A stretch of 64,000 bases of DNA from Candidatus Competibacter sp. (GTDB lineage Bacteria; Pseudomonadota; Gammaproteobacteria; Competibacterales; Competibacteraceae). Within the stretch, counting starts at the first letter, position 1. Every line of letters begins with the position of its first letter. Shown here in pieces: positions 1 to 64,000 of the stretch. The stretch spans positions 14,515 to 78,514 of the forward strand of contig DAORPQ010000004.1 in the NCBI GenBank assembly GCA_035442025.1, in the 5' to 3' direction. The notes under the pieces are model-generated. The model saw nothing but the letters and a program-made list of their open reading frames with translations, was not told where the DNA came from and made no database searches. Both the position numbers and the translations under genes were made by a program.

Positions 1-1242
1 CTGGATGAGCTTCGCACGTTCACCGGCGTACTCGACGCCGTCAAGCAGGATTATGTGGAGTCGATCAAGGACAAGGACCTGCTGGAAAACGCCATTCGCG
101 GGATGCTCAGCAACCTCGACCCCCACTCGGCGTTCCTGGACGCCGAAGCTTTCCAAGATTTGCAGGTGGGCACCTCCGGCGAGTTTGGCGGCTTGGGGAT
201 TGAAGTGGGCCAAGAAGACGGTTTCATCAAAGTCATCACCCCCATCGACGACACCCCGGCCGCGCGGGCGGGCGTCCGCTCCGGCGATCTCATCATCCGG
301 CTCGATGACACCTCGGTCAAAGGGATGGCGCTCTCTGACGCCATCCAGCGGATGCGCGGCAAGCCCAACACCGCCATCACCCTGACCATCATCCGGGAAG
401 GCCTGAGAAAGCCGTTGAAAATGAAGCTGGTCAGGGAAGTCATTCAGGTCAAGAGCGTCAAGAGCCGCTTGTTGGAACCGGGCTTCGCCTATTTGCGGGT
501 CACCCAGTTTCAGGCCAAAACCGCCCAGAACCTGCAACATGATTTGCAAACGCTCGAACAGCAGAACAAAGCGCCGCTGAAAGGGCTGGTGCTGGATTTG
601 CGCAACAATCCGGGCGGCGTGTTGAACGGCGCGGTGGATGTGGCGGACGATTTTCTGGAAGACGGCGTGATCGTCGAGACCAAGGGACGCGGCAACGGTT
701 CCGACCAAAGCTATAAAGCCACTCCCGGCGACCTGCTGAAAAGCGCGCCCATGGTGGTGCTGGTCAACGGTGGCTCGGCCTCGGCCTCGGAAATCGTGGC
801 CGGCGCGCTCCAGGATCATCACCGCGCGTTGATTCTGGGCGAGCGGACCTTCGGCAAGGGTTCGGTACAAACCATCCTGCCGCTGGGTAACGGCACCGCG
901 GTCAAGCTGACTACCGCCCGTTATTACACCCCCAAAGGCCGTTCCATCCAAGCGGCCGGCATCGAGCCCGACATCAAGCTCAAGCCGCTGAAGGTCGGGA
1001 GCGCGGACAGCGCCGAGCCGGATTTCATCAAGGAGGCCGATCTGACCGGCCATCTGCGCAACGACCGCTCCGATAAGCCCGAAAGCGAGCCGCCGGACGT
1101 TCCGCCCGATTCCAAAACCCTTTCCGATCCCCCCAAGACCCCCGACACCGAGGGCGACTTGGCGCAAAACGATTACCAGCTCTATGAAGCCTTGAACCTG
1201 CTCAAGGGCATGACCCTGTTGCACAATCGCAAGAGCGGTTGA
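1..1242 (+). CDS. ctp: Carboxy-terminal processing protease (S41 peptidase, Ctp/Prc family); 5' end cut by window edge
   Basis: Frame 1 is open from base 1 (LDELRTFTGVLDAVKQDYVESIKDKDLLENAIRGML). PDZ-like segment GLGIEVGQEDGFIKVITPIDDTPAARAGVRSGDLI. S41 catalytic region NPGGVL...GGSASASEIVAGALQD...TFGKGSVQT. Stop at 1240-1242. Confidence 0.9.
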   Translation: MDELRTFTGVLDAVKQDYVESIKDKDLLENAIRGMLSNLDPHSAFLDAEAFQDLQVGTSGEFGGLGIEVGQEDGFIKVITPIDDTPAARAGVRSGDLIIRLDDTSVKGMALSDAIQRMRGKPNTAITLTIIREGLRKPLKMKLVREVIQVKSVKSRLLEPGFAYLRVTQFQAKTAQNLQHDLQTLEQQNKAPLKGLVLDLRNNPGGVLNGAVDVADDFLEDGVIVETKGRGNGSDQSYKATPGDLLKSAPMVVLVNGGSASASEIVAGALQDHHRALILGERTFGKGSVQTILPLGNGTAVKLTTARYYTPKGRSIQAAGIEPDIKLKPLKVGSADSAEPDFIKEADLTGHLRNDRSDKPESEPPDVPPDSKTLSDPPKTPDTEGDLAQNDYQLYEALNLLKGMTLLHNRKSG

Positions 1243-1271
1243 TTCGCCCGCCCGCCTAGAGGAGAAAACGC

Positions 1272-1817
1272 ATGGCTACCGTTCTCATCCCGCTCGCCCA
1301 AGGTTGCGAGGAGCTAGAAGCTGTGACCCTCATCGACTTGTTGCGTCGCGCCAATGTCACGGTGGTGGTGGCCGGTCTGGAGCGAGGCCCGGTGACCGCA
1401 TCGCGCGGTGTGGTGTTGCTTCCCGAGGTCACGCTGGATGAGGTGTTGGACCGCGATTTCGATTTGGTGGTACTGCCCGGCGGCCTGGGTGGCGCCCAGC
1501 GCCTGGAAGCCGATCGGCGTATCGCGGCGCTACTGCGGCGGCAAACCGAACAGGGCCGTTACGTCGGCGCCATTTGCGCCGCGCCCAAGGTGTTGGCCAG
1601 CGCCGGGCTGTTGAACTACCGGGAAGCCACCGCCTATCCGGGTATCCTCGACGGCCAGACCGAGATTCGCTTGAGCAGCGCCGCCGTGGTGCGCGACGGC
1701 ACCTTCATCACTTCGCGCGGACCCGGCACGGCCATGGATTTTGCGCTGGCCCTGATCGAGCTGCTGTGCGGGCGCGACGCGCGCGACGAGGTGGAAGCGG
1801 CGCTGCAACGATCTTGA
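1272..1817 (+). CDS. yajL: DJ-1/PfpI family protein (YajL-like deglycase/chaperone)
   Basis: 181 aa. VLIPLAQGCEELEAVTLIDLLRRA, LVVLPGG, nucleophile elbow GAICAAP, SRGPGTAMDFALALIELL. Colinear with E. coli YajL over its full length. Confidence 0.85.
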   Translation: MATVLIPLAQGCEELEAVTLIDLLRRANVTVVVAGLERGPVTASRGVVLLPEVTLDEVLDRDFDLVVLPGGLGGAQRLEADRRIAALLRRQTEQGRYVGAICAAPKVLASAGLLNYREATAYPGILDGQTEIRLSSAAVVRDGTFITSRGPGTAMDFALALIELLCGRDARDEVEAALQRS

Positions 1818-1878
1818 GTTCCCGCACGACCGATCACGGCCCGCAAACGGCTCAAACGAGCCGGAACCCTCGGGGCGA

Positions 1879-3552
1879 TCAAGCCTGCTTCGGCCATGCC
1901 CCGAGCAGCAGACCCACGCCGATGCCGCCGGCCAGCCAAGCCAGCAGCGGCATCTGCCAAAGGCCGGCCGCGCGGGCGGCATCCAAACCCAGCAACACCG
2001 CCGCGCTGACGATCAACGCCGCGCCCACCACCGCATGGAAACTGCGCCGGTTGGCTCGCCGTATTTCCCGCCGCAATCGCTCCATCTCTTGTTTGTGTAA
2101 TTGCACGGCGATTTCGCCGGAATTGGCCTTGCGCAACAAGCCGTAGACCAAATTGGGCAAATCCGGCGTTTGGTCGGCCCAGCGCGGGATGTAGTGTTTG
2201 ATGCGCTTGATGACCGACCACGGCCCGACCCGTTCCCGCATCCAGCTCTCCAGAAACGGTTTGGCGGTTTTCCACAAATCCAGTTCGGGATCAAGCTGGC
2301 GACCCAGGCCTTCGATATTGAGCAAAGTCTTTTGCAGCAGCACCAGTTGCGGTTGCACCTCCATATTGAAACGGCGAGCGGTCTGAAACAAGGTCAACAA
2401 AAAACCGCCGAAGGAAATGTCCTTGAGCGGCCGGTCGAAGATCGGCTCCGACACGGTGCGGATGGCCGACTCGAATTCATCCACCCGGGTTTCCGCCGGC
2501 ACCCAGCCCGACTCGATGTGCAGTTCCGCCACCCGGCGGTAGTCACGCTGAAAAAACGCCAGAAAATTATCGGCCAGATAATGCTGGTCGGTGGGGCTGA
2601 GCGTGCCGATGATGCCAAAATCCACGGCGATATAACGCGGATCGGCCGGATCTTCGGCGTTGATGAAAATATTTCCCGGATGCATGTCGGCGTGGAAAAA
2701 GCTGTCGCGGAACACTTGGGTGAAGAAAATCACCACGCCCCGTTCCGACAGCTTTTTCATATCCACGCCGCGCCGGTGCAATTCGGCGATATCGCCCACC
2801 GGAATCCCATAAATCCGCTCCATGACCAGCACGTTGCGGCGAGTTTCCGGCCAGAACACTTCCGGCACATACAGGATCGGCGAATTTTGAAAATTGTGCC
2901 GCAACTGGCTGGCGTTGGCGGCTTCGCGGACCAAATCCAGCTCGTCGAAAATGGTCTTCTCGTATTCCGCCACCACTTCGACCGGCCGCAACCGGCGACC
3001 TTCCTTCCAGTAGCGCTGCGCCAACCCCGCGATGAGGTAGAGAAGCTCGACATCGCGGCGGATGATTTTCTCGATAGCCGGCCGCAAGACCTTGACGACC
3101 GCATCGCGTCCGCCGCGCAGGCGGGCGGCATGGACCTGAGCGATGGACGCCGAGGCCAGCGGCTGAAACCCGAAGTCGTCGAACACCGTTTCCAGCGGTT
3201 TTCCGTAGGCCTTTTCGATGATGGCACGGGCCTGCTCGCCGGGAAACGGCGGCACCTGATCTTGCAGCTTGGCCAGCTCCAGGGCGATGTCATCGGGCAA
3301 CAAATCGCGGCGGGTGGATAGCATCTGACCGAACTTGACGAAGATCGGCCCCAGGTCCTCCAGCGCCAGCCGGATGCGGGCGCCGCGCGATAGTTCGGAT
3401 TGCTGGCGGGGCAGCCAGTTCCAAGGCAGCAGATGGCGCAGAAAGCCGACCGGCCGGAACAGGTGGGTGGCAAAGATGATGTCGTCCAGGCCGTGGCGCA
3501 CCAACACCCGGTTGATGTGCAGCAACCGCAACAGTTGGGCGGGACCGAACAT
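1879..3552 (-). CDS. ubiB: Ubiquinone biosynthesis regulatory protein kinase UbiB (ABC1 family)
   Basis: 557 aa. [40 protein letters not shown], two C-terminal TM helices. Last gene of a ubiE-ubiJ-ubiB arrangement. Confidence 0.95.
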
Positions 3553-3582
3553 GCTGTCCGAACGCCTCGGAAGACGGCTGCT

Positions 3583-4191
3583 TTAGAGCGGGTCGCCGGC
3601 CACATGCCGGCGCAGGCGTTCGACTCGCGCCGCCAGACGGTCGGCATCCTCACGCAACGCATCCACGGCGCCCAGAAAACGCTCGACCGCGTAAGGCGGG
3701 GGTAACGCGCGCAATTCCTGCTGAAGATATTCAGCGCCGTCTCGCGCCAACACGGCGGACGTTCGCCGCTTCCAACCTTGCAAGCCGCGCCATAAATTGC
3801 CTAATTGATGGGCGACGGCATCACCGGCTCGGCGCGCGAGTTGCTCCTCCCAATCGATATCCAAGCGCGCCAGTAACGCCCGCAACTGTGCCGCCACGGC
3901 CGTATCGCCTTCAACGATGAGATCTCGGCCCTCGCCCGCAACGCCGCGCCATTGCCGGAACAGCGCCAGCGGCGTGCCGCGAATCCACACCGCAGGTTCC
4001 CCTTCATGATGGCTCGTCACCCTGATCCGGCCCGCGTCAGCCAGCATGTAGAAGCACTGGCCCAAACCCACCAATTCGACAGCGATGACTTTGCCCTCCA
4101 AGCTCGCCAGTCGTGACAAACTCTCGGGATCAAGCGCCAAATAGCGGTTGAGCGCGGCTTCCAAACCGGTGGTGATAACAGCGGGCGTCAC
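3583..4191 (-). CDS. ubiJ: Ubiquinone biosynthesis accessory factor UbiJ (SCP2-like)
   Basis: 202 aa with an SCP2-like N-terminal half. Lies between ubiE and ubiB, as in the conserved operon. Confidence 0.75.
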   Translation of the reverse strand: MTPAVITTGLEAALNRYLALDPESLSRLASLEGKVIAVELVGLGQCFYMLADAGRIRVTSHHEGEPAVWIRGTPLALFRQWRGVAGEGRDLIVEGDTAVAAQLRALLARLDIDWEEQLARRAGDAVAHQLGNLWRGLQGWKRRTSAVLARDGAEYLQQELRALPPPYAVERFLGAVDALREDADRLAARVERLRRHVAGDPL

Positions 4192-4260
4192 AAAAAATCC
4201 TCAAAATAACAATAAGATACTAAAAATTGCCCCGGAAATGAGGCCATGAGACGCTCGAAA

Positions 4261-5022
4261 TCAGAACTTGTAGCCGCGATGCGCCGCCACGATGCCACCG
4301 CTCAGATTGAAATACTGGCAGCGCTCGAACCCCGCTGCCTCCATCATGCCCAACAGCGTTTGCTGGTCCGGGTGCATCCGGATGGATTCGGCCAGATAGC
4401 GGTAGCTGGCGGCGTCGTTGGCCACCAACTTGCCCAGCACCGGCAAGACCGAGAAGGAGTATAGGTCATAAGCGGGCTTCAAGCCGGGCGCGACCGGGTG
4501 GGAAAACTCCAGAATCACCGCCCGTCCGCCCGGTTTGAGCGCGGCGTGCATGGCGGATAAGGCCCGGTCCTTGTAGGTGACGTTGCGCAAGCCGAACGCG
4601 ATGGTGATGCAATCGAAGCTGTTGGCGGGAAACGGCAGCGTCTCGGCGTCGGCCTGCACGTAGGCGACATTGCCGACCACACCCTCATCGACCAGCCGCC
4701 GCCGGCCTTCGGCCAGCATGTTGGCGTTGATATCCGATAGCACCACCCACCCTCTCGGGCCGACCCGCGACAACAGCCGACCGCTCAGATCGCCGGTGCC
4801 ACCGGCCAAGTCCAGCACCCGCTCCCCGGCCCGCACCCCACACAACCGCACGGCGAAGCGCTTCCACAAGCGATGCACGCCGAACGACATCAAATCGTTC
4901 ATCAGGTCGTACTTACCGGCGACCGAATCGAAGACGCCGGCCACCTTGCGGGCCTTTTCGTCAGGGGCCACCTTCTGGTAGCCGAAATGCGTGGTCTCGG
5001 GCGGTTCCATGCGGTCGGACAT
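4261..5022 (-). CDS. ubiE: Ubiquinone/menaquinone biosynthesis C-methyltransferase UbiE
   Basis: 253 aa. THFGYQKV...[29 protein letters not shown] motif [17 protein letters not shown]. Confidence 0.95.
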
Positions 5023-5037
5023 CTCGGTTGTGGGAAC

Positions 5038-5394
5038 TCAGACTTGGCGTTGGTAGCCGGCTTCGGCCAGCCGGCGCAGATAATCTTGCCAGTTGCTTTC
5101 CTGCTCGGCGCCCAATTCGTGCAGCACGTTCCAGGAATACAAGCCGGAGGCATGGCCATCATCGAACACCAACTTCACGGCGTAGTGGCCCACCGGTTCG
5201 ATGGCGTCGATGTTGACCTTTTCCTTGCCGGTGACCAGCGTCGCCGTACCCGGCCCGTGACCCCGCACTTCGGCGGAAGGGGAAAATACCCGCAGATACT
5301 CACACGGCAATTGAAAATGGCTGCCGTCCTCAAACGCGACTTCCAGCACGCGGGAGGCTTGGTGCAATTTGATTTCGGTGGGGCGAACGCTCAT
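5038..5394 (-). CDS. DUF971 / gamma-butyrobetaine hydroxylase-like N-terminal domain protein
   Basis: 118 aa. The pattern LEVAFEDGSHFQLPCEYLRVFSPSAEV...GHYAVKLVFDDGHASGLYSW is typical of the DUF971 family. Confidence 0.7.
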   Translation of the reverse strand: MSVRPTEIKLHQASRVLEVAFEDGSHFQLPCEYLRVFSPSAEVRGHGPGTATLVTGKEKVNIDAIEPVGHYAVKLVFDDGHASGLYSWNVLHELGAEQESNWQDYLRRLAEAGYQRQV

Positions 5395-5403
5395 GGCCGA
5401 TCC

Positions 5404-6738
5404 TCACAAGATATAACGGGTCAGGTCTTCGTCTTTGACCAGCTCGCCCAGATGCGCGTCCACATAGGCGCGGTCCACGGTCACGGCCTGACCGGCGCGG
5501 TCGGGCGCTTCGAAGGAAATCACTTCCAGCAGACGCTCCATAACGGTGTGCAAACGCCGCGCGCCGATATTCTCGGTGCGCTCGTTGACCTGGCAGGCGA
5601 TTTCGGCGAGGCGCCGCACCCCGTCGGCCGCAAACTCCAGTTTGACCGCCTCGGTTTCCAGCAGCGCGGCATACTGTTCGGTCAGCGACGCGTCGGGCTC
5701 GGTCAAGATGCGCACGAAATCCTCGGTGCTCAAGGCGCTCAGCTCGACCCGGATCGGCAGCCGGCCCTGCAATTCGGGAATCAGATCGGACGGCTTGGCC
5801 AGATGGAACGCGCCGGAGGCGATGAACAGAATGTGGTCGCTGCGCACCATGCCGTACTTGGTGGAAATGGTGCAGCCTTCGACCAACGGCAACAGATCGC
5901 GCTGCACGCCCTCGCGCGACACGTCGGGGCCGCCGTATTCGCCGCGCTTGGCCACCTTGTCGATTTCGTCGATGAACACGATGCCGTTCTGCTCGACCGC
6001 CGCCAGCGCCTTGAGCTTCAGTTCTTCCTCGTTGACCATCTTGGCCGCCTCCTCTTCCTGTAACAGTTTCAAGGCATCTTTGACCTTGAGCTTGCGGTTG
6101 CGGGTGCGATTGCTGGTCAGATTCTGAAACAGGCTCTGCAACTGGTTGGTCATCTCCTCCATCCCCGGCGGCGCCATGATCTCCACGCCCACCGGTCGCA
6201 CCGATACTTCGATTTCGATTTCCCGGTCGTCCAGATCGCCCTTGAGCAAGCGCTCGCGCATCTTCTGGCGGGTGACCGAGTGATCGGGTGCGGGGGGTTC
6301 GTTGGCGAAGCCGACGCCGCGCGGGCGCGGCAACAACGCGTCCAACACCCGCTCGAAGGCGGCCTCCTCGGCGCGGTGACGGACCTTTTGCATTTCCTCT
6401 TCGCGCACCATCTTCACCGCGCCGTCCATCAGGTCGCGGATGATGGACTCGACATCTCGGCCGACATAACCGACTTCGGTGAACTTGGTCGCCTCAACCT
6501 TGATGAACGGGGCATTGGCCAGTTTGGCCAGCCGCCGGGCGATCTCGGTCTTACCGACGCCGGTCGGGCCGATCATCAGGATGTTCTTGGGGGTGATTTC
6601 GTTACGCAGATCGGGATTCACCCGCATCCGCCGCCAGCGGTTGCGTAAGGCGATGGCCACCGCGCGCTTGGCCGCATCCTGGCCGATGATGTGCTTGTCC
6701 AATTCCTGGGCGATTTCTCGGGGGGTCATCTCCGACAT
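5404..6738 (-). CDS. hslU: ATP-dependent protease ATPase subunit HslU
   Basis: 444 aa. [17 protein letters not shown], Walker [16 protein letters not shown], Walker [10 protein letters not shown]. Confidence 0.97.
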
Positions 6739-6804
6739 AATGCGGCTACCGTCTTGGGAAAAAGCGAAAACGGGACGGCGGAGGCATCCGTCGCGAGGAT
6801 CGGA

Positions 6805-7347
6805 TCACGGGTCCGCCAATTCTTCAAAGGTCAGATTCTCGTTGGTGTATATGCAGATGCCGGCGGCGATTTTCAAGGCCTGCTCGACGATGGTCCGCGC
6901 GTCGAGTTCGGTATGCTCCAGCAACGCCTGGGCGGCGGCCTGCGCGTAGCTGCCGCCGGAACCGATCGCCGCCAGCTCGCGTTCCGGCTCGATGACATCG
7001 CCGTTGCCGGACAAAATGAGGGTCGTACCGAGATCGGCGACGATCAGCAAGGCTTCCAAGCGGCGCAACATGCGGTCGGTGCGCCAGTCCTTCGCCATTT
7101 CCACGGCGGCGCGGGTCAGGTTGCCACCGTGCTTCTCCAGCTTGCCTTCAAAGCGCTCGAACAGGGTGAACGCGTCGGCGGTGCCGCCCGCGAAACCGGC
7201 GATCACCTTGTTCTGGTACAAACGCCGCACCTTGCGGGCGTTGCCTTTCATCACGGTATTGCCCAGCGTCACCTGGCCGTCGCCGCCGATGACGACCCGG
7301 CCGTTGCGGCGCACGGTCAATACCGTGGTGCCATGCATGGATTCCAT
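6805..7347 (-). CDS. hslV: ATP-dependent protease subunit HslV
   Basis: The ORF extends to 7422, but conserved HslV begins at [26 protein letters not shown] (catalytic Thr after a short propeptide). ATG at 7347 is preceded by AGAGG. Confidence 0.93.
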
Positions 7348-7426
7348 AGAGAGGCCTCTTTGTTGCGGGGGATTGTACACGATACCGCGTCCGGGATTCC
7401 CGGCCGACTTCCTGGGAGCCATTTTT

Positions 7427-7467
7427 CAAAAAGAAGCCCCGGTTACAAGGGGGAATGGAACCGGGGC
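7427..7467 (-). terminator. Rho-independent terminator-like hairpin downstream of rimO
   Basis: Perfect 9-bp stem GCCCCGGTT (7436-7444) / AACCGGGGC (7459-7467) with a 14-nt loop. On the minus strand it is followed by TTCTTTTTG (7427-7435). Confidence 0.55.
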
Positions 7468-7635
7468 GAATAAGTGGTCCGGTCTAGCTGACCGGACTAG
7501 CCCGCTCAGGGAGGGAAGCGGACAGGCGTAAGGGCTTACGCTTATCTTCTAAGATGGGGGCGACCGCAAAAAGTTCAATGGGTCTCGACGCGCTCGTTGG
7601 CCTGTTACCAACAGTTCGCTGGTCGCCTAAGGCCG

Positions 7636-8955
7636 TCACAGCGGTTCCGCATATAAGTCGTGTTCGTCCGTATCCACGATCCGCACGTCGACAAATTCGC
7701 CGGCCGCAAACGCCCCGCCTCGCTCGATGGCGACCACGCCGTCGACCTCTGGCGCATCGGCGGCGGAGCGGGCGATAGCCGTCCCCCCGGTATCGATGGC
7801 GTCCACCAGCACCGTGACCGTCCGGCCGATCTTGCGGCGCAGGCGCGCGGCGCTGATGGTCGCTTGCAGTTCCATCAGTCGCGCCCGCCGTTCCTGCCTG
7901 ATCTCCTCGGGAACGGGATCGGCCAACCGGTTGGCGGCGGCGCCCGCCACCGGCGAGTAGCTAAAGCAACCGACCCGATCCAGTTCGGCTTCGGCCAGAA
8001 AAGCCAACAAGCGCTCGAAATCCGCCGCCGTCTCGCCCGGAAAGCCGACGATGAAGGTGCTGCGCAAGGTGAGATCGGGACAGCGCTCCCGCCAGCGGCG
8101 AATCCGTTCCAGCGTGTTGCCGGTATTGGCCGGCCGCTTCATGGCTTTCAGAATGGGCGGGCTGGCGTGCTGGAGCGGCACGTCCAGATAAGGCAACAGC
8201 TTGCCCTCCGCCATCAACGGGATCAACTCATCGACATGGGGATACGGGTAGACGTAATGCAACCGCACCCACACGCCCAGTTCGCCGAGCGCCGCCGCCA
8301 GCGGCGTCAGGTGGGTCTTGAGCGGCCGACCGTTCCAAAAACCGGTGCGATAGCGCACATCCGCCCCATAGGCGCCGGTATCTTGAGAAACGATCAGCAA
8401 TTCCTTGACGCCGGCCCGCGCCAGAGTTTCCGCCTCCCGCAACACGTCGCCGACCGGTCGGCTGACCAAATCGCCGCGCAGTTGCGGGATGATGCAGAAG
8501 CTACAGCGGTGGTTGCAGCCTTCGGAAATCTTGAGATAAGCGTAGTGGCGCGGCGTGAGCTTGATCCCCTGCGGCGGCAGCAAATCCAGGAAGGGATCAT
8601 GCGGCCGGGGCAGATGGGTGTGAACCGCCGCCAACACTTCCTGGCAGGCGTGCGGCCCGGTGACCGCCAGTACGCTGGGGTGCAGATCGCGCACCACGCT
8701 GCCCTTCGCCCCCAAGCAACCGGTGACAATGACCTTGCCGTTCTCGGCCAGCGCCTCGCCGATGGCATCCAGCGATTCGGTCACCGCCGCGTCGATGAAA
8801 CCGCAGGTGTTAACCACCACCAAATCCGCCGCCGCGTAAGTCGGCGCTACCCCGTAACCCTCGGCCCGCAACTGGGTGAGGATTTGCTCGGAGTCCACCA
8901 ACGCCTTCGGACAACCGAGGCTGACAAAACCGATCTTGGGTTCCTGCTTCATCAA
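7636..8955 (-). CDS. rimO: Ribosomal protein S12 methylthiotransferase RimO (radical SAM)
   Basis: 439 aa. [28 protein letters not shown], radical SAM motif CNHRCSFC, C-terminal TRAM-like domain. Confidence 0.95.
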
Positions 8956-9156
8956 ACCTTACCCACCCCGCCCATCGCAAAAAATCCAGCGCCGGACCCC
9001 GAAGCGACGGGCGCGAACCCATCGAAACGTTGCTTGCGAGCCAGCCCGTAAAATCGGTATATTACGTGGTTTAGCAGCTCACCAGATATCATCCCGCGCG
9101 CGGCGAGCGGCGCGTCACGGGCAAGCAAACAGCAGCATTGGGAAGGTTCGGCAGCC

Positions 9157-9402
9157 ATGAAGAAAGGCATTCATCCCGAGTATCGCGAAGTCGTGTTCCA
9201 GGACATTTCGACCGATTTCGCGTTCCTCACGCGCTCCACCATCAGCACCCGAGATAAAATCAAATGGACGGATGGCAAGGAGTATCCCCTGGTCAAGGTG
9301 GAGGTTTCCAGCCACTCCCATCCCTTCTATACCGGCAAGCAGAAAATCGTCGATACCGCGGGCCGGGTGGACCGCTTCCGCCGAAAATACGGCCTGAGCT
9401 GA
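9157..9402 (+). CDS. rpmE2: 50S ribosomal protein L31, type B (zinc-independent paralogue)
   Basis: 81 aa. [16 protein letters not shown]...[25 protein letters not shown]. No CxxC zinc-ribbon cysteines, which is the type B signature. Confidence 0.9.
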
Positions 9403-9495
9403 AGGTCGGGTCGTCATCCCGCGCCTGCCATCGCCCGCTCGCGCATTGTTTGGCCAGCGCCAACCCGGCGCACCCTGTCGCTCCACCAACGGCGC

Positions 9496-10293
9496 TTACT
9501 TGCCGGGCGCGCCGGCTCGCTTGAGCAGCTCCTGGGCATACCGAATGGGAATGGCGTAGCTGATACCGCTCGGCCTATCCAAGACGGCTTCCTTACTCTG
9601 CTGGACAAAAACTTTATTGATCACCCCGATCACCGATCCGTTGGCCGGCTCGTACAGCGGGCTGCCGCTGTTACCGGGATAGGCGGTGGCATCCAGCTGA
9701 AAAACCTCATAAGGTTCTTGTCGCAAGCGCTTGAGGGTGGCGCCGTCCAACTGCGCCGCTTCCCCGGCCGGTATGGCGATCGGACTGATGGCGGCGATAA
9801 TCCCGGTGTGGGTCACCGGAAACAGGCCCAGCACGACGCCGAGCGGAAAGCCGGTAAACGCGACCTCTTGACCCTCGCGCACCGGTTTCGACCCGCCCAG
9901 GCGCAACGGCGGCAGCGGGGCGCCCTCGAATTTCAGCAGCGCCAAGTCGTGAACCGGATCGATGGCCACCTTGCTGGCCGGCCGGGACTCGATCTGTTTG
10001 CCGCGACCGATAAAAATGGCCAGCGTCTCCTTGCCTTGGGGGTCGAGCAAATCCGGCAAGCCGTGGGCGTTGGTGATGACATGGCTCCCCTGCGCCACCA
10101 CGAAACCGGTCGCCAAAAACTGCGCAGAGGGCTGTCGGGCCGGTTGCACCGTGCCAACCGCCACAACGCCGGTCTTGATCTTCGCCACGGTATCGGCCAG
10201 ATTGGCCGCCCGAACCGCCAGCGGAAGCACCACCAACACGGCCGCAACAGCGCGCGCGCGCCAACCGCAAGCAAGCTGCATTTCGCTGGTCAT
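9496..10293 (-). CDS. Secreted trypsin-like serine protease (S1C catalytic domain, no PDZ)
   Basis: Triad contexts ITNAHG (His), DLALLK (Asp) and GNSGSPL (Ser). Signal-peptide-like AVAAVLVVLPLAVRA. The ORF start at 10386 would overlap greA, so ATG at 10293 (or 10281) is preferred. Confidence 0.8.
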   Translation of the reverse strand: MTSEMQLACGWRARAVAAVLVVLPLAVRAANLADTVAKIKTGVVAVGTVQPARQPSAQFLATGFVVAQGSHVITNAHGLPDLLDPQGKETLAIFIGRGKQIESRPASKVAIDPVHDLALLKFEGAPLPPLRLGGSKPVREGQEVAFTGFPLGVVLGLFPVTHTGIIAAISPIAIPAGEAAQLDGATLKRLRQEPYEVFQLDATAYPGNSGSPLYEPANGSVIGVINKVFVQQSKEAVLDRPSGISYAIPIRYAQELLKRAGAPGK

Positions 10294-10312
10294 CCCTCGT
10301 TGAAAACGGCGG

Positions 10313-10788
10313 TTAGCGATACTGGGCGTCGACGATCTCATAACTTTTGAGACCACCGGGCGTCTGGACGTCAACCACATCGCCAACCCGTTTGCCGATC
10401 AACGCGCGGGCGATGGGCGAGCCGAAAGAAATCTTGCCGTCCTTGATATCGGCTTCGTCCTCACCGACGATCTGGTAGCGCCTTTCTTCCCCGCTGTCCT
10501 CATCGGTCAGCACCACGGTCGAGCCGAACACCACTTTATCCGATGGCGCCAAGGTGGTGACGTCGATGATCTGGGCGTTGGCCAGCTTGGCTTCGATGTC
10601 GGCGATGCGGCCTTCCGTGAAACTCTGCTGCTCGCGGGCGGCGTGATATTCGGCGTTTTCCTTTAAATCGCCGTGGCTGCGCGCCTCGGCGATGGCGGCG
10701 GTGATCCGCGGTCGCGCCACGGCCTTCAGCTCATGCAGTTCCGCGCGCAGGCGGGCGGCCCCGGAGGCGGTCATCGGTACTCTAGTCG

Positions 10789-10792
<4 letters not shown>
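10313..10792 (-). CDS. greA: Transcription elongation factor GreA
   Basis: 159 aa. [18 protein letters not shown]...[22 protein letters not shown]. Start overlaps the carB stop. Confidence 0.96.
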
Positions 10793-14013
<3,221 letters not shown>

Positions 14014-14062
14014 GATGTGTCCTGAAGGCAAAAACCGCGAGCGGCGGGCGAAGCGAACGGCC

Positions 14063-15205
14063 TCAAGACCGCGCGGCGGCCCGCGCGTCCAGCAGCGCGA
14101 TGAAGCGGTCGAACAGCGGCTTCACGTCGTGGGGGCCAGGGCTGGCCTCGGGATGCCCCTGAAAACCGAACGCCGGCCGGTCGGTGCGGGCGATGCCTTG
14201 CAGCGAGCCGTCGAACAAAGACCGGTGGGTGGGGCGCAGAGTCGCCGGCAAGGTCGCTTCGTCCACCGCGAAACCGTGGTTCTGGCTGCTGATCATGACC
14301 TGCCCGCTGTCCAGATCCTGCACCGGATGGTTGCCGCCGTGATGGCCGAATTTCATCTTGACGGTGCGCGCCCCGCTGGCCAGAGCCAGCAACTGATGGC
14401 CGAGACAGATACCGAAAACCGGCACGCCGCTGTCCAGCAGTTCGCGGATGGCGGCGATGGCGTACTCGCAGGGCTCGGGATCGCCGGGGCCGTTGGAGAG
14501 GAACACTCCGTCAGGATTCAGCTTCAAAACCTCGCGCGCCGGCATCCGGGCGGGAACCACGGTGAGCCGGCAGCCGCGCTGCGCCAGCTCGCGCAAGATG
14601 TTGCGCTTGATGCCATAATCGTAGGCGACGACGCGATAGCGCCCCTCGCGCGTCGTCGGGAAGCCATCCGTCGCCAAACGCCAAACCCCTTCATCCCAGT
14701 TGTAAGGCTCGACCACGCTGACCACTTGCGCCAAATCCATCCCTTTCAGGCCGGGAAACGCGCGAGCTTGCCGCAACGCGTGTCCGCTATCGAGCGCATC
14801 ACCGGCCATGATGCAGCCGTTTTGCGCGCCCTTTTCCCGCAACAGCCGGGTCAGCCGGCGGGTATCGATACCGGCCAGCGCAATCACGCCCCGCTCGCGC
14901 AGATACCGATCAAAGGGTTGCCGGCTGCGCCAGTTGCTCGCCAGCGGCGGACAATCCCGCACCACCAAGCCGCCGGCATGAATGCGGGCCGCTTCCTCAT
15001 CGCCCGCATTGCCACCGACGTTGCCGATGTGCGGATAGGTCAGCGTCACGATCTGCCGACAATAAGAAGGGTCGGTCAGGATTTCCTGATAACCGGTGAT
15101 CGAAGTATTGAAAACGACTTCACCCTGGGCGTGGCCATCGGCACCGATGGACTCGCCCCGGAACAGACTACCGTCTTCCAGAGCCAGAAGCGCGGGTTTC
15201 CTCAA
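14063..15205 (-). CDS. carA: Carbamoyl-phosphate synthase small subunit (glutaminase)
   Basis: [21 protein letters not shown] aligns with the CarA N-terminus. TTG at 15205 lies 5 nt after GGAGG; the ORF-track start at 15232 is also TTG. Glutaminase motif GICLGHQ. Confidence 0.93.
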
Positions 15206-15357
15206 GGGAGCCTCCAAAACGGACGCGCACAAGAAAGGAGCGGTGGCAATCCGCTCCTCGGACGCAGTGCAAAAGGATGGGTCTAACGAGGCTTCGAGTC
15301 TACCAAATCGCGCCGCCTCGCTCTAGCCATGATGCACGCCGGCGACCGTGAAACATG

Positions 15358-16203
<846 letters not shown>

Positions 16204-16254
16204 TTAGCGAGCAAACCACCCGGCCATTCCGACGCAAAATTCGGAACGCCACAT

Positions 16255-16283
16255 AAAAAAAGGGCTACGCCGCGACGTAACCC
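16255..16283 (-). terminator. Rho-independent terminator downstream of tRNA-Gly
   Basis: Minus strand reads GGGTTACG-TCGCGG-CGTAGCCC (8-bp stem with one G-U pair) followed by TTTTTTT. Confidence 0.7.
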
Positions 16284-16290
16284 TGGAGAT

Positions 16291-16364
16291 TGGAGCGGGT
16301 GATGGGAATCGAACCCACGCCATCAGCTTGGGAAGCTGAGGTTCTACCATTGAACTACACCCGC
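16291..16364 (-). tRNA. tRNA-Gly (anticodon CCC)
   Basis: Reverse complement is GCGGGTG TA GTTC AATGGTA GAAC C TCAGC TTCCCAA GCTGA TGGC GTGGG TTCGATT CCCAT CACCCGC TCCA. This is a 74-nt cloverleaf with anticodon loop TTCCCAA and an encoded CCA. Confidence 0.93.
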
Positions 16365-16440
16365 AATAGGATTCCGCCACATTAACCCAGCCCACTCATT
16401 CGGGCTGGCGGGAGCGGTATCCTAACGATAAAATAGACCT

Positions 16441-16456
16441 GTGGCAAGGCTGCCAC
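16441..16456 (-). terminator. Possible terminator hairpin after the H-NS-like gene
   Basis: GTGGCA-AGGC-TGCCAC hairpin, followed on the minus strand by AGGTCTATTTTATCG. Short stem and weak U tract. Confidence 0.3.
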
Positions 16457-16487
16457 AGCAAAGCGTGGTAAGAAATCCGAGAAAACG

Positions 16488-16820
16488 CTATTCAGGGATG
16501 CGGAATGTTTCTTGGTTTACCCCGTTCTCAAGCGCTTGTTTGAGCCAACCCGGTTTTTTGCCATGGCCCGTCCAGGTTTGTTGGGGGTCGGCAGGGTTAC
16601 GGTACTTGGCCTTGCCGGTGGATTTGCGCTTGCGGCCAGCATATTGCAAGATTTCTTCCGGCTGCATCCCAAGCTGGTTGGCTTTGGCCAGCCATTCGCT
16701 ACGGATCGCCTCTATTTCATCAATCTTCTTGTACTTAATCTCCTCTTCAGCTCTCCTGATCAGGGACTGAAGGTCTTCGATGGAAGAGGATTTAATGATG
16801 TCTTCGATAGAATTGCTCAT
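16488..16820 (-). CDS. H-NS family nucleoid-associated DNA-binding protein
   Basis: C-terminal KYRNPADPQQTWTGHGKKPGWL matches the H-NS-type DNA-binding motif (TWTG-x-G-[RK]-x-P). The N-terminus is coiled-coil-like. ATG at 16820 (MSNSIEDII) is preferred to 16859. Gene and flanks are visibly AT-rich. Confidence 0.8.
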   Translation of the reverse strand: MSNSIEDIIKSSSIEDLQSLIRRAEEEIKYKKIDEIEAIRSEWLAKANQLGMQPEEILQYAGRKRKSTGKAKYRNPADPQQTWTGHGKKPGWLKQALENGVNQETFRIPE

Positions 16821-17051
16821 GATTTTACTTTTGCCGTTGTTAATGTGTGTAGTTTGCAATGTGCGTGAGTGCTTTCACCAGGCTATTGTAGGGCATTTGT
16901 TTTTGCGTTCGCAATTGCTTCGTGCATCTTTCGATTCGACAAACTCGCCAGGAATCGTAAAACGATCCTTGATAATACCGATAGCCACACCGCACAGTAC
17001 CATAAACCCTGCTGGGAAACGCGCTTACTCGCGGTCAAAGCAATATAAATC

Positions 17052-17762
17052 ATGATTTTATATAATAACCCCAGGATCGCCGACCATCTGCCGCACCGCA
17101 TCAAAAGCTTTGTGCGGCGCGAGGGGCGCATTACCAACGCCCAACGCCGAGCTTTTCACCAATTATGGGAGCGTTTCGGTATAGAGATTTCTTTATCCCC
17201 TATCGAGCCGGCGAAACTGTTTGGCCGCCATGCCTCACTGATATTGGAAATCGGTTTTGGTGATGGCGAATCTTTAGCCGCTACCTGCGCCACCAATCCC
17301 GAGATGGATTTCCTCGGGATAGAAGTGTATCGTCCGGGGGTCGGGCACTTGTTGCTGCGCGCCGCCGAGCTGGAATTGCGCAATCTAAAAGTTATTTGCT
17401 TCGACGCCGTGGAAATACTGGAGCGACATTTGCCAGAGTCTTGTTTGGACCGCGTCCAGATTTTCTTTCCCGATCCCTGGCCCAAACCCCGCCACCACAA
17501 GCGCCGCCTTATCCAGCCGGCGTTCGCTTCCTTATTGGCCCGCAAGCTTAAAGCTGCCGGAGTGCTACATATCGCCACTGACTGCGAAAGCTACGCGCGC
17601 GCCGCCTCGAAAATCCTGGTCGCCATCCCCGAATTGAAAAACATGGCGGCCGATAGTGGATATATCTCGGCTCCGCCTTATCGACCTCCGACGAAATTCG
17701 AGCAACGGGCTAAAGGCTCGGGACATCCTGTGTGGGAAATACTGTTTTTAAAGCCTATCTAA
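17052..17762 (+). CDS. trmB: tRNA (guanine46-N7)-methyltransferase TrmB
   Basis: 236 aa. IKSFVRREGRITNAQRRA, LEIGFGDGESL, IFFPDPWPKPRHHKRRL, HIATD. Confidence 0.93.
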   Translation: MILYNNPRIADHLPHRIKSFVRREGRITNAQRRAFHQLWERFGIEISLSPIEPAKLFGRHASLILEIGFGDGESLAATCATNPEMDFLGIEVYRPGVGHLLLRAAELELRNLKVICFDAVEILERHLPESCLDRVQIFFPDPWPKPRHHKRRLIQPAFASLLARKLKAAGVLHIATDCESYARAASKILVAIPELKNMAADSGYISAPPYRPPTKFEQRAKGSGHPVWEILFLKPI

Positions 17763-18062
17763 TGGTCAAAAAATGATCGCTCGGCGGCGAATGCGCGGTG
17801 AAGGCTTAGCAAGCTCTTTTAAATACGGCCGCTGGCGCTCGGCCATTTGCCTCTCTCCGCCGACGCCCGACAGGCGTGCGGGCGGCCGCTTTCACGGCAA
17901 TCGGTCAACGCAAGCTTTTTTCTATAAAGAACGCTGGCCGATCAGCAAGTTTTTGTCCAAAATTAATGACTATCGCATCAAGCAAGTAGAATGGCCGGGC
18001 TTTTATCTCTAGCACAGCGGGATAACCAAGCCCGAATTTCAGTCGGCGACGAGGTCAAACAG

Positions 18063-20072
18063 ATGTTTTTTGGAATTTTTTTTGGGAACGCCCGCATGTG
18101 GGAGCCGCGCTCCTGGATACTGGGCGCAGCCTTGGGATTACTGGCGATGGACTCCGTTCTGGCCCAGGAAGGCTGGGGCGCGTTTGGAGGGCCTGAGGTC
18201 GCCGCCCGAGCCGTCGTGCTGATGAATGCCAACACGGGCGAAATCCTCTTCGCCAAAGAGCCCCATCTGCGCCTGCCGCCCGCCAGCACCACCAAGGTCC
18301 TGACCGCGCTGGTCGCCATGGAGCGTCTCGACCCGAATGCTCGGGTGCAGGCCAGCGCGCAAGCCGCCAGCACCGTGCCTAGCCGCATTGGCTTGCACGC
18401 CGGCGAGATGGCCTCGACCCATGATTTGCTGTACGGCTTGATGCTGAAATCGGGTAATGACGCCGCCGAAACTCTGGCCGAAGCCGCCGGCGGTTCGGTT
18501 TATGGCTTTGCCAGCTTGATGAACAGCAAGGCCTGGAGCCTCGGGGCGCGCAACAGCCACTTCATGAACCCGCACGGCCTGCCCGACGAGGATCATTATT
18601 CGACAGCCTACGATCTGGCGCTGATTTTCCGCCACGCCATGAACTACCCGATGTTTGCCGACATCGTCCGCACCCGCAGCGCGGTGTTGCGCATCGATTC
18701 CGGGCAAGGCCCTTACAACGATTCGCGGCTGGTGCCGGTGATGAATCACAACCGGTTGCTGGCCACTTACGAAGGCGCGCGCGGCGGTAAGACCGGTTTT
18801 ACGCTCAAGGCGCGCCGTTGTTTCGTCGGCGAAGTCGATCGCGGCGGCGTCCGTCTGATCGTTTCGCTATTGGGCAGCCCCAGCAGTGGAACCTTGTGGC
18901 AGGATGCCCATACCTTGCTCGACTACGGGTTTGCCCGCTACGGCTTGGCGCCGCCCGTCCCGGTGCAGCCGGTGACCGAGCCGCAGCCCATCATGGTCCG
19001 TCGCACGCCCGTCATCACGCCCGACGCGGAACGCTTGGCCATGCTACAACCGGAGCTTGAAGAAGATGAGCCCGAACCGTTGATGGGGCGAACCTTATCG
19101 GCGGCAGCCCCGACACCTAACCGTACCTGGGCGGCCCCCACCGCAACGGCCGATCGCGCCACAACCCGACGCGCACCGGTCTCGTCTCCGAATTCAGCCT
19201 TGGCGACCAGAATCCAACCGACGGTCGAAGAGGCTGAGCTAGAGTCGATCAAGCCCAAACCCGCTCTCGCCGCCACCGCGCCACCTCCCAAACCAGCGGC
19301 CCAGGCCCAAGCGGCGGCCGAGGCGGATGAACTGGAACCGATCAAGGCCAGGCCCGCTCTCGCCGCCGCCACTCCTCCGCCTCCAAAACGCGAGGCTATG
19401 GCTCAATCGACGACCAAAGAGGATGAAGCGGAACTGACCTCGTTCCGACGCCCGCCCGCCACGACCGACGCCCCGAACTCGGAGCGCACCGCCATGATCC
19501 GATGGTCGGCTGAGGAAGAGGAGCCGGAACCCGTCAAGGCCCGGCGTGAGCCTGTCGCCACCCCGCCGATTTTCGACCGCCCGGCCATCATGCGGCAGGC
19601 ATCGGCCGAAGACGACTACACTCCCAGTCGCACCAAACTGAAAGCTCGGCCAGCGTCATCGAAAGCGGCGGCTCCGGGCAAGCCAGCCAATCCCAGCAAG
19701 CTGGCTGCCGCCGGCAAGCCAGCCAGCCCCGTCAAACCGGCCGTTTCCGACAGTCCAGCCAGCCCCGTCAAACCGGCGGCGGCTCCAGGTAAGTCGGCGG
19801 GCTCGACCAAACCGATCGGCGCGACCGGCAAGGAAAAAGGTCTTGCTGACAGCCGCTCCTCCACCTTGAAGGCTCCGCTGGCAGCCGGCAAAACCAAAGC
19901 CAACGGGGCCGGAGCACCCGCCCTCAAGGGCAGTAAAACTATCGCATCGACTAAACCGGTAGCTCCCGTCACCGTAAAACCGGATAAACGCGCGGCAGCC
20001 CCCAAGGTTATTGCGCGAGTCGAACCGACCAGCCCCAAGCTTCCGCAGAAAGGCGTCAAGCGGCGGATCTAA
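18063..20072 (+). CDS. D-alanyl-D-alanine carboxypeptidase (S11, PBP5/6-like catalytic domain) with a long Pro/Ala/Lys-rich C-terminal extension
   Basis: SxxK (ASTTK), SxN (KSGND) and KTG (GGKTGFT) motifs are present. ATG at 18063 lies 8 nt after GAGG and gives a signal-peptide-like N-terminus. Residues after about ...YGFARYGLAPP are low-complexity repeats through to the stop. Confidence 0.85.
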   Translation: MFFGIFFGNARMWEPRSWILGAALGLLAMDSVLAQEGWGAFGGPEVAARAVVLMNANTGEILFAKEPHLRLPPASTTKVLTALVAMERLDPNARVQASAQAASTVPSRIGLHAGEMASTHDLLYGLMLKSGNDAAETLAEAAGGSVYGFASLMNSKAWSLGARNSHFMNPHGLPDEDHYSTAYDLALIFRHAMNYPMFADIVRTRSAVLRIDSGQGPYNDSRLVPVMNHNRLLATYEGARGGKTGFTLKARRCFVGEVDRGGVRLIVSLLGSPSSGTLWQDAHTLLDYGFARYGLAPPVPVQPVTEPQPIMVRRTPVITPDAERLAMLQPELEEDEPEPLMGRTLSAAAPTPNRTWAAPTATADRATTRRAPVSSPNSALATRIQPTVEEAELESIKPKPALAATAPPPKPAAQAQAAAEADELEPIKARPALAAATPPPPKREAMAQSTTKEDEAELTSFRRPPATTDAPNSERTAMIRWSAEEEEPEPVKARREPVATPPIFDRPAIMRQASAEDDYTPSRTKLKARPASSKAAAPGKPANPSKLAAAGKPASPVKPAVSDSPASPVKPAAAPGKSAGSTKPIGATGKEKGLADSRSSTLKAPLAAGKTKANGAGAPALKGSKTIASTKPVAPVTVKPDKRAAAPKVIARVEPTSPKLPQKGVKRRI

Positions 20073-20102
20073 TCTTTATCCGGCGATCCCGCCCACCCCG
20101 TT

Positions 20103-20133
20103 AAAAAAGGCGATTCAACGGAATCGCCTTTTT
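20103..20133. terminator. Bidirectional rho-independent terminator between convergent dac-like and gltA genes
   Basis: AAAAAA-GGCGATTC-AACG-GAATCGCC-TTTTT. Perfect 8-bp stem with a U tract on both strands. Confidence 0.85.
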
Positions 20134-20170
20134 CAGCGGCCCCACCAGCCGGCCAGAGTCTCGCCCTCCG

Positions 20171-21457
20171 TTACGCACGCTCGCGCAACAGCGGCACGTC
20201 CCGGCGGGCTTCACCGACGTACAGCTGTCGCGGACGACCGATTTTCTGGTCTTTTTCAGTGATCATCTCGATCCAGTGGCTGATCCAGCCCGCGGCCCGC
20301 GCGATGGCGAACATCACGGTAAACATCTCGACCGGAATCTTCAGCGCGCTGTAGATGATGCCCGAGTAAAAATCCACGTTGGGATACAGCTTGCGCTCGA
20401 TGAAATAGGGATCGCTCAGGGCGATTTCTTCCAAGCGCATGGCCAAATCGAGGCGCGGATCGTGCCCGAAGCTTTCCAAGACTTCATGACAGATATCCTT
20501 GATGATCCGCGCGCGCGGATCGAAATTCTTGTAAACGCGGTGACCGAAGCCCATCAGGCGCACGCCGCTGCTCTTGTCCTTGACCTTGGCGATGAAGCCG
20601 TCGATATTCGATACTTGACCGATTTCATCCAACATGCGAATCACCGCCTCGTTGGCGCCACCGTGCGCCGGACCCCACAGGCAGGCGATGCCCGCGGCGA
20701 TCGCCGCATAAGGGTTGGTGCCGGAAGAACCCACCAGCCGGACTGTCGAGGTGGAGGCATTCTGCTCGTGATCGGCATGGAGGGTGAACAGCACATCCAG
20801 AGCCCGCTCCGCCACCGGGTTTATCTCGTAACGCTTGCCGGGCAAGCTGAACATCATGTACAGCAAATTGCCGGTGTAACTCAGATCGTCGCGCGGATAA
20901 ATCGACGGATCGCCGATGCTGTGTTTGTAGCAGGCGGCGGCGATGGTCGGCATCTTGGCGATCAGCCGGCGGGCGGTCACCATGCGGTCTTCATCGTCCT
21001 GAATGTCGAGCCGATCGTGAAAGAATGCAGAAAGCGAACTGACCACGGCCGTCATCATCGCCATGGGGTGCGCGTCGTAATTGAAGCCGTGGAAAAAGCG
21101 GCGGAGATTTTCCCTAATCCGGTTGTGGCGGGTGATACTGGTCTCGAAAACCTGTTTTTTTTCAGCGTTGGGTAAATCCCCGTAGAGCAGCAAATAACAG
21201 ACTTCCAGAAAATTGCATTTCTGGGCCAGTTGCTCGATCGGATAACCGCGATACAGCAGCTCGCCCCTGTCACCATCCAGGTAAGTAATGGTGCTCTGAC
21301 AACTGGCCGTCGACATGAAACCCGGATCGTAGGTGAAATAGCCGAACTCTTTGGCCAGCCTGCCGATATCGACCACGGGAGAGCCATAAATCGGTTCCAA
21401 AACCGGCATTTGCACCGTTTTTCCAGTGACTTCATCTTTAAAGGTGATCGTTGTCAT
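20171..21457 (-). CDS. gltA: Citrate synthase (type II)
   Basis: [22 protein letters not shown]...; [31 protein letters not shown] at 21457 is preferred to the ORF start at 21535. Confidence 0.95.
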
Positions 21458-21790
21458 AGTTAGTGCCTCAAAGGTCGGCCGGTGAATCGGAGCGAGCCAG
21501 CAGCGCGCGAGCTTGGGCGAACGAACCCACCCCAACGGCTGTTAAGCGCTTTAAACCATTTTTTCAATATGGAGAATCGAGATTTTAACAGAAGCTGTTG
21601 CACTGCAAAATATTCTTGGAGCGGGCCGCATCTAGCCGTCCGGTTACCTGGACCGTCATCAGCTGCGGGCAGCCGCCTTCAAGGCGCTGGGTGTATCCAT
21701 CACCGCCAACCGGCGCTGTTGGATGGGAAGGATCGGCTGGATGCCTCGCCTCCTGGATGAGCCGCACCGAAGGGCCATGGATGTTGCGAT

Positions 21791-21824
21791 GCAGCAATGG
21801 TTGCTGTATATTGCATTGCAGCAA
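21791..21824 (+). promoter_or_regulatory. TGC-rich inverted repeats just upstream of the phasin-like gene (candidate operator)
   Basis: GCAGCAA-tgg-TTGCTG (21791-21806) followed by TTGCATTGCAGCAA (21811-21824). A related palindrome TTGCA-C-TGCAA lies at 21598-21608. RBS AAGGAG is at 21829-21834. Confidence 0.35.
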
Positions 21825-21840
21825 TTTCAAGGAGCGCGCT

Positions 21841-22191
21841 GTGATCGCAACCCCATTCAAACTACTGGAAGCCTCTCGAATGCTGGCGGAACCCTTGGTC
21901 AGGCTCAATCGAGCGGCAGCGGCGAATGCCGAAAACATGGTGGCTTTCCAGATGAGCGCCTTGAACTCCTACCTGACAATCAGCCTCAACCAGCTGAAAG
22001 CCGCCGCCGAAATCACCGATATCGCCAGCTTGCAGGATTTTTGCCAGCGCCAAACGGAGATCGCCAAAACCGTCCAGCAAAAGCTGTTGAGTGACGCCAG
22101 GGCCATCTCGGGCATCGACGGCTGGTTTACGGCCGAAATGGATGATCTCGCGCTAACCGTGCTAGATGAGCTACTACCCAAAGCCGTCTGA
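21841..22191 (+). CDS. Phasin-family (PHA granule-associated) protein, putative
   Basis: GTG at 21841 lies 6 nt after AAGGAG and is in frame with ORF 21598-22191. The 116-aa helical protein (LNRAAAANAENMVAFQMSALNSYLTISLNQLKAAAEITDIASLQDFCQRQTEIAKTVQQKLL) resembles Phasin_2-type proteins by eye only. Confidence 0.55.
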   Translation: MIATPFKLLEASRMLAEPLVRLNRAAAANAENMVAFQMSALNSYLTISLNQLKAAAEITDIASLQDFCQRQTEIAKTVQQKLLSDARAISGIDGWFTAEMDDLALTVLDELLPKAV

Positions 22192-22261
22192 AACTTGGAG
22201 ACGCTGCCGCTGATCCGCCACCGTTGCGGGTCCTTGGATCATCAACACCTTTGAGCGCGAG

Positions 22262-23065
22262 TTGCACCAGTCTATCGTTGTCGGTGTTTTCGCCGCATCT
22301 CCCTCGCTCGAACACCCCGCCGCCATCTTGGCCACCGAGCTGGGGCTACCGCTGGCCAGCGCCGCCGGTGCGGCCAGCTACACGCACGGCCTTTATTTGA
22401 CCCTCGACCGGTTGGAATTACGGGAACTGGCACGCGGCGGTTCCGGGCCAATCTACGCCGATTTTGTTCTGGGGCAAGCCGCCCACCGGCGCCGCTTCGG
22501 CGGCGGACGCGGCCAGCCGCTGGCCAGGGCGGTCGGACTCAAGGCTAACACCGCCCCGACCGTCATCGACGCCACGGCCGGCCTGGGTCGCGATGCCTTC
22601 GTCCTGGCCAGTCTGGGTTGCACCGTCTCTTTGCTGGAGCGGTCGCCGATCATCGCGGCGTTGTTGCGCGACGGGCTGGCGCGCGCCGCGCGAGATCGGG
22701 AGATCGGGCTTTGGGTTCGGCAACGGCTGCATCTGCTCGGAGCGGATAGCCGGGATTACTTGCCGAAACTTTTGGCGGAACAGCGCCCTGACGTGGTTTA
22801 CTTGGACCCGATGTACCCGCATCGCCAGAAAACGGCCCTGGTCAAAAAGGAGCTGCGCTTGCTGCGGGCGCTGGTCGGTGACGACCAAGACGCCGCCAGC
22901 TTACTGGCCACCGCGCTGGTCTGCGCCCGGCGGCGGGTCGTGGTAAAAAGACCCCGCCGGGCCCCAACCCTGTCAGGTCCGACGCCGGATTTTCAAAGCT
23001 GCGCGCCGAACACCCGCTTCGACATCTACCTCATCAAGCCCCCGTCAGGATGCGCGCTGGTTTGA
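22262..23065 (+). CDS. rsmJ: 16S rRNA (guanine1516-N2)-methyltransferase RsmJ
   Basis: 267 aa. VIDATAGLGRDAFVLASLGCTVSLLERSP, VVYLDPMYPHRQKTALVKKELRLLRALVG. Confidence 0.85.
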   Translation: MHQSIVVGVFAASPSLEHPAAILATELGLPLASAAGAASYTHGLYLTLDRLELRELARGGSGPIYADFVLGQAAHRRRFGGGRGQPLARAVGLKANTAPTVIDATAGLGRDAFVLASLGCTVSLLERSPIIAALLRDGLARAARDREIGLWVRQRLHLLGADSRDYLPKLLAEQRPDVVYLDPMYPHRQKTALVKKELRLLRALVGDDQDAASLLATALVCARRRVVVKRPRRAPTLSGPTPDFQSCAPNTRFDIYLIKPPSGCALV

Positions 23066-23077
23066 CGACAGAGCGTT

Positions 23078-24157
23078 TTACCGCGCTGCCTGGGGCAACG
23101 CCCCCCTTGGAGCCGACACCGGGCCAGGGAGCGGATTCGGGAGCTCCACCGCATCACCGCCAAACCGTCTGACCACGGAGTTTTGGCCGTTATTCCCCGC
23201 CGGATCGATCCAGCGAGATGCCCACAGCGGCGGGCTTACCGGCGGCGCGGAAGCCGCGAACGGAGCCCGAGCCAACGGCGCGGGTCGGGCCACGGACACC
23301 ACCGGCGGATGCGACAGTTGGCCGTAGGCGCGGGTAATTTTCTCGACATAGGCGCGCGTTTCGGCGTAAGGGGGGACTCCGCCGTAACGCAACACCGCCC
23401 CTTCCCCGGCGTTATAGCCGGCCAGCGTCAGCCGGACATCTCCGCGAAAATAAGCCAACAACCACCGTAAATAGGCCATGCCGCCGTGCAGGTTTTGTAC
23501 CGGGTCATAGGGATCCTGCACGCCGAAGCGCTGGGCGGTCTTGGGGATCAGTTGCATCAAACCCTGGGCCTCCTTGACCGAGCGCGCTTGCGTGTTGAAG
23601 CCGGATTCCGCCTCGATCACCGCCAGCACCAAGGACGGTTGCAAGCCATAGTTCGGCGCCAGGCGCGCCACCATCGCCTCGACCTGCGCCCGCTTCGGCG
23701 AAGGAGGGCCGCGCCGGACGGCGGCGAGTTGCAAAGGCGGCGGCGGCCTGCGGGTCGGATCGATCGGCTCAACGCAGAGCGCCCGCTTGGTTTTGGCCGG
23801 ACCTCCCAACCGCGCCAGCATCCGCTGCGACGGAACATCGCCCTTCGACGCCGCCAGCCGAAACCACGCCGCGGCTTGCGCGTCATCGCGGGCCACGCCG
23901 CGGCCGTTGGCGAACATCCAGCCCAGCTGATATTGCGCGGGCGCGTGGCCGCGCCGGGCCGCCGCGCAGTAGAGCTGCATCGCGCGGCCGTAATCCTGGG
24001 CGACGCCCTCGCCATGCTCGTAGCGCGCCGCCCATTCGGTCTGGGCCAGAGGCGCTCCCTTGATCAGCCTGAGCCAATCCGGGCCTGAAGCGGCGCTCTG
24101 TACGGCGGCGCTGTAGAGGCCCGCCATGCCAACCACGAGAAAATAATGTAACTTCAT
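23078..24157 (-). CDS. Sel1-repeat / SLT-domain lytic murein transglycosylase, secreted
   Basis: Signal peptide MKLHYFLVVGMAGLYSAAVQSAAS (ATG at 24157 after GAGGGG). Sel1-like repeats (YEHGEGVAQDYGRAMQLYCAAARRGHAPAQYQLGWMFANGRGVARD). SLT motifs (IEAESGFN, GLMQLIP, YNAG). Pro-rich C-terminus. Confidence 0.8.
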   Translation of the reverse strand: MKLHYFLVVGMAGLYSAAVQSAASGPDWLRLIKGAPLAQTEWAARYEHGEGVAQDYGRAMQLYCAAARRGHAPAQYQLGWMFANGRGVARDDAQAAAWFRLAASKGDVPSQRMLARLGGPAKTKRALCVEPIDPTRRPPPPLQLAAVRRGPPSPKRAQVEAMVARLAPNYGLQPSLVLAVIEAESGFNTQARSVKEAQGLMQLIPKTAQRFGVQDPYDPVQNLHGGMAYLRWLLAYFRGDVRLTLAGYNAGEGAVLRYGGVPPYAETRAYVEKITRAYGQLSHPPVVSVARPAPLARAPFAASAPPVSPPLWASRWIDPAGNNGQNSVVRRFGGDAVELPNPLPGPVSAPRGALPQAAR

Positions 24158-24419
24158 CAAGCCCCTCATCCGGCAAACGTGATTCATAGCTTTACCCATG
24201 CTAAGCGCTTTTTGTCCGAAATTCCATCCATAACTCTTAGCAAAAGTCTTGCCAGCCCGCCTTCTCGCCGGGGCGCGCTTTAACCTATAAACCGTGATCA
24301 TTGCAAAAAAATGATGGGCTCCGCTGAGAAACCTCAGCCGTTCCTGTAGACTTTTTATTTCGCTATTAAGACCCAAGCACTCTAATCACTGTTGACTGAA
24401 CCCGATCCGACAGGAGGCC

Positions 24420-26465
24420 ATGATGGTCAGCTACACCACCGAGTCCATCCGCAACATTGCTCTGGCCGGGCATGGCGCGGCTGGAAAAACCACGCTGGTG
24501 GAATCCATTTTGCACCACGCCGGCAAACTCCCCGCTCCCGGCGCTGTTGAGAAGGGGAATACGGTCTGCGATTTCGACCCCCAGGAAAAAGCGCACCAAC
24601 ACTCGCTGGACTCGGCGTTGGTCAACCTGGACTATAACGGCGCCCACATCAACCTGATCGATACCCCCGGTTTTCCTGATTTTCTCGGTCATGCCATCGC
24701 CGTATTGCCGGCGGTCGAAACGGTGGCCGTGGTCATCAACGCCCAAACCGGCATCGAGGCCGTCACGCAGCGGATCATGGAGCGCGCCGGCGAACGCCGG
24801 CAGTGCCGGATGATCGTCGTCAACAAGATCGATGCCGAAAACCTCGATCTGGCCGGCCTGGTGAGCCAGATTCAAGACAGCTTCGGCAAGGAATGCCTAC
24901 CGGTTAACTTGCCGGCCAAAGATGGCAACCAAGTGGTCGACTGTTTCTTCAATCCCGCCGGCGACAGCGATTTTTCCAGCGTGGCCGCCGCCCATTCCGC
25001 CCTGATCGATCAAGTGGTGGAAATGGATGAGGAACTGATGGCGCTTTATCTGGACCAGGGCGAGGATCTCCAGCCCGACCAACTGCACGCGCCCTTTGAA
25101 AAAGCCTTGCGAGAAGGCCACCTCATTCCGATCTGTTTCGTTTCGGCGCGCACCGGGGCGGGCGTGAAAGAGTTGTTGGACGTCTTCGTCAAGCTGTTGC
25201 CCAATCCCGCCGAGGGCACTCCCGAACCGTTCTTGAAAGGCGATGGCAAAACGGAGCAGATCTATCCCGCGCCCGACCCGCACCAGCATGTGATCGCGCA
25301 TGTCTTCAAAGTGGTTATCGACCCTTTCATCGGCAAACTGGGCATCTTCCGAATCTATCAAGGCACGCTCAACAAGGACAGCCCGCTCTATATCGGCGAC
25401 GGCCGCAAGCCGTTCAAGGTCAGCCACCTGTTTCACTTGCACGGCAAGGAACACCCGGAAGTCGCGGCCGGGATACCGGGCGATATTTGTGCCGTGGCCA
25501 AGGTAGACGATATCCATCGCGGCGTGGTGCTGCACGATTCCCACGACGACGATCAAATCCACCCGCAACCCCTGCAGTTCCCGACGCCGCTGTTCGGCCT
25601 AGCCATCCGCGCCGCCACCCGCGGTGACGAGCAAAAATTATCGGATACCGTGCACAAGCTGCTGGAAGAGGACCCTTGTCTGGCGCTGGAGCACAACGCC
25701 CACACCAAGGAAACCGTCCTGCGGGGCTTGAGCGACCTGCATCTGCGCATCACCCTCGAAAAGATGCAGCAACGCTACAACTTGCAGGTCGAAACCAAGC
25801 CGCCCAAGATCGCCTACAAGGAAACCGTGAGCCAGAACGCCGAAGGCCACCACCGCCACAAGAAACAGACCGGCGGGGCCGGCCAGTTCGGCGAGGTGTA
25901 CATGCGCATCGAGCCGCTGCCGCGCGATGCCGGCTTCGAGTTCGTCAGCGAAGTCGTGGGCGGCACCATCCCCACCTCGTTCTTGCCCGCCGTGGAGAAA
26001 GGCGTGCGCGAAGCCTTGCAGGAAGGCGCGATCGCCGGCTATCCGATGCAAGACGTGCGCGCCATCGCCTACGATGGCAAATACCACCCGGTCGATTCCA
26101 AGGAAATCGCCTTCATCACCGCCGGGCGCGAGGCGTTCCTGGATGCGGTCAGCAAAGCCAAACCGTTGGTGCTGGAACCTATCGTCAACCTGCAAGTGCA
26201 CACGCCGGCCGACAGCGTCGGCGCGATCACCGGCGATTTGTCCAGCCGGCGCGGCCGCATCGCCGGCACCGACGCCGGATCGCGCGGCATGAGCATCATC
26301 AACGCCCAAGTACCGCTGGCCGAGCTGGAAGGTTACGAGTCGCAGCTGAAATCCATGACCGGCGGCCACGGTTCGTACCACATTGAGCTGAGCCATTACG
26401 ATCCGGTGCCGGGCGACATCCAGCAAAAGCTGCAAGCCACCCACAAGAAACAGCAGGAAAGCTGA
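24420..26465 (+). CDS. Elongation factor G paralogue (EF-G-like translational GTPase family, divergent G domain)
   Basis: 681 aa. P-loop GHGAAGKTT, switch II DTPGFPDF (canonical DTPGHVDF), G4 NKID. Domains II-V are colinear with EF-G. Confidence 0.85.
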   Translation: MMVSYTTESIRNIALAGHGAAGKTTLVESILHHAGKLPAPGAVEKGNTVCDFDPQEKAHQHSLDSALVNLDYNGAHINLIDTPGFPDFLGHAIAVLPAVETVAVVINAQTGIEAVTQRIMERAGERRQCRMIVVNKIDAENLDLAGLVSQIQDSFGKECLPVNLPAKDGNQVVDCFFNPAGDSDFSSVAAAHSALIDQVVEMDEELMALYLDQGEDLQPDQLHAPFEKALREGHLIPICFVSARTGAGVKELLDVFVKLLPNPAEGTPEPFLKGDGKTEQIYPAPDPHQHVIAHVFKVVIDPFIGKLGIFRIYQGTLNKDSPLYIGDGRKPFKVSHLFHLHGKEHPEVAAGIPGDICAVAKVDDIHRGVVLHDSHDDDQIHPQPLQFPTPLFGLAIRAATRGDEQKLSDTVHKLLEEDPCLALEHNAHTKETVLRGLSDLHLRITLEKMQQRYNLQVETKPPKIAYKETVSQNAEGHHRHKKQTGGAGQFGEVYMRIEPLPRDAGFEFVSEVVGGTIPTSFLPAVEKGVREALQEGAIAGYPMQDVRAIAYDGKYHPVDSKEIAFITAGREAFLDAVSKAKPLVLEPIVNLQVHTPADSVGAITGDLSSRRGRIAGTDAGSRGMSIINAQVPLAELEGYESQLKSMTGGHGSYHIELSHYDPVPGDIQQKLQATHKKQQES

Positions 26466-26472
26466 TCGCTCG

Positions 26473-26502
26473 GGCGCGGGCCGGGGTGAGCCGGCCCGCG
26501 CC
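26473..26502. terminator. GC-rich hairpin between convergent EF-G-like and macro-domain genes
   Basis: Perfect 12-bp stem GGCGCGGGCCGG / CCGGCCCGCGCC with a 6-nt loop. There is no clear U tract. Confidence 0.4.
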
Positions 26503-26518
26503 TTGCAAGATCGGTCGC

Positions 26519-27040
26519 TCACCCTTCTTGCAGCGCCCGCCGGTAAGCGTCCCGCACCTCCTCGCCAACACAAACCAGATATACCGTCTCGAGTTGCTCG
26601 TCGCCGGCCAGGAACGCCCGGACTTCCCGCAGCGCGATCCGCGCCGCCTCCGCGAGCGGATAGCCGTACACGCCGCAACTGATAGCGGGAAACGCCAGGG
26701 TGCGCACGCCGTTTTCCACCGCCAGCTTGAGGCTGTTGCGATAGCAAGACGCCAGCAATTCCGGTTCGCCTCGGTCACCGCCTCCCCAGATCGGGCCGAC
26801 CGTGTGAATGACGTAACGCGCCGGCAAGCGGTAACCGCGCGTGATCTTGGCCTGACCGGTGTCACAACCTTTCAGGGCGCGGCACTCGGCCAACAGTTCC
26901 GGGCCGGCGGCGCGATGGATGGCGCCATCGACTCCGCCGCCGCCCAGCAACGAGCGGTTGGCGGCGTTGACGACAGCATCCACCCGCAACCGGGTAATGT
27001 CGTTCGAAACAAGCTCGATTCGCCCGGCGGCCGCCGCCAT
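26519..27040 (-). CDS. ymdB: Macro domain protein (O-acetyl-ADP-ribose deacetylase, YmdB-like)
   Basis: [54 protein letters not shown] at 27040 is preferred to 27094. Confidence 0.85.
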
Positions 27041-27053
27041 GTCGGTGCTCCGG

Positions 27054-27218
27054 TCAAATCTCCACCATCTCGAAATCATCCTTGGTCGCGCCACATTCCG
27101 GGCAGGTCCACGTCAGCGGCACCTCGTCCCAAGGGGTTCCCGGCGGGATGCCATCCTCGGGCCAACCCTTTGCCTCATCATAAATAAACCCACAAATCAA
27201 GCACATGTATTTCTTCAT
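27054..27218 (-). CDS. Rubredoxin (54 aa; absent from the supplied ORF track)
   Basis: Hand translation of the minus strand gives [54 protein letters not shown]. It has both CxxCG knuckles (CLICG, CPECG) and the conserved aromatic core. Confidence 0.9.
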
Positions 27219-27362
27219 ATCAGTCGTAATTTCCGATTACAGTGGTTTTGCGGCGGCTTACGCGGGCGGTATTGTCCCACGCCGACGAATCCCGAAAAAC
27301 CCATGATGTTTGTTAGAATTCAGCCCACTACGCAATCAACCCCCCGACTCAGGAGTTCCGGC

Positions 27363-28193
27363 TTGATCCCTGTAAACCCGGCCTTTATTCCGGTGGTCAT
27401 GACGCTGGCGGGGAACGACCCTAGCGGCGGCGCTGGCCTCTGTGCCGATATCGAAACGCTCGTCAGTCTGGGCTGTCACCCCGCGCCCGTGGTCACGGCC
27501 CTGACCGTACAGGATACCCACAACGTCAAGGCGCTACTGCCCGTCGCTTCCAAGCTGGTACTGGCCCAGGCGAACGCGGTCCTGAACGATATGCCGGTTG
27601 CGGCCTTCAAGATCGGCGTGATCGGTAGCGCGGAGAATGCCGCCGCCCTTCATACCCTGCTGACCGCCCATCCCCGGATACCCGTGGTGCTCGATCCGGT
27701 GCTGACGGCGGGCGGCGGCACCGAACTGGCCAACAAGGGCCTGATCGAGGCCGTTCAAACCCTGCTGCTGCCGCTGACCACCGTTCTCACCCCCAACAGC
27801 ATCGAGGCTCGCCGGCTGGCCCCCGAAGCGGATACGCTGAACGCCTGCGCCATGGCCTTGCTGGCGCGCGGCTGTCAATATGTCCTGATCACCGGCGGAC
27901 ACGAACCGAGCGACGAGGTCACCAACAACCTCTACGGCAATAACCGGTTGCTGGATACCTTTCGCTGGCCGCGCCTGCCGGACAGCTACCACGGTTCCGG
28001 CTGCACTTTGGCCGCCGCCATCGCGGCTTTGCTCGCCCAAGGCCACGAACTGCACTCAAGCACCCCGCTGTCCGCCCTCCATAAAGCGCAGGATTATACG
28101 TGGCGGTCGCTGGAGGCCGGTTATAGGGCGGGCGGCGGACAACGGCTGCCCAACCGCCTGTTTTGGGCCGCCACTCGCGGAGATCGGCCATGA
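27363..28193 (+). CDS. thiD: Hydroxymethylpyrimidine/phosphomethylpyrimidine kinase ThiD
   Basis: VMTLAGNDPSGGAGLCADIETL, GCTLAAAIAALLAQG. TTG at 27363 lies 7 nt after AGGAG and is preferred. ATG at 27303 is an alternative. ORF-track start 26859 overlaps two minus-strand genes. Confidence 0.88.
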   Translation: MIPVNPAFIPVVMTLAGNDPSGGAGLCADIETLVSLGCHPAPVVTALTVQDTHNVKALLPVASKLVLAQANAVLNDMPVAAFKIGVIGSAENAAALHTLLTAHPRIPVVLDPVLTAGGGTELANKGLIEAVQTLLLPLTTVLTPNSIEARRLAPEADTLNACAMALLARGCQYVLITGGHEPSDEVTNNLYGNNRLLDTFRWPRLPDSYHGSGCTLAAAIAALLAQGHELHSSTPLSALHKAQDYTWRSLEAGYRAGGGQRLPNRLFWAATRGDRP

Positions 28194-28816
28194 ATAAAAC
28201 GGCCTGCCGAGGGCTTTACGCGATCACCGATGCCGTGTTGCTGCCCGACGAGCGGCTGCTAGCGGCGGTCGAGCAGGCGATCTTGGGCGGCGCTCGCTCG
28301 GTCCAATATCGCGACAAAAGCGGGGACGGTGGCCGGCGGCTGGCCCAAGCGCACGGCTTGAACCGGTTATGCCGGCGTCATCAGGTCCCATTGATCGTCA
28401 ATGACGACGTGGAGCTGGCCGCTCAAGTCGGCGCGGCGGGCGTTCACATCGGCCGAAATGATCCCGCTTTCGCAACGGCCCGCGCTCGGTTGGGAGAGGC
28501 GGCGCTGATTGGAGTGTCCTGCTATGACTGCTTGGCCCTGGCGCTAGACGCCGAACGGGCCGGCGCAGATTACGTGGCGTTTGGCGCGTTTTTCCCATCG
28601 CCCACCAAACCCGACGAAATTCGCGCGCCTCTCGGCCTGCTGCGGGAAGCCAAAGTCAGCTTGAAGGTGCCCGTCGTCGCCATCGGCGGCATCACGCCAG
28701 ACAATGCGCCCACACTGCTGGACGCCGGCGCCGACGCTTTAGCGGTGGTCAGCGCGCTATTCGCCCAGCCCGATATCCGGGACGCAGCCCGCCGCTTCGC
28801 CGCGCTATTCACTTGA
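28190..28816 (+). CDS. thiE: Thiamine-phosphate synthase ThiE
   Basis: [14 protein letters not shown]...VQYRDK...GVHIG...VAIGGI. ATG at 28190 overlaps the thiD stop (ATGA). Confidence 0.92.
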
Positions 28817-28827
28817 GGACGACTGCC

Positions 28828-30105
28828 ATGAGCCGCTCTAAAATCTTGTTCGACGACGCGCGACGCTATATCCCCGGCGGTGTCAATTCGCCGGTTCGGG
28901 CCTTTCGCGGCGTCGGCGGGACACCCGTTTTTTTCAAACGCGGCGCGGGCGCGTATCTGTACGATGAGGACGACCGCCGTTACATCGATTATGTCGGCTC
29001 CTGGGGGCCGATGATCGCCGGCCACGCGCATCCCGCCGTGGTTCGCGCCGTTCAGGCAGCGGCCGCCGACGGCCTGAGCTTCGGCGCGCCCACCGCCATC
29101 GAGACCGTGATGGCGCGCACTGTTCAAGCGTTGGTACCGTCCATGGAGCTGGTGCGGATGTGCAGTTCCGGCACCGAAGCCACCATGAGCGCCATCCGGC
29201 TGGCGCGTGGCTTTAGCTCTCGCAACACGCTGATCAAATTCGAGGGCTGCTATCACGGCCATTCCGATTCGCTGCTGATCAAGGCCGGGTCCGGCGCGCT
29301 GACTTTGGGCGTGCCGACCTCGCCCGGCGTACCGGCAGCGCTGGCGGCTTATACCATGACCCTCAACTTTAACGATTTGTCGCAAGTCCAAGAGGCGTTT
29401 GCGGCGAAGGGTCAGGAAATCGCCGCGGTCATCGTCGAACCGGTTGCCGGCAATATGAACTGCATTCCGCCCGCGCCCGGTTTTCTGGCGGGCTTGCGCG
29501 AGCTTTGTGACCGTTATGGCAGCGTGCTGATTTTCGATGAGGTGATGACCGGCTTTAGGGTTGCGCCGGGGGGCGCGCAGGCGCTCTATGGCGTCAAGCC
29601 CGATCTGACCACGCTCGGCAAGATCATCGGCGGCGGGATGCCGGTCGGCGCGTTCGGCGGGCGGCGGGCGATCATGGAAAAACTGGCGCCGCTTGGGCCG
29701 ATCTATCAAGCCGGCACCCTGTCGGGCAATCCGGTGGCGATGGCGGCGGGGCTGGCGACGCTGGACTTGATCGCCGCGCCCGGCTTCCACGACCGTCTGG
29801 CGGCCAAAACCCGACAACTGTGCGATGGGCTAATCGCCGCCGCCCGTGAAGCGGGCGTACCGCTGACGACGAATGCGGTCGGTGGAATGTTTGGCGTGTT
29901 TTTCACGGAAGAGCCGGTCACCACCTACGCACAAGCGGTCGCCTGCGATGTCGAACGGTTCAAGGCGTTCTTTCACGGGATGCTCGCGGAAGGGGTTTAC
30001 TTGGCGCCCTCCGCTTTTGAGGCGGGATTTCTGTCCTCGGCCCATACCGACGCCGATATTGACGCCACCCTCAGCGCCGCCCGCCAAGTTTTCGCGCGCA
30101 TCTGA
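28828..30105 (+). CDS. hemL: Glutamate-1-semialdehyde 2,1-aminomutase
   Basis: [56 protein letters not shown] at 28828 lies 8 nt after GAGGA. Confidence 0.96.
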
Positions 30106-30286
30106 CGATTTGGGGGACAGAGATTATGTCCCGGTCGGCCGAACGCTCGACTGCACGCCGCAACTCGCCGAGATTTACGGCCGGGGTGGAATTTCCAGAT
30201 CCCAAACCCACCGCGCATCCGACCTGACGCACCCAAACAGTCAAAAGGCCCTAAAAGAGCCTTTCCTTCAGCTCGCACGGTGGGAT

Positions 30287-30826
30287 TCAGCGCCGCAACC
30301 GCCAGTTACCCAGCAACCCGATCACGCCCAAACTGAAAAATAACGCTAAATTCCATACCGGCACACTCATTCCCAGCAAGGTCCAATCGACCTTGGCGCA
30401 TTCGCCGGAACCGGTCAGCACTTCCCGCAGCGCCTCGCCGAGCGGAAAGGTTTGCAGCAGGTAATCCAAGCTGGGGCCGCAACGCGGCGCTTGGTCGGGC
30501 GGCAAATGTTGCAGCCACACATGGCGGGCCGCAACCACCATGCCGACGGTCGCCGCCAGATCGATCAGCACGCCATAGACCCTAGCACCCACCTCTCGCG
30601 GATTGTGAATCGCCGCCGCCAAAAACACCACCGCGACCGCCACCAGCGCCAGCCGCTGAAAAATACATAACGGACACGGCTCGACGCCCTGACCGTACTG
30701 GGCGTAATAGGCGTAACCCAAAGCGAGCGCGCATCCCAGAAAACCCAGCGCGTTCAGCCAGCGCCGGGACAACCCGCCAACACCTTCGGCAGCGGCGTCC
30801 GTTACTGAAGAATCCCGCATGACCAT
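30287..30826 (-). CDS. dsbB: Disulfide bond formation protein B
   Basis: 179 aa with four TM segments and CPLC in the first periplasmic loop region (EPCPLCIFQR). Second Cys pair at RCGP...GECAKVDW. The ORF-track N-terminal extension to 31171 overlaps the next gene. Confidence 0.85.
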   Translation of the reverse strand: MVMRDSSVTDAAAEGVGGLSRRWLNALGFLGCALALGYAYYAQYGQGVEPCPLCIFQRLALVAVAVVFLAAAIHNPREVGARVYGVLIDLAATVGMVVAARHVWLQHLPPDQAPRCGPSLDYLLQTFPLGEALREVLTGSGECAKVDWTLLGMSVPVWNLALFFSLGVIGLLGNWRLRR

Positions 30827-30852
30827 CCCACCAGCACTTGAACGTTGAAGAT

Positions 30853-31134
30853 TCAGCGATCCGAATGACCCAACGACCGCTCCGGCGCGATCAGATCGCG
30901 GACTCGCTGCTTGACTTCCTTGGCCTCGGGAAAGCGCCCTTCTTGTTGGCGCGACCAGACCACGCGCTCGTCCGCCAGCCGGATCTCGAAAACGCCGCCC
31001 GTACCGGGTCGCAGCGCCACTTCCCCCAACTCGTCCTCGAAGGTGGTCAGCAGTTCCTGCGCCAGCCACGCGGCACGCAACAGCCACCGGCATTGCGTGC
31101 AATAGGTGATGCTCACCCGCGGTTTCGGTTCCAT
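30853..31134 (-). CDS. SelT/SelW/SelH (Rdx) family CxxC redox protein
   Basis: 93 aa. PRVSITYCTQCRWLLRAAWLAQELLTTF is the characteristic Rdx N-terminal beta-strand-CxxC-helix. ATG at 31134. Confidence 0.75.
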   Translation of the reverse strand: MEPKPRVSITYCTQCRWLLRAAWLAQELLTTFEDELGEVALRPGTGGVFEIRLADERVVWSRQQEGRFPEAKEVKQRVRDLIAPERSLGHSDR

Positions 31135-31145
31135 ATTTGCGCCCT

Positions 31146-31922
31146 TCACAGCTTGTCGAGATAGGCCACACCGCCCAATTGCTCCATCTGCCGCTCGATC
31201 CACCGCTGGCGTTTTACCACGTAAGCGGACGGCTTATCCACCCGGTAACGCACTGGATTGGGCAACACCGCCGCCAGTCGCACGGCCTCGCCGGCCGTCA
31301 AGCGAGCCGCTGGCTTGTTGAAAAAACGCCGGCTGGCCGCTCCCACCCCGAAGGTATAATCCCCGAACTCGGCGACGTTCAAATAAACTTCCAGAATCCG
31401 TTGTTTGGGCCAGAGCAGTTCCAACAGCACGGTGAACCACGCCTCCAGGCCCTTGCGGATGAAACTGCGCCCCGACCAGAGAAACAGGTTTTTGGCCACC
31501 TGCTGGCTGATGGTGCTGGCGCCGCGCAACGGTCGGCCTTCTTCCTGACCGTCCAGCGCCTCCCGAATTTCCACGAGGTCGAAACCGTGATGCGCGGGAA
31601 ACCGTTGGTCTTCCCCGGCGATCACCGCCAGCGCGGCATAGGGCGAGATGGCCGTCCACGGTGTCCAGTCGTAGCGAACCGCACCGCCCTGCCCCGCCCA
31701 CCACGCCTTGATTCCGTTCTGGACGATCACGCTCGACGCCGGCAACGGCAACCAGCGCAGCGCCAGAACCAACAACACCGAAGCCGCCACAAAGCCCGCC
31801 GACCCGCGCCAGAGCCCCCGCCAGAGCCGGACCCCTCTGCCCGGTTTTGCCGCGGGCTGCCGTCGGGCGGCGTTGAAACGGAGCGGCCACCTCCACCGCC
31901 GTTTCCTCAAAAGACTCCCCAC
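31146..31922 (-). CDS. mtgA: Monofunctional biosynthetic peptidoglycan transglycosylase
   Basis: GT51 motifs AVIAGEDQRFPAHHGFD, GASTISQQVAKNLFL, RILEVYLNVAEFG. ORF-track ATG at 31961 would overlap the upstream gene by 55 nt. In-frame GTG at 31922 avoids this, but the start is uncertain. Confidence 0.88.
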   Translation of the reverse strand: MGSLLRKRRWRWPLRFNAARRQPAAKPGRGVRLWRGLWRGSAGFVAASVLLVLALRWLPLPASSVIVQNGIKAWWAGQGGAVRYDWTPWTAISPYAALAVIAGEDQRFPAHHGFDLVEIREALDGQEEGRPLRGASTISQQVAKNLFLWSGRSFIRKGLEAWFTVLLELLWPKQRILEVYLNVAEFGDYTFGVGAASRRFFNKPAARLTAGEAVRLAAVLPNPVRYRVDKPSAYVVKRQRWIERQMEQLGGVAYLDKL

Positions 31923-32410
31923 GCCACCCCCGAAGCCATGGTTTCGCCCAACTCCTCGCAAGACTGCAAAATAGCGGCGTTCAGCTCGCCGCGGGCGATG
32001 ACCGGATCGCAGACCGGTTTTAGCGGGTAGCCGCGCGCGATGCGCTCGATGCTGTTCAAAGCTCCGGTTCCGTCATTCCCGGCGCTGACGAACACGGCAT
32101 ACGGCAGGCCGCCGATCTGCCCTTGGGCCGGATAATAGGTGCGATCCAAAAAATTTTTCAGCGCCCCGGACATATAGCCAAAATTCTCCGGCGTGCCCAG
32201 CAACAAGCCGTGCGCCCACAACAAATCGTCCAGACCGGCCCGCAGCGCCATTTTCAGTCGCGTTTCGACCTCAATCACCCGCCGCGCGCCGCGCAGCGTT
32301 GCCCTGGCCATGGCTCGGGTATGGCCGGTCTGGGAATGGTAAACGATCAACAGGTGTTTGCGCGGTCCGGTCACGGCAGCATCCTTCCGGTCATGTACTT
32401 GCCGCGCCAC
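31907..32410 (-). CDS. Flavodoxin-like fold protein (FMN-dependent NAD(P)H oxidoreductase-like)
   Basis: 167 aa. LLIVYHSQTGHTRAMA is a flavodoxin-type FMN phosphate-binding loop. GTPENFGYMSGALKNFLD. Confidence 0.7.
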   Translation of the reverse strand: MARQVHDRKDAAVTGPRKHLLIVYHSQTGHTRAMARATLRGARRVIEVETRLKMALRAGLDDLLWAHGLLLGTPENFGYMSGALKNFLDRTYYPAQGQIGGLPYAVFVSAGNDGTGALNSIERIARGYPLKPVCDPVIARGELNAAILQSCEELGETMASGVAWGVF

Positions 32411-32473
32411 GGAATTTCCGCTATGGTTGCGGGTCTTTTACAGTAGCTAAGAACGGTTGATCAGCGAGGTAGT

Positions 32474-32692
32474 ATGTCGAAAGAAGACCATATCGAAATG
32501 GAAGGCACCGTAGTCGATACCCTGCCTAACACCATGTTCAGGGTAAAATTGGAAAACGGTCATGTGGTTACGGCGCATATTTCCGGCCGGATGCGCAAGC
32601 ACTACATCCGTATCCTGACCGGCGACAAGGTCAAGGTGGAATTGACCCCTTATGATCTGAGCAAGGGGCGCATCACCTATCGCGGGCGCTGA
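32474..32692 (+). CDS. infA: Translation initiation factor IF-1
   Basis: 72 aa. [72 protein letters not shown]. Confidence 0.98.
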
Positions 32693-32783
32693 ACGCCCCA
32701 CCATCGCCCGCTTTCCCCCACCCTGAAACGCCAGCAACCAACCCTCCCTCGGGCCGGGTTGCCGACCGCAACCGCGTGTCGGT

Positions 32784-35033
<2,250 letters not shown>

Positions 35034-35068
35034 AACTCACACCTCGAATCGCGCTGGGGTGATGGGAT

Positions 35069-35395
35069 TCAAGCCTCTTCTAGGGTACATAACAACGGAT
35101 GCTGGTGCCGGCGGGAGAACTCGTTCACCTGCGCCACCTTGGTTTCCGCAATATCATGAGTATAGACCCCGCACACCCCTCGACCACGGGTATGAACGTG
35201 CAACATGATTTGGGTCGCTTTCTCCCGGTTCATTGCGAAAAAACTTTCCAGAATCTGCACCACGAAATCCATCGGAGTATAGTCGTCATTCAGCAAAACC
35301 ACCTTGTACAGTTGCGGCTGTTTCAGCTTGGGTTTGGCCGGTTCCACCACGAGGCCGCGATCTGGATGGGAAGATGAGGACCGTTCCTGACTCAT
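35069..35395 (-). CDS. clpS: ATP-dependent Clp protease adapter ClpS
   Basis: 108 aa. [24 protein letters not shown]...[22 protein letters not shown] at 35395. Confidence 0.95.
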
Positions 35396-35537
35396 GCCGC
35401 TCGTATTGCTTTTTCCGATGACGAATGAATGGTATTCGGGCGTCCGGCGACGGCACAAGAACCCCGTGCCGACGGCTGTCACGGACTGACATTTAGATAA
35501 TACGCGGCCTATAAGTTTCCTCAAGAGCCTTTCACAT

Positions 35538-36197
35538 TTAAAAATTCGGGCGGGGCGCAGACCCGTAACGCACCTGATAATCGCGCATCCTGTCCAGGTA
35601 AGCCGCATGGTCCGGCCGTTCGGCCAGATAAACCACCACGTCGTTCAGGCCGACGATGCTGGTGACCGCGATGCCGTGGGCGCGCTCGGCTTCCTGCACC
35701 GCCGACAGCTCGCCCCGGCCGCGCTCTTGCCGGTCCAGCGCGATCAAAGCGCCCGCCGGCGTTGCTTGGTGGGCGTTCAAAATCCCCATCGTTTCGCGGA
35801 TGGCGGTACCGGCGGTGATGACATCATCCACGATCAGCACTCGACCCTGCAACGGCGCGCCGACGAGCGTTCCGCCTTCACCGTGGCCCTTGGCTTCCTT
35901 GCGGTTGAAGCACCAGGGCAGGTCGCGGCCGTGCTGTTCGGCCAGTGCGATGGCCACCGCCGACACCAGCGGAATGCCTTTGTAGGCCGGGCCGAACAAG
36001 GTGTCGAACTGCAAGCCGGAAGCCACGATGGCGGAAGCGTAGTAACGACCCAAGCGCGCCAGCGCCACACCACTGTCAAATAAGCCCGCGTTGAAAAAAT
36101 AGGGGCTGATCCGCCCGGATTTCAGGGTAAATTCGCCAAAGCGCAGCACGCCCCGGCTGACGGCGAAATCGAGAAAGTCCCGCTGATAGTCTCGCAT
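35538..36197 (-). CDS. pyrE: Orotate phosphoribosyltransferase
   Basis: [40 protein letters not shown] motif [16 protein letters not shown] at 36197. Confidence 0.95.
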
Positions 36198-36279
36198 GAT
36201 GGCTAATTCCGGCTCTGGAAAGATAAATCCCGTTATCATAACGCGCTTTATCACCTATCCAGCGGAGCACCATCGTCTC

Positions 36280-37053
36280 ATGCGAGTGATCACGCTCAAT
36301 GTCAACGGCATCCGGTCCGCCGCCAGCAAGAGCCTTTATCCTTGGTTGAGGGAGCAAAAAGCGGACGTGGTCTGCTTGCAGGAAACCCGCGCGCAAAGTC
36401 AGCAGTTGCCCCCCGCGCATTACCACCCGGTCGGCTACCACTGCGCCTACCACGACGCCAAGCGCCGGGGCTACAGCGGCGTCGCGCTGTACGCGCGGCG
36501 CGAACCCGATGCGACCCTCACCGGTTTGGGATGGCCGGAGTGCGACACGGAAGGCCGCTGGCTGGAAGCGCGGTTCGGCGCGCTCAGTGTGGTTTCCTTA
36601 TACCTGCCCTCCGGCTCCGCCAGCCCCGAACGGCAGGCGGTGAAATTCGACTTTCTGAACCGCTTGGTCAAACCGCTGCGAGCGCTGCGCGCCAGCGGCC
36701 GCGACGTGATTCTCTGCGGCGACTGGAACATCGCGCACAAGGAAATCGATCTCAGGAACTGGCGCGCCAACCGCAAGCACTCCGGCTTTCTGCCCGAGGA
36801 GCGGGCTTGGATGGACACGTTGTTCGGCGCGTTGGGCTGGGTCGACGCCTTTCGGGTCGTCGATCCGCGCCCCGACCAATACACTTGGTGGTCGAACCGC
36901 GGCCGGGCGCGCGACAACAATGTCGGCTGGCGGATCGACTATCAAGTCGTCACGCCGGGCTTGGCGAAAAAGGTGCGCGCCGCCGCCATCTACCGCGACC
37001 AGCGCTTTTCCGATCATGCGCCCCTGACGCTGGACTACGATTATGACTTCTGA
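36280..37053 (+). CDS. xthA: Exodeoxyribonuclease III
   Basis: MRVITLNVNGIRSA...VVCLQETR...ILCGDWNIAH...FSDHAPLTLDY. ATG at 36280. Confidence 0.93.
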   Translation: MRVITLNVNGIRSAASKSLYPWLREQKADVVCLQETRAQSQQLPPAHYHPVGYHCAYHDAKRRGYSGVALYARREPDATLTGLGWPECDTEGRWLEARFGALSVVSLYLPSGSASPERQAVKFDFLNRLVKPLRALRASGRDVILCGDWNIAHKEIDLRNWRANRKHSGFLPEERAWMDTLFGALGWVDAFRVVDPRPDQYTWWSNRGRARDNNVGWRIDYQVVTPGLAKKVRAAAIYRDQRFSDHAPLTLDYDYDF

Positions 37054-38341
37054 AACCGAGCGGCGCTCCGGCGGCGATATTCTGCGGCTTTTTCTCAGCG
37101 GGCGGATGTTGACCGCGCTGTTGATGGGCTTTTCCTCCGGCTTGCCGCTGCTGCTCGCCACCGGGTCGGTGTTGCAGGCGTGGCTGAAGGAAGCCGGCGT
37201 CGATCTCGGCACCATCGGCTTGTTCGCGCTGGTCGGCTTGCCCTACACCCTGAAATTTCTGTGGGCGCCGCTGCTGGATCGCTTCGCTCCCATCGCCAGT
37301 ATGGGCCGGCGGCGCGGGTGGCTGCTGCTGATCCAACTGACACTGGTGGCGGCCATCGTCGGCTTGGGTTTCACCGACCCTTATGAGAGTTTGCCGCTGG
37401 TCACGCTGGCGGCGTTTCTGGTGGCGTTCTTTTCCGCTTCGCAAGATATCGTGATCGATGCTTACCGACGGGAATCGCTGACCGATGATGAGCAAGGGCT
37501 AGGGGCGTCGCTCTACGTCGGCGGCTACCGGTCAGGGCTGTTACTTTCTTCGGGCGGCGGGCTGATCCTCGCCGACTTCATCCCGTTTTCCGCCGTATAT
37601 TGGGTGATGGCGGCGACGATGCTGCCCGGTTTGATCACGACGCTACTGTGCGGCGAACCGCCGGTTACAACCGGCACGCCGCGCACCTTGCGCGAGGCGG
37701 TGGTGCAACCGTTCATCGAATATTTTTCCCGCCACGACGCCGTACTGATTCTTTTATTCGTACTGTTGTACAAAGTTGGTGAGATGCTAGCGAGCCAGAT
37801 GACCACTCCCTTCTACCTAGATCTGGGTTTCAGCAAGACAGAAATCGGCACCATCGTCAAACTGTTCGGCTTCTGGGCAACGGTGCTCGGCGGCATTCTC
37901 GGCGGCGTTTGGATGTTGCGTCTGGGTCAGTACCGCGCGCTCTGGCTGTTCGGCGCGCTGCAAGCCATCGGCTTGCTCGGTTTCGTGATACTGGCGCGGC
38001 TCGGCCACAGTTTGCCAGGGTTAGCCCTAGCGATTACTAGCGAAAATCTGTTCGCCGGCATGGCGACCACCGCTTATCTCGCGTTCATGGCAACCCAAAC
38101 CAACAAGAAATTCACCGCCACTCAATATGCGTTGCTCAGCAGCCTGATGGGCATTCCGCGCGTGGTGTTAACCACGCCGACCGGCTATCTGGCCCAATGG
38201 CTGGGCTGGGAAGGTTTTTTCCTGTTTTGCATGGCCGCCACGGTGCCGGGCTTATGGCTGCTGACCCGGTTTAGGGGATGGATGGAGGCGGAGCGCCCCG
38301 CCAGTGAGCCGCAACCCGCCGTCGCTGGAACCAAACGCTAG
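37043..38341 (+). CDS. ampG: AmpG family muropeptide MFS transporter
   Basis: 432 aa, polytopic. LLMGFSSGLPLLLATGSVLQAWLKEAGVDLGTIGLFALVGLPYTLKFLWAPLLDR is typical of the AmpG N-terminus. Confidence 0.88.
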   Translation: MTSETERRSGGDILRLFLSGRMLTALLMGFSSGLPLLLATGSVLQAWLKEAGVDLGTIGLFALVGLPYTLKFLWAPLLDRFAPIASMGRRRGWLLLIQLTLVAAIVGLGFTDPYESLPLVTLAAFLVAFFSASQDIVIDAYRRESLTDDEQGLGASLYVGGYRSGLLLSSGGGLILADFIPFSAVYWVMAATMLPGLITTLLCGEPPVTTGTPRTLREAVVQPFIEYFSRHDAVLILLFVLLYKVGEMLASQMTTPFYLDLGFSKTEIGTIVKLFGFWATVLGGILGGVWMLRLGQYRALWLFGALQAIGLLGFVILARLGHSLPGLALAITSENLFAGMATTAYLAFMATQTNKKFTATQYALLSSLMGIPRVVLTTPTGYLAQWLGWEGFFLFCMAATVPGLWLLTRFRGWMEAERPASEPQPAVAGTKR

Positions 38342-38342
38342 G

Positions 38343-40796
38343 CTAGACCAGCGGCAAGTTGGCGACCATCACCCCGGCATCGTCCGGGCATACCTTGATC
38401 GTGAAACCCGTGGCCCGGCACAAAGCCAGCATCGGCTCGTTTTCCCGCAGGATTTCCCCGAACAACTCGCGAAAGCCTCTCTCTTTCGCGTAACGGATCA
38501 GCCGGCGCAGCAGCAGGCTGCCCAGCCCGATCCCGGTCGCCGCCCGCAACAGGACAATGGCGAACTCGGCCCGCTCGCCGTCGGCGTCGCGCATCAACCG
38601 CGCCACCCCGCAGCTCTCCGGCGGCCGGTCGGGCCGCTGGCGGAACACCACCAGCGCCATATCGCGTTCGTAGTCGATTTGCGTCAGGCGGGCAGCTTCC
38701 TCGTGAGTCAGTTCCGTGATCGTGCGCATGAAGCGCATCCGCACGTCCTCGGTCGATAACTGCTTGAACGAGGCCACAAAAGCCGGTTCATCTTCCGGCC
38801 GCACCGGGCGAATTAGCAGGATCGAGCCGTCCGGCAACGCAACGGTCTCTTCCAGCTCGCGCGGATAGGGCCGGATCGCCAGCCGCTCGCGGGACGGAAA
38901 CCCCATCGCGGCGAGCCGAATTCGGGCGGCTTCCACGCACGCCCCGTCAGGGTTTACCAGTACGGGATTCAATTCCAGTTCGACGATTTCGCCCAAATCT
39001 ACGATCAGCCGCGAAACCCTGACCAGCAGCGAGATGACGCCGGCCAACACGCCGGGCAGGGCGGCGTCGGCCTCGCGTAGCCGAGGGTAAAGCCGCGAAT
39101 GCCGGATCGCCTCGCGCGCCAGCGTCGGATCGAGCGGCGGTAACGCAACAGTGGCTTCATCGACCCCAAGCGCGTCACGCTCGGCCGATTCCAGCAGCAA
39201 CACCGGGCCGAACACCGCATCCTCGACCGCGCGCACGCCCAGCACTAACGGGCGGACCACCGACTTAAACCCCGGAAGCGACATCGAAACCCCGTAAGCG
39301 CCCAGCACCGCGCCGACTTCCGGGTTATCCAGCACGTCGCGACCCGCCGCCAACAGGGTCTCGATCAATTGGCGAGCGCCGTTCAGATCGGCGGCCGAGG
39401 GGTCCGGCAGCCAGGGCGGGGTCGCCATCAAACCGATGCGGTTCTGCTGGCGACGCCAACACTGCATGAACGTTCGAACCGCATCATCAAGCGCCTCGTA
39501 GACCGGGATGCGCCGGGCGTGAAGAGAGGGCCGGACAAGGCGAGCGCTCTCCGCGCCCAGCCAGCAGGCCAACACGCCGGGTCGCGGCTCGCCGCGCCCG
39601 TCCCAACGGTTCACGGTCCCGGCCAGCGCCATAGCTGCCTCTTCGGCCGAAACTCGCGCGTTGGGCGAATGCAACACCAATACGCAGTCGGCATCGCCCT
39701 CCCGCAGCAGAATCTCCACAGCGGCGCCGTAACGCTCCGCGCCGACGTCGGCGCCCAAATCGAGCGGGTTTTGGGGCTTGCTGACGGTCGGTGCGAGGCG
39801 TCGCAGCGCGTTCTCGGTCTCCTGGCCGAACCGGGCCAGATGGCCGCCTTCCGCCAGCAAGGCATCCGCGGCCAGCAGACCCAACAGCCGGCTATTACCG
39901 ACCAGCGCCAGCCGGTCGCCCGCGATCGGCGCATCCAATACCAGCGTCGCCCCGACCCGGCACAAATCCGGCAGCGACGGCAGCCGCAAGATTCCAGCCC
40001 GGTGGAAAGCGGCCTCATAAACCGCATCGGTCCGGTGGGAGGCCGCATCGTCGCCCTGGCCGGCGCGCACCACCAGCACCGGCTTGACCCGCGCCGCCGC
40101 CCGCGCCGCCGACAGGAACGGTCGGGCGTGCTCCACGGTTTCCAGCACCAACAGGATGACGTGGGTAGCGGCATCATCGATCAGACGATCCAGCAAATCG
40201 GCGACACCGATATCGATCTGTCCGCCCAAGGAAGCGACGTGAGAAAAGCCGATACCTTGAGTGTTGGCCCACTCGATGATCGGCGACAGCGCCGCTGAGG
40301 ACTGTGAAAGCAAGGCCAAATGGCCCGGTAAAGGCGCTTGCGGAACAAGTGAGGCATTAAAGCCGCAACGCGGCGAGATGAGTTCACCACCGGGACCGAG
40401 AATGCTCAGGCGGTAGGAGCGCGCGGCTTTCCGTAAAGCCCCGCGAAAAACCGCCGTCTCATCGCTGCCGCGAAAATTGTAAGGTGTGGCGATGATGACG
40501 GCTTTGATCCCGCGGCGACCCGCTTCGAGCAACAACCTGGGAATCGTGCGCACCGGCGTGGCGATCACCGCCAACTCCGGCGTGCTCGGTAGATCGGCGA
40601 GGCGTCGGTAAGCCGGCCTGTCGCGCACCTGCCGATGACGGCGGTTGACGAAAAACACATCGCCCTTGAAATCGCCGGCCAACAGGTTCCGAGCCAACGC
40701 CTCACCGAGCGAACCGGGCCGCTCGCTGGCCCCGACCAACGCGACGGAAGCCGGACCGCACAGATAGCGTAAATGGTGGACGGACATCGCCCTCAC
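38343..40796 (-). CDS. Bifunctional ADP-forming acyl-CoA synthetase-like / GNAT protein (Pat/YfiQ-type protein lysine acetyltransferase)
   Basis: 817 aa. N-terminal CoA-binding region (VALVGASERPGSLG), central ATP-grasp-like region, C-terminal GNAT (IRPVRPEDEPAF...GIGLGSLLLRRLIRYAKERG). Confidence 0.85.
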   Translation of the reverse strand: MRAMSVHHLRYLCGPASVALVGASERPGSLGEALARNLLAGDFKGDVFFVNRRHRQVRDRPAYRRLADLPSTPELAVIATPVRTIPRLLLEAGRRGIKAVIIATPYNFRGSDETAVFRGALRKAARSYRLSILGPGGELISPRCGFNASLVPQAPLPGHLALLSQSSAALSPIIEWANTQGIGFSHVASLGGQIDIGVADLLDRLIDDAATHVILLVLETVEHARPFLSAARAAARVKPVLVVRAGQGDDAASHRTDAVYEAAFHRAGILRLPSLPDLCRVGATLVLDAPIAGDRLALVGNSRLLGLLAADALLAEGGHLARFGQETENALRRLAPTVSKPQNPLDLGADVGAERYGAAVEILLREGDADCVLVLHSPNARVSAEEAAMALAGTVNRWDGRGEPRPGVLACWLGAESARLVRPSLHARRIPVYEALDDAVRTFMQCWRRQQNRIGLMATPPWLPDPSAADLNGARQLIETLLAAGRDVLDNPEVGAVLGAYGVSMSLPGFKSVVRPLVLGVRAVEDAVFGPVLLLESAERDALGVDEATVALPPLDPTLAREAIRHSRLYPRLREADAALPGVLAGVISLLVRVSRLIVDLGEIVELELNPVLVNPDGACVEAARIRLAAMGFPSRERLAIRPYPRELEETVALPDGSILLIRPVRPEDEPAFVASFKQLSTEDVRMRFMRTITELTHEEAARLTQIDYERDMALVVFRQRPDRPPESCGVARLMRDADGERAEFAIVLLRAATGIGLGSLLLRRLIRYAKERGFRELFGEILRENEPMLALCRATGFTIKVCPDDAGVMVANLPLV

Positions 40797-41072
40797 TCCT
40801 TACCCTAAGTGGAGTAAGGATATACGGTGCGGCAGCCGGAAATGCAACGACCTTCCGAACCGGCGGCCGGGACCGGGGGCCGTCACTCCGGGATTCGGGC
40901 CACATAGCCCCAACCGTTGCAATTCCGCCCGATCCAAAGTATCAAGCCGCCAAAGCAATGCGCCGATCTGCGGAGCCGGAATCAAGCGTTTCAGTGGGCG
41001 GTGCGAGCGGCCAGGCTGTTCGATCCCATCCTTTAAGCGAGCCAGGTCCAAGCGGCAGCCAGCAACTCCGAG

Positions 41073-41270
41073 TCACCGGTCCGCCGCTTTCGGGCAAACG
41101 GACCCCAAGGAGCAACTACCGCATCCGCCAGCGGCTAGCGGCTTTCGGTCCAAGCTATCAACTTCTTCCCGACAACCGTTAGCACGGAATAGCCGAACGG
41201 GAATAAAAGGCCGCAACAAGGCCAACGCGGCAATCGCCACGATCAGCAGAGCCAGCAAATCTTGCCACAT
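41073..41270 (-). CDS. FeoB-associated Cys-rich membrane protein
   Basis: 65 aa. One TM helix (LLALLIVAIAALALL) then a Cys-rich tail (GGCGSCSLGSVC). Lies immediately downstream of feoB. Confidence 0.7.
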   Translation of the reverse strand: MWQDLLALLIVAIAALALLRPFIPVRLFRANGCREEVDSLDRKPLAAGGCGSCSLGSVCPKAADR

Positions 41271-41271
41271 T

Positions 41272-43188
41272 TCAGCCGCCTCCCATCGCCAATACGACCC
41301 GATAAGTTATAAAGGCCGCGATATAGGCCAACGCCATCAGGTAGACGAACATGAACGCGGCCCAGCGCCAGGAATTGGTTTCGCGGCGGACGGCGGCCAG
41401 CGTCGCCAGACATTGCGGGGCGAACACGTACCACGCCAGCAGCGAGAGCGCCGTCGCCAAGCTCCAGTTCTGGGCCAGCGTCGCCGATAGCGCCTCTCTA
41501 ACCACCCCTTCATCGCCGCTCAGGGCATAGACGGTGCCGAGCGCCGCCACCGCCACCTCGCGCGCCGCCAGACCCGGCACCAAGGCGATGGCGATTTGCC
41601 AGTTGAAACCGATGGGCGCCAGCAGCGGTTCCAGCCCGCGTCCGATCACGCCGGCGAAGCTGTAATAGATGGCCGGTTCCGTCGCCCCCGCCGGCGGCGC
41701 GGGGAAGGTCGAGAGAAACCAGAGAATCACCATCAGGCTCAGGATGATGGTGCCGATGCGCCGCATGAAGATTTTGACGCGATCCCACAAACCCAGCAGC
41801 ACGTTGGCGGGATTCGGCCATTTGTAGCTCGGCAACTCCATCAGCAACGGTTGTCGGCCGCCTTTCAGCAAAGTCAGCCGCAACACGCCCGCCACTGTCA
41901 GCGCCCCGACGATGCCGGTCGCGTATAACCCGAACATGACCAACCCCTGCAAGCCAACGCCACCCCACACCGTGACGTTGGGGATAAACGCGGCGATCAG
42001 CAACACGTACACCGGCAGCCGCGCCGAGCAGGTCATCAGCGGAGCGATCAGAATGGTGACCAAACGATCCAGCGGATGGGCGATGGCGCGGGTCGCCATG
42101 ATGCCGGGAACGGCGCAGGCGAAACTGGACAACAAGGGAATGAAAGCCCGACCGTTCAGGCCCGCCGCGCTCATCAGCCGATCCATCAAAAACGCGGCAC
42201 GGGTCATGTAGCCGGAATCTTCCAGCAGCAGGATGAACAGGAACAGGATCAGGATTTGCGGCAGAAAGATCACCACCCCGCCGACGCCGGCAATGATCCC
42301 ATCGACCAGCAGGCTTTTCAGCAGGCTGTCTGGCAGGTGCGCGCCAAGCCACTGTTGCGCGCCGGCCACGCCGCCGTCGATCCAGTCCATCGGCGTTTGC
42401 GCCCAGCCGAACACGGCCTGAAACATCAGAAACAACAGCGCGAGCAAGATCGCTGGACCGGCTATTGGGTGCAGCAGCACGCCATCCAATAGCCGGGTGA
42501 AGCGTGCCGGCGCACCTTCCTGGACCACGGCCTCCCGCAGCACCCGCCCGACTTCCCGGTGATAGGCGCGGATGGCGTTCGGCGAGGGTTCTTGCCAGCC
42601 GGCGACGGCGGTAGCGCCATCTCCAGCCACAGCACGACCGAGCAGCGCATCGATTTGGCCGAGCAGGTCTTGCACTCCGCTTTTGCGCATGGCGACGGTG
42701 GTCACCACGGGAATACCCAACTCGCGGGACAGCGCTTCGGTATCGATCCGGCAACCGCGCTTCCGGGCAATGTCCATCATGTTGAGTGCCAGAATCAGCG
42801 GCCGGCCCAGCGGGCGGAGTTCCAGCAGCAGCCGCAAGTGCTGGTTGAGATTGGTGGCGTCGGTCACGCAAACGATGGCGTCCGGCAGGGATTCCCGCTG
42901 CTGCCGGCCGAGCACCACATCGCGGGTGATGGCCTCGTCGGGGCTGCGGGCGCGCAGGCTGTAGCTGCCCGGCAAGTCCAGCACTTCGACCGCGTGGCCG
43001 GCGGGCGTGTGCAGAAAACCGCTCTTGCGCTCGACGGTGACGCCGGGGTAGTTGGCGGTTTTTTGCCGGCCGCCGGTCAGGGTATTGAACAGCGTGGTCT
43101 TGCCGCTGTTGGGCGGGCCGACCAGCGCGATGCGGGCGGATCGAAGGCTCTCCGCGGTCAGCGTTGCGGCGGTCACGATGGCGCGCAC
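41272..43188 (-). CDS. feoB: Ferrous iron transporter FeoB
   Basis: 638 aa. G domain IALVGPPNSGKTTLFNTLTG, DLPG, followed by a polytopic membrane domain. Confidence 0.96.
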   Translation of the reverse strand: MRAIVTAATLTAESLRSARIALVGPPNSGKTTLFNTLTGGRQKTANYPGVTVERKSGFLHTPAGHAVEVLDLPGSYSLRARSPDEAITRDVVLGRQQRESLPDAIVCVTDATNLNQHLRLLLELRPLGRPLILALNMMDIARKRGCRIDTEALSRELGIPVVTTVAMRKSGVQDLLGQIDALLGRAVAGDGATAVAGWQEPSPNAIRAYHREVGRVLREAVVQEGAPARFTRLLDGVLLHPIAGPAILLALLFLMFQAVFGWAQTPMDWIDGGVAGAQQWLGAHLPDSLLKSLLVDGIIAGVGGVVIFLPQILILFLFILLLEDSGYMTRAAFLMDRLMSAAGLNGRAFIPLLSSFACAVPGIMATRAIAHPLDRLVTILIAPLMTCSARLPVYVLLIAAFIPNVTVWGGVGLQGLVMFGLYATGIVGALTVAGVLRLTLLKGGRQPLLMELPSYKWPNPANVLLGLWDRVKIFMRRIGTIILSLMVILWFLSTFPAPPAGATEPAIYYSFAGVIGRGLEPLLAPIGFNWQIAIALVPGLAAREVAVAALGTVYALSGDEGVVREALSATLAQNWSLATALSLLAWYVFAPQCLATLAAVRRETNSWRWAAFMFVYLMALAYIAAFITYRVVLAMGGG

Positions 43189-43535
43189 CCCAGAGCGGCC
43201 GACCCGACGTCCGGCATGGGCTCAAGCAAGGGGCCAACCAGTACGGCGTCGGCCTCACGACGGCGCAAGGCGACAGTCATGGTTTGATTGATGCGCACCG
43301 CCAGCGGGTCGCGTCCCAGAAACCCGTAATGCAAAACTTCAACGGCCGCACCTTCGACGAAACCCATTTCCAGCAGGCCACGCTCGATGTCGCGTTGATC
43401 CTTGTCAGCGCTGCCCCGCACCGCCAGGATCCGGCCGACCCCGCCGCGCCGCATCTGACTCAAAGGCTGGGTCGGGCTTGATGGGCCGGCAAGGTGGAGG
43501 TCGGAAGCGGGTTGCGCCGGTTTACGCTTTTTCAT
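43173..43535 (-). CDS. feoA: Ferrous iron transport protein FeoA
   Basis: FeoA SH3-like core LSQMRRGGVGRILAVRG...LLEMGFVEGAAVEVL...PLAVRINQTMTVALRRREADAV. Start abuts the upstream ferritin-like stop. The N-terminal ~25 aa are low complexity, so the start is uncertain. Confidence 0.85.
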   Translation of the reverse strand: MKKRKPAQPASDLHLAGPSSPTQPLSQMRRGGVGRILAVRGSADKDQRDIERGLLEMGFVEGAAVEVLHYGFLGRDPLAVRINQTMTVALRRREADAVLVGPLLEPMPDVGSAALGCAPS

Positions 43536-44000
43536 TCAGGCGCTCTCCGCTGCGGTTTCGGTTTGGCCCGGCGCTCGCAACATCTTGTCCACTTCATCCT
43601 GGTGGGTCAGCTCCTCGGCGATCAGGGTGCGGGCGTATTCTTCCAGCCGCACATCCTTGTCGCTGGCGCAATCCAGCAGTTGGTAGTAGGCGTCGAGCGC
43701 TTCCCTTTCGTGCGCCAGGGATTCGCGCAGGATAGCGCCGATGTCGTGCCGGTGCGTTTCCAGTAGCGGGCCGATGCCGAGCGAGGGATGGCCGCCCAAA
43801 CCGGTGATCAGCTCACCGGCCTGCCGGGCGTGCAGCAGGCTTTCATCGGCCTGAGCGTTGAGCCAACTGACGATGGGGATGCGGTTGTAGCCGAACACCA
43901 TCAGCGCGTAGTGGGTGTAACGCACCACCCCGGCCAGTTCTAGCTCCATGATGCGATTCAAAATGCCGATGGCGGCGTTTTTGTCGATTTCTTTGCTCAT
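43536..44000 (-). CDS. Bacterioferritin-family (ferritin-like di-iron) protein
   Basis: 154 aa, four-helix-bundle-like. Ferroxidase ligand pattern ELE...Y, ADESLLH, E...E, AEELTHQDE aligned by eye to Bfr. ATG at 44000 (MSKEIDKNAAIGILNRIMELELAG). Confidence 0.8.
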   Translation of the reverse strand: MSKEIDKNAAIGILNRIMELELAGVVRYTHYALMVFGYNRIPIVSWLNAQADESLLHARQAGELITGLGGHPSLGIGPLLETHRHDIGAILRESLAHEREALDAYYQLLDCASDKDVRLEEYARTLIAEELTHQDEVDKMLRAPGQTETAAESA

Positions 44001-44109
44001 GTCGGTGCTGCCTTCTGGTCGATGATCGTGAGGAAACGGTCGCTTTCTGGCGGGATGCATCAAAAATGCCAGAGTATTCCTCTCAACTTTTCACGTCTTA
44101 CTTGAAGGC

Positions 44110-44138
44110 ATTATAGGAAAAATGAGAATCATTCTCAA
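44110..44138 (-). promoter_or_regulatory. Sigma70 promoter overlapped by a Fur box, upstream of the ferritin-like-feoABC operon
   Basis: Minus strand reads TTGAGA (44133-44138), 17 nt, TATAAT (44110-44115). Perfect palindrome TGAGAAT-C-ATTCTCA (44123-44137) spans the -35 and spacer. It matches 15/19 positions of the Fur consensus GATAATGATAATCATTATC. Confidence 0.75.
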
Positions 44139-44193
44139 ATAAAAATTAGCGCAATTCTATCGCGTGCGCCTCGCCGGATTTAGGCTGAAATGA

Positions 44194-47064
44194 TTACGGT
44201 CCTTCCACCAGTGCATACGGCGCCCAAACCTTGGGATCGCGCAGGGAGGGATTTTCGTCCTCGATGAAGAAAAGCTGGGTTTCGCGCAACGCCAGCGCAA
44301 GGTCTTTCGGTTTCGGGCCGTTCAGCCAAGTGCGGTAGAACCGCGCCATGAACTCGCGCGCCGGTCGATCACCTAGCGGCCACAGCGACATCAGGACGTT
44401 GCGTGCGCCAGCGGTGCGTAAAGCCCGGACCAGACCATACACGCCTTCGGCGTAATCCAGCGCGCCCTTGCCGGTATCGCAGGCGGAGAGCGCGACCAGT
44501 TCGGTGTCTTCCAGGTTCAAATCCTGCACTTCCAGGGCGTACAGAATCCCGTCTTCGCCGTCGGGGCCGGCTTTGCCCTGGAGACCCTGATTGGCGCCGG
44601 CCAGAGCGAGGCCGGACAGCACCATCGGCCGATCCACGATCCCGCTCTTTTCGCCGAGATAAAAGCCGTGGGTCGCCAGATGCAGCACGCGCGGCGGCGT
44701 GGCGAGGGTTTTCAAGCGGGATTCGGAGGCGTCCGCGCCGAGCCAGACTTGCGAAGGGATGTTCCAGTAGCTCCAGTACGCATTTTTCACTTCCTCGGCT
44801 TCCTTGCCAGTTTCGGCGAGCGCCTTGAACTGACCGATCTCGTTGGACACCGCGCGCGTGGCGACGGTCAGGTTTTGATCCGTCGGTTTCGGCTGTTGCG
44901 GCGTCGGCTCCTTGGCCGCGCCGAATCCCGCGTAGTCCACCCCGCCCAAGGCCAGCAGACCCTTGGGTTTGTCCAGATCGCGGTCGTAGGCGGCGATCAG
45001 ATGCCGTCCGGTGCTGACTTGGCGCAAGGTCTGGCGTTGAATCCAGTAGCGACCGTCCGGCGTCACCAGTTCGGCGAAGGCCAGCAGGCTGAGGAAACCG
45101 TCCGGCGCGATGTAGAGCGGGTCGTAGCGTTTCAGCTTGTCGTCGAGTTTGCCGAACAGTTGGCTGTACAGAGCGACGGCATCTTCCCGCGCGTGGGTTT
45201 TTTGCAGCTTTTGTGCCCATTCCTGGGTTGCCGCCACCGGACCCAGATCGTGCAACGACAGATCGCCTGCCGCTGGCAGCAGCAACGCCGCCCAATGGGG
45301 TTCGCCAAGTTTTCCAGTTTTGAAGTCACCCGGTCGATACTGGCGCAATTCCAGCAGCGCGCCACGGTCGAGCGGAAGAAAGTGGCGCACGTCGTTCACG
45401 CTCGCGCTGCGCACCTGCAAATGGCGATTGAATTCGCGGCTGATCTGGGCCAGCCGGATTTCCTTGGCTTCCAGTTCGTTCAGTTTCTTGAGCAGCAAAT
45501 CGGCATTCGGTTCCGGCGAATTCGCCAGATGGCTGAGATCGCGCCGGAGCTCGGCGCTTTGCCTTGCCAACTCGCGGATTTCGGTATCCTGCTCGCTGCG
45601 GCGGCGCACCAGCCGCGCCAGGAAAGCCTCTTCCTCGCCCTGAATCTGTTTCCAGCGCAGCATGACCTTGGCGGCGAGATCGAGATACTCCGGCTCAGGA
45701 TGGCTCAGTGTCAAGGTGAGCACCACATCCTGAAAATGCGATTGGCTCGTCAGAAATAGCCGCCGAACTGCCTCCTGCCGGGTATGGCGTAATTCCAAAG
45801 CAGCGCGTTCCAGCAGGCGCGGCTCCATACGTTGCAACAGTTGCAGCGCCTGTTTCGGCTGCCGGAGATTCACCAGCGCAACCGTGTAATTGATCTGAAC
45901 CTGTAAAGTAAGCGGATGCTCTGGGCCGAACACCTTCTCGCTTGCCGCCAGCGCCCGCCGGTGGAGCGGCTCCGCTTCCCCGTAGCGGCCTTGGTTTTGA
46001 TATAACAATGCGAGGCCATTGACGCTGGTCAGGGTATTGGGATGTTCCGGGCCGAGCACCTTCTCGCTCGCCGCCAGCACCCGCCGAAAGAGCGGTTCCG
46101 CCTCCCCGTACCGCCCTTGGGCTCGATATAAAAACGCGAGGTTGTTGATGCTGGTCAGGGTATTTGGATGCTCCGGTCCGAGCATTTTCTCGCGCACCGC
46201 CAGTGCCCGTCGAAAGAGCGGTTCCGCTTCCCTGTAACGCCCTTGGGCTTGATATAAAAACGCGAGGTTGTTGACGCTGGTCAGGGTAAATGGATGCTCC
46301 GAGCCAAGCACCTTCTCACCCGCCGCCAGCGCCCGCTGCAACAGCGGTTCCGCTTCCCTGTAACGGCCTTGGGCTTGATATAACCCCGCGAGATTGTTGA
46401 CGCTACTCAACGTGTCGGAGTGCTCCAAGCCCAGCACCTTTTCGCGCGCCATCAACGCTCGCCGAAAGAGCGGTTCCGCCTCCCCGTACCGCCCTTGCGC
46501 TTGATATAAACCTGCGAGATTGCCGATGCTGGTCAGAGTAAACGGATGCTCCGAGCCAAGCACCTTCTCACTCGCCAATAACGTTCGCTGAAAAAGCGGT
46601 TCCACTTCTCCGTACCGCCCTTGCGCTTGATATAACCCCGCGAGGTTGTTGGCGCTGCTCAGGGTGTCCGGGTGCTCGGTGCCGAGCACCTTCTCGCGCG
46701 CCGCCAGCGCCCGCCGGTAGAGCGGTTCCGCTTCCCCGTAACGCCCTTGGGCTTGATATAAAAACGCGAGGTTGTTGACGCTGGTCAGGGTGTTCGGGTG
46801 TTCGGGGCCGAGTTGCTGCTCGGCGAACCGGTAAGTCTGCTCGGCGGCCATTTCGGCTGTACGATAGTTACCTTTTTGAAGAAGCCCGACAACATGTTCG
46901 TTAAGTGCATCCACAATTTCCTTTTTTTGAGGCACCTTTCCGGTTTTCTGTTGCAGATAGGCAGTAACCGCCTGGACATAGTGTTCACTTTTCGGCTCTT
47001 GGGCATGAGCGACAGCGCCCAAGCCCAGCCATCCCGCTAGCAGCCAACAACCGTATCGTTTCAT
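44194..47064 (-). CDS. Signal-peptide-bearing TPR-repeat / CHAT-domain (caspase-like peptidase) protein
   Basis: ATG at 47064 after AGGAGAG. Signal peptide MKRYGCWLLAGWLGLGAVAHA-QE. Seven near-identical 42-aa TPR units (LGPEHPNTLTSVNNLAFLYQAQGRYGEAEPLFRRALAxxEKV) plus one degenerate unit. Coiled-coil linker. C-terminal CHAT domain with His (VLHLATHGFY) and Cys (LVALSACDTG) dyad contexts. The ORF-track extension to 47724 overlaps the upstream gene. Confidence 0.85.
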   Translation of the reverse strand: MKRYGCWLLAGWLGLGAVAHAQEPKSEHYVQAVTAYLQQKTGKVPQKKEIVDALNEHVVGLLQKGNYRTAEMAAEQTYRFAEQQLGPEHPNTLTSVNNLAFLYQAQGRYGEAEPLYRRALAAREKVLGTEHPDTLSSANNLAGLYQAQGRYGEVEPLFQRTLLASEKVLGSEHPFTLTSIGNLAGLYQAQGRYGEAEPLFRRALMAREKVLGLEHSDTLSSVNNLAGLYQAQGRYREAEPLLQRALAAGEKVLGSEHPFTLTSVNNLAFLYQAQGRYREAEPLFRRALAVREKMLGPEHPNTLTSINNLAFLYRAQGRYGEAEPLFRRVLAASEKVLGPEHPNTLTSVNGLALLYQNQGRYGEAEPLHRRALAASEKVFGPEHPLTLQVQINYTVALVNLRQPKQALQLLQRMEPRLLERAALELRHTRQEAVRRLFLTSQSHFQDVVLTLTLSHPEPEYLDLAAKVMLRWKQIQGEEEAFLARLVRRRSEQDTEIRELARQSAELRRDLSHLANSPEPNADLLLKKLNELEAKEIRLAQISREFNRHLQVRSASVNDVRHFLPLDRGALLELRQYRPGDFKTGKLGEPHWAALLLPAAGDLSLHDLGPVAATQEWAQKLQKTHAREDAVALYSQLFGKLDDKLKRYDPLYIAPDGFLSLLAFAELVTPDGRYWIQRQTLRQVSTGRHLIAAYDRDLDKPKGLLALGGVDYAGFGAAKEPTPQQPKPTDQNLTVATRAVSNEIGQFKALAETGKEAEEVKNAYWSYWNIPSQVWLGADASESRLKTLATPPRVLHLATHGFYLGEKSGIVDRPMVLSGLALAGANQGLQGKAGPDGEDGILYALEVQDLNLEDTELVALSACDTGKGALDYAEGVYGLVRALRTAGARNVLMSLWPLGDRPAREFMARFYRTWLNGPKPKDLALALRETQLFFIEDENPSLRDPKVWAPYALVEGP
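45931..46812 (-). repeat. Seven tandem, in-frame 126-bp repeats encoding the TPR array
   Basis: The landmark CACCTTCTC (or a close variant) recurs at 45931, 46057, 46183, 46309, 46435, 46561 and 46687, with the array ending at 46813. The period is exactly 126 bp. Long identical runs occur between units, e.g. GGTTCCGCTTCCCTGTAACG.CCTTGGGCTTGATATAA. Confidence 0.9.
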
Positions 47065-47078
47065 GGCTCGCTCTCCTT

Positions 47079-47714
47079 TCAGGGCAACACCCGCAGCAGC
47101 TTTACCTCTTTCAGCGGTAGTTTGATCACCGGTAGCCGGGCCGGTTTGCCGTCGGGGGGCAATTTGAACAAGAACAGCGTTTCCTTGTTCTCCAATAGCA
47201 AGCGATAAACGCCGCCGGGTAACTCCCCATACAACTCCTTCAAAGTGGCATCCTCCGGCAGCGGCTCGTTCGGCCAGACGCGCACATGCGGATACGCCAA
47301 AAAACCGTTGTCCTGCTGCGCCTGGTAATACCACCCCGCGCTGACCGCCGCCAGCCACCACGCCAACAGGAACGCCAACAACACCCCGAGTATCTGCAAC
47401 TGCTTGAGCAGCCGAGGCCGTTCCGTCTTGAGTCGGTCCAGCCGGGGCGACAGGCGGGACTCGTAAAAGGCCAGCAGCACGATCCCGAGTCCGTAGGGAA
47501 TCACCAGCCACCACCACGTCTTGAAGACCCAAAAGCCGTACACGAAAAAATACTCGGTGGGAATCTCCAGCGTCAGCAAGCCCAGCTTGAAATGACCGAA
47601 GTAGTGGTAGGCGTAAGTCCAGCCGGTGAAGTACCCCAGAGCGGTGAGAAGCGCCGTGACGGTGGCAAGATCGAGCAGCAATGGGCCGGCGGTTCTCTCG
47701 CTTGGCGCGCTCAT
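47079..47714 (-). CDS. Hypothetical polytopic membrane protein, middle gene of the CHAT operon
   Basis: 211 aa. Three to four hydrophobic helices (LLLDLATVTALLTALGYFTGW; FFVYGFWVFKTWWWLVIPYGLGIVLLAF; ILGVLLAFLLAWWLAAVSAGWYY) then an ~80-aa soluble tail. ATG at 47714 overlaps the upstream stop (ATGA). No recognisable family. Confidence 0.65.
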   Translation of the reverse strand: MSAPSERTAGPLLLDLATVTALLTALGYFTGWTYAYHYFGHFKLGLLTLEIPTEYFFVYGFWVFKTWWWLVIPYGLGIVLLAFYESRLSPRLDRLKTERPRLLKQLQILGVLLAFLLAWWLAAVSAGWYYQAQQDNGFLAYPHVRVWPNEPLPEDATLKELYGELPGGVYRLLLENKETLFLFKLPPDGKPARLPVIKLPLKEVKLLRVLP

Positions 47715-48013
47715 TTGGGGGCATCCTTGGCGGAATCGCCGCGAATATCGCCGCCTCCGAATTTGATCGTCTGCCTGCATGGATTGCAGCGGCCCTGCCC
47801 GGCGGCGATCCGGGTCCAGCCGGTCAGATCATCCAGTTTATAGGGATTGCCGTAATCGTCCCGGCACTGCGCCACTTCGCGGAGGCCCTGCGTTTGCATT
47901 TCGCAGCCATGGCGAAAGTGATCGTCCTTGGTTTCAAGGCAGAAACACCCGTCGGCCGCCACGCTCGCAATTGGAACGGCGAACAGCAGTAAAATGAGGC
48001 GCATAGCATTCAC
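47711..48013 (-). CDS. Small secreted Cys-rich protein, first gene of the CHAT operon
   Basis: 100 aa. GTG at 48013 lies 7 nt after GGAGAG (ATG at 48004 is an alternative). Signal peptide MRLILLLFAVPIASVAA. The mature part has six Cys (CFC...C...C...CNPC). No recognisable family. Confidence 0.6.
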   Translation of the reverse strand: MNAMRLILLLFAVPIASVAADGCFCLETKDDHFRHGCEMQTQGLREVAQCRDDYGNPYKLDDLTGWTRIAAGQGRCNPCRQTIKFGGGDIRGDSAKDAPK

Positions 48014-48031
48014 AAGCTGTCTCTCCCCACG

Positions 48032-48053
48032 ATCTGATAACCTGTTTACAGAT
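48032..48053. promoter_or_regulatory. Imperfect palindrome in the 72-bp divergent intergenic region
   Basis: ATCTGATAACCTGTTTACAGAT has perfect ATCTG/CAGAT ends and 16 of 22 positions self-complementary. It lies between the CHAT-operon start and the nitroreductase start. Confidence 0.3.
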
Positions 48054-48085
48054 TACTCTTGCCAGTCACGCCCGACGAGCGCCGC

Positions 48086-49726
48086 ATGAAATCCGACCGA
48101 CTCGATTCCGACCGCCTCGCGCGGGTCATCGCTTATCATCAAGCGAGCAAGCATCATCCGGACCGTTACGCTCCCGGTCCCGGCGGACTGGACTGGGCCA
48201 ACCAGCCCGACCCGTTCCGCCGCTTTGCCGGAGCGCCACGCATCGAACTGCCGTTGCGGGCCGATTCGCTGTCCATCCCGTTTGAATCCGTGCGCCGGGG
48301 CGAACGGCCAACGCCTTATCCGCTCGAACGGCATTCGCTGGCGATGTTGTTTGAACTTTCACTGGGGTTATCCGCCTGGAAACAGCACGGCGGCTCACGC
48401 TGGGCGCTGCGCTGCAACCCGTCGAGCGGCAACTTGCATCCGACCGAAGGCTATCTGATCTGCCCCGCCCTCCCCGGCTTGACGGCCGGCGTTCATCACT
48501 ACCTGAGCCACGATCACGTTCTGGAGCAGCGCGCCGCACCAGCGTCAACCGGCTGGGGTAGCGAACTGCGCGGCGGTGTCGTGGTGGCGCTGAGCGGCAT
48601 CCACTGGCGGGAAGCCTGGAAATACGGCCTGCGGGCCTACCGCTATTGCCAGCACGATTGCGGCCACGCCATCGCCGCCATCGCCTACGCCGCCACCGCG
48701 TTGGGCTGGCGGGCGCGACTGCTCGACGGCTGGGGCGACGATCAGCTCGCCGCCCTGCTGGGACTGAATCGGGCCGAGGATTTCGCCGACGCCGAACCGG
48801 AGCATCCCGAAATCGCGCTGTGGCTCGGCCCAGAACCGCCGCCCGCAAACTTGTCGCCCGCTACGCTGGCGCACGAACTCTCCTTCACCGGCCACGCCAA
48901 TCGCCTGAGCCATTCCCGGCGCGATTGGCGGGGCATCGCGGAAGCGGATCGGGCCGCCCATCGGCCGAACGCTCTACCCTCGCCCCCTTTCCAGCCAACC
49001 GCCTATCCACCGCCGACCAAATCCGGTTGCGTCGCCAGCGCCGCCGAGCTGATCCGCCAGCGCCGCAGCGCGGTGGCTTTCGATGGCGTCACCACCTTGC
49101 CCGCCGAACGCTGGTTCGGAATGCTGGACGCGCTGTTGCCGCGCCCCGAGGTTCCGCCGCTCAATGCTTGGCCGTGGCCGCCGCGCGTGCATCCGCTGCT
49201 GTTCGCCCACCGGATTGAGGGAATCGCACCGGGTCTTTATCTGCTGGTTCGGAATGGGGAGAAGCTGGCGGAATTGCAAGCGGCGCTGCACGGTGAATGG
49301 GAGTGGGCGCGGGTCGAACCAGCGCCGGCGCATCTGCCGCTTTACCGGCTGAGCACCGGCGACGCGCGCGAGGCGGCGCAAGTCATTTCCTGCCATCAGG
49401 ACATCGCCGCCGCTTCCTGCTTCGCGCTCGGCTTCCTGACCGAATTCGCCGACCCGCTACACGACAGGCCGTGGGTGTACCGGGAACTGTTCTGGGAAAC
49501 CGGCCTGCTGGGGCAGATTCTTTACCTGGAAGCGGAAGCCGCCGGCATCCGCGCCACCGGCATCGGCTGTTTCTTCGATGACGCTTTGCACCGGCTGCTG
49601 GGACTGGAAGGTTTGGGGTGGCAGTCGCTCTACCACTTCGCCGTCGGCGGCCCGGTCGAGGATCGGCGCTTGCAAACGCTGCCGCCTTACACCCATCTGA
49701 ACCGGTCGAGGACATCACCGGATTGA
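48086..49726 (+). CDS. Two-lobed SagB/ThcOx-type nitroreductase-family dehydrogenase
   Basis: About 546 aa. HQASKHHPDRYAPGPGGLDWANQPDPFR and RCNPSSGNLHP (SagB-type R-x-x-PS-x-G-x-L-H/Y-P). The second half has nitroreductase-like features (IRQRRSAVAFDG; ATGIGCFFDD). Start is uncertain (ATG at 48086 or TTG at 48059). Confidence 0.75.
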   Translation: MKSDRLDSDRLARVIAYHQASKHHPDRYAPGPGGLDWANQPDPFRRFAGAPRIELPLRADSLSIPFESVRRGERPTPYPLERHSLAMLFELSLGLSAWKQHGGSRWALRCNPSSGNLHPTEGYLICPALPGLTAGVHHYLSHDHVLEQRAAPASTGWGSELRGGVVVALSGIHWREAWKYGLRAYRYCQHDCGHAIAAIAYAATALGWRARLLDGWGDDQLAALLGLNRAEDFADAEPEHPEIALWLGPEPPPANLSPATLAHELSFTGHANRLSHSRRDWRGIAEADRAAHRPNALPSPPFQPTAYPPPTKSGCVASAAELIRQRRSAVAFDGVTTLPAERWFGMLDALLPRPEVPPLNAWPWPPRVHPLLFAHRIEGIAPGLYLLVRNGEKLAELQAALHGEWEWARVEPAPAHLPLYRLSTGDAREAAQVISCHQDIAAASCFALGFLTEFADPLHDRPWVYRELFWETGLLGQILYLEAEAAGIRATGIGCFFDDALHRLLGLEGLGWQSLYHFAVGGPVEDRRLQTLPPYTHLNRSRTSPD

Positions 49727-50956
49727 AGCGGGGCGCTCCTGAGCGAGCGCGGCATCGACCAGTTCGATCCAATGCCTGACCGGCGTCCGGCCGGCGCTAT
49801 TCAAATGGGTTTGGCAACCGACATTGGCGGTGACGATGGTTTCCGGTTGGCCGCTTTCCAGCGCGTCCAGCTTGCGGTCGCGCAGCGCGATGGCGATTTC
49901 CGGTTGGGTCAGCGCGTAGGTTCCCGCCGAACCGCAACAGAGGTGGCCATCGGACACGGCGGTCAACTCGAAACCAAGTTGGCGCAACACCGCTTCCACC
50001 GCGCCGCCGAGTTTCTGGGCGTGCTGCAAGGTACAGGGACAGTGGACCGCGAGCCGCTTGCCGCCGCGCAACGCCAGCACGTCGAGCGGCTCGGCGCGCA
50101 GCACCTCGACCAGATCCTTGGCCAGTTCGCCGACGCGCGCGGCTTTGGCCGCATAGCGTGGATCGTCTTGCAGCAGCTCACCGTAATCCTTGACGAAAGC
50201 GCCGCAGCCGCTGGCGGTCTGGACGAAGGCCTCGGCGCCGGCTTCGATAGCCGGCCACCAGGCGTCGATGTTGCGGCGGGCACGATCGCGGGCCGCTTCC
50301 TGGGCGTTCAAGTGGAAATCGATCGCGCCGCAGCAACCGCCTCCGGCGGCCGACACGACCGAAACGCCGAGCCGGTCGAGCACGCGCGCCGCCGCCGCGT
50401 TGGTGTTCGGCGACAGTTCGGGTTGGGCGCAGCCTTCCAGCATCAGCACCCGGCGGGCGTGGCGTAACGGCGGCCGTTCGCGCGCGGGCGCGGCGCGCGG
50501 CGGCAATTTTGCCGACACCGCTTCCGGCAACCAGGGCCGGATGAGCTTGCCGGCCCGCGCCAGCACCCCGAATACGGTGGGATGGGTCACGACGGCGCGC
50601 AACAGACGGCGTTGCACGCGCTGGCCGGCCGGACGCGCTGCCAGAACCTCCACGGTCTTGCGGCCGACATCGAGCAATTTGTGGTATTGCACCCCCGAAG
50701 GACAGGTGGTCTCGCAACTGCGGCAGGTCAGACAGCGGTCCAGGTGTTCGAGCGTGCTGGCGCTGGCTTCGCCGGTTTCGAACATCTGCTTCATCAGATA
50801 GATGCGTCCGCGCGGGCCATCGAGTTCGTCACCCAGCAATTGGTAGGTCGGACAGGTGGCGTTGCAAAAACCGCAGTGCACGCACGCCCGCAACACGGTT
50901 TCGACCACCTTGCCGTCGGGCGTGTCGCGAATCCAGTCGATCAGTCGCGTGTCCAT
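49715..50956 (-). CDS. glcF: Glycolate oxidase iron-sulfur subunit GlcF
   Basis: 413 aa. Two 4Fe-4S motifs (CVHCGFCNATCP, CLTCRSCETTCP) and CCG domains. Confidence 0.93.
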   Translation of the reverse strand: MDTRLIDWIRDTPDGKVVETVLRACVHCGFCNATCPTYQLLGDELDGPRGRIYLMKQMFETGEASASTLEHLDRCLTCRSCETTCPSGVQYHKLLDVGRKTVEVLAARPAGQRVQRRLLRAVVTHPTVFGVLARAGKLIRPWLPEAVSAKLPPRAAPARERPPLRHARRVLMLEGCAQPELSPNTNAAAARVLDRLGVSVVSAAGGGCCGAIDFHLNAQEAARDRARRNIDAWWPAIEAGAEAFVQTASGCGAFVKDYGELLQDDPRYAAKAARVGELAKDLVEVLRAEPLDVLALRGGKRLAVHCPCTLQHAQKLGGAVEAVLRQLGFELTAVSDGHLCCGSAGTYALTQPEIAIALRDRKLDALESGQPETIVTANVGCQTHLNSAGRTPVRHWIELVDAALAQERPASIR

Positions 50957-52071
50957 CAGACCTCCGCGTACATCCGGCCACGGTTGAACGCGCCCGCCGG
51001 GTCGAACTGCCGTTTGAGCGCGCGGTGAATGCGCAGCAACGGTGCGGTCAGCGGGGTGAAAACGTCATCGCCGGCACGGCCGGGCGGTGCGCGGAACAAG
51101 GTGGCGTGACCGCCGTGAGCCACGGCGAGCGCGCGAAGCGCGGGCAGTCGATCCGGCTCGGCCCAGCACCAGCGTTGCGCGCCACCCCACTCGACCAGAT
51201 GCGATCCGGGCAAAGCGACGGTCGGAGTACCGGCCGGTAGCGCCAGCCGGATCAGAGCGGCGGAGCCGGTCGCGAAAAACGGGGCGGCCTGATCGCGCAG
51301 GCCGGCCCAAAAAGCCGTCGCCGCGCCCTCCTCCAGCGCCTCCCCGCCGAGCGTCCGACCCGCGGCGGCGACCGCCGGCCCGGCCCCGGACAAGCGCAGC
51401 CGCAGAGCGCCTTCGGACCACGCGCTGGCCGAAACCGGCAAGGCTTGGCCGGCCCAGCGATCGAACCGCCCGAAAGCCTCCGCTTCCGACAGCTCGAAGT
51501 GCAGCGTCGCTTCCTCAAGGGGTTTGGGCAAGACTTTCAGCGAGACCTCCACCAGCACGCCGAGACAACCGAGACTGCCGGCGAGCAGGCGGGACACGTC
51601 GTAGCCGGCCACGTTCTTCATGACCTGCCCGCCGAAGTTCAGCAGGTCGCCCTTGCCGTCCAAGAGCCGCGCCCCGAGCACGAAATCGCGCACCGCGCCG
51701 ACCGCCATCCGGCGCGGCCCGGACAGGCCGGCGGCCACCACGCCGCCGATGGTCGGCGAGCCGGCGAACCGCGGCGGTTCGAAAGCCAGCATCTGACCGC
51801 GCTCGGCCAGGGCCGCGTCGATTTCGGCCAAAGGCGTCCCGCCGCGCGCGGTGATGACCAACTCGGTCGGCTCGTAGTCGACGATGCCCCGGTACGCGGC
51901 GGTGGCCAGCGGCTCGCCCGCGCTGGGACGCCCGTAAAAAGACTTGCTGCGCCCGCCTTCGATCACCAGCGCCGTTCCTTTGGCGACGGCGGAACGCACC
52001 TGTTCTTGCCAACTCGCCAGCACCGGGTCGGCGGGACGGTCGGCCGCTACGGTTCGGATGCCCAAGTTCAT
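50956..52071 (-). CDS. glcE: Glycolate oxidase FAD-binding subunit GlcE
   Basis: 371 aa from ATG at 52071, which overlaps the glcD stop (ATGA). FAD-binding PCMH-type domain (GGRSKSFYG...TIGGVVAAGLSGPRR). The ORF-track extension to 52698 lies inside glcD. Confidence 0.9.
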   Translation of the reverse strand: MNLGIRTVAADRPADPVLASWQEQVRSAVAKGTALVIEGGRSKSFYGRPSAGEPLATAAYRGIVDYEPTELVITARGGTPLAEIDAALAERGQMLAFEPPRFAGSPTIGGVVAAGLSGPRRMAVGAVRDFVLGARLLDGKGDLLNFGGQVMKNVAGYDVSRLLAGSLGCLGVLVEVSLKVLPKPLEEATLHFELSEAEAFGRFDRWAGQALPVSASAWSEGALRLRLSGAGPAVAAAGRTLGGEALEEGAATAFWAGLRDQAAPFFATGSAALIRLALPAGTPTVALPGSHLVEWGGAQRWCWAEPDRLPALRALAVAHGGHATLFRAPPGRAGDDVFTPLTAPLLRIHRALKRQFDPAGAFNRGRMYAEV

Positions 52072-53582
52072 GCGTTGACCCTCGCCGCTCGATTCCGGCC
52101 GTCGCGACGCTGGGCACCGCCGGTCTGACGGTATTCCCGGCACCGGGCGATGGTCGGAATCACCTTGCCCGGATTGAGCAGCCCCAGCGGATCGAATGCC
52201 GCCTTGACCCCGGCGAACGCGGCCAGTTCCTCCGGCGTGAACTGCACGCACATCTGCGCCAGCTTCTCGATGCCGACCCCGTGTTCGCCGGTGATGGTGC
52301 CGCCGAGCGCGACCGACAGTTCGAGCACGTCCGCGCCGAACGCCAACGCCCGCGCCATTTCTTCCTTGTCGCTGGCGTCGAACATGATCAGCGGATGCAA
52401 GTTGCCGTCGCCGGCATGAAAGACGTTGGCGCAGCGCAGGCGGTACTTTTGCTCCATCGCCGCGATGGCCGAGAGCATCTCCCCCAGCCGCTTGCGCGGA
52501 ATGGTGCCGTCCATGCACAAATAATCGGGCGTGAGGCGGCCGACCGCCGGAAAAGCGGCCTTGCGGCCCGCCCATAACCTCAAGCGTTCGGCCTCGTTTC
52601 GCGAAACGTGGATACGCCGGACGCCGGACGCTTCCAGCACCTGCCGCACCCGCTCGATTTCGTGGCGCACCTCGTCCGGCGCGCCGTCCGATTCGCACAA
52701 CAGCACCGCCGCCGCGTCGGTGTCGTAACCGGCGCGGGCAAACGGTTCGACCGCCGCGATAGCCTGTCGATCCATCATTTCCAGACCGGCCGGGATGATA
52801 CCGGCGGCGATGATCGCCGCCACCGCGTCACAGGCCGCCGCCACCGTGGCAAAGGAGGCCATGACGACTTGCGCGGTGTCCGGCTTCGGCGTCAGCCGCA
52901 CGGTGATTTCGGTGGCAACGGCGAGCATCCCCTCGGAACCGTTGATGGCGGCCAGCAGATCGAGGCCGGGCGAATCGGGCGCTTTGCTCCCGAAAACCAC
53001 TTCGTCGACCCCCTCTTCCGACAGGACCAAGGCGCGCACCGCCAGCACGTTGTGAACGGTCAACCCGTACTTGAGGCAATGCACGCCCCCGGAATTCTCG
53101 GCGACGTTGCCGCCCAAGGTGCAGGCGATCTGCGAGGAGGGATCGGGCGCGTAATACAGGTTGAACGGGGCCGCCGCTTCCGATAGCGCGAGGTTGCGCA
53201 CGCCCGGCTGGACCCGCGCCACCCGCGCCGCGGGATCGATTTCCAGAATTTTCATGAAACGCGCCAGCGCTACGACGATGCCCTCGGCGTGGGGCATGGC
53301 GCCGCCCGACAAGCCCGTTCCCGCACCGCGCGCCACCACCGGCACGCGGTGCCTGCGACAGGCTTCCAGCACCGCCTTCAACTCGGCCTCGGTGCGCGGC
53401 AACACCACCGCCTGGGGCAACTGGCGGTAGGCGGGCAGGCCGTCGCACTCGTAAGGCCGCACTTCTTCCACGCGCTCCAGCAGGCTCAGTCCGGGCAACG
53501 CGGTTCGTAACCCGGCCAGCATGAGGGCACAATCCGGCGGTTTTGGGACAGCGCCGGCCGGCTGGTCGTGGAATGCGTTCAT
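52068..53582 (-). CDS. glcD: Glycolate oxidase subunit GlcD (FAD-linked oxidase)
   Basis: 504 aa. VVARGAGTGLSGGA, TLGGNVAENSGG, GTITGEHGVG. Confidence 0.95.
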   Translation of the reverse strand: MNAFHDQPAGAVPKPPDCALMLAGLRTALPGLSLLERVEEVRPYECDGLPAYRQLPQAVVLPRTEAELKAVLEACRRHRVPVVARGAGTGLSGGAMPHAEGIVVALARFMKILEIDPAARVARVQPGVRNLALSEAAAPFNLYYAPDPSSQIACTLGGNVAENSGGVHCLKYGLTVHNVLAVRALVLSEEGVDEVVFGSKAPDSPGLDLLAAINGSEGMLAVATEITVRLTPKPDTAQVVMASFATVAAACDAVAAIIAAGIIPAGLEMMDRQAIAAVEPFARAGYDTDAAAVLLCESDGAPDEVRHEIERVRQVLEASGVRRIHVSRNEAERLRLWAGRKAAFPAVGRLTPDYLCMDGTIPRKRLGEMLSAIAAMEQKYRLRCANVFHAGDGNLHPLIMFDASDKEEMARALAFGADVLELSVALGGTITGEHGVGIEKLAQMCVQFTPEELAAFAGVKAAFDPLGLLNPGKVIPTIARCREYRQTGGAQRRDGRNRAARVNA

Positions 53583-53831
53583 GGGCTGAGCCTCCTTTCG
53601 GTCGTTGGCGTGAAGCCTTGTGGGACGTATTGGGTGGGATATCGAAAAAACGGTCTGGGTTTCGCCGGCGATCCACCGGGCTCGCCCCGCTGCCGCAGGT
53701 TGCGAATCCGGTTACAAATGCAATCAAATTCAACAATTAAGAAATCATCGCGAAACCCCTAAAACTTATAGTGCACCCGACGGATGACGAAAGACAGTGA
53801 TGTTCCTGCAAATACCTCGTGGAGACAGATC

Positions 53832-54110
53832 ATGAAAACCTTAGCTATCGCCATCGCGCTGGGCTTGGCCGGCGGTCTTTCCGGCGCGGCTCGCGCCGAG
53901 CCGTTCAACGACCGCGGTGAAGACTTCATCGCCGGCGTGAAATTCGACTCCAGGGCGCAACGCCAACCGGTCGGCATCCTGCTGAGCGGCTTCAACGACC
54001 GCGGCGAAGTCTATGCGGTCAGGGTCGCCGCGACCCCCAGCAAGCCTTTGAGCGAGGTTCGCATCACGCGCGCGGGCTTCAACAACCGCAGTCATGTCAG
54101 CGTTTATTGA
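53832..54110 (+). CDS. Small secreted hypothetical protein with FN[DN]R repeats
   Basis: ATG at 53832 after GGAGA. Signal peptide MKTLAIAIALGLAGGLSGAARA. Motif recurs three times (EPFNDRGEDF, SGFNDRGEVY, AGFNNRSHV). No recognisable family. Confidence 0.5.
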   Translation: MKTLAIAIALGLAGGLSGAARAEPFNDRGEDFIAGVKFDSRAQRQPVGILLSGFNDRGEVYAVRVAATPSKPLSEVRITRAGFNNRSHVSVY

Positions 54111-54120
54111 GCCAACCAGA

Positions 54121-54139
54121 CCCCCGGCCCCGCCGGGGG
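54121..54139. terminator. GC hairpin between convergent small genes
   Basis: CCCCCGGC-CCC-GCCGGGGG, a perfect 8-bp stem. No U tract on either strand. Confidence 0.35.
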
Positions 54140-54144
54140 TTCGA

Positions 54145-54519
54145 TCAATCCAAACCGGGGCCGTCCAAGCCGTGAGAAGCGTTGCTGGAGCGGCGGGCCG
54201 CCAGCGACCGCATGGCGCGGGCGGCCTGTTCGCGGGTGTAGAATCGGCCTCGGCGCAGGAATCCCGCGACCACCGAACCCTTGACGGCGACGACCCGCCC
54301 CGAAGGATGCTGGCGCCGGACCCACCCCTCGGGCAAGCCATCCAGCAAATGCATGGGAGCCGGCGCGCCGTCGCTGAAGCGGGCGACTTCCACCGATCCA
54401 CTTTCGGCATCGTAAAAGGCCGGCAAAAAACCGCTGGATCGGTTGCCCTGACTCACGCCGCCGGTGCCGGCGAAAACCGAGTTTTCCCGGCGAAGCCGCT
54501 CGGGTGTTAGTGCGTTCAT
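54145..54519 (-). CDS. Hypothetical protein
   Basis: 124 aa from ATG at 54519, preceded by AGGAGG. No recognisable motif. Confidence 0.45.
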   Translation of the reverse strand: MNALTPERLRRENSVFAGTGGVSQGNRSSGFLPAFYDAESGSVEVARFSDGAPAPMHLLDGLPEGWVRRQHPSGRVVAVKGSVVAGFLRRGRFYTREQAARAMRSLAARRSSNASHGLDGPGLD

Positions 54520-54704
54520 GGCGTCCTCCTGCTCCGGCGGCGACCGATCGTCACCGGGTAGTGAATCCAGCAAACGGCCGTCCTCGTTTTGCAACCAAAA
54601 TCCTGTAAAACGGTAAGAAGGTTCGGCGTTTGCCGTTAATGAACGCCAAGCTACGCCCGCGAAATTTCAGCCTGATTTCTCGATTCTGGAACTTTATTTC
54701 AACT

Positions 54705-54724
54705 GTTTCAGTCCCTGCTGAAAC
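54705..54724. promoter_or_regulatory. Perfect inverted repeat upstream of the ABC/polysaccharide locus
   Basis: GTTTCAG-TCCCTG-CTGAAAC lies 39 nt upstream of the ABC ATPase start. A related imperfect repeat GAAATTTCAG-C-CTGATTTC lies at about 54661-54679. Confidence 0.35.
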
Positions 54725-54762
54725 CCGAGAGCAACCCGACACGATGGACGACGCCCTCAACG

Positions 54763-55698
54763 ATGAACGCCTCTGAACGAATAGCGCGGGAAGAACCGGT
54801 CCTGCTGGCGACCGGTCTCGTCAAACAGTTCGCCGGCCGCCGCGTCGTCGATGGCGTGGGCTTGAGTTGCCGGGCCGGTCAGGTGCTGGGCCTGCTGGGC
54901 GCCAACGGGGCCGGCAAGACCACCACCTTGCGGATGTGCTACGGCTTTCTTCAACCCGACACCGGCACGATTCGGATAGCGGGCATCGACCGCCGCGCCG
55001 ATCCCGAGGCGGCGGCCCGGCGCGTGGGCGTTTGCACCCAGGACGACACCTTCGACAACGATTTCACGGTGCGCGGCAACCTGGAGCAGGTCAGCCGTTA
55101 TTTCCGGCTCCGACCGACCGCGCTGAAGGGACGGATCGGCGAGCTACTCGAACGCTTCGGGCTGGACCGCTACGCCAACGACAAACCCGAAATCCTCTCC
55201 GGCGGCTACCGACGTCGGCTCATGCTCGCCCGCGCGCTGGTCCACCAACCGCGGTTGCTGTTTCTCGACGAGCCGACCACGGGGTTGGACCCGCAAGCCC
55301 GGCTGGAAGTCTGGGAATTGATCGACACCCTGCGGCGTGAAGGCTTGGGCATCGTTCTGACCACCCATTACATGGAGGAAGCCGAGCGGCTGTCCGACGA
55401 GCTGCTGGTGTTGCGCGAAGGCCGGACGGTGGCCGCCGGCCAATCGCCGACCGTGCTGGGGGATTTGGTCGGCGAGCACATGCTGGTGTTGGACGCCCGC
55501 GATCCGGCCGCCCCGGCGGTCCGTGAGTGGGCCCGCCAAGCCGGTTTGTCGGAACCCAGCCGGGTACTTTCCAGCTTGCATCTGGCGCTGGATGGACCGG
55601 CCCTCGCGCAGTTCAGCGCCCGCTTCGGCGAACTGCGCTTCGAGGTCCGCCCGCCCACGCTGGACGATCTGTTCCTGAAACTGGCCGAGAAACCATGA
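54763..55698 (+). CDS. ABC transporter ATP-binding protein (ABC-2/NodI/DrrA-like exporter class)
   Basis: 311 aa. Walker A GANGAGKTT, signature LSGGYRRRL, Walker B LLFLDEPTTGLD. Confidence 0.9.
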   Translation: MNASERIAREEPVLLATGLVKQFAGRRVVDGVGLSCRAGQVLGLLGANGAGKTTTLRMCYGFLQPDTGTIRIAGIDRRADPEAAARRVGVCTQDDTFDNDFTVRGNLEQVSRYFRLRPTALKGRIGELLERFGLDRYANDKPEILSGGYRRRLMLARALVHQPRLLFLDEPTTGLDPQARLEVWELIDTLRREGLGIVLTTHYMEEAERLSDELLVLREGRTVAAGQSPTVLGDLVGEHMLVLDARDPAAPAVREWARQAGLSEPSRVLSSLHLALDGPALAQFSARFGELRFEVRPPTLDDLFLKLAEKP

Positions 55699-56510
55699 CG
55701 CTCCATTACCGCGCCGCTTTCCAGTGGCAGAGTCGCGCCGTTTTGGGCCGACACCTGACCGTGTACCGCCGTAACTGGTATACCGCCGCGCTGCCGCCGT
55801 TGTTCGAACCCATCATCCTGCTGCTGGCGTTCGGGGTGGGGTTGGGCGGTTTCATTCCCGAATTCGCCTGGCGCGGGCGGCCCGTACCCTATCTGGCCTA
55901 CCTGGCGCCCGGCATGTTGGCCTACACCGCGTTCATGACCGCCTTCTTTCAAGCGTTGTTCGCGGCCTACATCCGAATGCATTACCAGAAAACCTGGGAA
56001 GGGCAACTCATCACCCAGGTGCGGCTGGAGCATGTGGTTTGGGGCGAGGCGCTGTGGGCCGCCACCCTGGGTACTTTCTATGCCCTGATCGTGATTCTGG
56101 TGCTGGCGGGCTTCTCGCTGACCGGCTGGCTGCACCTGCACTGGTTCAGCGCGCTGCTGGTGCTGCCGTTGCTGTTTCTCGCCGCGCTGGCCTTCGCTTC
56201 GTTGGGGCTCTTGTTCACGGCGCTGGTACCCAGCATCGATCACATGAACATCCCGTTCTTTCTGGTGATCATGCCGCTCGGTTTCGCCAGCAGCACCTAC
56301 TTTCCCCTGGAAGGCGACTCGCCCTGGATTCGGCTTTGGTTGACCCTGAACCCCTTGCACCATCTGGCGGAAGGGGTCCGTTTCCTGCTGCTGACCGGCG
56401 AGCTAAACCAACATTTGGCGGCGGCCTGCGGCCTGTTTTTACTGATGATCTCGATCCTTATCCCCATCGACGAGCGGCTGTTACGCAAGCGGGTGTTGGG
56501 TGAGGGTTGA
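55695..56510 (+). CDS. ABC-2 type transporter permease (NodJ/YadH-like)
   Basis: ATG at 55695 overlaps the ATPase stop (ATGA). 271 aa with six hydrophobic segments. The ORF-track N-terminal extension lies inside the ATPase gene. Confidence 0.85.
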   Translation: MTLHYRAAFQWQSRAVLGRHLTVYRRNWYTAALPPLFEPIILLLAFGVGLGGFIPEFAWRGRPVPYLAYLAPGMLAYTAFMTAFFQALFAAYIRMHYQKTWEGQLITQVRLEHVVWGEALWAATLGTFYALIVILVLAGFSLTGWLHLHWFSALLVLPLLFLAALAFASLGLLFTALVPSIDHMNIPFFLVIMPLGFASSTYFPLEGDSPWIRLWLTLNPLHHLAEGVRFLLLTGELNQHLAAACGLFLLMISILIPIDERLLRKRVLGEG

Positions 56511-56571
56511 CGGTTTTTCGCAGCATCACCTTGGAAATGCGTGCCTCGCAACCATTATAAGAATTTTAATC

Positions 56572-58761
56572 ATGAGACTTTTTTTATTTCGTACCGCATC
56601 CGCGCTCGCTATTGCCGCTTTATCCGCCAGCCTTGCGCCAAGCCATGCGGCGCCTGCTGTCGACGTTACCGTCGACCTTCGCGCCGGTCCCACCAACACG
56701 TTCATTCCCGCCGTCGCGCTGGGCGCTGGGGTGGACGGCCACTCGCGCAGCGACAGCGCGGCCATCTACCAGCCGGAAACCCTGCGCGCGATGCGCTCGG
56801 CGGGGTTGGGAGCGCTCAGCTACCGGCTGCGCACCGAACTGGCGATCGAGGCTTGGCACTGGAATCCGCGCGGGCGCTGGAGCGACCGTCCGCACGCCCG
56901 AGGCTACTGGACCTCCGACGACCGGCCGAGCGCCCCGATCCCGACCTCCTACGGCTATCGTTTGCCGCGCCGTGGCAACTCCGTCGATCAGGCGGAAAAC
57001 GACGGTTACTCCCGGCTCGCCGATGGCGATTCCGCCAGCTTTTGGAAAAGCAATCCTTACCTGGATCGCCGTTACACCGGCGAAGACAACCGCCGCCACC
57101 CCCAATGGTTGATTGCCGACTTGGGAAGTCGCACGCCGGTAAACGGTATTCGCATCATTTGGGGCAACCCTTATGCGGTGCGCTATGCGGTGCAGTACTG
57201 GGACGGCGAAGACCCGCAAGATCCGGACGAGTATCCCGACGGTCGCTGGCAACCCTTTCCCGAAGGCGCGGTAGCGCAGGGCCACGGCGGTAATGTCACG
57301 CTGCGCTTGAGCCAGTCCCCAATCGCCGTGCGTTTCCTGCGAGTTTTGTTGGAAGATGCCTCCCACACCGCGCCGCCGAGCGCCAAAGACCCGCGCGATG
57401 CGCTCGGCTACGCGGTGCGGGAAATTTATCTCGGAACGCTGGATGCCGCCGGCCGACTCCGCGACGCGGTGCGCCACGGTAAGACCCGCAAAACCCAGAC
57501 CCGGTTTTTCGTCTCCTCCACCGATCCCTGGCACCGCGCCAGCGATCTGGATAACGGGGTGGAACAGCCCGGCATCGACCGGTTGTTCGCCAGTGGCCTG
57601 ACTCGCGGTTTGCCGGTGCTGATGGCAGTAGGCGCGCTCTACGACACGCCGGACAACGCCGCTGCCCTGCTGCGCTATCTGCGGCGACGCGGCTATCCCC
57701 TGCGCGGCATCGAGATCGGCGAGGAGCCTGACGGTCAGTACGTTGCGCCGGAGGACTACGGCGCGCTCTACCTGCAAACGGCGGACGCGCTGCGCGCCAT
57801 AGATTCCACCATCACCCTGGGCGGTCCTTCGTTCCAATCGCTTTGGGATCAACCGATGATGGCGTGGTCGGGAACCGCAATCGCGCCCGATCGCCCTTGG
57901 CTCGCGCGCTTTCTGGCCTATCTCGACGAAAGGAACCGTAAAGCGGCCCTGGGCTTTCTGTCCTTCGAGTGGTATCCCTTCGATGATGTTTGCGAGCCGC
58001 CCGCCGCTCAATTACAACAGGCGGCAGCGCTGCTGGCCTCAGGCCTGGCGGAGCTTTACCGCCAGGGGTTGGCGCGCGACATCCCGCTCTATATCACCGA
58101 ATACGGCTATTCCGCGTTCTCTGCCCAAGCGGAAGTTGATCTGACCGGCGCCTTGTTCAACGCCGATGCCGTGGGAACCTTCCTGACCCTCGGCGGCGCG
58201 ACCGCCTATTTGTACGGCTACGAACCCAGCCCGATTTATCGGGGACCGGACTGTAACACCTGGGGTAACAACACTTTGTTTTTAGCGGACGAGCGCCGCC
58301 GAATTTTGGCGCGCACCGCAACTTACCACGCCGCAACCTTACTGAACCGACAATGGGTAGGGGACCCGACCCAGGCCCACGAGGTCTATCCGGCCACACT
58401 GGATAACGCTATTTCAGATGACTCATCGCCGTTGGGCGTTTATGCTGTAAGGCGTCCCGATCGACGATGGGCAATTTTGGCGGTCAACAAGGACCCGCAA
58501 CGAGACTGGACTATCGCGTTGCATTTCGTGGGGCCCGCCTCCGATACCGTCGTGCCTTTGCTCGGTCCCGCCGATCTTTATCAGTTTTCCGCCGAACAAT
58601 ACCGCTGGCAAGCGAACGGCGCGCGCGGGCGACCGGCGCGCAGTCGGCCGCCCGAGCACACCCGCCTGTCCGACCGCGCTGCGGTGAGCGTGCGGTTGCC
58701 ACCCTGGTCGCTGACGGTGGTTCAAAGCGCGGGACCGCGATCTCGGGCGACCGCGCCGTGA
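56572..58761 (+). CDS. Secreted discoidin (F5/8 type C)-domain protein with a clan GH-A-like TIM-barrel glycosidase fold, putative
   Basis: Signal peptide MRLFLFRTASALAIAALSASLAPSHA. Discoidin-like segment (SFWKSNPY...HPQWLIADLGSRTPVNGIRIIWGNPYAVRYAVQYW...VRFLRV). Candidate acid/base IGEEPDG and nucleophile YITEYGYS, as in clan GH-A enzymes. Family is not assignable by eye. Confidence 0.6.
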   Translation: MRLFLFRTASALAIAALSASLAPSHAAPAVDVTVDLRAGPTNTFIPAVALGAGVDGHSRSDSAAIYQPETLRAMRSAGLGALSYRLRTELAIEAWHWNPRGRWSDRPHARGYWTSDDRPSAPIPTSYGYRLPRRGNSVDQAENDGYSRLADGDSASFWKSNPYLDRRYTGEDNRRHPQWLIADLGSRTPVNGIRIIWGNPYAVRYAVQYWDGEDPQDPDEYPDGRWQPFPEGAVAQGHGGNVTLRLSQSPIAVRFLRVLLEDASHTAPPSAKDPRDALGYAVREIYLGTLDAAGRLRDAVRHGKTRKTQTRFFVSSTDPWHRASDLDNGVEQPGIDRLFASGLTRGLPVLMAVGALYDTPDNAAALLRYLRRRGYPLRGIEIGEEPDGQYVAPEDYGALYLQTADALRAIDSTITLGGPSFQSLWDQPMMAWSGTAIAPDRPWLARFLAYLDERNRKAALGFLSFEWYPFDDVCEPPAAQLQQAAALLASGLAELYRQGLARDIPLYITEYGYSAFSAQAEVDLTGALFNADAVGTFLTLGGATAYLYGYEPSPIYRGPDCNTWGNNTLFLADERRRILARTATYHAATLLNRQWVGDPTQAHEVYPATLDNAISDDSSPLGVYAVRRPDRRWAILAVNKDPQRDWTIALHFVGPASDTVVPLLGPADLYQFSAEQYRWQANGARGRPARSRPPEHTRLSDRAAVSVRLPPWSLTVVQSAGPRSRATAP

Positions 58762-58825
58762 TGCATCGCAGCGCTCCAACAGCGACCGCAACCTGACGGA
58801 CGGCCTTCGACCGCAATCTATCGCC

Positions 58826-61800
58826 ATGTCCCAGCCTTTGCTCAAACCGGAAGATCCGGCCGGTTCCGATGCGCCGTTAGCGCCAGCGGAAAGCGGCGCT
58901 GTCATGGTCAAGCCAGTCTTCTTCGATCCCGCGCGCAAGCGCTGGCCACGCCTGCGCGCGGGGATGATGCTGGCCGCACTCGGCCTGACGGTGCTGTTGG
59001 GGGGACTCTTGGCCAGCATCCTGGCCAGTCCGGTGCTGCCCGCGCTCAACCTGCCGGGCGCCAGTTTTTTGCCGCTAGGGGCCCACGCCGTTCCCGCCCT
59101 GCCCGCGCTAGCTCCCGAGCGCGCGCTCACCCGCCGCGAACGCGCCCTGCATAAAACCAAGCTGAAACTGGCTCGCGAGCGCGAGCGCGATTTGCGACAA
59201 CTGCTGGCGACCCAGATTCACAAAGCGGGTCCCATCGCGGACAAACCGCAACTCGCCATCGGCTTTTTCGTGAACTGGGACGATTCGAGCATGACTTCGC
59301 TCAAGCAGAATCTCGGCAGCCTGGATATGGTGATCGCCGAGTGGCTGCACCTTGCGGCCGAGGATGGCTCGTTGCGAGAAGACGATCCCGTCCGTCAGTC
59401 GCAGGCCACGAGCTACATCCGCACCCGCCATCCCGATTTGTCGATCGTCCCGCTGGTCAACAACTGGAACGGTCACGACTGGGAAGGGGCAAAACTGGGG
59501 CGGGTGCTGGCCGACCAGCCGGCGCGGACGCGCGTAATCGGGCAGTTGCTCGCCTATGTGGAACGCCACAATTTCGCCGGCGTCAGCATCGACTTCGAAA
59601 ACATCCCCGCCAAGGCTCAACCCGACTTCCAGCGCTTCATGGCCGAACTCTACACCGTGTTCCATCCGAAGAATTTATCGGTCTCGGTGAACGTGCCGGC
59701 CAGCGACCCAGCCTTCGACTACCGCAAATTGGCCGGCAGCGCCGATCACCTGATCCTGATGGCCTACGACGAGCACTGGTCCACCGGCGCGCCCGGCCCC
59801 ATCGCCAGCCTGCCTTGGTTCGCCAAAGTGCTGCGCCAGCGCCAGCATGACGTACCCGCCGCCAAAACGATCGTCGCCATCGGCAATTACGCTTACGATT
59901 GGGAAAACGGCCACCCCGCCGAGGAGCGGACCTTCGAAGAAGCGGTGCTGGTCGCCAAGGAATCGGAAGGCGCTATTCATCTCGACCCCGTTTCGCTCAA
60001 TCCCACCTTCGATTACGCCGACGACAACGATCGCATCCATCATGTCTGGATGTTGGACGCTGTTACGGCTTTCAATCAGTTGGCGGTCGTGGGTTCAATA
60101 CGACCGCGCGGGGTCGCGCTCTGGCGTCTGGGCAGCGAAGATCCCGCGCTCTGGCGGGTGTTTGGCAAAACCGGGCCGATGGACGCGGCGCGCGCCGCCG
60201 AATTGGGCGAAATCCATTTCGGCTACGGTCTGGATTACGAGGGGAAAGGCGAGGTCCTCGAAATCACCGCCCGCCCGCAGCCGGGGGCTCGGACCCTCAC
60301 TTTCGATCCGAAACGCAACTTGATTACCGCCGAACGCTACACGCAATTTCCGTCGCCCTACATGATTACCCGGCACGGCGGCATACCGCGCAAGGTCGCC
60401 TTGACTTTCGACGATGGCCCCGATTCACGCTTTACGCCCCAGATTCTCGATGAGCTCCATAAAGCCGGCGTTCCGGCCACCTTCTTCATCATCGGCGTCA
60501 ACGGCGAGCTGAATCCAGATTTGTTGCGACGCGAGGTCGATGAAGGCCATGAGATCGGCAATCACACCTTCACCCATCCCAACATTTCCAGCATTTCCTC
60601 GGGCCAGTTTCAGCTCGAACTGTCCGCGACCCAACGTCTGCTGGCCAGCGCGGTGGGCCGCCATTCGTTGCTGTTCCGCCCGCCTTACGCGGTCGACGCC
60701 GAACCCGAAACCATCGACCAGCTCCGCCCCATCGAGTGGGCGTCCGAACAAGGCTATCTGGTGGTGGGGATGCAGATCGACCCCGACGATTGGCAGCGGC
60801 CCGGCGTGGAGGAGATCGTCCGGCGCACCGTGGCCGAGGCGGAACGCGGCGAAGGCAACATGATCCTGCTGCACGACGCCGGCGGCGACCGCAGCCAAAC
60901 CGTGGAAGCCATTCCCAAAATCGTCGCGGCGTTGCGCGAGCGGGGTTTCCAGTTCGTGACCGTCTCCGATTTGCTGGGCCGGAGCCGCGACGAGGTCATG
61001 CCGCCGGTGCCGCCCGACAGCCGGTGGCAAACTTGGTGGGACGGGGCGGCGTTCGGCGTGTTCAACTGGTCGGCGGCGCTCATCCATTGGCTGTTTTTGC
61101 TGGGGATCGTGCTCGGCATCGCCCGCTTGCTGTTGATCGGCGTGCTCGCCCTGTACCAGCGCTGGCGCGGGCGGCACGCGGTCTTCGACCCGACCTATAC
61201 GCCTTCGGTGGCGGTGATCGTGCCCGCCTACAACGAAGAAAAAGTCATCGCCCAGACCGTTGTTTCCCTGTTGGCCAGCCAGCATCCCCAGCACTTCGAA
61301 ATTATCGTGATCGACGACGGTTCCGCCGACGCCACCTATCGGGTAGCGCGTGACACCTTCGCGAACGATCTGCGGGTGCGGGTGTTCACCAAACCCAACG
61401 GCGGCAAACCGGCCGCGCTCAACTTCGGTCTGGCGCAAACCCGCGCGGAAATCGTCGTGGCCTTGGACGCCGACACCGTGTTCACCCGCGACACCATCAG
61501 CAAGTTGGTCCGGCATTTTGCCGATCCGGGCATTGGCGCGGTGGCCGGCAACGCCAAGGTGGGCAACCGGGTCAACCTGCTCACCCGTTGGCAGGCGCTG
61601 GAATATATCACCAGCCAGAACCTGGACCGGCGCGCTTTCGATGTGCTCAACTGTATTACGGTGGTCCCCGGCGCGGTGGGGGCTTGGCGGCGCGAGCTGA
61701 TCGCACGGGCCGGTGGGTTCACTCATCTCACGCTGGCGGAGGACGCCGATCTCACCATGCAGATCCGCAAGCTGGGCTACACCATCGCGTATGAAGACGA

Positions 61801-62326
61801 AGCGGTGGCCCTGACCGAGGCGCCCGATACCGTGGGCGGGTTCATCCGCCAACGTTACCGGTGGATGTACGGCACCATGCAGGCGGCCTGGAAGCACCGC
61901 GATGTGCTGTTCCGGCCGCGTTACGGCGCGCTGGGTTTTGTGGCCCTGCCCAATATCTTTATCTTCCAGGTCTTTTTCCCGTTGATTTCACCGGTGATGG
62001 ATCTGCTGCTCATCGGGTCGCTGGCCAGCGCGGCCTTCAATTACGGGCAGCATCCCGCCGAGTTTTCAGCGGATGCGCTCTGGCGCGTCCTGTTCTACTA
62101 CGCCCTGTTCGTGACGGTGGACTATCTGGCCGCCGTGTTGGCTTTCGCGCTGGAGCGCCGGGAAAGTTGGAGCCTGTTGGTCTGGCTGTTCTGGCAGCGC
62201 TTTTTCTATCGCCAGCTGATGTACTACGTCGCCATCAAGAGCACGCTGACCTCCCTGCGAGGCGTCCTGGTCGGTTGGGGCAAGTTGGAGCGCAAAGCGA
62301 CGGTGACGGTGCGGGAGGCCACTTAA
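58826..62326 (+). CDS. Membrane-anchored trifunctional-looking protein: GH18-like domain + CE4 polysaccharide deacetylase + processive family-2 glycosyltransferase
   Basis: 1166 aa. TM about aa 46-70. GH18-like about aa 142-445 (AGVSIDFE). CE4 about aa 520-715 (TFDDGP, HEIGNHTFTHP, FRPPY, ILLHD). TM(s) about aa 740-777. GT2 about aa 793-1025 (VPAYNEE, DDGSAD, DADT, AEDADL, QRYRW). C-terminal TM bundle. Confidence 0.85.
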   Translation: MSQPLLKPEDPAGSDAPLAPAESGAVMVKPVFFDPARKRWPRLRAGMMLAALGLTVLLGGLLASILASPVLPALNLPGASFLPLGAHAVPALPALAPERALTRRERALHKTKLKLARERERDLRQLLATQIHKAGPIADKPQLAIGFFVNWDDSSMTSLKQNLGSLDMVIAEWLHLAAEDGSLREDDPVRQSQATSYIRTRHPDLSIVPLVNNWNGHDWEGAKLGRVLADQPARTRVIGQLLAYVERHNFAGVSIDFENIPAKAQPDFQRFMAELYTVFHPKNLSVSVNVPASDPAFDYRKLAGSADHLILMAYDEHWSTGAPGPIASLPWFAKVLRQRQHDVPAAKTIVAIGNYAYDWENGHPAEERTFEEAVLVAKESEGAIHLDPVSLNPTFDYADDNDRIHHVWMLDAVTAFNQLAVVGSIRPRGVALWRLGSEDPALWRVFGKTGPMDAARAAELGEIHFGYGLDYEGKGEVLEITARPQPGARTLTFDPKRNLITAERYTQFPSPYMITRHGGIPRKVALTFDDGPDSRFTPQILDELHKAGVPATFFIIGVNGELNPDLLRREVDEGHEIGNHTFTHPNISSISSGQFQLELSATQRLLASAVGRHSLLFRPPYAVDAEPETIDQLRPIEWASEQGYLVVGMQIDPDDWQRPGVEEIVRRTVAEAERGEGNMILLHDAGGDRSQTVEAIPKIVAALRERGFQFVTVSDLLGRSRDEVMPPVPPDSRWQTWWDGAAFGVFNWSAALIHWLFLLGIVLGIARLLLIGVLALYQRWRGRHAVFDPTYTPSVAVIVPAYNEEKVIAQTVVSLLASQHPQHFEIIVIDDGSADATYRVARDTFANDLRVRVFTKPNGGKPAALNFGLAQTRAEIVVALDADTVFTRDTISKLVRHFADPGIGAVAGNAKVGNRVNLLTRWQALEYITSQNLDRRAFDVLNCITVVPGAVGAWRRELIARAGGFTHLTLAEDADLTMQIRKLGYTIAYEDEAVALTEAPDTVGGFIRQRYRWMYGTMQAAWKHRDVLFRPRYGALGFVALPNIFIFQVFFPLISPVMDLLLIGSLASAAFNYGQHPAEFSADALWRVLFYYALFVTVDYLAAVLAFALERRESWSLLVWLFWQRFFYRQLMYYVAIKSTLTSLRGVLVGWGKLERKATVTVREAT

Positions 62327-62910
62327 GCCGATGATTCCCACCAACGGGTGTAATTGACACTCAGCGCGGCCACACCGTCCTCGACCGTCGAGAAATCAAA
62401 AAAAGGCAGGTCGTATCGCTTGCATTCCTTTCGATACCATCTGCTTAATTTTATCTGTTCTTGCAGAAAAGAATGTGCTGCCTTCGCCGATTTTTCCGCC
62501 AGCCAGTGGACTTTTTTCTTTCTGATCATCTTGAAGCGCGCTTCCACTTTCAGGCGCGGATACCCGCAATACACCGGGTAGAAGCGACCGTCGGACGCTT
62601 CTTTCAGCTTCCTCGCCTTCGAGGGATCGATCCAGCCGCCTTCGACAATACAAAACGCATCCGCGGATAAGAGCCGCGCCACAACCTCCAGGGCGATCTT
62701 CTGGGTGACTTTTTCCAAAGCGCCCTGATCGTCGACGACTTTCCCAAGAATATCGTAAAAATTATCCAGCTCGACGACCGCGCGCCCATCTCTGGCCGCC
62801 AGCATTCTCGCGGCTGTCGACTTCCCGGACGCGCTCGCCCCACCGATGAAATAAATCGAACCGCGCGATGTCGCAGCTTTCTCGCCTGGGACTTTTTCAT
62901 TTTCGGACAC
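62323..62910 (-). CDS. P-loop NTPase/kinase-like protein
   Basis: 195 aa. Walker A GGASASGKST near the N-terminus. The gene is visibly lower in GC than its neighbours. Its stop codon overlaps the stop of the convergent 58826-62326 gene in the palindrome TTAA. Confidence 0.6.
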   Translation of the reverse strand: MSENEKVPGEKAATSRGSIYFIGGASASGKSTAARMLAARDGRAVVELDNFYDILGKVVDDQGALEKVTQKIALEVVARLLSADAFCIVEGGWIDPSKARKLKEASDGRFYPVYCGYPRLKVEARFKMIRKKKVHWLAEKSAKAAHSFLQEQIKLSRWYRKECKRYDLPFFDFSTVEDGVAALSVNYTRWWESSA

Positions 62911-63127
62911 GGTCTTTAGGGCTCCGTCTGCTGGCTGCTCGCAGGTTTTGGCCGACCCATTGCAACCCGAGATTCGCCGGCGAACCGACTTCCATCGGAT
63001 TCATGTGCGGCCTTGGCAATGCGAGCGCTCATGCCCGTTAGCTCAATTGAGATAGGCGGCGGCAGTATCCGGGGTGGAGCACACGACGAGCGCGACGCCC
63101 TGCGGGCAGCGCCGGCGAACCATCCCT

Positions 63128-63868
63128 TCAAACGTGCTCGTGCAGCCCGCACTCGCGCTTGAGGCCGAAAAACCGCGTGTCTTCCGGGCTCATCCCATCG
63201 ACCAGCCGGCGGGTGGTGTGGACATCGCCGATGGAGACGTAGCCCTGCTCCCACAACGGGTGATAGGGCAAGCCGTATCGGGTGAGATAACGGTAAACGT
63301 CGCGGTCGGTCCAATCGATCAGGGGATGAACCTTGCAGCGGCCGTTGCGCCACAGCAGCACGTCGAGATGCTGGCGGCTTTTCGCCTGCTGACGCCGCAG
63401 GCCGGAAATCCAGGCCGCCGCTCCCAAATCCTTGAGCGCCCGCTGCATCGGCTCGACCTTGTTCAGCCGGTTGTAGCGCTCGATGCCGTCCAAACCCTGT
63501 TCCCACAGCTTGCCGTAGCGGGCTTCCTGCCAGGCGGGCCCGTGTGGGGCGCGGTAGATGTGCAGGTTCAACGCCAGACGTTCGGCAAGCTCGTCGATAA
63601 AGCGGTAGGTTTCGGGGAACAGGTAGCCGGTATCGATCAGCACGACTGGAATATCCGCTTGCTGGGCGACCACCATGTGCAGACAAACCGCCGACTGAGC
63701 CCCGAAGCTGGAGGTCAACACCACGCGGCCCGGAAAGCTTTCCAAGGTCCAGCCGACCCGGCGCTCGGCGCTTGCCGAATCCAGCTCGCGGTTCATGGTT
63801 TCGAGATCGAACCATGGCTCGATGCCGTCCTCCAGTAATCCAGGTTGTACCACTGCCTGAGTCATCAC
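63128..63868 (-). CDS. cysH: Phosphoadenylyl-sulfate (PAPS) reductase, thioredoxin-dependent
   Basis: 246 aa. [24 protein letters not shown]-terminal KRECGLHE motif. No CC...CxxC Fe-S cluster signature is seen. Confidence 0.9.
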
Positions 63869-64000
63869 CTGTCTGCCTTGTCGTTTAGCGGGCGGCCGAA
63901 AGGCGCGGTCCGCGTGCTTGTCTTTTGTTCTTCAAGTAAACTAACAACCCGGCGATAAATCCAAAAGGAATTAATATCTATATATTTATGCCAATAGCTT

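Follow-up and report, generated by a model that had tools for sequence, protein, structure and literature searches.

A TPR array followed by a CHAT peptidase domain with a His/Cys dyad is the architecture of Csx29, the protease of the type III-E CRISPR craspase, which is inactive at rest until it receives a signal and whose gene is accompanied by that of a small partner of its own, the substrate Csx30. A related arrangement is seen in bacterial gasdermin operons, where the gene for a clan CD-type (caspase-like or CHAT) protease adjoins that for the membrane-targeting protein it should control. Outside the cytoplasm there is one characterised precedent, DdvA, a Myxococcus anti-sigma factor with a TPR-CHAT region in the periplasm, for which C907 has been named as the catalytic Cys, and which has been proposed to sense a periplasmic protein signal that is followed by proteolysis beside the membrane; its CHAT domain is without a three-helix motif, and the authors suggest self-cleavage in trans (PMC11506125). 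An earlier note on the DNA considered here had called TPR-CHAT a common but mostly uncharacterised architecture and did not mention DdvA. The locus in question belongs to Candidatus Competibacter and resembles each of these systems in part: like DdvA and Csx29 it encodes a TPR array followed by CHAT, and like the Csx29-Csx30 pair and the gasdermin operons it places the protease gene with genes for small or membrane partners.

In the window, by which we mean the whole stretch of 64,000 nucleotides that was analysed, three genes are packed on the minus strand and encode a Cys-rich protein of 100 aa, a membrane protein of 211 aa (M211) and a TPR-CHAT protein of 956 aa (Table 1). This packing, with its ATGA overlap and its short spacer containing AGGAGAG, had been described before and can be read directly from the open reading frames and the sequence. 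In other phyla too, the junction between the Cys-rich and M211 genes is overlapping or abutting, for example at loci L014, L015, L023 and L114. GC content is 0.59-0.60 at the module against 0.65-0.66 in its flanks. The terminator-like and promoter-like sites listed after the last gene come from a consensus scan, and such sites are not enriched relative to shuffled sequence.

Table 1. Features of the three-gene module, in window positions.
Feature	Position	Strand	Basis or remark
Gene for 100-aa secreted Cys-rich protein	47711..48013	(-)	ORF and sequence; GTG start
R91 codon, motif GGDIRG, C-terminal tail of Cys-rich protein	47741..47743	(-)	Candidate P1 or docking residue
ATGA, Cys-rich stop codon overlapping M211 start codon	47711..47714	(-)	Read from sequence
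M211 gene (211-aa inner-membrane protein)	47079..47714	(-)	ORF, hydropathy, AlphaFold2
14-nt spacer AAGGAGAGCGAGCC before TPR-CHAT gene, with Shine-Dalgarno-like AGGAGAG	47065..47078	(-)	Sequence
Gene for exported TPR-CHAT protease, 956 aa	44194..47064	(-)	Pfam, orthologue alignment, PDB profile match to DdvA
Predicted TPR-CHAT signal peptide, residues 1-21 (MKRYGCWLLAGWLGLGAVAHA, then QE)	47002..47064	(-)	Sequence and orthologue n-h-c regions
TPR array, residues 86-421, seven 42-aa units and one degenerate	45802..46809	(-)	Pfam, Tandem Repeats Finder, unit comparison
CHAT domain, residues 628-953	44206..45183	(-)	PF12770
Catalytic His H799, LHLATHG	codon 44668-44670	(-)	Invariant in 12 orthologues
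Catalytic Cys C862, LSACDTG	codon 44479-44481	(-)	Invariant in 12 orthologues; aligns with C907 of 8rot_B
Terminator-like hairpin, 30 nt past TPR-CHAT stop codon	44150..44164	(-)	Consensus scan only
Promoter-like site for next gene (ferritin-like), after hairpin	44138-44110	(-)	Consensus scan only

Seven 42-aa TPRs and a degenerate eighth had been counted in the large protein, and Tandem Repeats Finder (126-nt unit, 7.1 copies, 80% match) together with a mean identity of 78% among the seven units bears this out; Pfam matches the protein with TPR_12 at 1.9e-105 and TPR_10 at 2.7e-101 (7 stretches). The C-terminal CHAT assignment likewise stands, with PF12770 matching at 4e-56 over model positions 3-287 of 289. 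The coiled-coil region named in the earlier note is a putative one, at residues about 420-640. The two dyad contexts are present, as noted before: the Cys falls at the catalytic position, C862 pairing with DdvA C907 in the PDB profile alignment, and the His was assigned as H799 through the invariant THG motif, so that the His799/Cys862 dyad is, as judged from sequence, intact. Once the signal peptide is set aside, the catalytic Cys is the only Cys in the window protein, and Cys makes up 0.35% of the linked TPR-CHATs versus about 1% of background ORFs, with the catalytic Cys standing alone in many. Signal-peptide calls for all proteins were made by inspection and conservation, and they support the earlier proposal that the protease is exported: every complete linked TPR-CHAT has a signal-peptide-like N-terminus, and an equivalent n-h-c pattern is found in linked orthologues of four phyla, the sequence itself being wholly different between phyla.

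The Cys-rich protein starts with a hydrophobic segment that ends SVA-AD, a predicted signal peptide directly followed by a CFC motif, and all Cys-rich proteins examined have signal-peptide-like N-termini. Its six Cys (positions 23, 25, 37, 50, 76 and 79), already noted along with the signal peptide, are all kept in an alignment of 25 family members (A2), and a cross-phylum alignment (A4) leaves eight invariant residues: C23, F24, C25, C37, C50, C76, C79 and R91. R91, whose conservation in A4 equals that of the six Cys, is invariant in 10/10 sequences from Gammaproteobacteria, Alphaproteobacteria and Planctomycetota, the equivalent position in cable-bacterial proteins is R or K, and the end of the protein past the R91 region is variable in the family alignments. 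Among clan CD peptidases, such as separase, metacaspases and gingipain R, many cleave after Arg or Lys. R91 is a likely cleavage or docking site, of which we infer the cleavage role, but the invariant Arg could be a structural or binding residue instead. AlphaFold2 modelled the protein poorly (pLDDT 49) and its R91 tail without confidence, so that the flexibility of this tail is weakly supported. Neither Pfam, NCBIfam nor PADLOC gave a match to the Cys-rich protein, and no similarity to inhibitor families was found.

M211 has three hydrophobic segments, at the lower end of the three to four TM helices first suggested, and then a soluble C-terminal part; in its AlphaFold2 model (pLDDT 83, pTM 0.78) helices extend to residue 135 and a helix-plus-five-strand domain occupies residues 143-209 of a putative periplasmic domain given as about 140-211. 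Across the family the 21-residue TM2-TM3 loop carries 4.3 K+R, and from this charge distribution the topology is predicted to be N-in, C-out, with the C-terminal domain outside the cytoplasm. M211 also has no match in Pfam, NCBIfam or PADLOC, and comparison of its model with PDB folds gave no significant match, gasdermin-like and other known pore-former folds included. The two partners had been called family-less, which is right in that no curated family covers them, but they are not orphans, as an M211 profile search gathers 658 clusters at 50% identity (E<=1e-3).

The small genes occur with CHAT genes in other genomes, a co-occurrence that the earlier note had set as a test of its reading, and do so across phyla. 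A genome search seeded with M211 alone yielded 26 loci, 25 of them informative, in Gammaproteobacteria, Alphaproteobacteria, Desulfobulbaceae (cable bacteria), Planctomycetota and Entotheonella; a caspase-fold protease gene adjoins M211 in 23 of the 25, and a signal-peptide Cys-rich gene lies immediately upstream of M211 in nearly all loci. CHAT genes also lie beside distant members of the M211 family (P0150, P0228) and beside Cys-rich members detected independently (P0242, P0239), and linkage spans five or more distant lineages and two gene orders, being kept despite permutation to CHAT, Cys-rich, M211 at L021, L035, L040, L048, L051 and L056. This strong linkage falls short of the hard-wired trio that had been proposed. 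Inserted cassettes are tolerated at the M211-CHAT junction, so coupling there is not essential; at one locus a Peptidase_C14 lipoprotein replaces CHAT, and at L026 the pair stands with a vWA protein and the protease is absent within 10 kb. TPR-CHAT relatives at 43-55% identity occur without the pair (L037, L038, L042, L045, L050), and the protease is therefore not strictly dependent on it. What stays invariant is the Cys-rich/M211 pair, whose link to CHAT is strong, not rigid. Its recurrence in bacteria so far apart makes the trio look like a cell-envelope protease system that has yet to be described, and no account of the three-gene set turned up in the literature searched, in keeping with the earlier note.

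The explanation we put first, with confidence just short of even, is a three-component proteolytic module outside the cytoplasm in which CHAT would cleave the tail of its Cys-rich partner at Arg91 or next to it. Sec signal peptides would carry the protease and the Cys-rich protein across the membrane, and M211 would be inserted by its three TM helices and expose its beta-rich C-terminal domain to the periplasm, such that all three products would be periplasmic or sit on the periplasmic face of the membrane. M211 and the Cys-rich protein would be co-produced, most likely as a complex, with M211 acting as membrane docking or receptor partner; the TPR array would bind this pair, and His799/Cys862 would then cleave the flexible C-terminal tail at or adjoining the invariant Arg91. 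The scheme supposes an active protease, contacts among the proteins, a particular cut partner and site, and some effect of the cut.

The same Arg fits an unlikely alternative, in which the Cys-rich disulfide mini-protein is a tight substrate-like inhibitor that silences the exported CHAT, R91 is its reactive-site residue, and M211 keeps the latent complex anchored in the inner membrane, to be released by a signal. An invariant basic residue in an exposed segment of a small, secreted, six-Cys protein suits canonical inhibitors as well as substrates, and the Cys-rich gene leads and is co-encoded with the protease at nearly all loci. Both characterised TPR-CHATs, DdvA and craspase, are inactive at rest (PMC11506125). 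However, the protein resembles no inhibitor family, its gene is coupled most tightly with M211 and not with CHAT, the pair occurs with the vWA protein where there is no protease, and related CHATs manage without such a partner.

The way the module is distributed bears on a further reading. Even in a relative that is 88% identical, its genomic surroundings are different; its loci lie among toxin-antitoxin, Uma2, PD-(D/E)XK and transposase genes, and at L116 beside SIR2 and TraN; copies are often decayed; some genomes have two (L005/L006, L014/L015, L018/L027), a tandem set occurring once, at L035; and the hosts are mostly filamentous or aggregate-forming bacteria. Shifting location, frequent decay and the repeated insertion of toxin-antitoxin cassettes mark the module as accessory and mobile, and we propose that it is a horizontally moving cassette and not a housekeeping one. 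Such a patchy, multi-copy element, with near-identical TPR units and linked orthologues that vary from 746 to 1041 aa within Competibacteraceae, might serve envelope surveillance or cell death: a rapidly changing TPR array would detect in the periplasm a protein of foreign or kin origin and activate CHAT, CHAT would either cut M211 and so take off its periplasmic cap or free a ligand from the Cys-rich protein, and M211 would breach or depolarise the inner membrane, as an extracytoplasmic counterpart of protease-gasdermin or craspase logic. DdvA is a periplasmic TPR-CHAT able to serve phage defence. We nevertheless think this improbable, since PADLOC returns only generic TPR matches for the window TPR-CHAT, the M211 fold is neither gasdermin-like nor that of another known pore-former, and the periplasmic part of M211 has no site as strictly conserved as R91 of the Cys-rich protein. 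Moreover, no phage or defence genes were found flanking the window copy, whose neighbours are a ferritin-like protein, FeoAB, a nitroreductase-domain protein and a CCG/4Fe-4S cluster protein (gene at 49715-50956).

More doubtful still is a Sec-dependent bacteriocin-like cassette, in which the Cys-rich protein would be a secreted toxin or signalling peptide precursor and M211 its membrane immunity protein or receptor, while TPR-CHAT would mature the product by trimming the tail. Toxin-immunity loci usually pair a small, secreted, disulfide-rich product with a small membrane protein of several passes, and here the two genes are translationally coupled in a mobile, accessory cassette and a processing-site-like Arg is kept, but for mere maturation a protease of ~950 aa whose TPR array is large and sensor-like would be unusual, the module has no linked component for export or for release at the outer membrane, and within Competibacteraceae the Cys-rich protein evolves slowly (60-80% identity, KDAPK end kept), against the diversification typical of toxins. 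Finally, that the adjacency has no functional meaning, or that the protease stays in the cytoplasm and the hydrophobic stretch at its N-terminus is no export signal, is strongly disfavoured and very improbable: the window h-region is only moderately hydrophobic (19-residue Kyte-Doolittle mean <1.4), but the linkage recurs in distant lineages and both orders, the n-h-c pattern survives complete sequence change, and both partners appear to be extracytoplasmic.

How, then, does the favoured proteolytic module stand beside the systems already described? By sequence, the closest characterised relative is DdvA, although the architecture is different; it was the sole sequence match of the CHAT profile in the PDB (8rot_B, E 0.0057), a marginal similarity confined to about 90 residues. 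In DdvA one polypeptide also holds a zinc-binding anti-sigma domain at its N-terminus and a single TM helix; its partner is the ECF sigma factor DdvS, and a CBASS-CRISPR island is under its control. The window protease, in which no sigma or anti-sigma domain was detected, appears instead to be soluble and exported with a cleavable-looking signal peptide; the membrane part is a distinct three-TM protein that has next to no mass in the cytoplasm, and a third partner, Cys-rich and secreted, is present as well. Craspase is cytoplasmic, Cas7-11-bound and RNA-activated, while the window protein carries an export signal, has no adjoining cas genes and gave no detectable sequence match to Csx29 in PDB searches. 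Gasdermins are soluble, cytoplasmic and activated through loss of a C-terminal peptide; M211, in contrast, is an integral three-TM protein with neither a gasdermin Pfam match nor a PDB fold match, and every part of the module is predicted to face the periplasm. Among metagenomic TPR-CHAT relatives (30-55% CHAT identity), 34 of the 55 complete ORFs have a signal-peptide-like start by a crude rule, and the exported TPR-CHAT type would therefore seem to be widespread; within it, in CHAT-seeded metagenome loci, the Cys-rich/M211 pair is confined to a subclade whose CHAT is at least 42% identical to that of the window protein.

The trio consists of minus-strand genes for a Cys-rich protein, a membrane protein that we call M211, and a TPR-CHAT protease. 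The three ORFs lie head to tail; the Cys-rich and M211 genes share an ATGA at 47711-47714, and 14 nt, AAGGAGAGCGAGCC, separate M211 from the TPR-CHAT gene. The ORF coordinates agree with the layout described in an earlier note made from the sequence. The largest of the three products is a CHAT-family peptidase, with activity predicted from sequence. The TPR and C-terminal CHAT domains proposed for it are recovered by Pfam as TPR_12 (1.9e-105), TPR_10 (2.7e-101, in seven stretches) and CHAT (PF12770, E 4e-56, 191 bits against a cut-off of 24), the last covering residues 628-953 and positions 3-287 of the 289 in the model. Tandem Repeats Finder reports a 126-nt unit in 7.1 copies with 80% match; seven 42-aa TPR units are mutually 69-88% identical and an eighth is degenerate, just as the repeats had first been read. 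Both residues of the predicted catalytic dyad, H799 in LHL[AS]THG and, 63 residues further on, C862 in LSAC[DEA]TG, are invariant in 12 orthologues from four phyla. A profile of these orthologues matches a single PDB sequence, 8rot_B, a 991-aa entry deposited as a CHAT domain-containing protein that agrees with the DdvA of PMC11506125. In that profile alignment C862 (LSACDTG) falls on residue 907, the catalytic Cys of DdvA (PMC11506125), which confirms the position assigned to the catalytic Cys. The local alignment stops short of H799, so the equivalence of the His rests on the full-length Pfam match and the invariant His-Gly motif. Compared with the PDB as a single sequence, the CHAT domain returned a chance match only (EthR, E 0.59); DdvA was reached with a profile. 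FxSxx_TPR and similar NCBIfam and PADLOC families were rejected as the protease family because their matches are sub-threshold and driven by the TPRs.

The protease begins with a predicted Sec signal peptide of 21 residues, MKRYGCWLLAGWLGLGAVAHA-QE, in which MKR, YGCWLLAGWLGLGAV and AHA-QE correspond to the n-, h- and c-regions, and its removal would leave a mature protein with one Cys, the catalytic one. Our signal-peptide calls were made by inspection and a crude rule (basic n-region, hydrophobic h-region, small-x-small c-region). By inspection the Sec-type N-terminus is upheld, and among orthologues from four phyla every complete M211-linked TPR-CHAT begins with the same basic-hydrophobic-small-x-small pattern, written in sequences that are unrelated between phyla. 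In a wider set of complete TPR-CHAT ORFs, the crude rule finds 34 of 55 to be signal-peptide-like. M211-linked TPR-CHATs contain 0.35% Cys compared with about 1% in background ORFs; this fits residence in an oxidising compartment and is not decisive, because three of the linked proteins have nine or six Cys. Judged from predicted signal peptides, export is a family trait of the TPR-CHAT clade. Orthologous proteases range from 746 to 1041 aa within Competibacteraceae (e.g. L007 and L009; L-numbers denote loci from our genome and metagenome scans).

The Cys-rich protein carries a predicted Sec signal peptide of its own (MNAMR / LILLLFAVPIA / SVA-AD), a pattern that inspection finds kept in orthologues across phyla, and a CFC motif follows two or three residues after its end. 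With six Cys in total, it matches its earlier description as a secreted six-Cys protein, the signal peptide by inspection. It was considered and rejected as a lipoprotein because D, E, K or G, and not a lipobox residue, precedes its first Cys. The columns invariant in a cross-phylum alignment are C23, F24, C25, C37, C50, C76, C79 and R91, the Arg lying 12-18 residues past the last Cys in the motif [IV][IP]?R[GN] and being followed by a variable polar end. In cable bacteria the protein is about 150 aa long and holds the domain in two copies, with R or K at the place equivalent to R91. An AlphaFold2 model of the family, with a pLDDT of 49, was too poor for a fold search, and a protein search with the cross-phylum profile found no annotated or Pfam-bearing relative.

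M211 had been read as having three or four TM helices and a soluble tail, and it does have three hydrophobic segments. Its AlphaFold2 model (pLDDT 83, pTM 0.78) is helical to residue 135 and continues with a helix and five strands at 143-209. Across 33 family members the 21-residue TM2-TM3 loop averages 4.3 K+R against 1.2 D+E, and the first loop carries no net charge. The positive-inside rule then points to an N-in, C-out orientation, and the beta-rich C-terminal domain is accordingly predicted to be periplasmic. Foldseek found no match to the M211 model in the PDB at E<=0.001. The best weak matches, to Sm-like and SH3-like small barrels, involve the C-terminal domain only and are too weak to use. 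We dropped the idea that M211 is an enzyme, as its invariant residues include no conserved polar set that looks catalytic. Neither small protein has a match in Pfam, NCBIfam or PADLOC, and in this sense the claim that the partners are family-less stands; it fails for M211 at the level of sequence, where an exhaustive profile search finds 658 clusters at E<=1e-3, of which 228 reach E<=1e-10, with a length of 200-235 aa in almost every case. Word-indexed searches found both small proteins in Competibacteraceae only, the named homologues being Candidatus Competibacter and Competibacteraceae bins.

Using M211 as the only seed, we scanned one genome for each species and obtained 26 loci in Gammaproteobacteria (Competibacteraceae and others including Chromatiales and Methylococcaceae), Alphaproteobacteria, cable bacteria and other Desulfobulbaceae, Candidatus Anammoxibacter and Entotheonella, whose M211 neighbours we identified with purpose-built profiles and Pfam. 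The earlier note had staked its proposal on co-occurrence of the small genes with CHAT, and this was found: a gene for a caspase-fold protease is adjacent to M211 in 23 of the 25 informative loci. CHAT genes are also close to two distant M211 representatives, P0150 and P0228. Two Cys-rich relatives that turned up independently (P0242, P0239) are upstream of an unannotated M211-sized ORF of 217 and 219 aa, followed by a TPR-CHAT gene in the first case and by an unannotated 927-974-aa ORF in the loci of the second. We define the trio by a gene for a CFC-type six-Cys secreted protein that overlaps or abuts the M211-family gene directly downstream of it, and by a neighbouring gene for a TPR-CHAT with a signal peptide; the window has this layout, as do L002, L006, L007, L009, L023, L024, L031, L035, L044, L116 and L118.

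The converse scan, of metagenomes, was seeded with the CHAT domain. In its best 80 loci every CHAT domain accompanied by the pair of Cys-rich and M211 genes is 42% or more identical to that of the window, and the pair is absent from all loci at about 30-38% identity; it is also missing, despite enough flank, at 43-55% identity in L037, L038, L042, L045 and L050. Taken together, the two scans indicate that the pair nearly always has a protease as a neighbour but that the protease clade is not always accompanied by the pair; the trio is less strictly hard-wired than the earlier note had it. Two gene orders occur, Cys-rich-M211-CHAT and CHAT-Cys-rich-M211. L035:3-6255 has TPR-CHAT, Cys-rich, M211 and TPR-CHAT in tandem, four short contigs (L040, L048, L051, L056) read CHAT, Cys-rich, M211, and L064 reads CHAT, Cys-rich and then ends, which suggests module arrays or a permuted gene order.

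Trio genes in the window, and M211 neighbours and M211-CHAT junction cassettes at scanned loci
Feature	Location	Strand	Detail
Cys-rich gene	window 47711-48013	minus	GTG start, 100 aa
M211 gene	window 47079-47714	minus	211 aa
TPR-CHAT gene	window 44194-47064	minus	956 aa
TPR array	window 45802-46809		
TPR-CHAT directly downstream of M211	18 loci		or TPR start cut off by contig end
CHAT remnant downstream of M211	L012		
TPR protein	L013		beyond inserted PIN gene
Divergent TPR-CHAT	L014		
Peptidase_C14 plus LPP20 lipoprotein by M211	L015		
TPR-CHAT directly upstream of M211	L021		
vWA protein	L026		no protease
M211 disrupted	L029		no protease
Contig ends	L028		uninformative
Junction cassette	L013:11028-11456		PIN
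Junction cassette	L017:7146-7855		DUF6364 plus PIN
Junction cassette	L036:3575-3919		MazF/PemK
Junction cassette	L118:2705-3957		two PIN pairs
Junction cassette	L005/L006/L020/L031/L119 (Competibacter)		conserved two-ORF pair, 83-87 aa + 107-127 aa
Junction cassette	L022:10249-11076		Uma2

The trio has the marks of an accessory, mobile module. None of the window's six flanking genes lies near it at any other locus, a relative with an 88% identical M211 has another gene context and a fragmented CHAT gene, and several genomes hold two copies. Transposases, Uma2, PD-(D/E)XK family genes, SIR2 and F-type TraN are found nearby in various loci. Decay is frequent among the copies (L001, L012:10195-10698, L029:9899-10447, L111:6723-7810 and L119:9365-11920), which include frameshifted or fragmented TPR-CHAT genes, a 167-aa remnant of the CHAT C-terminus and a split M211 gene. 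The junction between M211 and CHAT holds different small cassettes in unrelated lineages; the two-ORF pair of the Competibacter loci has no Pfam match and looks toxin-antitoxin-like in its layout. In the window, the GC content of the trio is 0.59-0.60 against 0.65-0.66 in its flanks, and a search for insertion scars found no direct or inverted repeats bracketing it. A consensus scan places a terminator-like hairpin at 44164-44150, 3' of the TPR-CHAT stop codon, and then a promoter-like site for the next gene. Ferritin, FeoA and FeoB domains are encoded on one flank. On the opposite flank, a gene for a 555-aa protein (48059-49726), whose Nitroreductase-family match is confined to its C-terminal third, diverges from the trio at a distance of 45 nt from the Cys-rich start codon, and a CCG/4Fe-4S cluster protein gene (49715-50956) comes after it.

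Several loci are worth describing separately. At L015:8909-11977 (Candidatus Anammoxibacter) the place of TPR-CHAT beside the pair is taken by a Peptidase_C14 caspase with a fused LPP20 lipoprotein domain, and a CsgG/LpoB-like lipoprotein is also adjacent, so the pair may accompany any kind of exported caspase-fold protease. At L026:10608-12164 (Electrothrix) the gene after M211 encodes a vWA protein, with no protease within 10 kb, and in L007 (7222-8295, 15029-16378; Competibacteraceae) the trio and a Uma2 gene sit between genes for a MoxR AAA_3 ATPase and DUF58; these contexts could reflect a link to MoxR-vWA systems, or chance. At L116:2232-9576 a gene for a protein of 513 aa, whose sole assignment is a sub-threshold match to MORN repeats, is inserted before the CHAT gene, and the adjoining SIR2 and F-type TraN genes suggest that this trio is carried on a conjugative element. 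Elsewhere in the window, a 1166-aa ORF (58826-62326) unites domains of three kinds, glycoside hydrolase 18, polysaccharide deacetylase and family 2 glycosyltransferase, and such a fusion is unusual in an exopolysaccharide synthase. GC content drops from about 0.63 to 0.54 and 0.57 in two 2-kb blocks, 16001-18000 and 20001-22000 respectively; their large ORFs look housekeeping (Methyltransf_4, D-Ala-D-Ala carboxypeptidase, citrate synthase).

The most likely reading of the trio is an envelope protease module, with the co-made Cys-rich/M211 pair as the substrate or the partner of the exported TPR-CHAT. The original interpretation of an exported protease linked to two partners is supported, in refined form. 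Cleavage after Arg or Lys is known for many clan CD peptidases, and extended peptide tails are frequent ligands of TPR arrays. Given these preferences and the invariance of R91, we propose that the TPR array would dock the C-terminal tail of the Cys-rich protein and that the protease would then cut the docked tail at R91. R91 is thus a candidate cleavage or docking site, the cut being something we infer from conservation, and the tail at this residue is the best substrate candidate. It may also be that an inhibitor, a defence effector or a bacteriocin-like system is the better reading. A more elaborate proposal, which we consider improbable, is that the trio serves, outside the cytoplasm, a signalling of the caspase type in immunity or cell death. 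A TPR-CHAT in the periplasm, its TPR array being rapidly reshuffled, would sense an incoming phage, predator or non-kin protein and cut the Cys-rich protein at R91, and M211 would be switched, by the processed product or by direct cleavage, into an effector that might, for instance, permeabilise the membrane or signal to nearby cells. On the same proposal, the cassette would have spread horizontally among filamentous and aggregate-forming bacteria.

CHAT proteases are among the commonest uncharacterised caspase relatives in bacteria, and to our knowledge the only well-understood ones are craspase and separase, both intracellular. Here a whole TPR-CHAT clade is, by its predicted signal peptides, exported. 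With three genes, the trio is compact enough to serve as a test system, and it already points to a likely substrate or partner and to a candidate cleavage residue; it also gives context to two protein families without a curated model, one of them with hundreds of sequence clusters. If it is indeed a defence or kin-signalling device, caspase-like signalling would extend to the bacterial envelope. Competibacter and cable bacteria matter for wastewater treatment and sediment geochemistry, and as both carry the trio, any role in aggregation or filaments would be of practical interest.

The trio had not been recognised as a described system, and our literature searches likewise found no paper on it. 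It does not fit the DdvA-like, craspase or gasdermin operons, lacking the defining features of each that we looked for. Gasdermin operons have an adjacent gasdermin-fold gene, whereas the window partners have no Pfam match and the confident M211 model resembles nothing in the PDB at E<=0.001. Craspase (Csx29) is cytoplasmic and works with Cas7-11/gRAMP and a CRISPR array, whereas the window protease has an export signal, the genes beside the trio include no cas gene, and PADLOC gives weak TPR matches only. Among characterised proteins the closest relative is the Myxococcus xanthus protein DdvA, which the paper describing it (PMC11506125) presents as the one periplasmic TPR-CHAT studied to date. 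On that paper's proposal, the TPR-CHAT of DdvA would recognise a protein derived from phage and then cleave DdvA's own linker, an event that would free an ECF sigma factor. DdvA has an N-terminal zinc-binding anti-sigma domain and a single TM helix, whereas the window protein begins with its signal peptide and has neither a single-pass anchor nor an anti-sigma Pfam match. DdvA also has an ECF sigma gene adjacent, unlike the trio; no sigma factor is found among the window neighbours or among the neighbours sampled by Pfam in six related loci. What DdvA and the window system have in common is the periplasmic compartment, predicted in our case, and the pairing of TPR and CHAT domains.

Follow-up and report, generated by a model that had tools for sequence, protein, structure and literature searches.

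A GH18-CE4-GT2 fusion protein and a secreted hydrolase as a probable variant of synthase-dependent poly-GlcNAc machinery in Candidatus Competibacter

Comparison with described systems

The described system closest to the locus reported here is MatAB of Streptomyces. Its MatB protein (SCO2962) has an extracellular CE4 domain, a membrane helix and an intracellular GT2 domain, and the MatAB product is PNAG, as judged from a positive reaction with the monoclonal antibody F598, sensitivity to dispersin B and periodate, and a negative calcofluor stain (PMC5972031). CE4-GT fusions in operons without pgaA and pgaD have been noted earlier (PMC7112194). The window analysed here is a stretch of 64,000 nucleotides from a wastewater bacterium, a Candidatus Competibacter sp.; at positions 54763-62326 it encodes an ABC-2 ATPase, an ABC-2 permease, a secreted hydrolase and a large membrane protein. 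As in MatAB, a CE4 domain outside the membrane and a GT2 domain in the cytoplasm are joined by a membrane helix within one polypeptide, a second gene lies directly upstream (PMC5972031, PMC4391728), and neither PgaA nor PgaD is present. Unlike in MatAB, the protein has an added N-terminal GH18 region of ~450 residues; its upstream partner is a secreted CBM32/GH-A protein, whereas MatA is by description a membrane protein without known domains; and the host is a diderm gammaproteobacterium.

The E. coli pgaABCD system also combines poly-GlcNAc synthesis by a GT2 enzyme with processing by a periplasmic CE4 domain and a (beta/alpha)8 hydrolase domain, and the GH18+CE4 region of the window protein can be regarded as a functional analogue of PgaB (CE4+GH153). 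However, the hydrolase domain here is GH18 and not GH153 and precedes the CE4 domain instead of following it, both processing domains belong to the same inner-membrane polypeptide as the synthase, and the PgaA porin and PgaD are missing. Rhizobial nodABCIJ resembles the window row in having a NodB-type CE4, a NodC-type GT2 and a NodIJ-type ABC-2 transporter (identities 31-42%), but the window lacks NodA, all five Nod models stay below their cut-offs, the CE4 domain is predicted to be extracytoplasmic while NodB is cytoplasmic, the GT2 domain stands apart from NodC and HasA in the tree, and the ABC pair is syntenic with the synthase in one narrow clade only. A previous sequence-only reading had described the layout as different from pga, ica and nod, with no PgaA-like porin and no NodA, which is also what is found here.

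In other systems PgaB-GH153, PelA, PslG and BcsZ cut, size or release the polymer. The window hydrolase is comparable to PslG (GH39), BcsZ and PelA in being a secreted endo-type glycosidase encoded beside a synthase, and like PslG it has a clan GH-A, GH39-like fold. Unlike PslG it has no Pfam GH39 match and thus falls outside GH39 by sequence, and it differs from all of these enzymes in its inserted CBM32, in having Glu-Glu-Pro for Asn-Glu-Pro, and in belonging to a small, isolated family. Taken as a whole, the membrane protein is a single uncharacterised polypeptide that reads as a sugar-polymer factory, with cutter, de-acetylase and synthase fused.

Gene layout and the ABC-2 pair

An ORF scan returned four ORFs on the + strand with limits identical to those given before. 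The stop codon of the ATPase gene overlaps the start of the permease gene in an ATGA at 55695-55698, and the permease-hydrolase and hydrolase-synthase junctions measure 61 bp and 64 bp, so the description of four co-directional genes with short or overlapping junctions is borne out. Neither the genes nor their domain and motif features can be due to chance, because thousands of full-length homologues exist. There is no recognisable terminator in the junctions of the four-gene row. Being co-directional and 61 bp from the hydrolase gene, with no recognisable terminator between, the ABC pair may be co-transcribed with the hydrolase and synthase genes.

The ATPase (54763..55698, + strand, 311 aa, NodI/DrrA-like) matches Pfam ABC_tran with 111 bits, and the permease (55695..56510, + strand, 271 aa, NodJ-like) matches ABC2_membrane with 64 bits, in agreement with their earlier identification as an ABC-2 pair. 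Their top NCBIfam models are NodI (233 bits, below the 521-bit equivalog cut-off) and the NodJ subfamily (121 bits, below 206.65 bits), and in BLASTP they are 42% identical to a Sinorhizobium NodI and 32% identical to NodJ. The sequence-only reading had seen in all this a single system, in which the GT2-CE4 protein makes chito- or PNAG oligomers and a NodIJ-like pump exports them. The tight co-directional spacing, the lack of a terminator-like site, the two best-scoring curated models and an identical layout in three or more assemblies from the same clade all speak for such an exporter model. We nevertheless consider it very unlikely: the NodI and NodJ cut-offs are missed, and the pair is not kept beside the synthase in relatives. 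The four-gene layout is common only to one species-level clade (~90% DNA identity). Of the 80 genome loci that have the hydrolase, 24 of which have the synthase too, not one has an ABC-2 permease within 10 kb; none is found beside an 85%-identical Competibacter synthase, beside four more synthase homologues of 62-77% identity, or in the five synthase loci inspected in cultured organisms. Permease homologues from several phyla are, among the matches listed, 64-94% identical, and those of 70-90% identity occupy five to six other, mutually unlike gene contexts, two of which are in other Competibacteraceae lineages (86-90% identity). Outside that one clade the ABC pair is thus not found near the GT2 gene in any relative examined, and the four genes are not one conserved unit.

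Topology points the same way. With CE4 and GH18 both predicted on the outer side of the cytoplasmic membrane, the synthase must translocate its own product; a cytoplasmic oligosaccharide pump would then not be needed. The membrane helices and QxxRW motif of the synthase are those of a self-translocating processive enzyme. We judge the ATPase and permease to be adjacent to, but outside, the conserved synthase system: they are an autonomous, highly conserved two-gene unit that stands beside the synthase module by happenstance in one species-level clade.

The tri-domain membrane protein

The large membrane protein (58826..62326, + strand, 1166 aa) had been described as a fusion of NodB-like and NodC-like parts. 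Both the CE4 and the GT2 domain are indeed there, but a third enzyme, an N-terminal GH18 domain, had been missed. In the hydropathy scan the N-terminus is inside, followed by a membrane helix (residues 48-66), a 689-residue loop with GH18 and CE4 outside, a second helix (756-774), the GT2 domain inside, and C-terminal membrane helices at aa ~1036-1144 (61931..62257, + strand), which appear as long helices in the AlphaFold model as well and would form the polymer channel. The model is confident for GH18 and CE4 and of low confidence for the GT2 part. More than 2000 homologues were found, with the full architecture common to the best 106 listed.

The GH18 domain (aa 145-435; 59258..60130, + strand) is of the SleL/YaaH/YdhD type and scores 70.5 bits in Pfam against a cut-off of 29.6 bits. 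It contains D256-x-E258 and M-x-Y314-D315; the first two Asp of the DxxDxDxE motif are replaced (A..S), and 17 of 19 diverse tri-domain homologues retain D-x-E. Its structural matches in Foldseek are the chitinase 5jh8 (TM 0.85), 4wiw, SleL and YdhD. The CE4 (NodB-homology) de-N-acetylase domain (aa 522-720; 60389..60985, + strand; Pfam 110.6 bits) was correctly recognised before. Its five catalytic and metal motifs (TFD529D530, H580-x3-H584, R618-P-P-Y, D-x-x-D655-W and L-H683-D) are complete in all 20 aligned sequences, and Foldseek matches it to Bc1960 (TM 0.82-0.84).

Among solved or curated proteins, GH18 is nearest to the spore-cortex lytic enzymes SleL, YaaH and YdhD and CE4 to the peptidoglycan GlcNAc deacetylases Bc1960, PgdA and PdaB, which would fit a role of the two outside domains in wall remodelling and peptidoglycan de-acetylation rather than in processing the GT2 product. 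This seems very improbable to us, given that both are covalently fused to a processive synthase and would sit just outside its channel, which points to the nascent polymer as their substrate. The fusion is also kept in monoderms and diderms alike, and MatB, with the same CE4-GT2 arrangement, yields a de-acetylatable PNAG.

The processive GT2 core (aa 793-1030; 61202..61915, + strand; Pfam 115 bits) has the D, D, D, QxxRW signature that had been read from it, as D830D831GS, D881-A-D883, E972D973 and Q1009-R-Y-R-W1013, and these motifs are kept in all aligned relatives. In BLASTP it is 46% identical to a Streptomyces MatB-like protein (the S. viridifaciens homologue, not SCO2962 itself), 31% to PgaC, 31% to NodC and 26% to BcsA, whose match spans aa 765-1117; tblastn against plasmid records gave the same relative order, with HasA last. 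For the CE4 domain the corresponding values are 49% for the same MatB-like protein, 39% for NodB and 21% for PgaB. PgaC_IcaA is the top NCBIfam model for the GT2 part, with 168 bits (equivalog cut-off 422) vs 103 for NodC. In the GT2 tree the core forms one clade with the bifunctional CE4-GT2 fusions of actinobacteria (100/100 bootstraps), apart from PgaC, NodC/HasA and BcsA, and the sister placement of this clade to PgaC received 44/100 bootstraps. The nearest named relatives, the MatB-like protein first among them, all use UDP-GlcNAc, which agrees with the earlier suggestion of a PNAG- or chitin-like product.

Linkage is not readable from sequence. By homology with MatB, the product is most likely beta-1,6 PNAG. 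It is possible, if doubtful, that the same machinery makes a beta-1,4 chitin- or chitosan-like polymer instead. GH18 enzymes and the closest CE4 relatives usually have beta-1,4-GlcNAc substrates, and the GH18 fold with its D-x-E and M-x-Y-D motifs is typical of beta-1,4-GlcNAc cleavers. The CE4 domain is nearest to peptidoglycan and chitin deacetylases and NodB, with PgaB far behind; the CBM32 of the neighbouring hydrolase is nearest to chitosan-binding modules; and the grouping with PgaC is weak. Against this, the CE4 domain of MatB is chitin-like too, yet the MatAB product is PNAG by staining and enzyme tests (PMC5972031), and the best GT2 model is PgaC_IcaA rather than NodC. The GH153 domain of PgaB has a structure resembling those of GH18 and GH20 (PMC5933820), so that a GH18 fold acting on a beta-1,6 polymer is plausible.

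The secreted hydrolase

The gene upstream of the synthase (56572..58761, + strand) encodes a protein of 729 aa with a signal peptide, a discoidin/CBM32 module, a clan GH-A (distantly GH39-like) barrel and a C-terminal beta-sandwich. Its start is most likely the ATG at 56572 rather than the GTG of the ORF at 56500: from this ATG the protein begins with a Sec-type signal peptide, MRLFLFRTASALAIAALSASLAPSHA followed by AP (aa 1-26; 56572..56649, + strand; read from the sequence, with predicted cleavage after SHA), which is its sole hydrophobic segment in the hydropathy scan. The F5/8 type C (discoidin, CBM32-like) module at aa ~145-262 (57004..57357, + strand) is a marginal Pfam match (PF00754, 29.6 bits, cut-off 28.2), and in a family profile search its best solved relatives were the chitosan-binding DD1/DD2 modules of a Paenibacillus glucanase/chitosanase (E 4e-6). 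The earlier description as a signal-peptide protein with a discoidin domain therefore stands.

For the (beta/alpha)8 catalytic barrel (aa ~305-600; 57484..58371, + strand; strand order from the AlphaFold model, pLDDT 84.7) there is no Pfam match. Foldseek with the model returned GH79, GH51, GH44, GH30 and GH39 structures (E 1e-16 to 1e-13), and invariant glutamates are placed after strand beta-4 (E384/E385) and at the end of strand beta-7 (E510); the clan GH-A-like Glu contexts noticed before are thus confirmed. The motifs G-E384-E385-P and T-E-Y-G-Y-S are invariant in 30/30 and 81/81 homologues. E385 is the predicted acid/base and E510 the predicted nucleophile. In the alignment with GH39 XynB1, E510 falls on the Glu of ITEYN (E278, counted on the printed alignment), which we take to be the nucleophile of that enzyme. 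All 4554 homologues are named merely "discoidin domain-containing protein", and a search of 1.84 billion representatives gave only 715 matches at E <= 1e-3. By its sequence, this small and isolated group is a new family.

The Glu-Glu-Pro in place of the usual Asn-Glu-Pro can be compared with GlmA of Thermococcus, a GH35 exo-beta-D-glucosaminidase that also belongs to clan GH-A and also has a carboxylate in place of the Asn before the acid/base Glu; there, the change from Asn-Glu to Asp-Glu lets the C2-NH3+ of GlcN bind and shuts out GlcNAc (PMC6566704). By analogy, Glu-Glu-Pro should favour GlcN at subsite -1 of the window hydrolase. GlmA has Asp-Glu where the hydrolase has Glu-Glu, and it is of another GH family and architecture; E384 is equated with the canonical Asn by its place in the motif, not by superposition.

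Pairing of hydrolase and synthase

Of 80 genome loci, 24 have the hydrolase gene next to a synthase gene; among the 35 where at least 5 kb is present on both sides of the hydrolase, the figure is 15. The pairs are seen in Pseudomonadota, Verrucomicrobiota and Armatimonadota and take four arrangements: tandem in both orders, divergent and convergent. The coupling is facultative, and each gene is also found alone. If the discoidin/GH-A protein were a general or catabolic glycosidase with no functional tie to the synthase, the adjacency would be incidental or secondary. Such a reading is consistent with the 20 of 35 well-flanked loci without a synthase, with the sulfatase-domain, MFS and AI-2E transporter genes beside the hydrolase gene in Gemmatimonadota, Acidobacteriota and Armatimonadota, and with the lack of a hydrolase near all nine synthase homologues examined outside the hydrolase-anchored set (the four of 62-77% identity and the five from cultured organisms). 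We still regard it as unlikely, as two single-copy genes would by our estimate (not a computed value) adjoin each other far less often by chance, pairs turn up in three phyla and in four arrangements, and the invariant GEEP and chitosan-type CBM32 suit the predicted de-acetylated product.

Proposed machinery

The functional unit is thus probably made up of two genes, the hydrolase and the tri-domain protein, which would be a compact synthase-dependent exopolysaccharide system like that of actinobacterial MatB. We conclude that the two genes probably represent a new form of synthase-dependent poly-GlcNAc machinery and that a link to the exporter is not supported. The GT2 domain would polymerise UDP-GlcNAc into beta-linked poly-GlcNAc, threaded through its own membrane channel. 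The tethered CE4 domain would strip some acetyl groups from the emerging chain, giving a cationic, adhesive polymer. The tethered GH18 domain is expected to cleave by substrate-assisted catalysis and therefore to need GlcNAc at subsite -1, while the soluble hydrolase, with its retaining GH-A barrel and CBM32, would prefer GlcN there. Jointly, the two could cut the polymer, set its length or release it. For the diderm host, no component for export across the outer membrane was found. The earlier proposal that the locus makes, partly de-N-acetylates and trims a poly-GlcNAc polymer remains a reasonable reading, given the GT2 relatives and the intact CE4 motifs.

Downstream of the synthase lies a convergent P-loop kinase-like gene (62323..62910, - strand; Pfam AAA_33), which overlaps the synthase stop by 4 bp. 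Within Competibacter this AAA_33 gene is a conserved neighbour of the synthase, which it follows at three loci, and the C. denitrificans homologue is 61% identical.

Layout of the locus

Our verdict is that the locus encodes a MatB-type poly-GlcNAc synthase (MatB being the bifunctional CE4-GT2 protein of Streptomyces) that has gained a GH18 domain, together with a partner hydrolase from a clan GH-A family not described so far, and that this kind of system is widespread and uncharacterised. The four forward-strand genes described in the sequence-only reading were all found as open reading frames, and their limits match exactly. An ABC transporter ATPase (54763-55698) and an ABC-2 permease (55695-56510) come first, joined by the ATGA overlap that had been claimed for them. 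They are followed by a secreted hydrolase of 729 aa, for which the most plausible start is the ATG at 56572, giving a Sec signal peptide, and by a giant protein of 1166 aa (58826-62326). Divergent glcDEF-like genes lie upstream of this row. Downstream, an AAA_33 P-loop kinase-like gene on the reverse strand (62323-62910) converges on the giant gene, with a 4-bp overlap at the stop of the latter. The remainder of the window consists of housekeeping genes, and the closest named relatives of the locus proteins come from Candidatus Competibacter and Competibacteraceae. A consensus scan of the region gave no promoter, no terminator was found in the gene junctions, and relatives do not share the sequence ahead of the hydrolase gene.

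A synthase with three enzyme domains

Pfam finds three enzyme domains in the giant protein: GH18 at aa 145-435 (PF00704, 70.5 bits against a cut-off of 29.6), CE4 from aa 522 (110.6 bits) and GT2 at aa 793-1061 (115 bits). It had earlier been read as a fusion of CE4 and GT2; both domains are there, and the GH18 domain had been overlooked. Hydropathy predicts two membrane helices, TM1 (aa 48-66) and TM2 (aa 756-774), and more helices from aa 1036. Because TM1 and TM2 flank the 689 residues that hold GH18 and CE4, this stretch is predicted to be extracytoplasmic and the GT2 core cytoplasmic.

Catalytic motifs were compared in an alignment of 20 relatives, 19 of them tri-domain and one bifunctional, which represent Pseudomonadota, Verrucomicrobiota, Armatimonadota, Deinococcota, Bacillota, Bacteroidota and Actinomycetota. 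Each of the five CE4 motifs (TFDD, HTFTH, RPPY, DxxDW and LHD) is conserved in 20/20 sequences. They include the Asp-His-His metal triad as well as the catalytic Asp and His, and the CE4 claim is borne out with its metal and catalytic residues all in place. The GT2 motifs DDGS, DxD (DAD in the window), ED and QRxRW (QRYRW in the window) are invariant or nearly so, and together with the flanking membrane helices they identify the processive membrane GT2 class to which BcsA, PgaC, NodC, HAS and chitin synthase belong. In the GH18 domain, D256-x-E258 of the DxxDxDxE motif and M-x-Y-D remain, while the first two Asp have become Ala and Ser; the D-x-E is retained in 17/19 tri-domain sequences and the Glu is lost in the other two.

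An AlphaFold model of the protein is confident for GH18 and CE4. The GT2/channel part has pLDDT values of 30-60, too low to read the architecture of an exit path. Searched with Foldseek, the GH18 model matches chitinase 5jh8 (TM 0.85, rmsd 2.4) and also SleL, YaaH and YdhD, and the CE4 model matches the peptidoglycan deacetylase Bc1960 (TM 0.83). Between GH18 and CE4 the model has a further small domain, made of five beta strands, that lies outside any Pfam family (aa 469-518, window about 60230-60380).

Placement of the synthase among known systems

Reference proteins for domain-wise BLASTP were drawn from annotated records. The GT2 domain comes closest to a Streptomyces "bifunctional polysaccharide deacetylase/glycosyltransferase" at 46% identity, ahead of E. 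coli PgaC and NodC (31% each) and BcsA (26%); it scores 288 bits to the Streptomyces protein versus 129 to PgaC. A tblastn search against plasmid records gave the same relative order for GT2, with HasA last. For CE4 the identities are 49% to the Streptomyces bifunctional protein, 39% to NodB and 21% to PgaB (E 0.002). Curated cut-offs are missed throughout: 168 versus 422.3 bits for PgaC_IcaA (TIGR03937), 103 versus 550 for NodC and 131 versus 240 for NodB. In a neighbour-joining tree of the GT2 core (100 bootstraps), tri-domain and bifunctional CE4-GT2 proteins, the actinobacterial ones among them, form a single clade with 100/100 bootstraps, and NodC and HasA form a clade of their own, also with 100/100. 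The link of the former clade to PgaC has 44/100 bootstraps only. The tri-domain proteins are not monophyletic within the tree (3/100).

Both the tree and BLASTP thus place the GT2 domain outside the non-GlcNAc synthases, in agreement with the earlier proposal of a GlcNAc-type enzyme. As the GT2 domain is not among non-GlcNAc synthases and the CE4 residues are present, synthesis of a poly-GlcNAc with de-N-acetylation stands as the best reading of the sequence, and the chemistry suggested earlier is plausible.

The pgaABCD system differs from the locus in several ways. Its synthase belongs to the PgaC/IcaA equivalog that the window GT2 does not match, and the two fall in separate clades. PgaB combines CE4 with GH153, whereas the hydrolase domain in the window protein is GH18. 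None of the four locus proteins has a significant BLAST match to E. coli PgaA porin or PgaD, and the flanks are taken up by the glcDEF-like and AAA_33 genes. The likeness to MatB is closer, since the window protein has an extracytoplasmic CE4, a membrane helix and a cytoplasmic GT2 in one chain, as described for MatB, and the MatAB product is PNAG (PMC5972031; PMC4391728). The GH18 domain is an addition to the MatB type. MatB has a partner, MatA, encoded upstream; the 255-aa protein encoded upstream of the S. viridifaciens homologue has no similarity to the window hydrolase or synthase. That CE4 and GT domains are fused in some Gram-negative operons without pgaA and pgaD was noted before by Bundalovic-Torma et al., with the product unconfirmed there (PMC7112194).

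The tri-domain synthase was seen in sampled Competibacteraceae and Accumulibacter relatives, and also in cultured Bacillus mycoides, Deinococcus, Sphingobium, Prevotella and Sulfitobacter. In Sulfitobacter (L098 10000-12537) the gene is followed, with a 4-bp overlap, by one for a DUF3131 protein, and the GH18 catalytic Glu is lost. In Sphingobium (L096 10156-13501) it is followed by genes for a VirJ-like protein and an MprF-like lysyl-phosphatidylglycerol synthase. On a Kocuria rosea plasmid (L105 3668-6973) a bifunctional CE4-GT2 gene is convergent with a separate gene for a 328-aa "chitinase" that has the D-x-D-x-E motif. This pair was considered as a split version of the fusion and rejected, the "chitinase" having no detectable similarity to the window GH18.

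A secreted hydrolase of clan GH-A

For the third protein a signal peptide and a discoidin domain had been claimed, and both were found. Pfam detects the discoidin module only (PF00754-type F5_F8_type_C), just above threshold at 29.6 versus 28.2 bits. An AlphaFold model built with 30 homologues (pLDDT 84.7) has a (beta/alpha)8 barrel, an N/C-terminal beta-sandwich and, inserted at aa 178-298, the discoidin beta-sandwich. Foldseek matches it to enzymes of GH79, GH51, GH44, GH30 and GH39 (E 1e-16 to 1e-13). These folds, the strand order and the invariant E385 and E510 agree with the clan GH-A-like character proposed from the sequence, in which the acid/base Glu follows strand beta-4 (E385 here) and the nucleophile Glu follows beta-7 (E510).

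In the GH39 xylosidase XynB1 the nucleophile is the Glu of ITEYN, and E510 (in ITEYG) is aligned with that residue, number 278 by a count on the printed alignment. E385 lies within a G-E-E-P that is invariant in 81/81 homologues, whereas clan GH-A enzymes have N-E-P at this place. Membership of GH39 by sequence was rejected, as there is no Pfam GH match, the family profile reaches the GH39 xylosidase at only E 1e-3, and the motif is E-E-P rather than N-E-P. The same profile finds DD1 and DD2, two CBM32 modules that bind chitosan, at E 4e-6. In the GH35 glucosaminidase GlmA, an analogous Asn-to-Asp change contacts the C2 amine of GlcN and shuts out GlcNAc (PMC6566704). Because GEEP resembles this change, we infer by analogy that the hydrolase would prefer de-acetylated residues (GlcN) at subsite -1.

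In an exhaustive HMMER search no more than 715 of 1.84 billion representatives reached E <= 1e-3, and the family is compact and isolated in sequence. Three homologues are far longer proteins with the hydrolase catalytic domain at the C-terminus (P0169, 1271 aa; P0361, 1349 aa; P0398, 1473 aa).

Pairing of hydrolase and synthase

A scan for the hydrolase, with one genome per species, kept 80 loci. The synthase adjoins the hydrolase in 24 of these, and in 15 of the 35 that have at least 5 kb on both sides. Competibacteraceae and Accumulibacter carry the two genes in tandem, and a Chthonomonadia locus has them the other way round. In Verrucomicrobiota they converge, and in one proteobacterial locus they diverge. 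Since the pairing recurs across phyla and gene arrangements, it argues for a link that is functional but facultative. The hydrolase stands alone in many loci of Acidobacteriota, Gemmatimonadota and Armatimonadota, and nine synthase homologues have no hydrolase beside them. No other conserved neighbour of the hydrolase was found, as ORF clustering of the 80 loci gave lineage-specific neighbours and shadow ORFs only. As examples of the former, Gemmatimonadaceae hydrolases without a synthase (L060, L045, L054, L067, L068) are preceded by a gene for a membrane protein of 660 aa that has a sulfatase domain and are also accompanied by MFS and DUF1634 genes, and Verrucomicrobiota ones (L066, L069, L072, L077, L080) have a GH26-like protein upstream.

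The ABC transporter pair

The ATPase and permease had been read as a NodIJ-like exporter belonging to the same system as the synthase. Both fall below the curated cut-offs (NodI 233 versus 521 bits, NodJ subfamily 121 versus 206.65), and no ORF for a NodA acyltransferase was found within or beside the locus. On the grounds of synteny the pair was rejected as a part of the system. None of the 80 hydrolase loci has a homologue of the permease. An 85%-identical Competibacter synthase has no ABC-2 permease beside it either; there the hydrolase gene comes directly after trpE. Among the permease homologues listed, identities run from 64 to 94%, and the sources span several phyla, from Gammaproteobacteria to Planctomycetota and Verrucomicrobiota. 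The one with 94% identity has the same glcDEF, ABC, hydrolase, synthase and AAA_33 layout, in a locus collinear with the window over 15 kb at 90% DNA identity. Five others sit in five different contexts: an ECF sigma gene and an amino-acid transporter (90%), H+-PPase and AI-2E genes (86%), a pilin gene (84%), an ECF sigma gene and an aldolase (74%), and a methyltransferase and a P-type ATPase (70%). The pair is unusually conserved, its neighbours differ each time, and its genes overlap by 4 bp in every locus read (L086, L088, L107, L108, L109; window 54763-56510).

Because the homologues sit in different contexts elsewhere, the ABC pair is a unit in its own right, which came to lie beside the hydrolase-synthase module recently and in one clade only. 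As no terminator was found between permease and hydrolase in the window, the pair may be co-transcribed with the module. A shared function of the two is without comparative support. Given the predicted topology of the synthase, a cytoplasmic oligosaccharide pump would be unnecessary. The striking resemblance to NodIJ plus NodBC stems from a gene juxtaposition and not from a conserved system. The sequence-only reading was largely right in what it observed, if incomplete, and half right in its interpretation; its exporter link is the part that finds no support.

A proposed mechanism and its meaning

Sequence and models show the domain set, catalytic motifs, topology, folds and gene linkage; the steps that follow are proposed. 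The GT2/TM part would polymerise UDP-GlcNAc and translocate the chain, and the tethered CE4 would partly de-N-acetylate it as it emerges. Cutting or sizing of the polymer would fall to two hydrolases: the GH18 domain, for which subsite -1 must hold GlcNAc, and the soluble GEEP enzyme, which is predicted to need GlcN there. Such roles would be analogous to those of PelA, PslG and BcsZ in EPS systems and of PgaB-GH153 (PMC5933820).

It is conceivable, though on balance doubtful, that the tri-domain protein is a self-sufficient one-chain EPS factory that makes, de-acetylates and sizes a cationic poly-GlcNAc, and that Competibacter and Accumulibacter (of wastewater flocs and granules), with some Verrucomicrobiota and Armatimonadota, add a dedicated GlcN-specific hydrolase of a new GH family (Glu-Glu-Pro), the two hydrolases reading the acetylation pattern together. 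Cationic polysaccharides from synthase-dependent systems, among them PNAG, Pel and fungal GAG, have a central part in holding biofilms together, and the granules and flocs that underlie biological wastewater treatment are dominated by Competibacter and Accumulibacter. As a route to partly de-acetylated poly-GlcNAc, the tri-domain synthase would be compact and easy to transplant. Its partner hydrolase is a candidate for a new GH family and a possible matrix-degrading enzyme, and the specificity determinant predicted for it is testable by point mutation.

Surroundings of the locus

The position of the AAA_33 gene is kept in three same-clade assemblies with the four-gene layout (L083-L085) and in C. 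denitrificans (61% identity). In the relative with 90% DNA identity it is followed by a GGDEF diguanylate-cyclase gene (L083 15169-16214), which is missing from the window (62859-63128); the forward-strand ORF at 63074-63838 has no Pfam match. A sensor diguanylate cyclase also lies directly 3' of the tri-domain gene in Deinococcus sp. KNUC1210. Such neighbours hint that the tri-domain system may be under c-di-GMP control. Rfam over the whole window gave one tRNA only and no riboswitch, for c-di-GMP or otherwise.

Elsewhere in the window, the reverse strand at 44194-47724 encodes a protein of 1176 aa in which many TPR repeats are combined with a CHAT (caspase-like) domain at the C-terminus. The G+C content dips to 0.54-0.57 at 16001-22000, versus 0.62-0.66 elsewhere, around the tRNA at 16294-16364 (reverse strand), and the ORFs scanned within this stretch are housekeeping genes (trmB-like, DD-carboxypeptidase and citrate synthase).
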